64,000 nucleotides of DNA. Source: Geosiphon pyriformis uo1 (lineage: Eukaryota; Fungi; Glomeromycota). Shown piece after piece: positions 1-64,000 of this stretch. The notes beneath the pieces were generated by a model. It did no database searches and had not been told where the DNA came from. It worked only from the letters and a program-made list of their open reading frames with translations. The stretch covers positions 79,068 to 143,067 of the forward strand of contig JAAOMT010000516.1 of NCBI GenBank assembly GCA_016748015.1, read 5' to 3'. A program made the position numbers and the translations under genes. Every line of letters starts with the position of its first letter. The first letter of the stretch is position 1.

Positions 1-623
1 CTAGTTTCAGATGAGTTTAATGACAATGATAATGAATTTGATGATAACTGTAATAAAATATATCATATATTATACAAATAACTTTTTTGTATTTAGATGC
101 ATGTGTAACCGATTATCTAACCAATCTAAGACAAAAATTGAAGCTCAGTTAAGTTCATTTGTTTAACCAATTCTAAGGCCTCCTGCCAAATAAGACCAGT
201 TTACAAATCTGCATTTGAAATTGAATCTCATAAAGAATACATATTCCAGTTATAGGGTACATATTAATAAGATATATTCCAATTTTTTTTTAATCCACTT
301 TTTTTTTTGTAGAGTGCCTTTTATGACATAGTTGAATACTACATTTCACCCAAAATAAAGTACAAGCATCTTCTATCATTTACAAGTTTAAAAAAACCAA
401 TCTCTGTTTTTTGGCTTGTATTGATAATTAGGTCTTGGTGTATCTTATGTGACATAAAATAAACATTATTTGTATGTATACTATTTGATCACATGAATTT
501 TTTTGATGTTTATTAATTCATATTATCTTAAAGGATAACATTTGCCATCATCAACAAGATAAAGATAAAGGTAATAAAGAGAGATAAGTTGTTATATGAT
601 TATTTATTCTATATAATAATAAA

Positions 624-1314
624 ATGGCTATGCAAAATTATTTTGTATTTTTAGATTCAAAAAAAACTTTGGTTGTTAGAAAAAAAAAAGTGATTCTTAA
701 TGAACAAATGTCTGACAAGAATGATAAGCTTGATAATTTTCTACTACCAATGAACACTAATAAGATAATTTCTGATAAACAGGTGTTTGATAGAAATGAT
801 GATGATTTTCTATCAAATAACGATGAATGAATTAATATTGAAGAAGATGAAAGTGATACTTTTTTACTGGCCAAGACTCCTTCAAAGAACAAGAAAAAAG
901 GAGTTGCAAAAGAAATGACTATTCTGCTGGCCAAGACTCCTCTAAAGAAAATAAAAAAAGAAGAAACTAATTTGCTGCCAAAGACTCTTCCAAATAACAA
1001 AGAAACAGAAAATACTTTACCGGCCAAGACTCCTCCAAATGATAAGGAAACAGAAGAAACTAATTTGTCATATGTTAATTAATGATTTTTGTTTTATTTG
1101 GGTATTAAGATCTTGTTACTCAGACTCTATTTTGGATCGGACAATTTTGGACATGATCATTGTCCCGATTTTGGATGATGACTTGGCTATTACAACTAGT
1201 GGTCGTAGATCAACTCGCAACAGAAATTCCGAAGAAAAGCGAGAGGAAAAACACTCAAGTTCAGAAAAACCACTAAAAGTTGTTAAAAAGCACCATTATA
1301 ATAAAGGTAAATAA
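624..1314 (+). pseudogene. Interrupted low-complexity ORF with four degenerate (L/P)AKTP repeats
   Basis: ORF 624-830 reads through an in-frame TGA (828-830) into INIEEDESDTFLLAKTPSKNKKK..LLAKTPLKK..LLPKTLPNNKE..LPAKTPPNDKE, ending at a TAA near 1082. A possible further exon lies at about 1124-1307. No family recognised. Confidence 0.35.
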
Positions 1315-1612
1315 TACATGAATCTAACTTTTGAAATGACCTTGTATATTTCTCATTATATATTTATCAATTACAGGTTAATTAACATTTGTTGGACAAA
1401 TTGTGGCCATATTTAGATTATATTTGTACATATTATAAATAATATTTAAATAATATTTGTATGAATTGTAGATAATGTTTGTACAAATTGTAGACATTTT
1501 AATCTAATTTAAGGGCTCATTTTTCTCTACATTTCGTGTATATTTTACGATTGTTTATTGTATAAATTATGAACATCTGGTGAATATTTAATATGAACAT
1601 TTATTGAACCTT

Positions 1613-2085
1613 TTATGGACAACTTTTTTTACTGGGTCTCTTAGCCTTTGAAGAGTTTGTTTGGAAGTCCAAGAGAGCTTTACTTTTACTACTTGCTTTA
1701 AATCCATTGTCAACCACCACAGGCCTCTTTATCTCTTCCTCAGAATCAGTCTTCATGTTTTCAAACCTGTTAGCATCAGCCAAACTACCACCAAAAGAAG
1801 ACTTGTTCAAAATAAAAACCGCTTGATTACTGGAGTTCTTGATATTTCCATTCATATTCCTTATCTTTTGCGTAAAGACACTACCAACAGGGCCATGGAT
1901 GGCTCCTTTCACTGAATTTTTCATCATCATATTACCGCTAGTATCAGCCGCCAGCTCCAACACAAAGGGGTTTGTTTCTTTTGAAATAATGAAAGATATA
2001 ACAGAAAAAACAAAAACTTCTTTTCAAAAAATTAATTCTCTTTGGGGAATTTGGGACGTAGGAGAAAAAGAAATTTTTTTAACTT
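1613..2085 (-). mobile_element. 5' fragment (5' UTR plus ORF1 N-terminus) of the LINE family that is full-length at 51585-58350
   Basis: The minus-strand leader gttaaaaaaatttctttttctcctacgtcccaaattccccaaagag aligns with gttaaaaaaaaacttttttttttatgtctaaaattctccaaaaag at 51586. Peptide KGAIHGPVGSVFTQK..GNIKNS..SSKAKR aligns with KKVLYSSVGSIFS*K..NNIKHF..TSKAKR at 51765-52000. Confidence 0.7.
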
Positions 2086-3825
2086 AATATTGTTTTTAAA
2101 AACTTTATCTCTCTGTTTTAATATATGAAATAATAAACTAAAATAAAACGTTTCAATATTATTTTAACTTGGTCTTAGTATAATTTTTCTTATTTTCAAT
2201 TTACAAAATTAATAATTAATCTATTGAATAAATTAAGAAATTATTTAATTGCAAATTATCTTACATATTTTTAATAAATTTTATTCTGTTTTCTTATAAT
2301 TAAACAAATTATCAAAATTATGTACAGGATTTAATCTTTTTAAACATATGCTTTAAAAAACAAAGCACTGTATCGAGCGATTTTTCTATCTACAACTTAT
2401 AAATACTCCTTTTCAAAGTTTATTCTATAGTAAATAACTTGAAAAATATGAAAAAACGTAAAAGCATTTAAAAGTAGCCATTTATGTTCAACTTCTTTCA
2501 TCAAAAACCTTTATCCAAGAGGATTGAAAATTTATAAACAATTAGATGTTTTTTTGTTAATGATATTGGTTTAATACAAGTAGGGAACCATTTAATAATG
2601 CGCAATTTTTTCCCGGCAGAGACACCCTTTTTCTTGAGTGTATCTACCTTTTAATGTTCCTTTTTACTAAAATCTTTCAAGTTGTTATTTAATTAAATAG
2701 TAAATGAAAAATTTTTTTTTGTTATTTTAAGATGGTGTTTATTTGCTTTCATTTATGCATATCGTCATATTTACCAAATAAATAAAAACAAATATGATGT
2801 TTATCTTATGGAGATTCGAGTTTAATCTAAAATCCTATTTCTTTAACTCTGTATTCAAAACAACAAAAATTAAAATACAGTGTATCCCAACTATAGTACA
2901 AATTCTAATTTTTTCATATTTAGCCAAGCTTATTTGAGAAGTTCATTTAGGCTACTATTATTAAGATTCATGTTTTTATTAATAATCAAAAATTTTCCCA
3001 AAAAATTTATAGAGCTTTGAACTTTTTTATTTGTGAAGACTTTGTATAATTATCGCGTAAATATAATTGATTTATTTCCAAAAATAAATAAACAACTTTT
3101 TGTTTTATTCTTTTTCAGATTACTTTTTGTACAGTTTTATGAAATAAAAATTTAAATTATTGAAATGAATAATAATGAATTTAAACCTTCAGATATCAAA
3201 TAATAAAAGTGAAGGTTTCAAAATAAGTGTAAGTTTAAAAATTTGATTAATTCATATTCATTGATTTAGATAATAATAAAAGTGATTGCATGGCCAATTA
3301 ATTTAATTTAGAAATAATATTGTTAATGGTAGTTCTAATTGAATTAACCGAACAATGGTTACCTCAATACCAAGGCATCATCATCATAATATTAAATATT
3401 ACTAAAGATCCAATCTTTTTTCATAAATATGTTTTTTTAAAGGCTATTATGATATGGTATATTGTAAATAAAAAAATAGAAATTGACAGCTAACTCCTAA
3501 AGCTCTTTTATTAAATTATATCTTGTTAATTTATAGGATTTTTGAGACCAAAGGGTTCATCTTGGGTAGTAATAAATATAACTAAAATTTAAAAAAAACC
3601 GAAAATTCGGCTATTTAAATATTTCATGCTTTTCAAATATAGGCCTTGATCTCTTTGGCAAAATATTTGAGGGGACTAAAAATAATGGTGGGAATTTTAA
3701 AGACTCAGAATTAATTGATCAATTGATAAACTGCGGATTAACACCTCTGGATAAGTATCAGACCACGTGTGAATACCTTACATAAGGAAAAAAAATTCAT
3801 TCCCAAGATATATCAAAAGCTACTA

Positions 3826-5350
3826 ATGTCATCCGAACAACACTTTAACGCTTTATCCAATGATTTCGGGGATCTATTTGACTGTCAAAAGTTCTCTGAT
3901 GTTAGAATTATAGTTGACGAAGCACCTAATATCAGAAATTTTCATGCTCATTCTCAAATTTTAGCAGCAAGATCACCATATTTTGCTGTAGCGCTCTCTA
4001 GTAATTGGGTTAAAAGGGAAAATAATACCATTATATTCACTAATCCTAATATTTCACCTAAAATTTTTGAAATAACTCTCAGGTAAGGGATATGTTTGCT
4101 TCAAAGTATTTTGGCCGACATAAATTTAAATATTTTTATTTTCCTGCATAGATATATTTATTACGGCGAGATTTCCCTTAACGAAGATGGAGCACCTATT
4201 ATTTTAGAATTACTTATCGCCGCTGACGAGCTTATCCTAGAAAATATTATTGATCCTCTTGAAGACTATTTGATTGGACATCATTTAAAAGAGCTACAAG
4301 AAAATTTCGTCACTTGGCAGAAAACTTCATTTATGCATGATTCTTTCAAAAATTTACAGATTTTATGCACAGTAATAATGGCCAACAATCCAGCTATAGC
4401 CTTCAACTCGCAAGATTTTACCTCTCTTAGTTGAAAATGCTCTTTCTCAATTTTAACCCGGGATAATCTAAATATAGAAGAATCGAGGATATGGGAAAAG
4501 ATCGTGGAGTGGGGAGTTGCTAAATTGGATGACAATATTCAGACGAAAAAAGTTCTTGACTGGACGGATGAAAACTTTAACGCCTTTAAGGAATCCATTT
4601 TAAGACTACTACCTTTAATCCGCTTCTTTAACATATCTTCAGTTGACTATTATTACAAAGTAATACCATTTGCAAGAATCTTACCTGGAACTTTATATGA
4701 AGATCTTTTACATTATTATCTCGTATTGGGTAGTCATCAAGAGTCTGTAGACGCTCAGCCATTACGATCAAATTATCATTCAAAGCTTCTTCAATCGCAT
4801 AATATAAAACAGCTTGATCATTGGATTCAAGGCAAAGACGAAAATACTCCTTTTGAAGATCAACTTGGAAATGATTTTAAATTGTTACTTCGAGGCAGTC
4901 GAAACGGATTCACTCCAGCCGATTTTCATCGATTATGTGATAATAAAGGAGCAACAGTAAGCGTGATCAAAGTGAAAGGAACTGGTCATTTAATTGGCGG
5001 CTATAACCCACAATCCTGGCACTCTCGGGGTGGAAGATCAGATGGAGAAGGAAGTTTTATTTTTTCCCTTGGAGACGGCAAAGCTAAAAATGCTAAAATT
5101 TAGTAAATTTCTTCATGGATGTGGACCTTATGGTGGATCAAGACCTAATTTTGGAGAGAACAGGATTCGATTGTATGTAAGTCTTCTATTTTGTGGCAAT
5201 GATTTTAGAAAAAAGCCAGGGTGCTCTTGTCAAAATACAAGAGATTATGAGCATGCTATAATGTCTGGATCAGAAAATCAATGGATAAATTTCTTTGTTG
5301 AGGAGTATGAAGTTTTTCAAATCATAAAAAATAAATTCGCTTTTATTTAA
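3826..5350 (+). pseudogene. BTB/POZ-BACK-TLDc domain protein, frameshifted (pseudogene or homopolymer assembly errors)
   Basis: ATG 3826; GT-AG intron 4083-4151. BTB motifs SDVRIIV..FHAHSQILAARSPYF..ITLRYIYYG; BACK ILTRDNLNIEESRIWEKIVEWG..LLPLIRF; TLDc FKLLLRGSRNGFTPADFHRLCDNKGATV..IGGYNP..SFIFS..VEEYEVFQI. Apparent indels near 4432/4445 (giving a TGA) and at 5101. Confidence 0.85.
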
Positions 5351-6318
5351 TTTGATTATACATTTTCTGAAGGTCATGCTACCTATCTTGAAAATCTTTA
5401 GTGGCAGAATATTCTACAGCCTATTATTATAAGCCCCATAATAAAGTTAAAAGAATAACTTTTAAATATCAAAAAACTTTAGAATTAACTTTTTTTGAAG
5501 AAATTTGATTTAAGTTCGACTTATAATTTATACCATTTTTAAAAGCAAGAGCATGGATAATATGTTAGATTATGAAAATCATAATATGCATACAGAAATA
5601 GATGTCATCGTTAAAGGCTTGTTGTCATTTTATTAAGGGTTTGTCAAACACAATTAAAATGGTAAATTATTCACATCCAAGATTTTCATTATTATTTATT
5701 TAAGAGGTGAATTATTCAATTAACCAGAAGCCATAACTATAAAAAAAGACTGTCGTTCTTTCGATAACAAAAGTGGGATTTTGAGGATTGGAAAGCTACC
5801 AAAAGTTATTAAATCGTTCAGCTCCAATAAATTAATCTATCTTTAATAAATTGCCAAGATTTAATGAACAGATGAACGAATGCAAGTGGTGAAATATTTT
5901 GTCACCCAGGTTAGACGTGTAATGCAGAACAAAGAAATAACTCTTGTTGATATACATGATTTTGGTATTGGGAAGTAATTTTAATATCTTCTTTAGTGAT
6001 TTTATAGAGAACAGGTTAAACTTTTGTGGTTAATCTCCCGACTCACATTTTTATCTTCAATCATTTTAATTTTTAATTTTTTTTTTTCAGGTGTTATGAT
6101 GACTTTTGAGAACCACTGTACTTCTTGAGTTTTTAATAACAAATTATTCTATTAAGACTACTAAAATTTTAAGGTTGCAAACTATATTGAAATGATTCTT
6201 ATTATTATAGTTATAATTAATATTTCAATTGATGTTAAGTAAATGGAAAACTCGAATAAACCTAAAATTGACGTCTTTTTTATTATACATGAATTTTACC
6301 TAAACTAAAGTGGAATAT

Positions 6319-8802
6319 TTATAAAAGGCTATCATCACTGACATCACCCACTTCTTGACCGATATTGTTTAACCCAGTGGAATCATCGAGAGAACTCGCT
6401 TGTTCAAACACATTACCATTTGACTGGTTAGGATCATTTAACTGAGTGGGATCATTGAGAGAACTCGCTTGTTCAAACATATTATCGTTTAACTGGGTAG
6501 CATCGCTGACATCACTCGCTTGTTGAACTGTACTACCGTCTAACTGAGTGGGGTCATTGAGTGAACTCGCTTGTTCAAACATATTATCGTTTAACTGGGT
6601 AGCATCGCTGACATCACTTGCTTGTTGAACTGTACTATCGTCTAAATTAGTGGGGTCATTGAGAGAACTCGCTTGTTCAAACATATTATCGTTTAACTGG
6701 GTAGTATCACTGAAATCACTCGCTTCTTGAACCATACTATCGTTATTTGAATCATCGGTAACATCAGCTGAAGCGATTTGTGGGGAATTGTTACTGGCAT
6801 TCGCAGTTTGTTTACACTTTGATTTGTTGATTGGCATATCCATCCATTTATTATTATCCAAATTCTTGGTTCCAAGCGCCTCTTTATCTCTAGCACTACA
6901 GTTCTACACAATGCAATTAATAAATTTTCAGAATAATCGTATTGTTCAAAGATTTTTATGACTAATCAAGAATTTATAGAACAAAACATACGGGATTTAC
7001 TGTGGGAAGACCCTTTTGACCTGGAGGGGGCCAGGAACACCGGTAAAGCTGTTTACCACCACCCATATCCAACTTATTAAACCCGTTAGCTTTTTCTCCA
7101 TTAAAATATTCTTCAAGAATAGGCACATATCCATGTTCAGGTCCGGGAGATTGAGTTATACGAAAGTTTGGTTTGGTGAAACGAAATATTTTGCCCGGAA
7201 ACAGCAAACTGACCAGTGTAGAACCATGCCAGTTAAGGAAATTTGGCGATCCGAACATGTATACAGCATGGATAACCTCTGGTCCAAAGATTTTGATGAA
7301 TTCCATAGCTGCTAAAGCAGCATAAACTAGATTTACCGATGTAAAAGAATTAGAGACCATGAAAATAAAAAATCGAAGATGGAGAATATTTGCAAATCTT
7401 TCTAAATTTTTACCCACCACCAGCTTTTCCACTTCCGATAAATGTAAATAATGGTGAACCTACAGTACTTTGTACCATACATTTTGCCGAGGCGGCTACT
7501 TTTGGCAAGAAACCTCGAAGTTCGTCTGACCACCCGGCATCAACTTTAGCATTTGGTAAACTTGCAGCTATCTGGTCACCTTGAGGATAGCTTTTCCCAA
7601 AGTTCGGCCTGAGAGGCACTAGATCATTACGCCTTCCATTCCAATCAGGTTCCTTTGACGAAAAATCGACGGTAAAATCTCGATCTCCTGTTTTCCGAAC
7701 TCTTGCTTTAAAATTTCATAGAAAATTTTTGGTCACAATCAGTAAATTACATTAGCAGAGCAGATGAGTATCAGAGAAAAAATAGAGTTATAAATTTTCA
7801 ATTTTTACCAGCATTTCCATTTTTATGATTCAAACATTGATTATTAGGAGGAATACATTGAGATTCTTCTAATTCATAAGCGACTTGAATAAATTTTTTA
7901 ATATCATTATCATTATTATTTATTAAGAGCATTCCATCCTTGTCTGTTCCAGCTGGAGGAGTTGCATAAGGATTTAGTGGCATATCACCCGGTGGATCAG
8001 ATAGCTTGCCACCACCTATAGATGGCAGAAAAGGGATACCTGGGGCTACTTTTTGGATTAATGGAGCGGCTTCTTCTATTACTAATGGAACGGCTTCTAG
8101 TATTGGCTCCAAAAAAGCCACTTTTTGTTCAGGTTTTGAGTCGGCCAGTTGGTTTGAAGAAGTGGTTGGTTCATCGGTAGCAATATTTGAGGTATCAATA
8201 GAGGAAAGTTTAGCATTTTCTTGGTTACCCGATTGGAGAGTGGAGAAATTGTCAGCTATATTAGAATTACTACTAAGATTGTCTAAACTGATTGATTCTG
8301 GGTTTTCTTGGCCACCCGATGGGATAGTGGAGAAATTGTCAGCTATATCAGAATTACTACTAAGATTGTCTAAACTGATTGGTTCTGGGTTTTCTTGGCC
8401 ACCTGATGGGATAGTGGAGAAATTGTCAGCTATATTAGAATTACTACTAAGATTGTCTAAACTGATTGGTTCTGGGTTTTCTTGGCCACCTGATGGGATA
8501 GTGGAGAAATTGTCAGCTATATCAGAATTACTACTAAGATTGTCTAAACTGGTTGATTCTGAGTTAAATGAATTGTTCAAGCTATCTGTTTCTGGAATAG
8601 GATTTCTCTTTATAATAATAATATTATTCTTCTTGTTTAACGGTGAAGCATGAGCAAAAAAACTCATGCATAATGTCAACAAAATTATTATTGCCAAAAT
8701 TTTTGATAAAATATCCCGCAAGGAGAATTTATTTAAAGGTGATTTGTTAGTTGTTGCTATTGATTTTCTATTTAGTGACTCAGATTGATCGGATGGACAC
8801 AT
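6319..8802 (-). CDS. Secreted Lipase_3-fold pseudoenzyme A with acidic tandem repeats at both ends (about 733 aa)
   Basis: Exons 8802-7809, 7705-7418, 7326-6992, 6903-6319; GT-AG introns in phases 1,1,0; frame consistent. Hydrophobic ILAIIILLTLCMSFFAHA then KR. Core motifs VDAGW, FTFIGSGKAG|VYAALAA, VYMFGSP. Same intron layout as the other three paralogs. Confidence 0.75.
6380..6745 (-). repeat. Coding tandem repeat, 51-bp (17-aa) unit arranged as a 102-bp higher-order repeat
   Basis: Alternating VQQASDVSDATQLNDNM / FEQASSLNDPTQLDGST in exon 4 of pseudo-lipase A. Confidence 0.9.
8210..8551 (-). repeat. Coding tandem repeat, 87-bp (29-aa) unit, about 4 copies
   Basis: SLDNLSSNS(D/N)IADNFSTIPSGGQENPE(P/S)I; gtctaaactg recurs at 8281, 8368, 8455 and 8542. 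Confidence 0.95.
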
Positions 8803-10519
8803 TTTTAGGTATAAAAATTTATGATGATGAAAATCGAAACTTTTCCCAGCGTGTGTGTGAGCCCATTTGTATGCCTTTTATAAAATATTCGACATTCTCC
8901 CTCATTAATACTTTTTTAATGTATGATCGATTTCCGTTTTGTCAACGCTATTTTAAGAATTTTCGGATATAAAATAAATAATAGAATAGTTTACTTTTAA
9001 TTTTAACTAGATTGTTAAAAAATTCAATAAAATCCCTTTAACTTTGACCGAATCTCAAAGAAAAATATATATACAAATTGGAAAAAATTCAAAATTCTTT
9101 ATGTCTGAAAAAGTAGATATTCGGAAAAATTGAAAATTATCGCTTATCACGGAAAATTGTGACGATGATGAATTTTGAAGTTCGGCAAAAAGGTTTTTAT
9201 CTATTTCTTTGAAAATTGTCCGTTTTTTTCAGAATAAAATTATTATTATATAATGATTGAAAGTAGAATTTCACATGGACGCTTTCAAATTTCGGAAGGA
9301 ACTCATATTTAACTAAGATTGATCCATTAATAAAAAAGGGAAAACTAAAATTTTCCAAGATTTGTTTTACATAATTTAAAAATTAATAGATATAGTTGTC
9401 AAAAAGTCTTTGAATGAATATGTCTTTCCGTTCGGAAAAAGTTGAAGTGAAAATGGGTTCCAAGAAATCTTTGAAAGAATACGTTTCTAAATCTTGGCAA
9501 GATAAAAAGTTCCCAGATGAAATAAATCACACTTCATAAAATAGATTAATCTTTCATGCCTTTATTTAGGAATTATTTTTGAAAATCATAGTTTTCCAGT
9601 AGAAAGTGAAAAAATTTGACCAAATAATTATTTCAACTTTACTTGTTGGTTATAAGAACGTGCCTGTAAATTAAGTACTTTTATACTCATATAAATTCCA
9701 ATAATATCTTTTAAAAATTTTAAAAGTTTTGTGAAATTAATTCTTAAAGAAGCTTTAAATTTATTAATTTAAAAATTATTTCTTAATAAAAGTACACAAA
9801 ATCTTTAAAAGAAATTTGAATATTCATATTTTTTTTTTTAGCTAATTTTTTTTACAAATAATTTATAGTAAAAATGTTTTGAAAAATATTTCTTTTCTCT
9901 TGATAGCTTAAATTCATTAATTTAAAATAATTTTTAGAAAAAAAATCTTTTCTATTTGTTGAATTAATAAAGTTTAGCATTTTTAGCATTTTATTTTATT
10001 TTATAAATAAGACAATTTAATTAAATTAATATTTGAATATTTACTAAAGGTACTTTTAAATATTTTTAGTTTTAATTAATTTTTATGTAATTGAAATTAT
10101 TTTTTTTAAAAAAATAGATAACAAACTTGAAATCTTTTACAAAGACTTATTTGATTGACTTTAAATAATTCAAATATTTAAGCTAACTCATAAAATTTAT
10201 ATGACCTGAAATTAACAATTTTTTTTAATTTTTGATATCTTGTTTAAATTTTTTTTCTTTGGTTATGATAGCTATTGAGAGTCTAATTGCAATACAAAAT
10301 ATTTGGTTTTTAAGACAGAAAGAAAAGAAAAGAAAAGAAAAGAAAAGGAAAGGAATAATTACCTTAATGGTAGTGACAATGTTCTTTGAAATAAAAACGA
10401 CATTTCAAACCCTTTTAACTTTTAATTAAAATTTAGCAACACATTTAACAGCAACAGCTAATTTTCACGTAAAAAAGATTTCTTTGTAGAAAATCTTTAT
10501 CAAGGATGTTTTATCCATC

Positions 10520-10690
10520 CTGAAAATACCTAGAGAAACCAAAGACTTGTAATATAATTTGAATTTGAAATTAATTAACTGCGCTTTTCTCTCATCAAAG
10601 TACTTAAAATGGGTTTTTAGGTAAAAAAATGATTTTCACACGGGTAACATTCTTCCTGACAATTACCAATTTTGGCTTATCATTTACAAT
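10520..10690 (+). pseudogene. Degraded protein kinase (TKL-type) fragment
   Basis: 10631-10654 encodes DFHTGNIL (catalytic loop of the HRDxHxGNIL type). After a frameshift comes ITNFGLS (DFG loop). An ETKD..LR remnant lies upstream. Confidence 0.45.
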
Positions 10691-11472
10691 TATTTGGTAT
10701 CTTGACAAATATCGTATCACAGTTTATCCTTATAAGATTGTGAATAAAATTGGTTCCTAGTCTTGAAAACAAATTTATATAGAGGTGATGATAAGCAAAT
10801 TAATTAATTAGAGTCAAAGTGAGAAATTGATAGGAAAGAAAGTTATAGATATTAAGATGAAATTTTTCAGTTGATTTTGACAAATCACCAAATACAACCA
10901 ATCCCAATATAGTTGCTTAGCTATCTGTGGTTAGCTGGAATTACCCGATATTTTGAAAAATATTCTTCACTTAATGCCGAACGTAATTGACCTGGAGTTT
11001 GTGATGATTTTTATGTAGTTGAATTTTAAAAGATTGGATTGATCAAAGTTCTCTAAATTTTTTTTCAAAAAAAAAACCAGTGTAATAACTAAGGGTTTAT
11101 GTTGAAATGTTAGATTGGTTCTTTTAAGTCAATATTTATTTTTCTTATTTGGAAAAAGAAATAAATAGTAAATAGTCAATAGAATCAATAATTATAACAA
11201 AGACTGAAAAGAGAACGCATAGGTAGGTAGGTATAGGATATTAGTCACATTTAGAAGGATCAAAGCTATCTGAGATAGGGATCAGTACTTCTTAGCTACT
11301 AAGTAGGTAGGTAGGTAGGTAGGTAGTTTAACTAAAAATTTATATTTTAACTTTTTGCTAAAAGATCATTAGATAATTTCGAATTATTAAATACCAAAAT
11401 AAAATTCAAGGTTTATATTTTTCCTTATTTCTTAAGCGAAAATTTCAATTTTTTTCTTCAATATTAATGTGG

Positions 11473-11473
<1 letters not shown>

Positions 11474-11513
<40 letters not shown>
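11474..11513 (+). repeat. (GAT)n microsatellite
   Basis: Perfect GAT run. Confidence 0.9.
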
Positions 11514-11753
11514 GTAAAGCCAAAAACTAAAAACGAAAATTAGAAATTAATTTAATTATGATCCATAAATATTTACAAAATTATGGGTTTTTAAATAGGT
11601 AAAGATGTTTTTGGTGAGTCAATAAATTTTTTAGGTGAGAAACTGTTTTTTCCCTTTTTCTTTTTGGGCTAATCTCTGAAAATAGTTAAAAAAATTAAAA
11701 TTCAAAAATCAAACTAAAAAGACGAGAAACTTATTTTTCATTAAAACGAAATT

Positions 11754-13337
11754 ATGCAAAGGATAGTATTTTATTCCATTTATTTAATTCTTATATTTCA
11801 AATTATTTTTCGATTAAGTCATGTTCAATTAAAAAATATTTTTTCTGACCACTTTTTAACTCAAAAATACAGTCAATATGGAAAATTTTCAATATCCATT
11901 AACAAAAATTTAGAATCTTTTCAATTCCCCTTTTCAGTCATAGCATCTCAAAATGATTCTTTTGTAAAAAGATCGTCACTTCAGTATCCTAAAAAAACGG
12001 CATACACCCTCAAACATCAAGAAGAAATCTTACAATTAATTGCGAAAGCTTTATTTGCTAATTTGGCTTACTGTTTTCCCTATAACGAAATTGGAATTTT
12101 GGTAAATCGGACCAAAATCATTGGTATTTTATATGATAGAATTATCTTTATAATTTTGCATTTTTGAAAATTGTTGAATTAAATTAATTTTCCAGTTCGA
12201 AAACTTTCTCTCTTAATATAAAAGCTGATGTAGCAGCAGACACGGGATCTCATACAATCGTTGCATATTTTAAAGGCCCTCATTTAACAAAATCAGAATG
12301 GAGAAGCAGAACAAGCAAACTTGTATCGTATAGCGTGCAAGGGATGCAAACAAACGCATTAGTTCAAGTGGATGAAGAATGGTTTGTGGATGTGTCAATT
12401 ATGATGGATGCTTTAGTAGAAAAAATTAATTATAACCTCAAGAATAAAGAATATAAGAAAATCATTTTTTGTGGACACGGTGTTGGTGGTGGTAATTAAT
12501 CTTTAAAATGGGTTGGGTTGGATTGGGTTGAGAGGGGTGGAGTGGGATCGGATGCAGGTTGTGATGCATAGAGACTTGGGATTTTTTGTTCTTGAAAATT
12601 TTGTCTTTAAAATTTTGTCTTGAATTCTTCTGATAAAACATTTTATTAATGCTTAATAATAATATATAATTTTTTACATAATTCAAAAAAAACCAATAGC
12701 ATATGCAGCAATAGCAGGTCTATCGTTTGCAATCATCAATCTTCTCCAGCCATTTTCATTATCATTGATCGGCATATCATATTCATCTATTGATCTTTCA
12801 ATTTATACTTTCGGTGAACCAAGAGTCGGAAACATAATGTTTGCTAGAATGATGAATGAATTTGTAAAAGTTACAAGAATAACTCACAAAAATGATTACG
12901 TTCCGCATTTTCCTCAAATTAAAAATGGCCTATCAATAATGCAACATCATGAAGATGAAATATGGATTGGACCGGCTGAGTGTGATTGCGATCCAGATAC
13001 AGTTCTTTTTGAAGGTGATCAAGCAATTTGGAAATGTGGAAAATATAGAGGAAGATGGGAAAGCAAATTACCTTCAATTCAATCATTAGTTGAGAAAAAG
13101 TTTTGGATACCTAACGATGATTTGGCCAATGAAAATGAGGTTATATTGAAAAAAAATCTTGGTCTAAAAAGTTTTTTTTTTTTTACAAATTTATAAGACA
13201 ACTAAATAAAAAATTTTGAAACCTGAAACTTTTAGGAATGTAACGCTGGACAATCTATCACAGGGTCAGATGAGGATCTATTACATTTTGGTCCTTATTT
13301 TAGTATTACGATGAACGATTGTAGTCCATTTCAATGA
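11754..13337 (+). CDS. Secreted Lipase_3-fold pseudoenzyme B (about 392 aa)
   Basis: Exons 11754-12123, 12225-12491, 12700-13139, 13236-13337 (phases 1,1,0; open). N-terminal hydrophobic stretch, KR, ANLAYC, IVAYFKG, VDEEW, IIFCGHGVGG|AYAAIAG, YTFGEPRVGN, RITHKNDYVPHFP, ECNAG, HFGPYF. Confidence 0.85.
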
Positions 13338-14049
13338 GGTATTCGAGCAAGAAAAAAATATTTCACCATATATTCATGTTCAAAATGCCCTGGAATATCA
13401 TTTTTAAAAACTTTTTAATATATATTAATTTTTTGTTTATGAAAATTTTTTTTATTTCTTTTTTTACCCTTAAACTTTTAACAAATCTAGGGAATCCGAG
13501 TTCTTTAAAAAAAGACTTTAAAATTTAAAGTAAAACAGAGTTCATAAGATAAAATTAGGGCTTTGCATTATGTAAACTTCTACACTAAAAATTTTCTTTC
13601 AACATGATTATTTCCATTGGTGATGTCATTTATGCCTAAATGGGAATTTTTATTATTTTTATATAAATACAGTATTTTTATTCTATACGAAGCGAGTAGG
13701 AATAAACCGTTTGAGCATTGTTCAACTTGAGTTTCGAATTCTTTTGTAAGAATATCCACAGATTTAATTAAAATTGATTATTTTTATTATTTTTAAAAAA
13801 TGCTTTATTAAAAATTTCTCTCACATTTAAAAATGTTTTTTTCTTTATAAAGTCAGTCATTTAAATTCAATTTTTTTTTTCTTTAAGCTCCTTTAACTAA
13901 TTTCTATCAGTATAAAGAATATTAAATTTCCTATCATACTCTTCCTTCCTTCCTTCATCACTATCACTCATATTAACGATTAATTGCACTTAACTAATTA
14001 CTAATTTTTCAACTAACAATAAAATAACCATTTTCCGGATTTTTAAAAT

Positions 14050-16170
14050 GATTATTGCAATCTCAATACACACACCTATGAATTATCCGGTCAATCACAA
14101 TTATGCAATGGGTCAAATAAAGAATTGTGCAACATGATCATTTCCGTGGGTAAACCGAGTACAAAAAATCTTTTCATTTATCAACTGCATTGAATACAAG
14201 CGACTCTGGTACATGTATTTGAAATGAAATCAAATGTTTTAAAGGGTCAAATTTGTTTGAAAGAGTAAATCTGCAAAATTATATAATTATCGAACTTCCC
14301 CAATCCCATTTCAAATTGCTTGTTCGAATCTGGAAAAACTATATTCTTTATCCCGTTCAAACACAATTCGTAGGAGATTGTTGCTTTTTGACCAATTCCT
14401 AAAAAAATTTATTATTAAATTTCACCAACACACATATTGTAAAATAATTCGAATTTAGAATTTTTTGAAAATGCTATTTCATGAAACCAAAAATATTTAT
14501 TGGTCCATCATAGACTATTTAGTATGGCATAAATATTGTGGTGAAATCAAATTTTGACTGAGGAGCAATTACTTTGGATTTTTTTACGATAAAACTTAAA
14601 TTAATTCACGCCATTCAGAATCCTTATACTTGAAAAATTCATCATTGAAAAACCCATCAAATGAGCGACAGTAAGAGTCATTTGTAGAGGATGCAAATAA
14701 TTGTTCCTGGTCATTGGAAATTTCAAATTCAGTAATTTAAAGTTACAAATTTAAGAAATCTACAGTCTTCAAAGTCAAGAGCTGCAAAAAGAGTGTCATC
14801 GGTTTTAATTTGTGTTGAGAAGCATGATCATAATTATATCTATGATTAAAATTATTAAGCTCAGGAAAGGCTTTGAACAAAAACAGATTAATTTTAATTA
14901 ATATCCATCAAAAAATATCTAAACGTCCGCTAATTAGTGATTTAATTTTAAACAAGAATTAATATCACGTTTAAAATTCATAAACACAAATTAAAAGTTA
15001 TTTCAATAAAACTTTCGCTACGTATAATACAACTTATCACATTATTTTCTCCTCATTTATGAATATGGCCTCGTATCCAACTAAATGAAATATGCTACCG
15101 ATGAATACATATCCACCATCTATTGAAGGTTTGTTTATATCAAGAGCAAATAGACCATCATTGAAATGGAACAAATTTGGGCAATTGCGATCTGGGAGTG
15201 GAATGAGGTAGAAGAATCGGCCATCCATATTTATAAATATTGAATAAAAGTTTTTGAATTTTGTTCAAAATTGAAAGTAACAAAATGAGGAAAATGAACC
15301 AATATAAAGAATTAAATAACTTACTCGTCAAATTGATTTTTTCGTGTCTTCTTTAAACTTGAAAAAGATTTTCTGAACATATTCTTTCAAATTCAAACGA
15401 TTCTCGGGAGAAATATCTAATACAATTCTCAATTTTAACGGTTGATCTAGGAATTTTGATGGTATACTTGGTTAATAAACATCGTTGATATTTTATCAAG
15501 ATTGTCGGATTTCAGCCACTTGCCCTTTATCCTCACCCAAAACCAAATAATCGTTAACAAGAATATCACGCATAAATTTTGTGCCTTTACCATCAATGGT
15601 AAAGTGTCATCGGCCTTCTAACTCAACTTGACCTAAAAATTTGTTGCCTGACTGATACTCTAGTCGGAATTGAGTTTTTGCATGGAATATTTTTACCCAT
15701 GGGCTGAATGGAAAACATTCTTTCCGGTCGATTTTTATGAGATAAATTTTTTTCATTAAACATAAAAAACTTGAGAATTTCAGTTGAATGGAATCTCGGC
15801 AGTTTTGTGAGCATCTCGTTTAAAGTTTCACTAAAGTTTTTGTATCCCTTAGTAATTTAATTCCCCTCGAATCCTCTACTACCACCTCAGGTTTTGTGGC
15901 AATTAGGAATTTCGAAACAATCAATTACCCGTTTATTTTCAAAAATTGCATCCTTTTATTGGTCAATTTCCTTTAAACCCCGAAATTTTTTTGTTTGGCT
16001 ATCGGTCTTTTCGTATTTCGGATCTCGCATCCCTGTTTTCCTCGGAAGGTATTTTTATTTGTTCTTTTACAAAAGTGACGATTCACGTCCCATCAGGATG
16101 CTCGAGACTTTCTTAGAATTTGATAGGAATTGGATAATTTTTGGGTGAGTGTTTCATTTATCAGGCCATA
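14050..16170 (-). pseudogene. Degraded multi-exon coding region of unknown family
   Basis: More GC-rich than its flanks. Long protein-like stretches broken by stops (LGQVELEGR*HFTIDGKGTKFMRDILVNDYLVLGEDKGQVAEI; PLKLRIVLDISPENRLNLKEYVQKIFF; ORF 15037-15228). GTAAG donor near 15324. Confidence 0.4.
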
Positions 16171-19100
16171 AATTTTAGCTGTGCTATCTTTCTCTACAAA
16201 GCAAATATCTTTGGTATTTTTAATTAAAAAAATATGCTATTTCGGAAATCAGATTCTTATATAAATGCTATAATTTTATATAAAAAGAGACTCGATTACT
16301 CTTGCTCAATATCTATTTTATTGAGTTTGGGAAACTAATCAGATAGTAGATTAATTTGATATCTGTTATATATGCTAGAAATAATTCGAAGTAAGTTATA
16401 CATGCCACAGCTGTTTTGGTGGTATATATGTCTATTAACCTTTTAGGTTCATTAACTGTGTTCAACTGGATTGAGTTTTTTCAACATAACTTGATCGCAA
16501 ATAGTCATAGGCAGCTGTCAGATTAGGTCAAAGTAAATTCAAGTTTAAACGTTTTTAGGTGTTAAATTATTCTAAAGGAATATCAGAAACTTGTTAGTCT
16601 TGAATTATTATTTATTAATCACAGTTATGTTTGGATATCTCATTTAATTAAACTATAATCTTATTTAATCAAACCCATTCACAAATTTCTGAAAAATTAA
16701 AATAATATGTGCATATTTAATAATTTTAGCTTTAATTAAACCAAATAAAAGTTTGAAATTATTTTTAATTTTGAATTCGACTTTTTTATTTGATGAAAAT
16801 AATTTTCAAATAAATTTTGTTCCCTTTACTTTAATAATAATTTATTTAAATTAAGAAAGTGATAATGTATGAATTTTTAATTTAATATTTTATTATTATT
16901 TCAAAATGGACTTTGAATTCATTGTTGGTCAACTTTATCAAATAATTTAATATGAGAAATTTTTTTTAATAATTCTGGATATTAAGATGAATAAGCTTCC
17001 AAGTATTCTTAAATAAAAAAAAATTATTCTTTTAAAATAAATGAGATATAAATATTAGAGTACAGTATATTCTATATTAAATAAATAATATTTTTAAAAT
17101 ATTAACTTTTTATAAATTGAATCTAATATTTAAAATGTAATTTTAAATATATCCACTTACATAAAAAATTTAAAATAGCTATTTACTTAGAAATTGAAAG
17201 TTAAAGACTATAAATCTATTAATATATAATAAATTAATTTAAGAAAATAAAAGTATCATATTAATGCATTTATAAAAATAAATTAAATTTTAATTAAATT
17301 AAAAATTACATTAACATAGAAACTTTTTTTTAATTGTATAAACAAATCTGTTGGAAAATCAATCTTTTAAGTAGTTTTTTAACTTGAAAAAACTTTCACA
17401 TGTTATAAAAGTAAATAGGATATGCTAATAGATCTATGTTCACAATGGGTTGTCAAATGAATTAATCATCTTTTACCCATAAAATGTTATTAAAAGCTGA
17501 GATAAAATAAAAATACCGACAAGTTTCTTGATAAGTTTTTTTGCCATTTAATATAAAATATAAACAAGAATTTTAATCCAAATCAGCAATTAAAGAAAAA
17601 GAAAATTTTTTATCTAATATTTTTTAAATATTAAGAAAAGTTTTGGAATGCATTAATATAATTTACATACAAATGGTTTTTATTAATTATCGAATTTTTA
17701 AAAATTATAAATAAAAATTTGAAAAACTTTAATTTTAAAAAAACTTCAAGTTTTGAATTATGAAATAAAAATATTACTATAAAAAATGCAATGAAGATAA
17801 CAATTCAATTTTTTTTTTAAATTAAAATTTTTTTATCATAATTTTGAATATTTAAATCAAGAATTTATTTTGTAAATAATCAACATATATATTTTGTGAA
17901 GCGCCCAAGACACATGTACTAATTCTAGTAAAAAAATCTCTCAATGTTCCTTATGAGCTATCTTTTTATAAATTTACTAAAGAATAATTGAATAAAGTGA
18001 TCTTAAAATTCAATCATACACTTTATATATCTTATCCTTTATGAATTTTACAGAAAAATTTTTAGCAGCACATAAAACGCAAATCGTTTTGTTTTTGGTG
18101 TTCTATAGAATAACAGCAAGACAATGGTGAAATTCTTTGCCGTTTTTTGCATAATATCAAGGATGAATGACTCAATTAATTAATTTGTTTAAATATGTTT
18201 CACTAGAAAAATAACATAAATACGAACTCTGCCTTTTACAATACTACTTTCTAAGTGAAAGCTTGTAAAAATAGTGGCCTTTAAACATAGCCTTTATTAT
18301 AATAATATATTCACGTTTTATCCTTTATCCGCACAAACCACGGAAAACCTTTGAAATTAAACGAACTCATTCAGAAACTCATTATCGCAACGAGTGTCCA
18401 ATATGTCAAGAGATTATTCGAAACAATGAATGAAATCCATGCTATTAACTTTAGATTTATCTGCTAGAGAAAGGCCAAAGCATTTACCACATTTTTCTGG
18501 TTTGAGTCTCTCCTTTTCCGAATTATGACAGTGCTCAAGTTTTTTCAATATAGCCGACCAAAAGCAAGCCCTTATTCAATCAAATTGCCTTTAATCTCTC
18601 ATAAATTACTAAGTAACGATAAAATTGGAGACTTGTCCAGAAAGAACAAGAGCAGCAAGTTCCACGGAGTGATTACAAACTAAATTCTTAACACTAGCTG
18701 AAGCAAATTTCACACCTACAACCATATTATTTTAGGCCCTTTCAACATCGCTATTTTTCGCATCGAAATGCACAAGAAAAGCACATAGCTATCTCCTCAA
18801 TGCCTCCAAATGTGTAATTTCCAGTACCTCCGCCCCCATTGGCATTCTTGAGACTTCTCAGGTGACTCCGAGCTTTTTTGTCATCTCTGTAGGTTGAAAT
18901 CCAGTCTTCAAAAACATTCTTATGATTATTGAAAATCAAAGTAGTACGATTAATTGAGCCTTGATACCTAATTTCTCATGGTCTAGTTTTTTTTATTTTG
19001 ACAGTTTCTTTGTCGGCATTAACTTTGAGCGAACTTCTTTCCGAAGAAAAAATAAATTCTTACTAGCAAAAATTAAAAAGATTTAGACATTTCAAAACAT

Positions 19101-20354
19101 ACTTTTTCTTAAAGAGCCTAATTAGATAACTATTTTAGCTTATAAGAAAATCAACAAAAACGAAATAAGCAAGCACGGTTTGTTTTAATGCTTCAAAACT
19201 GATTAATGGTTGTGTTAAAAATGATAATTGACCGCAAGCTAATAATTGGTTCTTGTAAGGAGTGACTAGAGTTTTGGTTTACTATGCAAGCTCATATAAC
19301 GTTTCTATATGAATATTTTTCAGTCCAGTTCATCTTTTTCCTCACGTTAAATGTTTTTGTCTGAAAAATAAGCTTCTGGCTCAATCCATTACCCAAGAAT
19401 TAGAAAAATGAGGAAAATTTTAATTTTCACTTTAAAACAATTAAACCAAGACCAGGAAGCTGACTGGGAATGAAAAGAAATCGAACAAGCTTGCCTTACC
19501 TATAAAAAGTCTTAACAACGCAACAATTGGCTATCCCAAAAGTTAGCAAGTTTATGGTAGATGAAAAAATTATAGATAGTTGGGGGCTATAGAAGTTATT
19601 GAGAGTTAAACTTTAGATGCTTTCTATATCAGTATTCCTCGAATCTAAGTTATGGAGCACACCAATTTAATTAATATGATAATCGAAACTTGGAGCGTCA
19701 GATTCTGCTGAGCAATGCAGTTTCTACTACACTCTTGTCCAAAAGAGATGGGGTGAAAAATATTTTAGGTTTTCAGTTTAAAATGGGGCACTATAAATAA
19801 TACTGTTTTTTTAACGATTGAAGCATCACCCAATGTTCATTAGCACAATAGAAGATATGATGATTTAGTTACATTTTTGGGAGCAGGGAGTCCATGAAGC
19901 TACGAAATATAATCTTTGACAAAGGATAATTTATTATATTATTCCAAGACTTGGAAAAAATCGTAATATAAAGCGCAAAAGAGGAAATAGCAAGCATAAG
20001 AATCTCACAACTAATAATTCTTGTATAATCGGTCACTATATTCAAAGAGTAAATTAGCGGAAATGGAAATAAAAGTTCCTTTATGAACAATTTCAAGGAA
20101 TCTGGTCGAGCATGCATCTTACCTCAATTCAACAAAGAAAGCGTTGCATGGGCCATTTTTGCACACCATCTTGTATTAGAAGAAAGAACCACAAATGAAA
20201 TATCAAATTTATACTAGAATTGTTTATCAAAATACTAAACATAGATTTAAATTAAAAATTTGGGAATATATGATCTTATATCATCTATCAATTTCCATAT
20301 CGTAAAATTTATCTCGAAATAACCGTTAAATCACCTCTTTCGATCATTTGGTCT

Positions 20355-21841
20355 TTATTCTTTGAACATTGAATCTTTCATGGTAGAACAATTCATCTGA
20401 ATTCCAAAATATGGCCCTATATGAGAGGCTTGTGAAAGCGGCGAATCTATCAGTGTAGTTCCAGCATGACAATTCTTAATAATAATAGAATTTTATAAAC
20501 AGAAAAGTAACGTTTTTAATTAATCAGTTTTCTTTAAGAATTTTAAACTTGAAAATTTTTTAGTTCTAGAAACCTAAAGCTTACCTGATTTTCATCAATA
20601 AAAAAACCATCTTCACCTCTCGCTTCAGGCAAACATTTATACAATATATAATCCGCCATATCATTAACCTCTCCACAATTACAATTTGCATTTGAAATCC
20701 AATATTCGGTCTTCGGGTGTTGATATTTTTCAGCTTTTGTTGGCATATGAGGGAACCAATCATTATTATTTACTACTCGAAGATGTTCCGGGAACATAGC
20801 TGAAATATGATTTGCAAAAGCTCGGTCACCTGGACGAGGAGCACCATACGTTACCAAGTTTGTGTATGGACGCATAGTGGGATGTCTTCTTTGAAACGAA
20901 AGTCCTGCTAAAATTGCGTATACTAAAAAAAATTGTTTTAGGAAAGTGAAAAACATTAAAAACCAAAATTGAAGCTTTTTTGCCCTCACTTCTTTAGTCC
21001 ATTTACTTACCTCCACCCTCCCCATGTCCAGTGAACACTACTTGATAAAGCACATCATAATTATTCATGGCTGAATCAATCTTAACATTGATTTCTGCTT
21101 CACGATATAGATAATTTCGAAACCATTCTGAGTCAACCCCAGCTCGAATATTGTTATTTGTGTCAGGATACAAACTCAAATGGTTTATTCTTCGCCGTCT
21201 ATCAGTTGGAGAACCTTTTTTACCCTTTATGAAGACCATCAATCGGTGAAGATGTTTCGTAATCACTTTTTCCTTAATCCCGACTGGATAAGTTGTTCAA
21301 ATACCCATGATTTAAAAATTCAATGTATAGGTGCAAGATATTCAGATATTTTAATCTATTTAACCTCACATGTGATCTCCTGAGGAAAGTATGTTTTTTC
21401 AGCTGAGAGACAATAAGCTTCTCTTGAATAACTCGCCATTTCTTTCAAATAGTCCAAGATCGCAACGTCATTCACTGGTACTTTGCTTTCTTCATCTTCA
21501 ATTTGGGTCGCCACTAACGAGATGCGTTTGAAATGTTTTTTTGTAACCTTCAATGCCTTGAAATCTACCAAAGGATCTTTTATCTTAATCAAATATTTTT
21601 GATAATTGTAATGAATTTTATGGTTTGAATAGGCCAAATAGTTTACTTCATTTGGACTTTTAAAAAGAAATCTTTCGGCACTTAATAAATTTTTGAAAAT
21701 CAGAAAATGGAATCCCCAAATAATGAATCCCCAAAAAATTATCCTAAAATGTGGTAAAATGTGTTTTTCGCTATATACTATGACCAGTTCTCGTCCAGCG
21801 GCTGATACAAAGCAACATAAAGTTCTTTTAAATCTATTCAT
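20355..21841 (-). CDS. Lipase_3-fold pseudoenzyme C (about 400 aa), signal peptide or anchor
   Basis: Exons 21841-21370, 21283-21011, 20922-20585, 20474-20355 (phases 1,1,0; open). Motifs SREAYC, MVFIKG, VDSEW, VVFTGHGEGG|VYAILAG, VTYGAPRPGD, RVVNNNDWFPHMP, NCHAG, HIGPYFG. Start codon choice is uncertain. Confidence 0.85.
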
Positions 21842-22366
21842 GATTGAATAATGAAGAATTCTTTTAAAATTTTCATTTTTATTAAACTCCCAAATGCTTA
21901 TGATAATCAAAGTTTGAATCTCTCAAAACAGACCTTTGCTCATATTATAGTGTTCTTTTCTATCAGTTACAGAAAAGGTAAATCACAAGAGTCAGATTCC
22001 AAACAAAAAAAAATATTGGCACAAAGGGATAAATATTTAATCATACATGAAGATTGACCTCAACAATGACCAAAAAGCTTATACCAACAATTTTTGGCAA
22101 CGAATGCAATTTTTTCATTTTATTCAGATGGATGATTCCCAGAAACATTTTAGCGCTGAATGATCTGCTGTGGTTCAATAAAAGCAATATTGAAGAAATC
22201 TTTCTTTGAAATGTGCAAATTCCCATCCTCTATATATGTTCCCAAAAGTTTATAATAAATAGCCTTCGAAATTCATATCTACAAGATGCTCATCTCATTG
22301 GCCCGTAACATGGTTCGTCATCGGAAATAAATTTCTTTTCTATGAATATTTAAAATGGAATTCATT

Positions 22367-23801
22367 TTAAAATAATGACCATTCCACTGGACCGCAATCA
22401 CCCATTGTCACTCCAAAATAAGGTCCATCATGAGGATCAGGTTGAGAACTCCCTGAATCGGTTGTACCTGCATTACATTCCTATTTGAGGGATTTAAAAA
22501 TGAATATAATGGAAATGACTGTCCAAAGAAAAAGATTCTCTCACCAAATTTTCCCCACTTGTTAAGTTACGGGATGTTCGATAACCAGGACATTCCCAAA
22601 GTAGATTTCCGTCTGGCATCGGTTTCAAAGTTTGATTTATATCTGATGACTTACAGTCACAGTCTGGTCTTGCTATCCAATATTCATACTCGTGATGTTG
22701 GAATTCAAAATTTGAAAGAAAATCTCGTGGAATGAAGTCGTTAGTATGTGTCACCCGATAAATAAAGATTTCTCGATTCATAGTAGATGCAAATGCTGAC
22801 AACCCAACACGTGGTTGTCCAAATGTAACTATCGATACAAGTATCCTTTGATTTGGTGTATTCGATTGATAGGTTCTTAGGTTTTTGTAAATTGCTGGGG
22901 TAGCCAGAACCGCGTATGCTTCAAATTAAGGTATGGATTAGATTTGAAAAATAACTTTCAGGAATCCAGGCAAAAAAATAGGAATGATTCAAGATCGTGA
23001 TCCTATACCTCCCCCAATTCCATGACCAATGGAATATATCTTTGTTACACCAAAAGTTCTGCCGTTCGGAACCTCAGGTTTGGTGGATAAAAACCTTTCG
23101 ATCCTGGAAATTAATTCCGGTAAAAATTCGTTCACGTCCGCATTCCATACAGCATCAACGAATGTATCTTTTCCATGAAGGCTATTTGCGTATCTTGATA
23201 ATCGAATCTCCCGTTTTTCCCATTGATTTCTTGTTAATCTATTTCCCTTAAATATTACGAAAATGTTTTTAGTCAAGGGTTCCTGCAAAACATTGACTAA
23301 GACGAAGAAAATTTATGAGAGTGATTAGAATCATGTGAATCATGAATTTATTTGATAGACCCAAAGTGAATAAATCATAAAACCTTCAACATCTTTTAAT
23401 TTCACTTCTTGATCAGTATCATCACCACAATATGCCATATTAGCATATTTCGCCATTTTATGTAAAAAATTAATTTTAGATGGTGTCCAATTTCGGATTT
23501 TCTTTGGATATGCTCTTTCCTTTTTCCTAAGATAATTTCGTCCTACTATACTTCTTGTAAGACTGTCCCTTGTTAAATAAGTTTTGGAAACAAGGCTTGG
23601 ATCTTGAAGGCTTGTGCATTCTTTATGTTGTGGTTGATTGAGCGAAAATATTTTTATGCCGGATGTTTTTGATACATCTTTTCCATCTAACGAAATTTCT
23701 TTTACTCCAGAAACCCATGTCAAATATAGGATAAGAATGAAACTTGTACTTAGGAAAGCACAAGGCTTCCAAACGAAAGTTTGGCTATTCATTTTTCCCA
23801 T
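22367..23801 (-). CDS. Secreted Lipase_3-fold pseudoenzyme D (about 397 aa)
   Basis: Exons 23801-23384, 23296-23009, 22918-22545, 22480-22367 (phases 1,1,0; open). Motifs FILILYLTWVSG, ANMAYC, FVIFKG, VDAVW, YSIGHGIGG|AYAVLA, VTFGQPRVG, RVTHTNDFIPR, ECNAG, HDGPYFG. Confidence 0.85.
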
Positions 23802-24399
23802 TTGAGTGTTGAATTAAACTAATTTTATGGCGAATTGTTTATCAAGAGATCTGTGATTAAAACAAAACGATCCTTTGTTATCAATTATTTATTTTCCATG
23901 ACAAACGGCTTTTCACTCATATAGATTCGATAAACATTGAGAAAAAGAAGATTTCTGAGCCGAATGCTTTTCTTGTTAAAACCAATGATATTTTTCAAGA
24001 TAATAAGTTACGCTTTGTGATATTTTCAACTGGACTTGGAAGCGCTTTTTTGATACATGTATTATTAAGCTACAAAATATTTCTAATAAAAATTCTTAAC
24101 CCCCAAAGCAGACTAGGATGACTCGAACCGTACTTTTGTATTCATAGATTTATATTTGAATCTGACTTGCTTTGACTGACGATATTCCCTTTATAATAGA
24201 AGCTCAACTTATTGGAATTTATGATCAAACTTTGAGCGTTTTAGAATTTACAAATAAAAGTCAAGAAATTACTTGATCACCAAATTTATATTACTATAGA
24301 TTTTGTTAGGAAAAAATATTTGCACATCTTTCTACTAGGAAAATTTAGCTAAAGAATTTATATATTTAAAAACGTACAATTTGGATTTTTGAAAAATAC

Positions 24400-26900
24400 T
24401 CAATACAGTAAAAACCATAAAATCATGTGATTTATAATCCCAAACCTAAATACAAAAATGATAAAATCATTGAAAAATATTATTATTGGGTTTTTAATAG
24501 AATTTTCTTGTTAATGTGTTTTCATATAAACATAATTAGATAGAGGTATTAAACACAATGTAATCAAATGTATTAATTTATTTTGAGCAAAATTTTATAA
24601 ATTGGTTTTTTAAAATCTGAAACATATTTTTATAGTTTGTAGTAGGTTCTTGAAGAAATGGTTGTTTTTTATTGCTAATAAAAGTGTAATTCAACTGCTA
24701 TCTACACAAATACAACAAATACATGTCATAAAATAATGCTTTTTACATCTAACTAACCACTTGAACCACTCAAGACTAAATCTAAAACCTAAATTAATAG
24801 CTGCTTTCAAAAAGGATTGATTTATCATATCTCAAATACCTGAAACGATGTGTACAAGTTTTTTTAAATTAATAAAACTCAAATATCTTAAAATAAGCTC
24901 CATTTTTCTACAATATTAAAATTGATTCAACAAATTCAAGTCTATATCTTTAATTTGGCCACTAGCGTCATATCCTTTCTCAGCGCATTATCAAAAATAT
25001 TCAGACCAAATTTATAATTTTCAAATTAGGCAATTTACTATCTTTAAAAAATCTTTAAAACTCAGCATACTATTCTTTAAATACAAACTCTTGGCCAAAA
25101 CTAAATAAATTTTATTATAAGTTTTTACATTGGCATTGCATATTATGATATAAAATTTTCCAACTATTTCAGAACCATTAATTTATTCCAATATTTATTT
25201 ATTATGACAGTTTTTATTTTACTATCAATGTTGTATTAAAAAATTTGATTTTATTACATTGAATACGTATAATATTCAGATTATGAATCTTGTTTTTCTT
25301 AAAAACTAGCAATATTTTGTGCAATTTTTTATAATATACATATAAAACTTTGCCTTATTAATCTAGTTTTAAATACAAATTAGAATGTTAAACTATAGCT
25401 GCTATTTTTTGACTAATCTTGTTTATAATATTTAAATTCAAAAATTTGTTTGTTTAAATAAATTTTAATTAACACAATGTTACATGTTATAAAATTTTTG
25501 AACAAACTTTCTATATTATATCTTTTGTCTAGTTATTGAATGTTTTGTTTAATTTTAATTTTAATTTTAATTTCAATATGTAAACACTAATTTATCTGTT
25601 AAGTCTGCTAGCTTCTTTGTTTTTTTATTTTTAATTGTATCTAAATGTTTTTTAATTTTAATTTTAATTTTTATAATTTACTTAATATATGCTTTTTTTA
25701 ATTAATTCAGATTTAAAAACATTTAATGTAATATTGCATTTTCTATTTTTAAATTTATATTTGAAATTAGCACAACAGTTTTTAATTTTATCAAGATTGA
25801 CAACATAATTTTATTTAAATTTTCAAAATAAACTGTTGTTTTTTCAATTATGTATTACATATTTAAATTTTTACCAGTTTATCTGTTTTTGAATTCTTTA
25901 ATACTTAAAATCTTAAATAAATATTAAACTGTTTTTATTATAATTTTTGTATATAATAACTTTTTGTAATTATAAAAACTTTGTTTTGTTGTTCTTAAAT
26001 GCATTTTGTGTTTAAACCAATAAAAAGTTTCACTTTATTGAAAATAGTTATTTTGTAACATTTTTTTATTCAATATTTAGCAGCATAAAATAAATTCAGT
26101 TTTATAATATATTAATATTGTTAAAATATAAATATTTTTTTAAAATTATTTTTATTATGTGTTAATTATTGTATTTAAAAAATATTATTTTTAAATTTAA
26201 CATTATAAGATTGTATTTTATCAAGATTTTCATTACACTAACAGAAAAAGTGTTTAAAAATTTCATTTTTAACTTAATTAGTTTAACTAAAAAATTTATT
26301 AACAGTTATTCTATTACTTGTAAGTTTAAATTAATTATATATATATAAACAATGTTTTTACCAAATTTTTAAGATTTACGAAACAAAAACTGAAAATATT
26401 TTATTCTCAAAATTTATTCGTTTAAAAATATAAACTTATATAACAATGAAATAAAAACTTTTTCAATTTTTATTAAATATTTTAATAAATTAACAATTAT
26501 TTGAAATTTATAAAAAAAATAATTCAAAGTGTGTTTATAATTTTTGTATACATTAAAATAAAAAAATAAATAAAAACCACTTTTTTATAATTATGTTATT
26601 TTAATTTATTAATGTTTTTATAATATTATAACATTGTATAAATATGATTTTTTCGAAATATTTATATTAATTTATAATAAATTATTTGAATAAAAATTTT
26701 AATATTCAAGAAAAACACAAATATTATATTTAATTAGTATTAAAAAAAAATTAAGAATTAATATTTATTCAAAATTAATTTGACAGTAAAATATTTCAGA
26801 AAAATTTATAGCAATTTATTTAAAAAACATAAATTCAAAAATTATTATATATTGGACAAGCTTAAATTTTCTCGATTAAGTATTATTTCAATTTATATCT
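24400..26900. mobile_element. Highly AT-decayed putative transposon relic, unassigned
   Basis: Abrupt shift to the same extremely AT-rich, CpG-poor composition as the recognisable TE relics at 45.5-64 kb. Starts with a TACAGT-type end at about 24404. No diagnostic motif recovered. Confidence 0.3.
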
Positions 26901-27750
26901 TTTTTAAATAAAAAAATTAAATGAATAATAATAATAATAATAATAATAGTATAGTAGTCAAAAGTTTATCTTGCTAATTTCTGATTTCTTTATAATCAAT
27001 AATATTGGTCTAACCAAAAATCATAAAAACAGATCAATTAAAATTATTTGTTCCATAATTCAATAATACGTGAAAAATCATTTTTCCTTGGTTTTGATGA
27101 AAAAATAATTAATTCCTCAACCACTGTAAAATTTCATTTATAATATATATATATTGTTCCCTTACTATTTTAATCGTAACAGGGGTGAAAGAAAGAAGTT
27201 TCGATGAAGCAACTCGTTGATTCTTTTTTATTTTATTTTAAATCGAAATAAAAAAAAGCTACCTTAACTAGGTAACAGACTTTTTTTAAAATAATAATAA
27301 TAATAATAATAATATGATATCTAATTGTAATATATAGAAAAAAATCAATAATTTGAAAATGGTTATATCACCCACCCACAATCACAGGTCATTGATGATA
27401 TTCAAATAAATTAAAGTTTCAAAAAACTTTCCCACCAAACGGTTTGATTAACCTTATTCACAAGCTCATTGATGGACAAAAATTTTAAAAATCAAAAAAA
27501 AAAGGGTAAACTTCGATGAATCAAGACAAATTTTTTCCCAATCTGGAAATTTAAAAACCCTTTTTTACCGAAAAATGAAGTTTATAATTAATTCAATCAA
27601 GAATATAGGAATTCATCATATCTTGTTCATCATCCTAGTACAACGTTACCTAGCTTTTTAAAACTTTTGAACATACAGCAAAGTTATCACGAGGATATCG
27701 TAAATTCCCGATTCAAAGTTTTCGGCAAGATGGTAAATAAAAATTAATTT

Positions 27751-27792
<42 letters not shown>

Positions 27793-28310
27793 TTATCAAT
27801 GGGAAAAAAGTAGCCGAAACTTTATCGTCCCGTGTTTGACAAGTTTTCCACAAAACATTATGAATTTGAAAAATTAAACGTCATTTTTCATAAAACTTTA
27901 ATTTTTTTTCAAATATTTTTGTTGTGATATCAATTAAAAAATTAAATTGGTACCATTTTTGCGTGAACTTGAAAAGGGTGAGATAAAGCAGTGGCTTAAG
28001 CATTATTAGATCATTGATCCAAGCTTCTGGTTCAAAGTTTTTTTTCACTAAAATATCAGATTGAATTATAAATTTGGATATACATAACTTTTGGGTCTTT
28101 TACGAATTTAAAAATTAGTCTCAATGACATCATCTTGCTTTTAATTAATGAAGGTCATTTAAAATGGTTGCATCATCATTCAACCTTTTTTTTTAGGTTC
28201 AGCTCAAAATCTAATGTTAATTATGGAAATAAAATTATCCTCAGATAAAAAGCTTCTAAAACAACAAAAGAGCACCTGTAATAAAAGGTTTCAATTTTTG
28301 GAGTTATACT

Positions 28311-28430
28311 GATGATGATGATGATGATGATGATGATGTTTTTGTTTTTGTTTATGTTTTTGTTTTTTATTGTTTTTGTTTTTGTTGTTTTTGTTGTTGT
28401 TGTTGTTGTTGCTGTTGTTGTTGTTGTGTT
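28311..28430 (+). repeat. Compound (GAT)n-(GTTTTT)n-(GTT)n microsatellite
   Basis: Directly visible. Confidence 0.85.
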
Positions 28431-31321
28431 ATTGTTATAATATTCCAGTTGCGAGAATCTTTTTAGCTCTAATTCTAGATTTGAGAATTTTGAATTCAGT
28501 GATTATATTAGAGACAATTGATAACTATTGAATCGACTATATTATTTATAATAAATAAAAGGTAAACTGAATTTCATGGTTGACACAAAGACGGGTATCA
28601 CCTTAAAAATACTTCAAAATAATTTAAATTTCGTTTCACAGAGTAACTTTTGGCACCACATTAATTAATGAATGGATGAAATGCAAAATTCTAAATTTAG
28701 CTTTTTTTGGTAATGAATTTTGAATAATACAACGATCACGATGATGACGATGATGATACAAGTAACACATACATTATACATGCAGTAAAGGATTTGAAAA
28801 TTTAGAATAAATTATTTGTAATTTTGCTAGGTGAAAATCTTATTGATCACTTTTAAATTATTACCATGAAAATTTTTGAAAATTCTCAGAATAAAAACTT
28901 GACATTTGATTCCCGAGAAATGATTTTATTTAAAATCCCTCATTATCATTGGATTATTGAATTTAAAATTTCCCTTCTTATCGCATCCTAAATTCCCAAT
29001 TTACACACACGAGTACATCGGAATGTCCGTATATGTATTTTTCAAAACTTTATTTTGCCCCTTAAATAATCTTTCCTTTCTGATTACGAACCTCATGAAC
29101 CTTGCATCCAAAGACGTCATCATTAAATCTGATAGTTTGTTGGAATGAATTTTAAAATCCCATTCCACTTCACAACACCCTCAGCTGTCTCGTGTAAAAC
29201 TTAGATTAATGTCAATTGTCGAATCACTTAAACTTGATTATTCATCTGGCGTCAATAAAAACCTTACATTTCATAATGTATGCCTTGAAAACAACAACAA
29301 CAACAACCAACTCTTGAAAAACTAAATATCCAATCGGAACCTTTTATCAAAAAAAAAGTTTTGACCTAGTATATTTATTTTTTTAAAATAAGGAAGCCTG
29401 AAATTCTACGCCACAATTTGAATTGTTCTCAAATAGACATTTATTAAATTTACCCTTCTTTTAATGATACTCGATTCTCTTTATTACTTGCATATTATTT
29501 GAGTCTTTTGAAGTCATGCATTTCACGACAGAGATCTGACGAAGCAGCAACGGGGTAAACATTTTGTTGGAAAATTTCAATCTACTATAATGATGATGGA
29601 CAACTGAAACATGAAATATCAATGATCTTCAACAATATTATTTTTTTGGGGGGGAGAGGGTAGAGGGGGATGAAGGTCAGGATTCAAAAAATATTAAAGT
29701 TTCCAAATAAGTTTTACCTTAAGAAATTGAATTTATTCTTTTTTGAATACAGACAATAATGATTGGGAACTCGTTTCTTAAATGGATATATTGTTTATTA
29801 TTATTATTATATTACTAAAAACTAATTATTGATTTGGAAATGAAAAATTTCAATTGAATATTTGACCAGTGAGAATGACTTGTTCATTATTTCTAGTATG
29901 AAATTCGTAAACAAAAATCCAGATCTTTGTAAGCTTTTTTAAAAAGAATCTAAAACATTCACGTCAAATAAATGAATTCTCCTGGACTAAACCAATTTAG
30001 ATTTTTAAAAGAAAATTAGAATTGAGCAGCAGTCGAGAAAACCAGATTGTTTGTTGACTGACTGACTAATTGATTGATTGACTGATTTCTTTGATACTTT
30101 TATTTGATGCTATTTCACTTGCATTCTTTAATTGATTCTTTGTTTATCTTTTTCTAATTTCTTAAAATGTGATAGGAAAATTATTTTTCAAATTAATTCA
30201 ATTCTTTCTTTGATTCAAATCTTTTGAAACGTTATAATCAGAAACTGAGAATTCGAAAGTTCTAAATATTTTTTATAAATCTTGAAGAGTTTTTAAAACT
30301 AAAAATTTATTTGAAGTCCAAAAAGAGTTATTAATGATTATTCTATGCTACAAAAAAAACCAAAAAAAGAACCAAAAACTTTTGAACCCTTTTCTTTAGA
30401 ATGATCAGATCAATCAAATATAATAACGTCATCGATCATCAATGATTGGAAAATTCTCTGAAAAAAAGATTAACACATGAAAGCATAAAAATTTATTTTT
30501 AGATATAGGCTCGGGAAATATAATTTGTATTTTTCAAGATACAATTAGTAGCATGATTTACTAGGTACATTGTACATTGTACATTGTGCATTGTAACCCA
30601 GTTCTAAAAATCTGATATTACAAAACGGTTTAGATTTCAATATGCACTATGATGACATTAATGAAAAGAATGGTGGTAATGATTTAAAAAAAGATTATGG
30701 ACATTGTTATGTTGATGTGGATCAATAGACTGTGATACCAATATTTATTTATTTATTTAAAAATAGAGATGCCAATAAAATTTTAAATTAAATTGCACAA
30801 AATAAGGAGAAATAATAATTACAATCATGAATTTAGAAATATTTTCATGATGTTGAAGGTCGATGAAAAGGGGAAGAAGGGGAAAGGGAAGGGAAAAAGG
30901 AAGAGGAAAAGGAAAAGGAAGAAGAAGAGGAAAAGGAAGAGGAAAGAGAAGATGGAATGTTTAATTTAAATTTCACAGAATCAGCCCTTCCTAATTATAA
31001 AATATCAATATTAAATGATATTATTACAAGAAAAGGATTTCAGTTTCAGAATATTAAAAAAAAAAAAAATTAAAAAAAATTACCCAAATCAAAGACGAAA
31101 AGTTTTTTAAATTAGTTGTATTTTTGATAAGTCTAGTTGCTCCTCATATGACGCCATATGGATGATTGGATAGCTCGGAACCATACGATAATCACCATCA
31201 CTATCACTAATGATTAATAATAATAATATTATTATTATTACTATTCTTATCACTATTATTACTAGTACTGATGCTAATAATTATCATTGTTGTTGTTGTT
31301 GTTATTATTATTTTATTATTA

Positions 31322-31363
<42 letters not shown>

Positions 31364-31423
31364 AATAATTCATCATAGAAGTGTTTGATGGACTTCAAAC
31401 GCCGAGTTTCTTTCAAATTAAAT

Positions 31424-31454
<31 letters not shown>

Positions 31455-33004
31455 TTCAATTGTTATTAAATAGGATCATGAGAATAAATGACGAATGATT
31501 CAGAATATCATTATAGATTTTCGAACAAAAGTTTTAAATAAAGAATGAAGGCTTAAAAAAATTTCATTCTAAATCTAATAATAAATGAGATGAAAAAAAA
31601 ATTAAATTTGTTTGGAGCTATTCAGGAAAAATATTAAATATCAGAATTAACCTTATTAATTTTTGATAAACGTAAATGAGATAGAAGGTTCTTTTTTCTG
31701 ATTTTTTTAAAATTAAAACTTTTAATATCAGGTCTACGAAATTCAACTGGTTAATTGCCCTTTTCTATTAGGAGTTATAGTTAAGATTAGAGTTAGAGTT
31801 AAGATTAGAATTAGAATTAGAATTAGAATTAGAATTAGAATTAGAGTTAAAGTTTTCATGTTGAAAATTAAAAAAAAAATTTCAGCCAAAAAGAACAATC
31901 TAAAGAAACAAGTATTTCTTGTGTAAAAAAAAATTCTTTGTTCTTTAAAGGAAAAAATGATGTCAAAAATTTTGAATTTCCCTTTAGGAAGTTTAAAAAA
32001 TTTAGTTTGGAAGTTTCAAAAGCAAAACCGTTTTGAATTTAAATAAATAAAAAATTTCAATTTGATGACTAATAATACTATTTTTCAACACCTATTAAAT
32101 ATGAAGTTCAAGTTGTTTAGTTGGTTAATTGGTTGGTTTGTTGGTTGGTTGAATCAATGAAAGAAATCTAAATCTGCACGCAAAACGCCCACCAAACAAG
32201 GCTGATTTTTGGTCTCATATGACACCATTCAAAAAAAATGGTTACTATTTTACTATGAACCAATGATTTTTTTGAATTTCGTATAAACAATCAATTATGA
32301 AGTTTCCCTTTTTCAGCTTTTTCATCATAGAATTCAATTATATTAAGAAACAGAAAGGCCTAAAGAGAGATAGTTTGATTGGAATACTTTTTTTTTTAAA
32401 AAAAAATGTACAATTAAAAAAATTAAAAAAAAAAGGTTTGAATGTTTAAAGAAATAAAAGAAAAATAAAGAGTGAAAAATCGAAATGAAAATAATCATTA
32501 GAATCTAATGATAATAACCTTTAATGTTTACATGATAAAAATTCCAAAGAAAATACAAAGTTTTTCAAAGAAAAGTTTCCAAAAAAAAATAATAATCTTA
32601 GGCTTGAAATTTGTAATAATGATTATTCTATACTTTATATTTGAAGCTGTACAATTAATTACATAGTATTTCTTTGACAAGTATTTATTCATGGTTTTTA
32701 ATTATAATTATTTGATGAAAAATTTTAATGTCAAAAAAATTTAATGTGAGAGAGAGAGAATGAAGCTGGATTCTGGTTGGCTGTGATTTTGTCGTAAGTT
32801 TAAAGAAATCTTGAAATATTTTGATTTGTATATATGTGGTTTTTCGCAAAGATATTCGTGGATTTTTTTTTTGATAATGTTGTTTTTAAAAGTTCAGCTT
32901 TTATTACTATTATAATTTTCATCTTAATAATTTTCATTTCACCATGAATAAAAACATTGGAGTTTTAAAAATGAAAATTCTCCTTCACTCACTCACTCAC
33001 TCAC

Positions 33005-34072
33005 TCATGGTTTATTGTTCTGAATATTATTTCCCATGGTACCTTTACCATAACCACTATTTCCATGCCTTGCTCTTTCTCGTTTTGAGGCAGAATTTGA
33101 ATTATCAATTTTCATGTTATTTTTTCCAACACCACCGCCACCACCACCTATCCCTCTTCGAATAACTCCACTTCTGTCCAATCGTTTCAAAATTTTGTCC
33201 TCCACCAACTGACTTTTTAACTCATCAACAATGGTTTTCAAGCCCAAATTTTCTTCTTTCAAATCTTTCATTTGTCTTCCTAAAAGTCCATTTTCAGCTG
33301 TCAGAGCACTTATTCGTGAATTTAATTCTTGTATCTGTGAGCTCATCTCTTGAGTTTGTTTATGTTTTTTTGCACGATATTTTGCCGAAGCAACTTTATT
33401 TCTTTCTCGCCTTTCGTGAAGGGTGAGTGGTGATAGAGGATCCAAAGGATCGTCTAAAGCTCCTGGTGATGATACTGTTGGAGATGAAATAGATTTCGCA
33501 GCGTATTGATAAAGTAAAGGTGATGGCGGTTGTTGTTGTTGGGTAGGAGTTATAGCGGAATTTGGAGCGGATGATGAAGTACTTGGGGATAATAATTGTA
33601 ATATTTGTAGTTGTGGATTGGAATGACGAGAATTAAAGGAGTTGTTATTGCTGCTGCTACTATTATTATTATTGCTATTGTTATTGTTATTGTTATTGTT
33701 ATTGCTGGTATTGTTGGTCAAAGAGGTTGGTTCTGGAATTTTTAAATGTTGTTGTAAATAATGAACGGAATCGAAAAATTCGTTGGGAGTTTGAGAAGGA
33801 GTCGAAATTTGTGGTTTTATTCGCGGAAGAGATGAGGTGGAATTTGGAAGTGAAAGTGAATTTAGAATTGGTAAAGGGTGTAAATTATTTCCTTCGAATG
33901 ATAATAATTCCTGTACACGAAGTCTTCTACCATGATTTGGTGGTGAATTGCCTCCGCTAAAATCTGAATTTTCTGGAGATGAAATGGCCACATCGATTGT
34001 TACCAATGGAGCTGGTGGTGACCTTGGCGAAGAATGATATGAGCTAGTGGTAGTATAAGTTGTTGATGTCAT
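33005..34072 (-). CDS. bZIP transcription factor (355 aa, intronless)
   Basis: Basic region ERRERNKVASAKYRAKK (N-x7-R) followed by a leucine zipper IQELNSRISALTAENGLLGRQMKDLKEENLGLKTIVDEL. N-terminus rich in S/P/N/Q; poly-Gly in the tail. Confidence 0.92.
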   Translation of the reverse strand: MTSTTYTTTSSYHSSPRSPPAPLVTIDVAISSPENSDFSGGNSPPNHGRRLRVQELLSFEGNNLHPLPILNSLSLPNSTSSLPRIKPQISTPSQTPNEFFDSVHYLQQHLKIPEPTSLTNNTSNNNNNNNNNSNNNNSSSSNNNSFNSRHSNPQLQILQLLSPSTSSSAPNSAITPTQQQQPPSPLLYQYAAKSISSPTVSSPGALDDPLDPLSPLTLHERRERNKVASAKYRAKKHKQTQEMSSQIQELNSRISALTAENGLLGRQMKDLKEENLGLKTIVDELKSQLVEDKILKRLDRSGVIRRGIGGGGGGVGKNNMKIDNSNSASKRERARHGNSGYGKGTMGNNIQNNKP

Positions 34073-34259
34073 TTTTCAAAAATAAATTTAGAAATCGAAT
34101 TTCAAGATTTAAATGTTTTTTTTTGGTCAAAAATTGGGGGCTGAATCGACGATAGTTGGATTAAATTTCTATTTCTCTTTCACTTTCTCTCTCTCTTGCT
34201 CAAATATTTATCCACAATTAAATCACCAATGATATTTGAAATTTGATGAGTTTTGACGT

Positions 34260-34268
34260 ATGATGATA

Positions 34269-34306
<38 letters not shown>

Positions 34307-34340
34307 AATGATTATGATGATTATGATTATTATTATTATT
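34260..34340 (+). repeat. (ATG)n/(ATT)n microsatellite upstream of the bZIP start codon
   Basis: Directly visible; produces the spurious poly-Met ORF. Confidence 0.9.
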
Positions 34341-36554
34341 CTTTTATTTTTATTACCACTACTTCTATTTATTTTTATTATTAAACCAAAAGTTCTTAAC
34401 GGAAGTTTTTTATTTGCTCAACACACCAGGTTGGCAGGCAGGTAAAGCAATAATAGACAAAAAAACAACAAAAGTCAACGACGAAGAGTCAATTTGTTAA
34501 AAATCCGATCTCCGGGATGGTCGCAACCATTTATATATTTTTTTTCTCGCTATAATCATACTACAGACCTTTTAAAGTATTTTTCTTAAATGCAATAGGT
34601 TGATCTTATTGTAAAAATTATTTATATTTAAATTCAATACTAGTTTTTTTTTTTTTAAAAAAAAAAAAAACTAGGTTATACCGGCTTCGCTCATTGAAAA
34701 ATTTTTGCCGAGAATTTTATTTTTTTTATTTTTAAAGAAGAAAATTTTTTATTATAGCTAATATATTTTCATACTGTTATTGTGTGACAATAACACTACA
34801 GAAATTTTGAGGGTAAAAGCGAAACAAAAAGAAAAAAAAAGCTTATTTTATTTTAAGATTAAATAATAATATCAAAAAAAAAAAAAAAGTTTCGATAACA
34901 TTTAAAAACCAATATTTTTTTTTTCTGGTAGGTAAAATTAATAAGGAAATAAGATATCAAATTTCATCATTTTCAATTTTTTTTTTTAACAGACAAAAAA
35001 ATCACACACACATACAGATATTAAATTCTTTATTAATTTTAATGTACATCCTAAAAATAAAAATAAACAAAAAACACCTTCCAAAGCAATTTCCGTGTTT
35101 TCCTTCGATTTGACCCACTCGATCATGTCACCTATGTAAAAACAGCCTATACGCTGTTATACTTATCGGGCATTTTCTTTTAAATTACATATATAGTTTA
35201 AAACTTGTTTTTTTAATTAAAAGATGTATAAAAATGAAATTGAATTAAAATATATAATTTTATATTAAAACTTTTTAGTGTTTTTTTTGTACATCCCCGA
35301 AATTACCTAGACAATATAAAAAAGCCAAATATAAATAAATAAAATTATTATTGTTATTATTATTATTATTATTACTACTACTACTTATATCAATATTTAT
35401 CTTTAGGGATAAGTTAACCTTCTTTGGCCCTACACGCTTCTCAATTACCGATCATACACTCAATTTCCATTATGTCCTAGGTGTGCGTGTGTGCTTGATA
35501 TCAAAAGTAGTACTGATAGCTAATAATGTGTTTCTTTTTGTTGTTGGTGCAACTTTACAAGATGATGCATACTGCATAATAGATTTTTCGGAACATGAAT
35601 TCCAATCACAGAACTTTATCATCTATATGTTCTTGTTCCCAATAATATCTTGTGAGCAAATAACGGTAAAAAATATTTTTGGTAAATTTTCTTAATTTTA
35701 ATTCTTAATTTTAATTCTGAATCGGGATAATAAGAAAAGACGGTTGCATGGAAAATATTTGAAATATCCCGATTTAATTTTTTAACAAAAAAAATCTTAA
35801 TTACAATAAAATTAAGAAATTTCCTCCTCCTCCTCCTCCTCCTCCTCCTTCCATCTAAATTGAAAATCAAAATTTATTTTTTAAATTTTTCTTTTACCTA
35901 AAAATGTAGGTCTGAAAATTTTTATTTTGACACACATGCATACATTTTCCAAATTGTGTATACCTCATTAGAAATTTCGTCATTTTTTTTTACTGTTCCA
36001 AAATCCTAAAATCCTAATAATAATAATAATAATAATAATAAACAAATGCAAGCAGTCAGCATTTATCAGACTTTAGATAATCATCCTTTTCATCACAACA
36101 ATATCGTCATAATCTTCATAATCTAAGATCCCAATAGCCGAGACTAATTTGTGAGATGCAAATGGCTGAGCCGCAATTCTTCATCGTTTTAAATTTCCGA
36201 TGTTAGGATTTGGTAGTTTGATCATTTGGATAAACGCCCAGGTATAAAAAAAAAAGAACCAGTCTGGTACTTGTGTAACAGGTAACCAATCAAAAATTAA
36301 GAAAAATTGGTTACGAGCAACTGGGTCTCGATACCATTGGTAAAGATTGTTTTGACGAAATGTAAATGTGCCAATAAAAGGGTAAAAACTTGATTTAATT
36401 AATTTCTTTTGAAAATTCTCCAAGTTGAGAATATTTTTTGTGTGGGAAACATGAAAAAAATACAATTTCCAGAATATTTCACGTGTCCCACCAAGGACCT
36501 CGATCTCAGCAGTTCAATCAAAAGTTTTGAAACAAACTTGACAAAATAGCTTTC

Positions 36555-36592
36555 CTCTTCTTCTTCTTCTTCTTCTTCTTCTTCTTCTTCTT

Positions 36593-36623
<31 letters not shown>

Positions 36624-36680
36624 TTTTTCTTCTTCTTCTTCTTCTTCTTCTTCTTCTTCTTCTTCTTTTTCTTCTTCTTT
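36555..36680 (+). repeat. (CTT)n microsatellite
   Basis: About 40 near-perfect units. Confidence 0.95.
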
Positions 36681-39329
36681 CTCAAGTTAAAGGCTTGGCT
36701 TTCTTTAAATTTGTAGGATCAAAAGATCTTGCTTGTTATTGGTTTTACGTAAGCCCATCAAATAAATTACATAACTCAATAATTTACTCTAAACTAAAAA
36801 TGGCTACGAAATAATGGACACAAGGATTGTTCCTACGTACTAATTTGCTTCTGTTTGTCTGTGCTCACAACAGCCCATTTCTTTTCAGAGAACAATGCGA
36901 GAATACAATGTACGACGTGCATCACAGAAAAAGAATTGTCCGTAACCCCCACTGTAAATATTCGAATCTTTTAATATGATGTTTAGCTTGTTTTAATCTC
37001 GTGCGATTTGATAATTTTGCATGATATCCTAATTTGGAAATAGCTCTTGCTTAAAAATTTTTAGCGGGCTCAGATGCTTGGCAACCTATGATGAGTCATC
37101 TCAGCTGGAAGGGAAAATTTTTCACCATGTTCACATGAAAAGTACAAATTTTCAATATTCAAACGTTATTATTTTCTGACCAAATATATCTATGAATCAT
37201 TTTAATAATAAGCTTTCACCAAATGGGAATGTTTCCTATTTTTGTTTAATCCAGCCATCGCTACTATTTTTTTTTAACAAATACAACAATGATAAAATTT
37301 ATATTTTCTTAATAAACAAAAACAAATCATTTGGTCAAGAAGAAAACCTTTTCTTTCAAAGTTTTAAATTTTAACAATAGATTGGCTTAAGAACAAGAAT
37401 ATACAGCTGAAACTAGAGGATCAATTAGAGCTTTTGGCAGCTTTTCATTACAAATCTTTATCATTTACATTTGATGATGATGATGATGATGATGATTTTC
37501 AATAAAAAAATACTTGAACTTTTCAATGTTCAAAAACCCAAAATGAGAATTTTAAAATAATTTTCTTTGTTGGATTTGAAAATTAAGTAATTGATTTTAT
37601 TGCAGAAAAATCATTATCGAACATATCATGAAATTGAAATAGATTTTTGTTACTGCTGATTATCTTGAAACCCAAAAAAAGGATTGCAAATGTGATTCAT
37701 TTTTGATTTCAATTCGTCAAAAAAAATATATATATATATTATTATTGTTTTCTTTCTTTAGGTATCATAGATACCTCGCGGTTTATACGCCACAACATAA
37801 AATATTAGGTAATTGATTTCTTTGCAGATTAACGTTTAAAACCAAATTGTAATTTTTTCTCTGAATCCAGAAAGGCTGTCTGTTATCACCTTTGTTAACT
37901 CTTGATATTAATGTGACTAAATGATTTCCTTGATTCGGTAAAATATCTTTGAAAAAACAGGTCTGAAATCCACTTCGGCCGAAAGGTGGGGTGGTAGTTT
38001 TAATAGAAAAACAAAAGATCCATTCTTTCGTTGTTGTTTTTTTCTCGATCTCTCACCATGATTACTTTTTTTTGCAATTTTTAAAGGAACAGCCTAATAG
38101 CCAAGAATTCATCATCATCATCATCATCAAATAATTTAATTACTTGAAAAAATTTCCATAAATTACACAAAAACTTTAATCCTAATAATGCAACAGTGTT
38201 GATGAATAACACACACACAACATAACCATCAAAACCCGGAGTACACATGGCGAATCTCTAAAAATGACCCAAAAAAAGCTAATGATAGAATATTCTCAGT
38301 TGAAGCAAATTTCTTTTGCTAAGCCTTTTATGGCAATAAGTGCTGTGACTAATAATAATTTCATGCAGGGATTTAATTTTAGATAATGGTTTGATTTGCC
38401 AGCTTCTTTTTGATTGCATTGTCATACGTCAACATTTAGTGACAGATCTGAGATTTGAGCGGAGATTTGATTCCGCAGTTTATAAAATATGAGCCTAAAT
38501 TTTTCAAGGCTTAAAAATTTTTATTTACCCGCCTGCAGCAGAAGCACACCCAGACTGGGAATAAATTTAAATATGTCTTTGGCCGAAGTTTACAAGAAAA
38601 TTTAAAAAATTTAGTTTGAGATCTGAGATCGAAATGTTTTTTTTGCATAGGTCGTGAGAGTTGAAGTTGTTTTTCTGACGATGAGGAAATGAGAAAATCA
38701 AGTATATTGCGATTCCCTACTCTTAAAGACTTTTGCTTGAAGCAAGCAAAAGATTTTTTCTTTTTTACAGAAATCAAAACTCTTTCTTTCTTTTTCTTTC
38801 TTTTCTTTCTTTTTTTTCTTTCATTTCTCTCTTTTCTTTCTTTCTTACGAAACAAAATAAATATATGTTTGCAAGATTATGTGAAAATATTTTATTAATT
38901 CCAGAAAACTTTTTTATTTTTTATATCAGAAATTTCTTTATTTTCCTTTGAGATTATGCACACATTACACAATAAAATTTTTGCCAGAATTTTATTTTTA
39001 TCAAAGAAATTTTTTCTATATGATTATTTTTGACAAGAAGATGAATTTTTTGCTGATGATTATTATCATAAATTTTTTCTTGGTCAAGAAAAAAAGAAAC
39101 ATTCGATATGGCACTCAATAGCATTAAAAATGTGTGTGTGTGTGTGTGAACCGGGAATTAATTTTTTGTTGATCATGACCAAATATATCTAATAAAAGGT
39201 TACCCCGATAAGTGCATAGAAACTAGTCTAGACTATTTTAAAAAAAATATAAACAAGCTTTTCGGTTTTGGATGGCCGAAAGATTTGAGTTTCTTGTTTC
39301 TAGCTTTTATGGTGATTGGAGATTTAAGT

Positions 39330-39362
<33 letters not shown>

Positions 39363-39573
39363 TTTTTGAACTGACAAAATACTCTAGTTTTTATTAAATA
39401 GGTTGCCAAATTCAGAAATCAATGAGAGAGAGATAGAGAGATGTATATATCTAAGAAAATCAAAAATTCACCTAGGTATTAGGTAAGTTTAATAAGTTGA
39501 ATATGAAATGAACGAGTTCGGTGAACAAGAGTTTGAAAATATTACATTTTTAATCATTTGAATTATGTCAGCC

Positions 39574-39616
<43 letters not shown>

Positions 39617-41510
39617 TAGAAAGGCTATTCTGTAATAATACGTGTGAAAAATTAAAAGTACATCATAAATAAATTTGAATTCATAATATTTTTCCCTTTT
39701 AACCAGAATGATCTATCAAGGGTAAAATATTACGTAGGCAGCTTTTTATTTTGCTGGTACCCGTATGCGGTTCCAATTTACAAAAAATTATGTGAAGATC
39801 GATCATAATTGACGCGTAGACAATATGGGCAACTAGTCGTCAAAGGGGTAAATAAAGATCCGAAAACTGCTAGTTAGTTAACATTGCTCGAATTTTTATT
39901 TTAAACAGAAAATAGAAAAGATTAACAAATTTTAAAACAATTATATATGTAAATCATATTAAATTGCCATGTTTTCTTTTACAATTTCAAAATAGTCTAG
40001 TTTAATCTCATTTAATGGGAAAGTTAGTTAATTAATTAGTTAGTTATATAGTTATATAGTTATATAGTTATATAGTTATAGATTGACGCGTTTGAAACTC
40101 CTTGATTTCAAGAAAGAAAAAATGTGGCATGTTGTTAAAAGGTACATTTATTGTACAAAAACTTGATCTCACTGGAACCAAATGTATCACACATTTTTGG
40201 CTTTTTGATCAACAAAGATTAATTTTCTTTTTAATTTATCAAATGAAAAATTTAAAAATTCACTGAAACTGAAACTTGTTCACAAAAATTTAAGGAAGTA
40301 CAAGACAAGTGATCAATCACTAATAGAAATTTTTTTTTTCAAAAGAGGAAGGTAGGAAGGAATTCAAGTAGTGAAAATTCATGCCATAAACTCTTGCTGA
40401 ATTGTTTATTTCTTTGTCTACTATAAATGAACTTTATAACTTTGATAATTTTGATCTTGATCTTGTACACTTTCTCTTTACGCGTTACAATTTTATTTAG
40501 CCAAAAAACATCCCTTTTCAAAAGATCTTTTTAATTTATGTAAATAAAGATGCAAATCACTTTTTAGAAAAATTTTCCAAGGACAAAGAGCAAACGTTTT
40601 AAAAATGACTTATGATTTGCAGTACGTAAAAAAGAGTTTTTTGAGTTTGAGTTTGAGACAAAGAACCAATAATAATAATAATAATAATAATAATTTAAAA
40701 AGACAATAGCAATGCAAGACATTCTCGATGGCGTTTTTTTTTTTTTTTTGGAACAAGTTTTTAGTTAGTAAGTTAGTTACTTAGTAGTTAGTCGATTTAT
40801 TGTTTAGTTGAAAATGAAATGAAAAAAATAAAATAAAATAAAATAAAATAAAATAAAAAACTTTTTTTCTGTTATCACAATTTCTTCCTTAAATTTCCGT
40901 CCGTCTCAAATATTACGTCAGATGCGGTAAGAAATTATTAATGGAATTCATTAAGATAGAAATTTAGAAGTTTCGAAGAAAAGAACTTCAAAATATGTGC
41001 ATGAAATTGTATGAAAATTCTCAAAAGTGGTGCAAGATTTACATGTTTCAAGACGATAAAATTGTGTGATATTCTTTGGTACACATTCAAAAAAAAAAAA
41101 AAAATTTTGAAGCAAAGTTTTCTATTTTAGACATAGATGTATATAGATAAGGTTAACTTTGAAATATGTATATATATTTTTCTTTCAATGTAGAGTAAAT
41201 GAAAATTTTTGAGAAAACGTCCCCTGAATTCTTAAAAATATTTATTCTATGAATTAAGATTTTTTAAGTTTTGATTTTTGATTTTTTTTTTTATAAACCA
41301 ATGTGAAATGACGTGTTCCATATTAAAAAAAAAGTTTTTCTTTCTTTCTTTCTTTCTTTCTTTCTTTCAATCAATATAATATTTAGTAATATAAAATTGT
41401 ATATTTATATATATATATATATTTTTATTTAATTAATTAATTATTTTAAAGATTGTGTTTTAAATGATCATTGTTAAAAATTCTGTAATATCACATTCAT
41501 AAATCATTTA

Positions 41511-41553
<43 letters not shown>

Positions 41554-42390
41554 GTTATTATTATTAAATTTAATAAATTTAAATTTTAGGATAAAAATTT
41601 TCATAAACAATTTTCAATATTATTTCGGCTAAATTAAAAAAAAAAATTAAAATTAAAATACCTAATTATCAAAATTATAATCTTTTTTGTTATTATTTCA
41701 AATAAATTATTATTTCTTTATTTGTTTATTAATTTATATTAAAATTTCTTGATCTCTGTCTTTAGGATTAGTTCTTTGACTCCTGGTTAGTATCACCGCT
41801 TCAAGAATTTATAGAAATAACCAATCATCTTTTTGAAGTTATCTTCTATATATTTAAAATAAACCCTAATCATCAAGTGATCCCGTGAATGTAATGTTCA
41901 GATGTGCAGGAATTTTTAATTGCGTAAGCACGAAATGCTTATCTTAGGCGGGAATGCACAAACTTTTTTAATACTTATACTAAAACGAGCCGACTGGTTT
42001 AAATTGACAGAAAGTGTGGTGTTGGGTTATGAGAACATGACCTTTTTTTCTTTTTTTTTTTTTACATAGATTTTTCACCCTAAAAAATAGAACAATCGAA
42101 ATTTTATTAAATTTCAAATATAAAATATTAAACTTTTTGAATCGGAACGCGGATTTAACTTATTTTAGAAATAAAATGAAAAAATATTAAATATCTCCTC
42201 ATCACTAATCAAAAAATTTGTAACGTTTAAGCGAACAACTCCACTTTCTTTTTCAAGTCTTTGAGAACTAAAGATAAACCCAGAAAAAATAAGTAAATAT
42301 TTTATTTTCAGAATCTCTTTAGAAAAAGAAAGTATTGTAATTGCATGCATGAAAAGCAAAAAAAAGATATAAGTAATAATAATAATAATA

Positions 42391-42444
<54 letters not shown>

Positions 42445-42938
42445 TTAATAATGAATATTATTATTATTATTATTATTATTATTAAATGAATTTTATCAAT
42501 TTTAAAATCTTGAATTTCAATCTTTTATTATAAACTGAAATACGTACTGTTTTCCTATAAAAGAAATTCATGTCTGAATATTTTAAATAATCAAATGTAA
42601 TGTCATCATTATTAAGAATTCATTACGTTTAAAAATTTAAAAAACAGGATTTTCGTCATTTTTTTTTATTTTTAAATAAAATTTAAAATTATTCAAATAT
42701 TATTAAACAAATAAAAAATAAACTTTGTAATTCATATTTTCATATCTCATTTTACTTAATAATATCATTGATATTCCTCTTTATTATCAATTTTTAAGAA
42801 TCTAAAATTGTACTTGAATTAAAAATAAATTTCTCTCACAGCTTTCAAAGTTATACAGGATGAAAAAAAATTTTCAAATTTCTTTCACATAATCGATAGC
42901 TTCACTTGATTGACTCAGCTTTAAGGCTAATTTCTTTA

Positions 42939-42975
<37 letters not shown>

Positions 42976-44026
42976 CACTTGACCGTTTCTTTTTTCATCT
43001 TTGGGCTTCCTTGAAATCAATAATGATTTTAAATGACTGCCTTATTGACCGATATTCTGAAACCAATAAAAATTTTTTAAGATTATTAATTTTTGGGAAA
43101 CGAATCCCTCCCTCCCCCAACACATATTTGAGATATCTTTGAAAAGAATATCATTGAATCCTTAATTTTAAACATTTTAAATATATTCGTTTCAAAAAAC
43201 CTTATATCTCCTTTCACCCCCCAACCTGTGAACTCAAACTGATATTTGCGAGATATTCTTCATGATTTCAATCAAATTCTTTACAGATTCGATCCTCATT
43301 CCAAAATCTATATGTTTACTGTTGTTAGCATTTGAACCATCTATCATGATACAACTCATCAAACAAGGTACCATTAACCTTAATTTCTTGGTTGAAGGGG
43401 GTGGGGGTGGGGGTGGGGGTAGGGGTGGTGAGGGTAAATTCATTATGTGAATCCATCTTCCATTATTTATTCGGTTGTTCTTTTGAGCTTCCGATCTTCG
43501 AAATTCCCTGAGGTCACACAAAATTTGCCACATAATGACATTACGCACATTAAACCTTGTCTAAAATTAAAAAATGCATGGAAAGGTAGTACAGAACCAA
43601 AAATTTTTTTGGTAGAATTTTCTAACGACCTATAAATATCTTTTGAACTGTACAATGGCGTAATTGAGATATTGTGAACAGTGATACCTAAATTTGATAT
43701 TTTTTCTACAACCAAAATTTTTTTTAAAGAGTAATTTTCTTGGCGAACGTGTTCAAACGATAAAGCCTAAATCTACAAAAGAAAATAGCTTCTTAGGTAC
43801 GAGTTGGTTCGGCCGACGTTAAATAGTGTGAATAAGGAATTGTACTTGAAAAGGAACAAGAAATTCTTTTCTTGGCAATTGTATTTGAAAAGTCTTTCTT
43901 GATTAACTTATGATGAATTCCTAGCTGAGTTTACCAAAATATTTTGCCCTTTTGTCGTCAACCTAGGAAGTAGCAATGATTATTAAAACCAGTCGAAATA
44001 AACAAAATATACTCCTTAAAAGATTG

Positions 44027-44170
<144 letters not shown>

Positions 44171-47100
44171 TTCACAATACCAAGTGAACGAACAACCTGA
44201 ACAACCAAAATCTTGGGATTTATCCCAAATTAAGAAAAAAAATTTATTTCTTGTGATCTCAATTTTTTATGAACATGCCTTTATTTTATGTTGGATATCA
44301 TAAAGAAGCGAGAAATGAATGAAAATTTTATCTTATTTACAGAAAAGCTTTGATTTGATTTTCAGTCTTAAATACGCATCTTCCAGTCTGTCAAATATTC
44401 AATTTGAACAATTATTAAAGGTTGAGTCTCTTCCTTTTTCCTCTTTACGAAAATAGATTACAAATTTTATAATTCAGAGTTCTTCAAACTTTGAGACACA
44501 ACTAAAAAAACTCCAACTTATTACATTCTGAAGTGATCCCTAGCAAATCTGCTATTTGTTTAACTTTGGAGATCGGAGAAAGGTTACTCCTCGGAATCTC
44601 TGTGTCTTTTCAATTTTTATTCCATCAAATAAGTACTTGAATATGAAACTTTAATTACCTTTGAGTCTCCTCTTTTTATATCATATAATGATTCGACCAT
44701 TAATCATGAAAAAATTAAATTGCTAGGGCAAATCGTGAGAGCATATATTATTTTAAAGTGGAATAAGCTCATTTTTTATCTTTGGGATCCTGGACTTTTT
44801 AAATTCTGAATTATTGCCAATAGCATTCAACACAAGAAAATAGAATCAATGATTGTCTATCCGTGAGTAATTCTAATGATTAACTTGAGAATCTTTCGTT
44901 AATATTTCTAATGATGACTATTCTTTGTTAATAATATTTTAAAAAGTATTGGATTCTCTTTCATAGATGTGGGAAGGGCAAAGAATATAGAAACTTACTG
45001 ATGGAAATTTGGTCAGGAGCAATAATTGATCATATTGATTCTTTGATCAACTACCTGAAATCGCAATTATTCTCAACAATATTACCTATTTTTGAACGCG
45101 TTAATTATTTTATTTATGGTAATTATATGATTACTCTAGATTTGAAGGCTTTTTGTTATGAAACTTTTGACAACTGAATTTCCAATATTTTCTTTGTAAT
45201 TGTCAACAATATTAATTTATTTTTACCTTCTTTCACCTTTAAATTTTTTTCTCAAGTTTAAAAAAATTCCCATAATTATTTCCAGGCTTAATTACTTTGA
45301 GAACATGAGTAACAAATAAATCCAATTTATAGTAATCATTTAAAGTTCTGAGCAAGGTTTTAGTGTATTGATTGTTACAAAAGAGATTCTGAAATTTTAA
45401 AACTCTGGATAATCCATGTACAATACAAATTTCATGGAATTTTATTTAAAATATTACGTTAGTATTCCAGATCACATTTTCTATTATGAAATTCTCAAAA
45501 TAAATAAACATGATAAAATTAGATACACGTATAAAATAGTTTTTCTCTAAAAAAAACAAATAATAAATTTTTGAGATAAAAAAATGTATTGTTTGTGATT
45601 AAAATTTTCTACAATTTTTTTTCCTTTCAATATCTCATATTATTAAAGTATTTGATTTACAAAAATTATTTTAATGATTCAGTTTTTTTTAATTTACTTT
45701 ATATTTGAAATTTACAAAAAATGTATTATTATAAATTCTTTTATTAATTGTAAAATAAAAATATTATCATTATTTAAAATTGAATAATTGATCAAAAAAA
45801 TTACAAACAAACTTTAATAATCAAAAAATAATTAATTAAAATATTTTATATTTTACCGTTTACCGTTTACCGTTTATGATTTATGGTTTATGGTTTATGG
45901 TTTATGGTTTAATTAAAATCTTTTAATTTTTTATTTTTTATTAAAATAATAATAAAATATATATTTAATTTGATTTTTGGTTTTTAAAATGATTAAATAT
46001 TGATTGTTTTCATTTGTTAAATTTATAATATTTATTTATATTTTATAATTAATTTTTAAATTATATTTATATATATATATTAATATATTATATTATATTA
46101 ACAAAAAACTTGAATATTCTATTAATTTGATGATTTTTTCAGTTAATTATCTCTTGAATTTAAAGTTTTAAATTATCAAATCTATAATTAAATAGAACTT
46201 TATTAATTAATTAAAAAATTTTTAAAAACTGAAAACGAAAAATGTTATTAAACTGTCTTTATTTTTGAGCTTTTTTACAATAATTCAAATTTTTATTCAA
46301 ATACTTAATAACTCTTACAGATTATAATATTTTTTTAGCTTTTAAATTATTCAAATTGTTTTTAACTAAAATAACCGAGCAGTATAATAATAAATGCAAG
46401 TTCTAAATTGTTAAAATAAAAATTTAAAAAATTTTTACTACATAATTCACTCAAAAAATACATTGTAATACTATTAGACAAATAGTTAATTTTTTAGAAA
46501 ATATAAATTATAATGATGTTTTTTTTTACAATTTAAATTAAAGAAAAATTCAGAACTTTAAATTTTAATGTTAAAATAAAAATAAAAATAAAGAGTTTAA
46601 GAATCTAAAAATATAATTATTAAATTTTATAAAGCAATATAAAAATTAATCAAAAAAATAAATTTAAGATGAAATTGAACAATGAAACAAAAATTTTATT
46701 GCTTTACCAAATATTTTTTTTATGTTTTATGGTTTTTTTGGTTCTAAAAGATAATTTGACTTTAAATATAACTGTAAAATTAGCCAATAAATTAAAAACA
46801 ATTAACAAATATACTTTAAATATGTTTCTTTCTTTTTAATAACTGTTCTTGTTTTTGCTATAGTTTTTAAATAATTGCTATATTTTTTATTGTCTAAATA
46901 TAAGATCTTAAAATTAATTAATTTAATAATAAACTTAATATAAATTCTGTAATTTTTAATTTGGCCAAAAAAATATAACAAATTTAATTTTAACAACTGT
47001 ATTTAAAAAATTCTAAAATACAAACTTTATATTAAAGAGTTTAATATTGTTTTTAAAATTCAGTTTAAATTAATAAAATTATATAAAAACTAAAATATAA

Positions 47101-47881
47101 TCTTGATATAAACTAATTAATTTTTACAATACCTAAGTAAAAACTACTTAATTAAATTACTTTTAACAATTAATTATTGTTTTTAAGCATTACTAAAATC
47201 AATAATGTTTTTAAAAAACAAAAAATATTAGTTTTTATTTTGTTAATTTAATTTTTGTAATTAAATAATTCAATTAGTTAAAATTACATGTAAAAAAAAC
47301 AACAATTATTTATTAATCTACATTAACTTTAACAAACATATTATTTTTATTATTATTTAAAATGTTCATTACAACTAAAATAAAATTTAACATTATAATT
47401 AACAAAATTAATAAAAATATTAAAAAAATTAGAAAAAGCTAATGTTTTATTTATTACTTTTTTAACTATTAAAAAAAATACTTTTATAAAGTGTATTTAA
47501 TTGTTTTTATTATTAAAAATCTTTCAAAATAATTATAATTATAATAATTATATTGTTATAATTAATATATATAAATATTTTTTGTTTTTAATAATGTGAA
47601 TTTATCAAATTTTATATTGTTTTATTTTTAAAATTTAAATTATAAATTTGCTTTATATATATTTTATATATATTTTTTATTTGAACTTAAGTTTATAAAT
47701 ACTTATTTATTTTTTTAAACAAAAAAATACTTAATGCTTTAATTTTATTAAAGTAATTGACAAATATTTATTTATTTTTAATATGTTTATATATATAATT
47801 TTTGAATTATATTTTTATAAAATAAAACAAATTAATTATTAATTTAAAAGCTGTAAAACCAAAAAAATTATTTTAAATATA

Positions 47882-49882
47882 CAGTTAGAGTTTTATAATT
47901 ATTATCAAATAAACTATATTTATTTATTAAATTAATCAAATATTATTGTTATTATTATTAAAATAATGTTTAATTGTTACCTGTTTTTTAGAATTTTATT
48001 TTATTTTTTCATATTGATATAATTTTTTACTAAGTAAATTTTGGTTTTCTATATTAAAATTTTCTTCTACTAATTGCTCTTCAAATTTAACTACTTTTTT
48101 TAATGCTTTATATGCTTCTGTAATCGTAATTATAGCAGGTGAAGATCTTTTAATATTTCTTTCAAGTCATTAATTGTATTGGTTTCAATTTGAGCATCAG
48201 CTAAAACCATATTTACAATTTTATTATCATCAAGAATATTTTCAGTTGCGAATAATTCATCAACTGCTACAGTATAATCTTCGAGATTTTTGACCAATTG
48301 TTGTGCATTTAATGGTAAATTGTTGAATATATCTATAGCAATTGATGTTTTGGATTCTTGAATTTCTAATTCTTGATTATAGAAAAAAATATCCATTTTT
48401 TGTTAACAGTTTTGAATTGTAACAGGTATTACTTGAAACTATGATTGAACAACATCAATTGTTTGTTTTATGTTTAATTTATTTTGGAGAAAAATAGTGC
48501 AAAGTAATATTGGTCAATTGAAATAAATCTTCCTCGATTTGAGTATGATGAAAAGTTGTATTATTAATCAAAAGTAATATATGCTGATTTTGAATTCGAA
48601 AGTCTTTATTTATATATTTGAGTCATGTTTTCCATATATCTGAGTGCATTCATGCTTTAGAATTGAATTTGTAAATCACAAGTAGGTTAGAAGTATTAAT
48701 TCCTTTAAAACATCTTGGATTTCTTGCATGTCCAATTACTAAAGATTGTAATTTGTGAAATTCAGTTAAATTTGTAATAAAAAAAATTGTAATCTGAGAT
48801 TTATCCTAATTAATTTAATATAAGAATAATATATAATGATAACAATTAGTAAATATAATATACCAATTTTTTTCCTGTATTTTAACATTTTGCAAGTGTT
48901 TGATTTGGTCTCATATGAAAAAATAATCTTGTTTTATCAGTATTATATATGTTAACAGATTCAAATTCGGATATAATAGTTTTTAATTTTCTTTGTTTTT
49001 CTGGTAAACTTTTAGTTGATACACTTTTTGCCTTATCATAAAATCAGTAAACACATAACTGGTTTCATTTTATAAATTTTTAAACCCATCCATTTGAGAA
49101 TTGGATTTCATTTTTGTGCATACTAAGAAGTTTGGCATATTTTTTTCTTTTCTCTTTAATTAGTTGATCATTGAATTCAATAATAGTTGAGTTACTTGTT
49201 CTATCCAATAACTTAAAGCTTGGTCTAATAATAGAAATTTAACACTTTTGTGTCGAATAAATTTTTCTGAAATTTCATTAATTTCAATATTCAACCACTT
49301 TGCATGCTCTTTGATTATCTTGGAGACAGTTGGACAAGATTATGAAATTCTGAATATTTATGATTAAAATAAGCTAAAATATCATCATGTTTCGTGCCAG
49401 TGATTTTTGAAATATTGACAAATTTCTTTACAAAAAGCATCATTAACTGCTGCTTGAATAAAGATTCCAACATTGTGATAATTTAGCAAGTCTGTTAGAA
49501 AATGTGCCTATAACAATAATATTAGATTTGGTTTTAGCAAGCCTGAATTAAAATACAATAGGGGCTAAATAGCTGTACATGAAAACAGACAAGATCAAAA
49601 AGAGTATGTTCAATGTAAATTAATTTAAAAAAAAGTTAGAATGAAATCAATTCAATACATTTTAACTCTTTTTCCAATTACTAATTAACATCTAGCACAT
49701 GATATTTGTTCTTATATAAAAATAAATTTCGATTAAATGTTTGATAAAATTATGTTTTTGTTCCTTTATAGATTGTTCTTATATAAAGAAAAAATTGTTA
49801 ATTAATCAATTAGTTTTATAAAAAAATGTTCTTTGTAAGAGGTTGTTCTTTTATCAAGAATTTTTTTATGGAGGTTTGACTG
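47882..49882 (-). mobile_element. Defective pogo/Tigger-type (CENP-B HTH plus DDE_1) DNA transposon
   Basis: Minus-strand translation: LDQALSYWIEQ..LIKEK..QFSNGWV*KF (CENP-B HTH), NIYNTDKTRLFF, LVIGHARNPRCFK, NSKA*MHSDIW, ILLLINN..H, TIQNC*QK. Degenerate terminal repeats TA|CAGTTAGAG (47882) and TA|CAGTCAAACCTC (minus strand, 49882). The ends are less certain than the transposase. Confidence 0.85.
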
Positions 49883-51584
49883 TATCTTATAAAGCAATAA
49901 TTTTTTAAATTAATAAAAATTATTTTTACATTATTTTTTATTATTAAAACTAACCAATAAGCAAGTAAAGTTTTAATAATTTCAAAAAACTTAAAATACA
50001 CAACACTATATTATTACAAACTAACAGATTTTAACTTAATACCAAATACTTTAATAAAAATATTATACAATAAAAGTAAAAACAAAAACAAAAAACACAA
50101 AATATTTTGCGATCTTAAAAATAGTAAAAAAATTTAACAAGCTTAATATTAATAATTACAATTAGAAAAACTTTATACAAAAAAGTTTTATATTGTTTTC
50201 AGTAATTAATTTTAAATCAATAAAACTATGTAAAAATTAAAATATAGACTTGAAAATAAACTAACTTGACTTTAATAGTTTTATTAAACATTAAAATACA
50301 AATTATATATTCAAAAAACTTTTAATAACTTGTAATTATTTTTAAATATTATTAAAACTAATAGTATTTTTAAAAAGCAAAAAAAAAATATTTTATTTTA
50401 TTTTGTTGGTCTAATTTTTAAAATTAAAAAATTAATTAATTGATTTTATATAAAAATATAATTTATTATGTTTTTAGAATTGGTAAAAATTAACTAAAAT
50501 TTAATATATAATAAATAGACAAAAGTTACTAAACACTTTATGTTTTTATTATTTAAAATAATATAAATAACAAAAATAAATACAAAAAATTTATTTATAA
50601 AAAATATGTTAAAAATATAATTGCTATTGTTTACTTTTTATTTTTATAGATTTACATGAAAATTTACAGGAATTTAATGATCTTTAAACATTTAAAATTC
50701 AAAAAATAGAATTAACTGATTTAAAACATATAGAATTTTATTTTTAAAAATAAAATAAAATATAAAAAACATAATATATAAATAAACTAATATTATTTAA
50801 TATGTATTCAAAAATAATAATTTTTTTTACTTAATAAAAAAACTTAAAAATATATCAAAAAATACAGCGAAAGAAATACAAAAAGAATTAGTCTTAATTA
50901 ATTTTATATTAAATAAAACTTATTTTTAAAATACAGTTAAAAATCTTTATTAATTAAAATACAACAAAAAAATCGACTTAAATAATATATTAAATATTTT
51001 AATTAAACTATAAAAAAATAATAAAACTCTTTTTTTCATAGATTTCTTGTTTACAACAAAAATCAAAAATAATTAAAAAAAAAGTTTATTTTCTATTATA
51101 CTATTTTTTTTAATATAAACTTTTTTATAACTATAAAACTGACTGATTCTTTAATTAGAAGTTTAACTATTGAGAAAACTGGTATAAAAAACCGTTTTGA
51201 CATTAAAAAAAGTAAAACATACATATTTATACTTTAAAAAATTTGAACAAAAATACCAAAAAGCTTACAACTATTAAATTAAAGGTTGTAAACTTATTGG
51301 CAAATTCTTTGGTCATAAATGTGCTTAAAAATAATAAAAAATTTATGTGCTAATATTAAGATAATAAAGTAGAAAATAAAGAAAATAATATTAATAATAT
51401 AAAAAACATAATAATAAAAAAACCAGTTTTGCTAATTTAAATAATTTAAATAAAGATAAAATATGAATAAACCCACCTTACAAAATATTTGTATTCAGTT
51501 TTATAATTTGGAATAATTATCCAAAAAATTGTTTTTTATTAAAGTAAATAATAAAAAAGTTCTTGATTTTTTTTCTTCTAAATT

Positions 51585-54500
51585 TGTTAAAAAAAAACTT
51601 TTTTTTTTATGTCTAAAATTCTCCAAAAAGCATTTTTTGAAAATAAAGTTTTTTGTCTTTATTTTTTCAGTAATATTATCTTCAATATTTCTCAAATTAA
51701 TAATCTTTTTGTGGTAAATTTAGAAGCTGTTATAAGTAACAATATGTTTAAGAAAAAAACACCTAAAAAAGTTCTTTATAGTTCAGTTGGAAGTATTTTC
51801 TCTTAAAAAAAAAGTTTTTGTGAATAATATTAAACACTTTAATAATAATAAAAATATTTTGGTCAAATTTGGTTTTGATAGTAGTATATACTCGAATATA
51901 AAAAATGAATTCAGTAATAATAAAATTGGTAATATATTAATGAGTGTTAGTGGTAGTTTTTTTTTCAGTTCAATTACAACAACTTCTAAAGCTAAAAGAA
52001 TTAATACTGGCTTGGATTGTGGTTTTTTTATTGGTATAATCGACTATAGTATAGATAAAGATGAAGAGCCTCTCCTTTTTTCTCTTAATATTTCTCTTAA
52101 CAAAAGATAGATTAATCCAAAAATTATTAAAACTCAAATTAAAGTATTAATTAAAAAAATTTTTGCTTTTGATATTAATTTTTCTGCAGTAAAAAGCAAA
52201 TTAGTTACAGCAAAAACTCAGGCAATTAATTTTTTTTTTCAATAATCAATGATTTTAAAGGGATTATTACTTCTTTAAAATTTGAAAAAATTATCAGATC
52301 TATATTTACATCAAAAAAGAGTATGAATAAGGCCACATTATTGGCTAAAAAAAAGAAATCAAAATAAACAGCAATCTTAAAAGACAAAAAATTAGATCAG
52401 ATTAGACTGTAATAATAATAAAAATTCTCATAAATATGTCTAAAAAAATAATTGTTGTTACAATATCTGAATATAATCAAATTGTGTTAATTTATTTACA
52501 ATTAATTAGGTTATAGCAAAAAACTGTAGTGGAATTTGCTAAATCAAGTTAGACCAATCTGTTAACAGCAAGATAATTATTTTTAATTGAAAAAAATTCA
52601 ATACATATAGCAAAAGCTATAAGAAATTATGATATTTAAATGTTAAAGAATTAGTTTGAAGCACTTCTGTTTATTTTGCCTATGAAAACAACTGTTCATA
52701 ATTTTAATAATCTGTTAGAAAAAACTGGTAGAAAAACATTGGTCATTAATTGATTATTTAAAATTAGCAATAAGATTTATTGTATTGTAATTAGTTTTAA
52801 ATCAAATAAGGATTTAGAATCTGCTTTTTATATAAAGCTAATTTTTGGTAATATAAAACTCTTCTGGACTAAAATAAATTTGGTTTGTTGTAAAAAATAT
52901 GGGCATTTTAAATATTTGGCTTTGGAATATAATATATTAAGTGCTTTATTCTTGTTTTCTAAAAAAAATTATAAAAAAGTAGTTTCTAAAGAGAATTATT
53001 TTTAGCTAGCCAGATTGTATATTAAGAAAAGTGTTTTTATTTTCTATTCTACTGTCATTAATAACAAATTTTGGGTTCAAGTGGTTTTGCTTACTGCTGT
53101 TTTTAATAATGTTTGCTTTGATTTGAATTCTAAATTTTCTTTTTTTAATATATTACATGTTAAAGAAAGTCTTTTGGTTGTTTAAGATAATTTATCTATT
53201 AGTATTTGTTTGGCTTCTTTGGAATACTTTTTAAAGTTTTTGGCTGATTAAATATTAGATATTGTGCAAAAACTAAGCACTATGAATTTGGTGTCTTTAA
53301 CATTTGCTTTTTAATCTCTTTTTTTTATAATATCTGTATTATTGAACTTAAATTTGAATTTAGATATGGTTTTAAATAATCTACTTGTATTGTTTATCTG
53401 TTTTTCTCAATTGCAAATAATAAGATTTCAAATTTAAATTTAAGTAGATTAAAGATTCTAACTACTAAAATAAGTTGCTTGAAAACAATAATGGTGGCTT
53501 TTAAAGTTTTAATTAATTTAGTTTTAATAAGATTGGATTAATTGTGCTTTGGCTTGGGCTTTTTAATGCTTTTATTGTTTCAATAACTAATTTAGTATAA
53601 AAGTTTGCTATGTAGAATATTTAAGATATTAATGTTTTTACAAAACAAAAAGATATTGTTTATTGGCATACAAATTTGAATAATATAGTTTTTATTATTA
53701 CAAAAACAAAGTTAAATTTAATATTAAGTCATAATTTGTAAATAAAGTTTGATAATATGTAAATTTTTATGTTTGAGTTAAATAAAAATTTTTTAGTGCT
53801 AAAATAATTATTGTTATAAACAATTTTCTGGTTTAACATGTTTTTAAAATAAAAAAATTCTCAGTCATGTTATTTTAATACAATTTTTCTTTAAAGACAA
53901 GCTTTTAATTACAATTTTGAGTTTGTATATTGGTGTTTTTATTAAAACTAGATTTGGACAAGCTGTAAAAGTCAACTTTTTTATTACTAAAACAGTTAAC
54001 TCCAGCACTTTTGTGGTCTTAAATAAAGATTTTAACAAAGATAAATTTAAGAAAAATGTAAGTTTTAAGTTTTGTTTGGATTTAGATTTGGTCAATTTAT
54101 TTAGTAGATATTTTTTGGTCAAAGTTTCTATTTAAAACAACTTAAAAAGTATTAAAAAAATTATAAATTACATTTTTGTAAGTAAAAGTTTGTCATATGT
54201 AGTTGTTAATTACGAAATTAATTTTGTATTTAACTTTTTTGATACTGATTACAAAGTTGTATTGATATCAATCAGTTTGAATAATATATACAAACAAGTT
54301 AACAAGAAGCATTGAAAATTTAAAATTAAGAATATAAATTATGCCAAATAAGAATAATTTAAGAATTGTTTTTCTGCCAAATTTTTGGCAGTGATGAATA
54401 AGTTTTCAGAAGCTAGGATTTGTAAAAATTTAGATGACATGCGGAAGTTGTTAAGAAAAATAATAGTGAAGTTAACTGAAAAAACATTTTTTAGACATTG

Positions 54501-57500
54501 GTTCAGTAAGTTTTAGTATTCAAAAAACAGATAGTCTTCAAAAAATTTTAAATTAGAAGTTCTAATTGCTAAGATTATTAAAAAATTAAGCTTAAATAAT
54601 ATGTTTGGGTTTGATTATTTTGTTAAAAAATAGTTATTATTGAATAGTAAAGAAGCTTTTAAGATTATAAATATGATTTAAAATAATAAGAAGTTGGTAA
54701 ATATTTTTAAGCATTTGTCTATAATCCAGAAAAAGTACAGAAAGTTCAAGCTTTATAAGTCTAAAATAACTGAAAAAGCATTTATTAAGAAGATAATTAA
54801 AAAACACATGAAAAAATTTTGTTCTAATAAAAGAAATATAATAAGTAGTATTTTAAATTAGCCATTTTACAAAGTGGTTCTAAATCACTTAGTAATAGAT
54901 AATAAGTTAATTTTAGAACCAAAAGAAATAAAACTTAGTATTAATAAGATTATAAAAGATTGAACAAAAAAGCAGTTTTTGTTTATAATAATGTTTGATC
55001 TCTAAACTTATTAATATGCTTTATTAGATTATGTAAGTAATAATGTTTTTTCTAAAGTAATAAAAAAAATTTGTATAGAAAAATTAATTGTGGTTATTAA
55101 TAGACTGTTTGATTATAAAGCTATTGAATTGTCTTATATCTTTAATGAACTTTGAAAACATAATAGTAATATTATAGTAAGATGTTTTTTAAAACTACTA
55201 AACACATATTTATTCTTTAGTAATATTCTTATTTATGAAAAAAAGCATGAGTTTTAATAATTTCCAAGCCTTATAATTAGAATAAAGGTTTAAAAAATAC
55301 TTAATCTATTATATTAATTGAAATAACCAGAAAGATTCTCTTTAATATTTTTTTTAACCAGATTTTATCTGTATATAGTAAGTTTAGTATTCTTTAAAAT
55401 GACAATTTTTTGGTATTAAAAAGTACTTTAATTTAGTTTTCTGTGTTTGCTATTGGGTTTGTGGTTAAGAATATATTAAAAAAAATAGAGAATTGTAATT
55501 GGTCTTGCAAATATATATAAAGCATATAACTTAATTAAATAATATTACTTAAAAACTAGCTTATAATAAATCAAGATATATAATTGGTTTATAAAATTTT
55601 TTAGCAATATATATAAAGATAGGATTAATAGAATAATAATTAATTTTTGCCTTTTGAATAATTATAGAGTACATAATGAGTTAGATTAGGGTGAAGTTTT
55701 CTCACTTTTTTTTTGGAAAATATTTTACAATCTATTTTTGTATAAATTTAAAAGATATAAACATTTGTGTAAATACTAGACTAATACTAAGTTTATGATT
55801 AAAATGAACAAGATAGAGAATAGTAATAGAATGTTTTTCTTTTTTACTGCTGGTGCATTTGTAGATAACAAAATTTGAATTAAGAATAATCAGACTTCTA
55901 TGCAATATGCTTTGAATATTATTAGTAAATTTTTTATAATCAACAATATTTTAATTAACAATAAAAAAATGGTGGCTATTTCTATCAATCAGAGTATTAA
56001 AGTTGTTTTTTTTAAAAATCAGTGGTTTGCTAATTTCAATTGTCAAGAGAAATAAAATACACAAATACTTAAAAATGTTTTTGTTAACTAAGAGATTGTT
56101 TAAGCCAAATCTAGTTAAAGCTTATTTTAATGTTTGATTTTTTGTAAATATGGTGCTTAGGAAAGCTATTACTAATAAACAATTCTCATATCTAGTATTA
56201 ACTGTTTTACAGCCTATTGTTAACTATAGATTTCAGTTTAGTTTTGTCTTGTCAATTGTGTGCTATAAGTAGAATATTATAATCAAAAGAAGTCTCAAAT
56301 TTAAAGCCAACTTGTCATGTAACTTTTTTAGTAAAGCACTGTAATATTCTTTTCTCTATAGTTTGAAGCTATTTAAACAAATACAAGCTAAGAGTAAATT
56401 GGTATTCATAGTAAATTTTTTTAATGCTCCAGATATTTTTGGGCAGTTATTTAATTATAAACTTTTGAATTTGTAAGTATTAGATTGAATTCTTTTAAAT
56501 CTCTTATAATGCTCTGTAAAATTGTATATTAGTCTGATTAATAATTTTTTAACTGAATTGATAAGAATTTTTTTAGTTAATAGTTTGTTTTTAGTAAATA
56601 ATTTGCCCAGTGTGTTTTATAATTTAGGTAAAATTTTGATGTTTGACATTTTGGAAAAGTCTTTGTACTATAATTCAGTTTGTTTTTTAAAAAGATTTAA
56701 AGTGACATTTGATAACAGACTTTTGAACAAAAAGAGCAATGTGATAGATTAAAAAATATTTTGTTGTTGGAAAAAATTAAATCCTAAGAGCTCTGTATTA
56801 TCTTGGTTTAAATTGGCATAATAGTTTTTTTATAATAATAAATTACTGGTGGTTGGTTTTATTTAAACTAGCATATTATATGGCTTAAGTATTCTAAAAT
56901 CTGACAAATTTTTTGATGTACATAATTGTTTGCATAAAATTTGGTTTAATATTCTCAAAGTATACACAAATAATTCTTTAAAAAACATGAATTCTGCTAA
57001 GATTGTCAATAGGGCTGCCATGTATTTTTTGGCTGTAGATATGAATATTAATATTAGAATAAGTGGTTTTTTGTAATCAACTTTGGCTGAATTACAGACT
57101 GTTGTATTATTTTTGAAATATGTTTATTTGTTTTGTGTTATGGTTTTATATTTAGACAACCAAACAGCTATTAATACTTATGTTGCTAAGAAAAGCTTTG
57201 TGATGCCAGACTTTTACAATCACTATTGAATAAAGCAGAAACATATTACAAATTTGATAAGAGATAAAAATTTTTTAATCAGATGAGTAAAAGTCAAAAG
57301 TTATTCAAAAATCTTAGACAATATAAAAACAGATTAGATAGCTAGTAAAACTGCTGGTTCTTTTTTGTTTTGTTATACATAGTATATAAACATTATATTA
57401 TGGTTAATAATACAGCCATTTCTGACAATGCCCAATACTTTATTTGTAATATGTATTAATCTATTTATTATGCTTAATGAAAAGCTGGTTTTGGTTATAA

Positions 57501-58350
57501 GATAGTGCTAAACACTTTAATTAAGAACATAAACTAGCTGTTTACTGTAAAAATATGATATTTTGATCTTTATATTAAATTTACTAACAAAATTTCTGTC
57601 AATCTGCATACATATTTAATAAAGATCTTACATAGATATTTTTTAGTAGCAGTTATAAAAAAATTGTATAATAAGAAGTATTTAAATATATTATGTTTAT
57701 TGTATAGTAAAATAAAGCTTTTAGATTATATTTTTATCTGTACTAAAGATATTAAAACTTATAAAGAAATACTGTTAAAGCTTTTTGGTTTTTAAAAATT
57801 ATTAACTGGTGCTTGCATCTTTTTTTCTTTTTTTGTATTAAATATTTTGTTTAAGTGCTTATTGGATATGTATATGCCATAATTTGTAAAAGTTTTATGT
57901 TAAAAAACTGGTGTACTAAGACATTGGCAGTTTTTGAGACCAAGAAAAAAGCTCTAATAACAATTATTATATTTGTAAATTGGCTGGTAAAAAAACATTA
58001 ATCTTTAGTTTGGTTTAAAAAGTTTAAATTCAAGGCCAAAATAGAAAAGACTGGTTTGGCAAAAAATAATAATGTAATATCTAATTTGGCTAATAACTTA
58101 ATAATTAAGTTGTAAATAGTATAGTTTAGCTTCTTGATATTATTGAATCTATTATAGTTAGTTTTGGTAAACATAAACTATGCTTTTTTTTTTGGTTTAA
58201 ATAATAGTATAAAAGTTTTTATAAATATATAGTATTGTTTTGTTTGGCCTAAATAACTGGTTATATGTGGTAAATACATAAGTTGTATTTAGTTTAAGTT
58301 ACTTAATTTGATTTTTTATACTAGATAGTAATTGGATTTTACTTATTAAA
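51585..58350 (+). mobile_element. Full-length but heavily mutated non-LTR retrotransposon: ORF1 with CCHC-like knuckle; ORF2 with AP endonuclease, RT, RNase H and a C-terminal Cys/His motif
   Basis: Decayed motifs in the expected order. ORF1 knuckle relic CKKYGHFKY..EY at about 52890. APE: N-terminus at about 53590, VVLNKDFN (GDFN) at 54013, INYIFVS, DTDY (SDH-type) at 54241. RT: LIEITRKIL 55313, KAYN at about 55520, LD*GEVFS 55681, AFVDN 55855-55869. RNase H: VYTNNSL 56960, LAELQ 57083, LDNQTA 57152, *VKVKSYS..DN..TD 57284. LCLLY..DYIFIC at about 57690. Confidence 0.9.
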
Positions 58351-59109
58351 TATATTAATAAAAAAAAATTTGTTATATTTATTTTATAATTTACAGTTTT
58401 AGTTAAAAAGAAAAAATGTTTTAATTTAATTAAATTTTTTGTTTTAAATATTAATTTTATTGTAATTATTAAAAAAAACTTAAATAAAAAACTCAAATAT
58501 ATTAGAAAAAATTTTTATTAAATAAATAGTTTTGGGTAGACTTTTATTTTTTCAAAATTTTAAGACATAATTTTATTAATATTTATTTTTAAATCGAATT
58601 TAAATCAGACTAAAAATTTGGCAATTAGTAAAAAAAGTTTTAGCAAATATTAATTTCAAAAAAATTAATATTAAGTCAGATTAAAAAATTATTGTTAAAA
58701 AAATTCTAATAAATTTTTCTAAATTAATAGTAAAATTAACATTATTTAAAGTTAATAAATAAATAATATTAAAATATAGTTAATTAATTTTTGGCAAAAA
58801 ACACTAATTAAGTTTAAAAATATTAAAGTTATTAACTTAACAGCTTTCAAATAATTAATTTTTATAAAAAAAAACATTATATGTATTGTCAAAACTAATA
58901 CCAATAAATAAATATAGAACTTTAAAAACCATTATTATTTTTTTTTATACATTTTTTAATAGACACTATTATTTGTAATTTGTTAAATTTTTTGTTTTTA
59001 TATAATAAAAAACTTATATTATTGTTTATAACTTGGTTATATATACACAAACAATATTGTTATATAAATTAAATTAAATTAAATACAAAATCAAACTAAA
59101 CTATTTATG

Positions 59110-60070
59110 TCTAAATAGCTTTTTCTTTTATGTCTTAAAATTTTTTTAAAGAATTAATTTTAATAAAAAAGTTTTTTTGTTTCTGTTTATTATACACTAT
59201 TTAATTTAATACTTCAAAATTTTTCTTCTTTAAATACAAAGCTATTGGTTTTAGCAATAGTTTAACTATAAAGAATACCAAAAAAAAATCAAATACTAAT
59301 TTGGTGACTTCAAATTTGTTTACAAAAAAAACACAAAAGTAGTATTTTAAAAAAATCTGTTATAGTAATTAGTACTAATATATTTTAAAATACTTTTACA
59401 ACTAGTAAAATTGCTGACTTTGAAGCTAAAAATACTATTAAATTAGAAAGTATCAATTTAAATAAAAAGTTTTTTGTAGAGAAAACAAGTGTTTAGCTTG
59501 AAAGTAATAAAAAATCAAAGCTTAAAAATGTTAAATAACACCTAAAAAACTTAAAAAATTGTTATAAAACATGTATTTAGAAAGCTTTTTAGTTAGATTA
59601 ACTTTAAGATTAAAAGTAATAATAAAAATAATATCTTGAACAGGCTTTTTTTTTCATCTTTTTTTTAAAATTTTTAGTTAATTTTGGTTTATAAATTTTT
59701 TGTTTTAGATATTAATTTTTCTGCAATAATTAAAAATTTATCTCAAAATAAATTAAAGATTATTAAGAATTTTTTCTCTAGTATTAATAGTTTTAAGATA
59801 AAAACTTTTATTTTTTTAAAATTTGGTAAAATAATTTAAATGTTTTTTACTTCTAAAATAACATTAATAGCAGCTGTTAGTTTGATAAATAATTACAGTT
59901 TTATGGTAAATATTAATCTTAAAAAACTGGTAAATAATTGCATAAATTCATCTATAATTATAAAAAAAATTTTTATAAAAACATTAATAAAGACTATATA
60001 AACTGCTTTAATTAATTTTAAAATAATTAAGTTGATTAAGATATAATTAGTAATACTGTGACAAAAAACA
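59110..60070 (+). mobile_element. Related LINE 5' end (UTR plus ORF1 part), truncated and AT-decayed
   Basis: Leader ttttcttttatgtcttaaaatttttttaaagaattaattttaataaaaaagtttttttgt matches the leaders at 2085(-) and 51586(+). ttagatattaatttttctgca at 59705 matches tttgatattaatttttctgca at 52168. Confidence 0.7.
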
Positions 60071-60199
60071 ATCATAAAATTTAATAATTATTTATTGAAA
60101 AAATACAGTTTACATAATTAAAACTAATATTAATAAGCATTTATAAAATGCCAAAATATATATAAAATTTTATTATATATTCTTTTAATAAGCACAACT

Positions 60200-61510
60200 A
60201 ATAATTTATTATAGAAATTATTAAAAGCAGCTTTTAAATCTTTTTGGTTTCCCAAATAGAATTTAATTTTTTTGTTGACATAGAAATTGAAAACTGATTC
60301 TGCTGGTCAATAGTTATTTGTAATATTAAAATAAAGATTTTATAAATTCTAAATGATTTTTTTTTATGATTTCTTAATTTGTTATTTTTCTAGATAATTA
60401 ATGTTAGTACTGGTTTTTTGTTAAATTATATCTCATAGGAAGCACCAAATATTATAAGTAATTATTTAAGATGTTAAAACAAATAACAAATCTATAATTT
60501 GGTACTTAATAGCTGGGAATGTTAGTAATTTTTAAAGGTTTTGAAGTTTAAAAGTTTTGGTTGAATTTTTTGTATAATAGACAGAGATTCAAGTAATAGT
60601 TTTTTCTGTGAATTTTTTTCTTCAATATAGTAACTGGTTTATTCTAACAGTTATGCTCTTTTGATAAGCTATTCTTAAATTTTATCCTTGTTTTCAGGTT
60701 TTTTATTAGGCTATTCTTGACATTAATTACTCAGTATTTAATCTTTTTAATTAATTAGTAAACAATAAAGAAATAAAATAAAATAAAAATAATAAAAATA
60801 AAATAAAAAATAAAAAAAATAAAAAATTAGTATTCTATTAATAGTTATGATCAAAAGTTATTGTTTTAATATAATAAAGTAATGAATTTTATCAATATAG
60901 AGTGTTAATAATATGAAAGTGAGTTATATTTTTAATAAGTAATAATAACATAAATTATATAATAATTAGATATTTTATTAATTAATATGTATTTACTTTA
61001 AGTTATAAAAAACTATTCTTTGAAAGAAAAGTATTGGAATTCTGAACTTTGTTAAATTTTTAATACTTTTCTGCTTTTAATATTCTCACTATATATATAT
61101 AATTTGTGTTATATAAAATTTCTGAGAATTTTGCAATTCTTTAAGAAGAATTCTGAAATTCTAAAATTCTGTAATTCTTTAAAAAAAATTCTGAAATTCT
61201 GAAATAATACAATTCTTTGAGGAAAATTCTGGATTTTTTATTTTATTATGCCTATTTTTAATTGGCTATTTTACTTATTATTATAATTTCTAATTTTATG
61301 AGTAATACCAATTTTTAATTTTGTTGAGTATAAGTAATTTTTGGCTTTTGGTTTCTAATAGTTAGTTAAATTAGAATTTAAGACAGCACTTGAATTTGTT
61401 GAGATTAATAAATTATTGGTGCTGAGACTTAATATATTAAAAATATATATATTGGCTGTATTATTTAAAAATATTAAGACTGATACTAATATTGTTCTGA
61501 TAACAAATTA
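60200..61510 (-). mobile_element. Decayed probable LTR-retrotransposon 5'/gag-region fragments
   Basis: Stop-ridden but coding-like minus-strand segments (KPENKDKI..; AESVFNFYVNKKI..) on the same strand as, and close to, the gypsy integrase. The assignment rests on adjacency and recalled similarity only. Confidence 0.35.
61035..61235 (+). repeat. Degenerate tandem repeat built from AATTCT(G/T)
   Basis: About 37-bp unit aattctttragraraattctgraattct repeated roughly three times. Confidence 0.7.
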
Positions 61511-62139
61511 TTGATATAGTTTTCTTATTTCTAACTTAATAAAGCTTTTTATTTTATTTCTTTTATATTCTTATATTCACTATTAAATAAAATACTGTTA
61601 TAAGTTAAAGTAATAAGTTAATATATAGCAAAAAAGAACAGAATTATAGAGTAATAGAATTAATCAAAGAGAATTCAATTTCAAGAAATGAATTAAATCA
61701 GTATAAATTTAATATGTAAGATCAATCTCATAAAATATCTTAGTTATTAATCTTTTAAAAAAATAATTAAGAAATTTGAATATAAAAAAATAGTCTGTAT
61801 TGTTAATAAATAATAACATACTAATATAATTTTATGCCTTATATTAGTATTTTTAAAATTCAATATTAAATATTAGATAAACTTTTCAGTTATATTTTAT
61901 TCAATAATTTTTAAATACTATAATTATACAAATTAGAAAAAAGTAAATAAATGTCAACAAATAATTTTTTATTTCAAGATATTTAGATATCTAAAGATAA
62001 AAAATAGAAAAAGAGAAACAAATAATAAAAAAAGATTAAGTTAATAAATATTGTTTTATTTTTTTATTTCTTATATATATTTTTTTATATATTTCTATAA
62101 TTTAAAAACTCATCACTTATATAATTATTAAAAATAATT

Positions 62140-62292
62140 AACAACCAAGTTATTAATTAGATTAATAATTAAATCACTAATTAAGTTACTATTAAGTTAA
62201 TAATTAGATCAATAATTAAGTTAATAATCAAATTAATAATCAGATTATTGATTAGGTTAATAATTAGATCAACAGTTAAGTTATTAATTATT
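62140..62292 (+). repeat. Degenerate 12-bp tandem repeat (TTAATAATTAGA-like)
   Basis: ttaataattaga / tcaataattaag / ttattgattagg units. Confidence 0.7.
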
Positions 62293-63049
62293 ATCTAAAA
62301 ATAAGATGGCTAATTATATAATATTAATGACTAATACATATGATAATTAATAAAAATTATAAGTTTTAACTATAATATTATCTTTTTCAAAAAAATTGAA
62401 CATTAGTAAAATTAAGTTATTTATAAAATATTCTAATTAAAAAGTTTTGTTTAACTTAAAACTAATTAGTCTGTAAATAAAATATATAGTATCTAAAATA
62501 AAATAAGCTTTATATTTAAGAAATTAAATTTTTGTATAAAAGTTTTGGTTTTTTTTGCAATAGTCAAAACTCTTAAAATATCTAATTATATAATATCCAA
62601 AATTTTTACTTGTATTTTTGAAGTTGTTTTCTTCAATAGTTTTATGTTTTCTATAACTTTACCAAATTAACTATAAAGTTTTAGTTGTTTTCTATATAAC
62701 AAGTATTTGTCTATAAACAAAATTTTTTTAATTGTTTTTCTAAGTATATTAAAAAGTAATAATATGTTTGCTGTTATGTTTTTAAGTATATACTTATCTA
62801 TTTAACTATTAATTTTTTCTCTTTTGGTAGTGGTTTTTTTTGGTTTAATAATAATAGTATGTATCTTACTATTATTAATTATAGTAGTCTGTTTTTTAAT
62901 AGTCAAAGTAATATTTAAATAATTTTTAGTTTAATACTTATAGAAAATATAAAAAGTATTTTGAATGTTTTGATCCAAAAAATAATTGTTTTATATTAAT
63001 TAAAAATATCTCTGTTTTAGAAATAGTACAATTATTTATATTTAATTTT

Positions 63050-63960
63050 TGTTGATTATTTGGACTAGTATTATCACAACAAATAACCAATTAGATTATT
63101 TGTAATATTTTTTGAGTTACATATTATAAACAGAGTAATAATTAAAGATTGTTCCATATTAATCTTATAAAAGATATAAAAACTATTGTTTAAAACTTTG
63201 TTAATTATAAAGAATTCTTTTTACTGATGAAAAAATTTTTCATTATAAACATTGTTTCTGTTTAATTGGTATTTTAAAACCAAGTTATTAATACTTAAAA
63301 AAAGTGTTTTATAAGTTTTTTTTTTAAGCTTCTTTTAAACTGTTTTATTTTTTCAAAAACAATTATTTGTGTTTTTATCAATAAGTCAAAAATAATACCA
63401 AGTTTTCTTTGCAAAATATCTTTATAATTCTTATTGTAATTTCTTTAAAAAGTATAGTTTTAATGTTTGTTTTTATTAATAGAGTTGTTATTTATTTATA
63501 AAGCAAATAAAAAGATTTATAACTTATTATGTTATAATTTACAGTTTTATAAGCAAACAAAGTTAAAAGTAGTACTTTGTCTTATAAGTTTGTTTTTTTA
63601 TTGGTTTTGGCTAAAATTTTACATAATGTTCTATTAAAACATTCTATTAAGTCATTTGTTTGAGAGTAATAAAAGGAAGAAAGTTTATAATATATTCCTA
63701 TTTTTTTACAAAATTCTTTAACCAATATACTAAAAAAAACTTTTTCTCTATCAAATAAAAATTTTTTTAAACAGCCATAATAACAAATAATATTTTTATA
63801 TATAAAATTGGCTATGAAAACTGTTGTTTAATTTGGAATAGCTTTTGTTTTTATTTACTTTATAAAATAGTTAATAGCTATAATAATATATTTATTGCTA
63901 TTAAGAATTATTAGTTCAACAATATCTATATTAATTTTGTTAAATAGTTAACCAACAAAA
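63050..63960 (-). mobile_element. Decayed Ty3/gypsy integrase (rve core C-half plus GPY/F module)
   Basis: 63672-63500 translates as YYSQTNDLIECFNRTLCKILAK..*DKVL..LFAYKT..ISYKSF (consensus YHPQTNGLVERFNRTL..WD..LFAYRT..TGY.PF). About 63220 gives KEFFIINKVLNNS (consensus W.GPF.I.EV..NG). Confidence 0.85.
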
Positions 63961-64000
63961 ATTGAATGAATTTTTTTGCAATTGGGGGGTTTTTTTTTTT

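Follow-up and report, generated by a model that had tools for sequence, protein, structure and literature searches.

A Geosiphon pyriformis radiation of lipase-fold proteins predicted to bind without cleaving

Introduction

A cluster of class-3 lipase-like genes in the glomeromycete Geosiphon pyriformis raises the question of what a lipase fold is maintained for when the serine nucleophile of its G-H-S-x-G-G elbow has given way to glycine. The window analyzed here is a 64,000-nucleotide stretch of contig JAAOMT010000516.1 (positions 79,068 to 143,067), and the preliminary description of it had proposed four intact, secreted lipase-fold genes descended from an ancestral serine-to-glycine change.

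Gene models at the locus

Four intact genes, A to D, are indeed present: their elbow codons, frames and splice sites were verified, and the codon specifies glycine in 4 of 4. In our models each gene has four exons with GT..AG introns, zero internal stops and intron phases 1, 1 and 0 at homologous places. The count of four had overlooked a fifth, broken family copy near 14,000-14,500, which retains the remnant motifs RFTHGNDHV and CD*PD amid stops and frameshifts.

6319..8802, minus strand: gene A, 733 aa; exons 8802-7809, 7705-7418, 7326-6992, 6903-6319
7428..7430, minus strand: gene A elbow codon GGA, Gly424, GSGKAG/VYA
11754..13337, plus strand: gene B, 392 aa; exons 11754-12123, 12225-12491, 12700-13139, 13236-13337
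12479..12481, plus strand: gene B elbow codon GGT, Gly209, GHGVGG/AYA
14000..14480 (limits approximate), minus strand: broken fifth family copy, family HMM E 2.5e-4
20355..21841, minus strand: gene C, 400 aa, start codon predicted; exons 21841-21370, 21283-21011, 20922-20585, 20474-20355
21021..21023, minus strand: gene C elbow codon GGG, Gly245, GHGEGG/VYA, present in a spliced run X1 contig
22367..23801, minus strand: gene D, 397 aa; exons 23801-23384, 23296-23009, 22918-22545, 22480-22367
23019..23021, minus strand: gene D elbow codon GGA, Gly232, GHGIGG/AYA

Evidence for expression and splicing is confined to gene C: contigs from one independent run, X1 (library type unrecorded; gene D not covered there), skip exactly its three predicted introns and retain the elbow glycine, bearing out the proposed splicing. 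The NCBI gene G9A89_006689 has elbow junctions for D and C identical to those of our models; G9A89_006688 (gene B) is wrongly spliced at the elbow, and a 688-aa gene is annotated at the gene A locus. For intron 1 of gene B, the alternative 12101/12196 was rejected as it breaks the frame; the in-frame 12123/12225 junction agrees with the paralog P0006 and with the NCBI acceptor. The idea that splicing brings a serine to the elbow was also rejected, because the glycine codon lies about 9 nt inside its exon and the gene C junction is found in spliced contigs. Profile and structure searches were run per exon, with the domains of C and D also searched via the database protein P0045; gene models joined from coordinates served for alignment, trees and comparison with fetched proteins.

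Fold and active site

Exon 3 of B, C and D matches the Pfam Lipase_3 HMM (PF01764) at 38.9-44 bits against a gathering cut-off of 22, and the Lipase_3 domains of C and D score 68.9 and 54.1 bits. The assignment of all four genes to Lipase_3 holds for B, C and D; the exons of gene A gave no Lipase_3 match above the cut-off. The AF2 model of gene D (pLDDT 88.6, pTM 0.90) superposes well on Rhizomucor lipase (3TGL; VIA Z 27.0, rmsd 2.5 Å, 237 residues), as the proposed fold would have it, and Foldseek matches it to 1TIB with E 1.7e-13. Its fold is common to the fungal class-3 lipases (Rhizomucor miehei lipase 3TGL, Thermomyces lanuginosus lipase 1TIB, Aspergillus feruloyl esterase A), with which the shared features extend to the motifs GHxxGG (elbow), GxPRxG, RVTxxND.VP and HxxxEYW, the C-terminal His, disulfide-type cysteines, and a build of signal, pro-segment and KR.

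Glycine replaces the nucleophile in genes A-D, all of which also have VDxxW instead of HxGF. The Ser/Thr of the F-R-G-S/T oxyanion motif is absent, its position being occupied by Pro142 in B, Lys179 in C and Asn158 in D. The catalytic Asp and His are kept (D278/H376 in B, D303/H379 in C, D296/H377 in D), a pair also compatible with nucleophile-free catalysis. The strained elbow turn favors glycine once catalysis is lost. We infer from these residues that B, C and D are non-hydrolytic Lipase_3-fold proteins; this reading, already advanced in the preliminary description, is strengthened because the oxyanion Ser/Thr has been lost as well.

Export to the secretory pathway

Gene B has a hydrophobic N-terminus and a KR at 72-73, and gene D a putative signal peptide. 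Across the family, an N-terminal hydrophobic segment occurs in 27 of 29 genomic first exons, and each of five conserved cysteine columns keeps its Cys in 120-131 of 132 sequences. B, C and D are therefore predicted to be secreted or anchored via a signal peptide or signal anchor, and many members appear to have a pro-segment with a dibasic KR end, like the mucoralean prepro-lipases. The earlier label "secreted" is based on hydropathy, disulfide-type cysteines and KR sites; the hydrophobic stretch of gene C is borderline (KD13 1.8), and signal anchors are suggested for many relatives.

A large family in G. pyriformis

B, C and D lie inside the family clade (SH-aLRT 97), and the marks of the family, VDxxW and a phase-1 elbow intron, are both present in genes A-D. 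It comprises 197 or more domains, or some 200 copies at the least. Tabulated across the 197 domains, the elbow residue is Gly in 160, Ala in 15, Arg in 4 and Asp in 3, with Ser in just 10. The proposed serine-to-glycine change is supported as loss of the nucleophile in an ancestor of the family; the elbow itself is not fixed. The F[RK]G[ST] oxyanion motif is found in 5/197 family domains versus 10/14 outgroup domains, with Pro commonest at the Ser82 position. The Asp is retained in 188/197 and the His in 139/167 aligned members (132/132 and 105/132, respectively, in alignment A3), the latter being replaced in about one-sixth of aligned members (by Asn in 14, by others in the rest). Among the pocket positions listed for Rhizomucor lipase (PMC9266812), Tyr28 is kept in 110/132, Pro177 in 130/132 and Pro209 in 97/132, and Phe111 is W or F in 115/132. 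The pocket stays conserved or hydrophobic, and its residues and His257 are far more conserved than the surface.

The family differs from other fungal class-3 lipases in the elbow change, in the replacement of Ser82 by Pro, Lys, Arg and others, in DxxW for HxGF, in an extra CxC insert and in the number of paralogs, at least about 200 within a single species, on which diversifying selection acts. Its tree is a star-like radiation with copies born and lost; paralogs that share 27-31% identity have their frames, introns and cysteine pairs intact. We rejected the possibility that the ten Ser-bearing members are a retained active ancestral clade because the AU test gives p 7e-111, 0/10 have F[RK]G[ST] and their Ser codons are mixed (AGT/AGC five times, TCA, TCT); they are dispersed in the tree. 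Within the searched databases, where Archaeosporales are thinly sampled, every member checked is from G. pyriformis: 44/44 family matches among those listed, all strong matches of a further search and 23/23 members looked up by name. The non-Geosiphon matches inspected have GHS in all but one. No description of the serine loss was found in the literature searched, which did not include the G. pyriformis genome paper.

Gene A, a diverged member

Gene A combines a putative signal peptide, N-terminal repeats, a highly diverged lipase-like domain and C-terminal acidic repeats.

8216..8565, minus strand: exon 1 tandem repeats, four of 87 nt (29 aa), Ser/Asn-rich, 95% matches
6439..6743, minus strand: exon 4 tandem repeats, three of 102 nt (34 aa), acidic, 93% matches

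The catalytic Asp and His are absent, and the exon-wise search gave zero Pfam Lipase_3 matches above cut-off. The family HMM detects exon 3 (E 3e-7) and exon 2 (E 0.017), local BLAST against family members gives E 6e-11, and the family motif is present as VDAGW. Atlas features assign exon 3 to Lipase_3 at 0.90 and give none for exon 2, which, modelled alone as a single exon, has a pLDDT of 42. A Pfam match of exon 1 to a "UK virulence determinant" (21 bits) is below cut-off and was discarded as a low-complexity artefact. Gene A is best read as a derived family member, with all three triad residues gone and repeat stalks acquired; it is probably a protein of the surface or adhesion type.

Selection on core and surface

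With core sites defined from sequences outside the clade, core omega in the gene B subfamily is 0.04-0.33, and that of variable sites 0.5-1.7. Gene B and its nearest paralog give 0.90 overall and 0.19 in the core; recent paralogs range from 0.44 to 1.09 overall. M2a is preferred to M1a in this subfamily (2dL 66; 36-47 on strictly ungapped columns), with 8-10% of sites positively selected. These (B165, 178, 189, 193, 194, 197) fall mostly on one helix after VDxxW, outside the pocket, and are as such compatible with protein-protein or decoy roles and lipid binding alike. None of the pocket and lid Trp, Asp and His residues varies in this subfamily. Low omega (about 0.1-0.3) marks purifying selection on the core of the gene B subfamily, in line with the suggestion that these genes are maintained, and pure pseudogene drift is rejected because core omega is low.

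Precedents among non-catalytic hydrolases

The plant lipase-like immune proteins EDS1, PAD4 and SAG101 put a Lipase_3-related fold (Z 16-18) to non-hydrolytic use; EDS1 and PAD4 retain the triad. They are intracellular, have an EP domain and exist in few copies, whereas the Geosiphon proteins are export-like, branch with fungal lipases and lack that domain (B, C and D have no Pfam EP match and end just past the lipase domain). Neuroligins have glycine at the elbow. Together with neurotactin, glutactin and the dipteran yolk proteins they are non-catalytic alpha/beta-hydrolases (PMC3531081), and resemble the family in being extracellular, in having lost the nucleophile and in serving recognition or binding; the likeness is analogy only, as they are cholinesterase-like or pancreatic-lipase-like and form small families in animals.

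Binding, display or catalysis?

Given the conserved core and the fast-changing surface, binding rather than cutting is the most likely function. We favor, with a probability of about one half, a radiation specific to G. pyriformis, with B, C and D among its members, of non-hydrolytic proteins that have the Lipase_3 fold and bind without cleavage, probably lipids. The proteins would enter the secretory pathway by signal peptide or signal anchor, with their fold preserved and the pocket hydrophobic and remodelled. An acyl-enzyme could presumably not form because nucleophile and oxyanion Ser/Thr are both missing, and a lipid or glycolipid would occupy the old pocket uncut. The quickly evolving outer surface would tune how they engage microbial partners or antagonists on the outside of hyphae or bladders. 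Lack of activity, a lipid ligand and a role at the interface with Nostoc or other microbes are what these features would suggest. AM fungi have no FAS in the cytosol, and particular fatty acids evoke responses in them (PMC9620820); bulk lipid capture would not need hundreds of copies. More tentatively, the family could constitute several hundred positively selected non-catalytic receptors or binders, derived from a secreted lipase, that recognize lipids or surface molecules of Nostoc, or capture them.

Less likely than the favored reading is a variable surface or decoy repertoire, in which a stable disulfide-bonded scaffold with a vestigial pocket would bind other proteins or form a coat, its candidate partners being microbial lipase inhibitors, effectors that mycoparasites or endobacteria produce, and Nostoc surface proteins. 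The clustering of positive selection on the helix beyond the pocket, the star-like birth and death of copies, the stalked gene A without Asp and His, and the use of the same fold for protein contacts by its structural neighbors EDS1, PAD4 and SAG101 all point this way. Against it, pocket residues and His257 are much better conserved than the surface, and the pocket and lid residues do not vary in the gene B subfamily.

Enzymes that dispense with a nucleophile, using the His-Asp pair as a general base (a decarboxylase, lyase or water-activating hydrolase), are an unlikely alternative, to which the Asp and His counts of alignment A3 and the family-wide HxGF to DxxW change, which could make a new active site, lend some appeal. 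Tomato methylketone synthase 1 (MKS1) is a precedent with Ala, likewise a small non-nucleophilic residue, at the elbow and its His kept (PMC3531081), but it belongs to the hydroxynitrile lyase subfamily and is a demonstrated decarboxylase, whereas any such activity of the Geosiphon proteins is hypothetical. Moreover, loss of His in about one-sixth of aligned members is unlike a catalytic residue, G, A, S, R and D are tolerated at the elbow, Pro is frequent at the oxyanion position, and non-catalytic members often keep the His, which is thus no marker of activity (PMC3531081).

That a gene of slight use multiplied by largely neutral birth and death, leaving most copies without specific function, would fit the overall omega of recent paralogs, the broken copy inside the cluster and the 64% repeats of the genome (PMC9453076), but is very improbable, and for the core largely refuted, in view of the low core omega, the intact frames, introns and cysteine pairs of diverged paralogs, the splicing of gene C and the rejection of M1a.

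Implications

The serine loss is masked in current annotation, where models are fused or wrongly spliced at the elbow, and a count of Lipase_3 domains in G. pyriformis suggests a lipolytic arsenal when most of them are not serine hydrolases. A set of at least about 200 pseudo-lipases, probably exported, that combine pocket conservation with surface diversification is unusual among fungi. The family offers candidates for the lipid supply of a fatty-acid auxotroph from its cyanobacterial partner, and for the recognition of that partner by G. pyriformis. If the Nostoc-directed reading is true, the family would become the first candidate system for partner recognition or lipid transfer in the only known fungus-cyanobacterium endosymbiosis.

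The cluster and its gene models

The window codes for four lipase-like proteins (genes A to D), in which a glycine takes the place of the catalytic serine at the nucleophile elbow, together with a broken relative:

8802-6319 (-): gene A, four-exon model, 733 aa
11754-13337 (+): gene B, four-exon model, 392 aa
~14,000-14,480 (-): fifth family copy, broken by stops and frameshifts
21841-20355 (-): gene C, four-exon model, 400 aa
23801-22367 (-): gene D, four-exon model, 397 aa

The broken copy shows birth and death inside the cluster. The sequence-built models of genes A to D have no internal stops and share GT..AG introns of phases 1, 1 and 0 at homologous positions. Re-reading them recovered the elbow glycine codons of the preliminary description (GGT in B, GGG in C, GGA in D and A), and transcripts, which cover C and not D, uphold the predicted exon structure of gene C. 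All three C introns (20474/20585, 20922/21011 and 21283/21370) are precisely spliced out in contigs of X1, an independent run of unrecorded library type; hence, gene C is transcribed, and its elbow sequence is GHGEGGVYA. At 20644, one X1 contig of low depth shows a gap of 2 nt, which may be an error. The NCBI annotation merges D and C in a single 696-aa model, with elbow junctions agreeing with ours, and mis-splices gene B immediately 3' of the elbow. In many of the G. pyriformis Lipase_3 models that look "multi-domain" (e.g. proteins P0045-P0061), adjacent genes have probably been fused likewise.

External searches used the spliced models exon by exon, joined models being confined to local scripts. 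Exon 3 of gene B is 100% identical to P0001 (G9A89_006688), which puts the window on contig JAAOMT010000516.1 of the Geosiphon pyriformis assembly GCA_016748015.1. For each of B, C and D, the third exon matches PF01764 above the cut-off. Pairwise identity among these three genes is 27-31%, and the similarity of A to them is marginal. Exon 3 of gene A matches the family HMM (E 3e-7 at Z=1000) and keeps a VDAGW motif, with Phe where Asp is expected and no His; gene A also carries repeat arrays of 29 aa and 34 aa units, and is a putative, diverged member.

A BTB-TLDc gene adjoins the cluster (3742-5350, +), and family arrays at four other loci (L003, L005, L009, L011) are flanked by BTB-TLDc, BTB-BACK and Sel1 genes. 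Elsewhere in the window lie a 355 aa ORF for a bZIP transcription factor (33005-34072, -) and a strongly AT-rich region (45000-64000, GC 10-25%) with few long ORFs.

A family apparently confined to G. pyriformis

A profile of the B, C and D third exons recovered 258 matches at E 1e-10 or better from 1.84 billion representatives. Together with a word-based search, this defines a family of at least 197 domains in 173 entries, distinguished by VDxxW in place of HxGF. Glycine dominates its elbow (G160) but is not fixed (A15, S10, R4, D3); Asp is kept in 188 of 197 domains, His in 139 of 167 aligned and the F[RK]G[ST] oxyanion motif in only five of 197. Arg or Asp occupies the elbow in P0075, P0134 and P0090 and in P0048_2, P0140 and P0101; the Asp-elbow copies P0048_2 and P0140 cluster with gene C. 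All 44 word-search matches listed, all strong matches listed in a further search and all 23 members checked by name come from G. pyriformis. Among the best 150 matches, the seven identified non-Geosiphon proteins are ordinary GHS lipases, against which the family forms a single clade (SH-aLRT 97).

Ser-elbow members are dispersed between relatives that have Gly or Ala. An AU test that left out the elbow column rejects a tree in which they join the outgroups (p 7e-111), and also one in which just the three nested members do so (p 4e-60). Five of the Ser codons are AGT or AGC, a single step from Gly; TCA occurs within an Ala clade, and TCT is also used. None of the ten has the F[RK]G[ST] motif. 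These points suggest that Ser was probably regained more than once, after the site had already been remodelled; such copies need not be active lipases. The Ser of the basal copy P0061_3 could be ancestral. A divergent G. pyriformis subfamily (P0187 and P0188; G9A89_009262 and 009271) has the elbow NGYGIAS, with HNGF still present in P0187. P0194, a non-Geosiphon Lipase_3 protein from a Logan contig, combines GHGIGG with canonical HKGF and lacks the CxC insert; its Ser-to-Gly change is apparently independent.

A hydrophobic segment, often 3' of a basic n-region, starts 27 of 29 first exons from the fetched loci, and KR directly precedes the lipase domain in many members, suggesting secreted or type II-anchored prepro-proteins. 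In gene C, whose start codon is a predicted one, a 15-nt tandem duplication (21704-21739) forms part of the sole hydrophobic N-terminal stretch.

The serine-less family is real. Non-catalytic alpha/beta-hydrolases are already known (neuroligins, yolk proteins, the EDS1 family); a one-species radiation of exported class-3 lipases without the serine, numbering some 200 or more, found no match in the searchable literature, the Geosiphon genome paper aside, which reportedly describes a Lipase_3 expansion.

Active site, fold and selection

An AlphaFold model of the D domain (P0045:101-386, 132-row alignment; pLDDT 88.6, pTM 0.90) matches Thermomyces lipase (Foldseek E 1.7e-13) and superposes on Rhizomucor miehei lipase 3TGL (Z 27.0, rmsd 2.5, 237 residues), in line with the lipase fold proposed earlier; the EDS1 family scores far lower (Z 16-18). 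Rhizomucor ligand-contact residues (PMC9266812) were mapped by motif onto the family alignment. The nucleophile position, Ser144, has G106, A13 and S7 among the 132 aligned, and the oxyanion Ser82 is likewise lost (Pro 46, Lys 15, Arg 14). In VDxxW, His108 has become Asp and Phe111 mostly Trp. Asp203 is kept in 132/132 and His257 in 105/132; Tyr28, His143, Pro177 and Pro209 are kept, the remaining pocket positions are still hydrophobic, and five Cys columns are almost invariant. The acyl-enzyme route needs both a nucleophile and an oxyanion Ser/Thr, and with these gone it is closed. The retained Asp-His pair would suit nucleophile-free enzymes with MKS1-like catalysis; about one-sixth of members have replaced the His, and hydrolases without catalysis often retain it too (PMC3531081), leaving this an unlikely, third-ranked explanation.

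Pairwise omega (NG86) was computed for 13 genes of B's subfamily. Over all sites it is 0.35-1.09; it is 0.04-0.33 where members from other clades are conserved and 0.5-1.7 at variable sites (0.90, 0.19 and 1.21 for B and its nearest paralog). Neutral expansion ranks fourth and is highly improbable. Site models, run with our own GY94 code (M0 likelihood equal to IQ-TREE's), favor M2a over M1a (2dL 66), with an omega of 3.8 for ~10% of sites, and M8 over M8a (2dL 57), a result that applies to B's subfamily only and ignores gene conversion and multi-nucleotide changes. On 182 strictly ungapped columns, M2a is still preferred (2dL 47 with F3x4, 36 with F61). The selected B sites on these columns (165, 178, 189, 193, 194 and 197; naive empirical Bayes with M0-scaled branch lengths) include none of the listed pocket residues, and 178-197 lie on or just past the long helix after VDxxW (H88-110 in the D model).

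A conserved hydrophobic pocket and a diversifying outer helix are best fitted by binding proteins, to which we give about even odds (roughly 0.5): a lipid-like ligand would be held in the old pocket, and the helix would provide variable contacts outside it. A scaffold or decoy repertoire, in which the pocket is vestigial, ranks second as a distinctly less probable reading. AM fungi lack cytosolic FAS and specific fatty acids elicit a response in them (PMC9620820), and the partner of G. pyriformis is Nostoc (PMC11134847); for binding proteins in such a fungus, lipid capture or partner sensing are thus plausible candidate roles.
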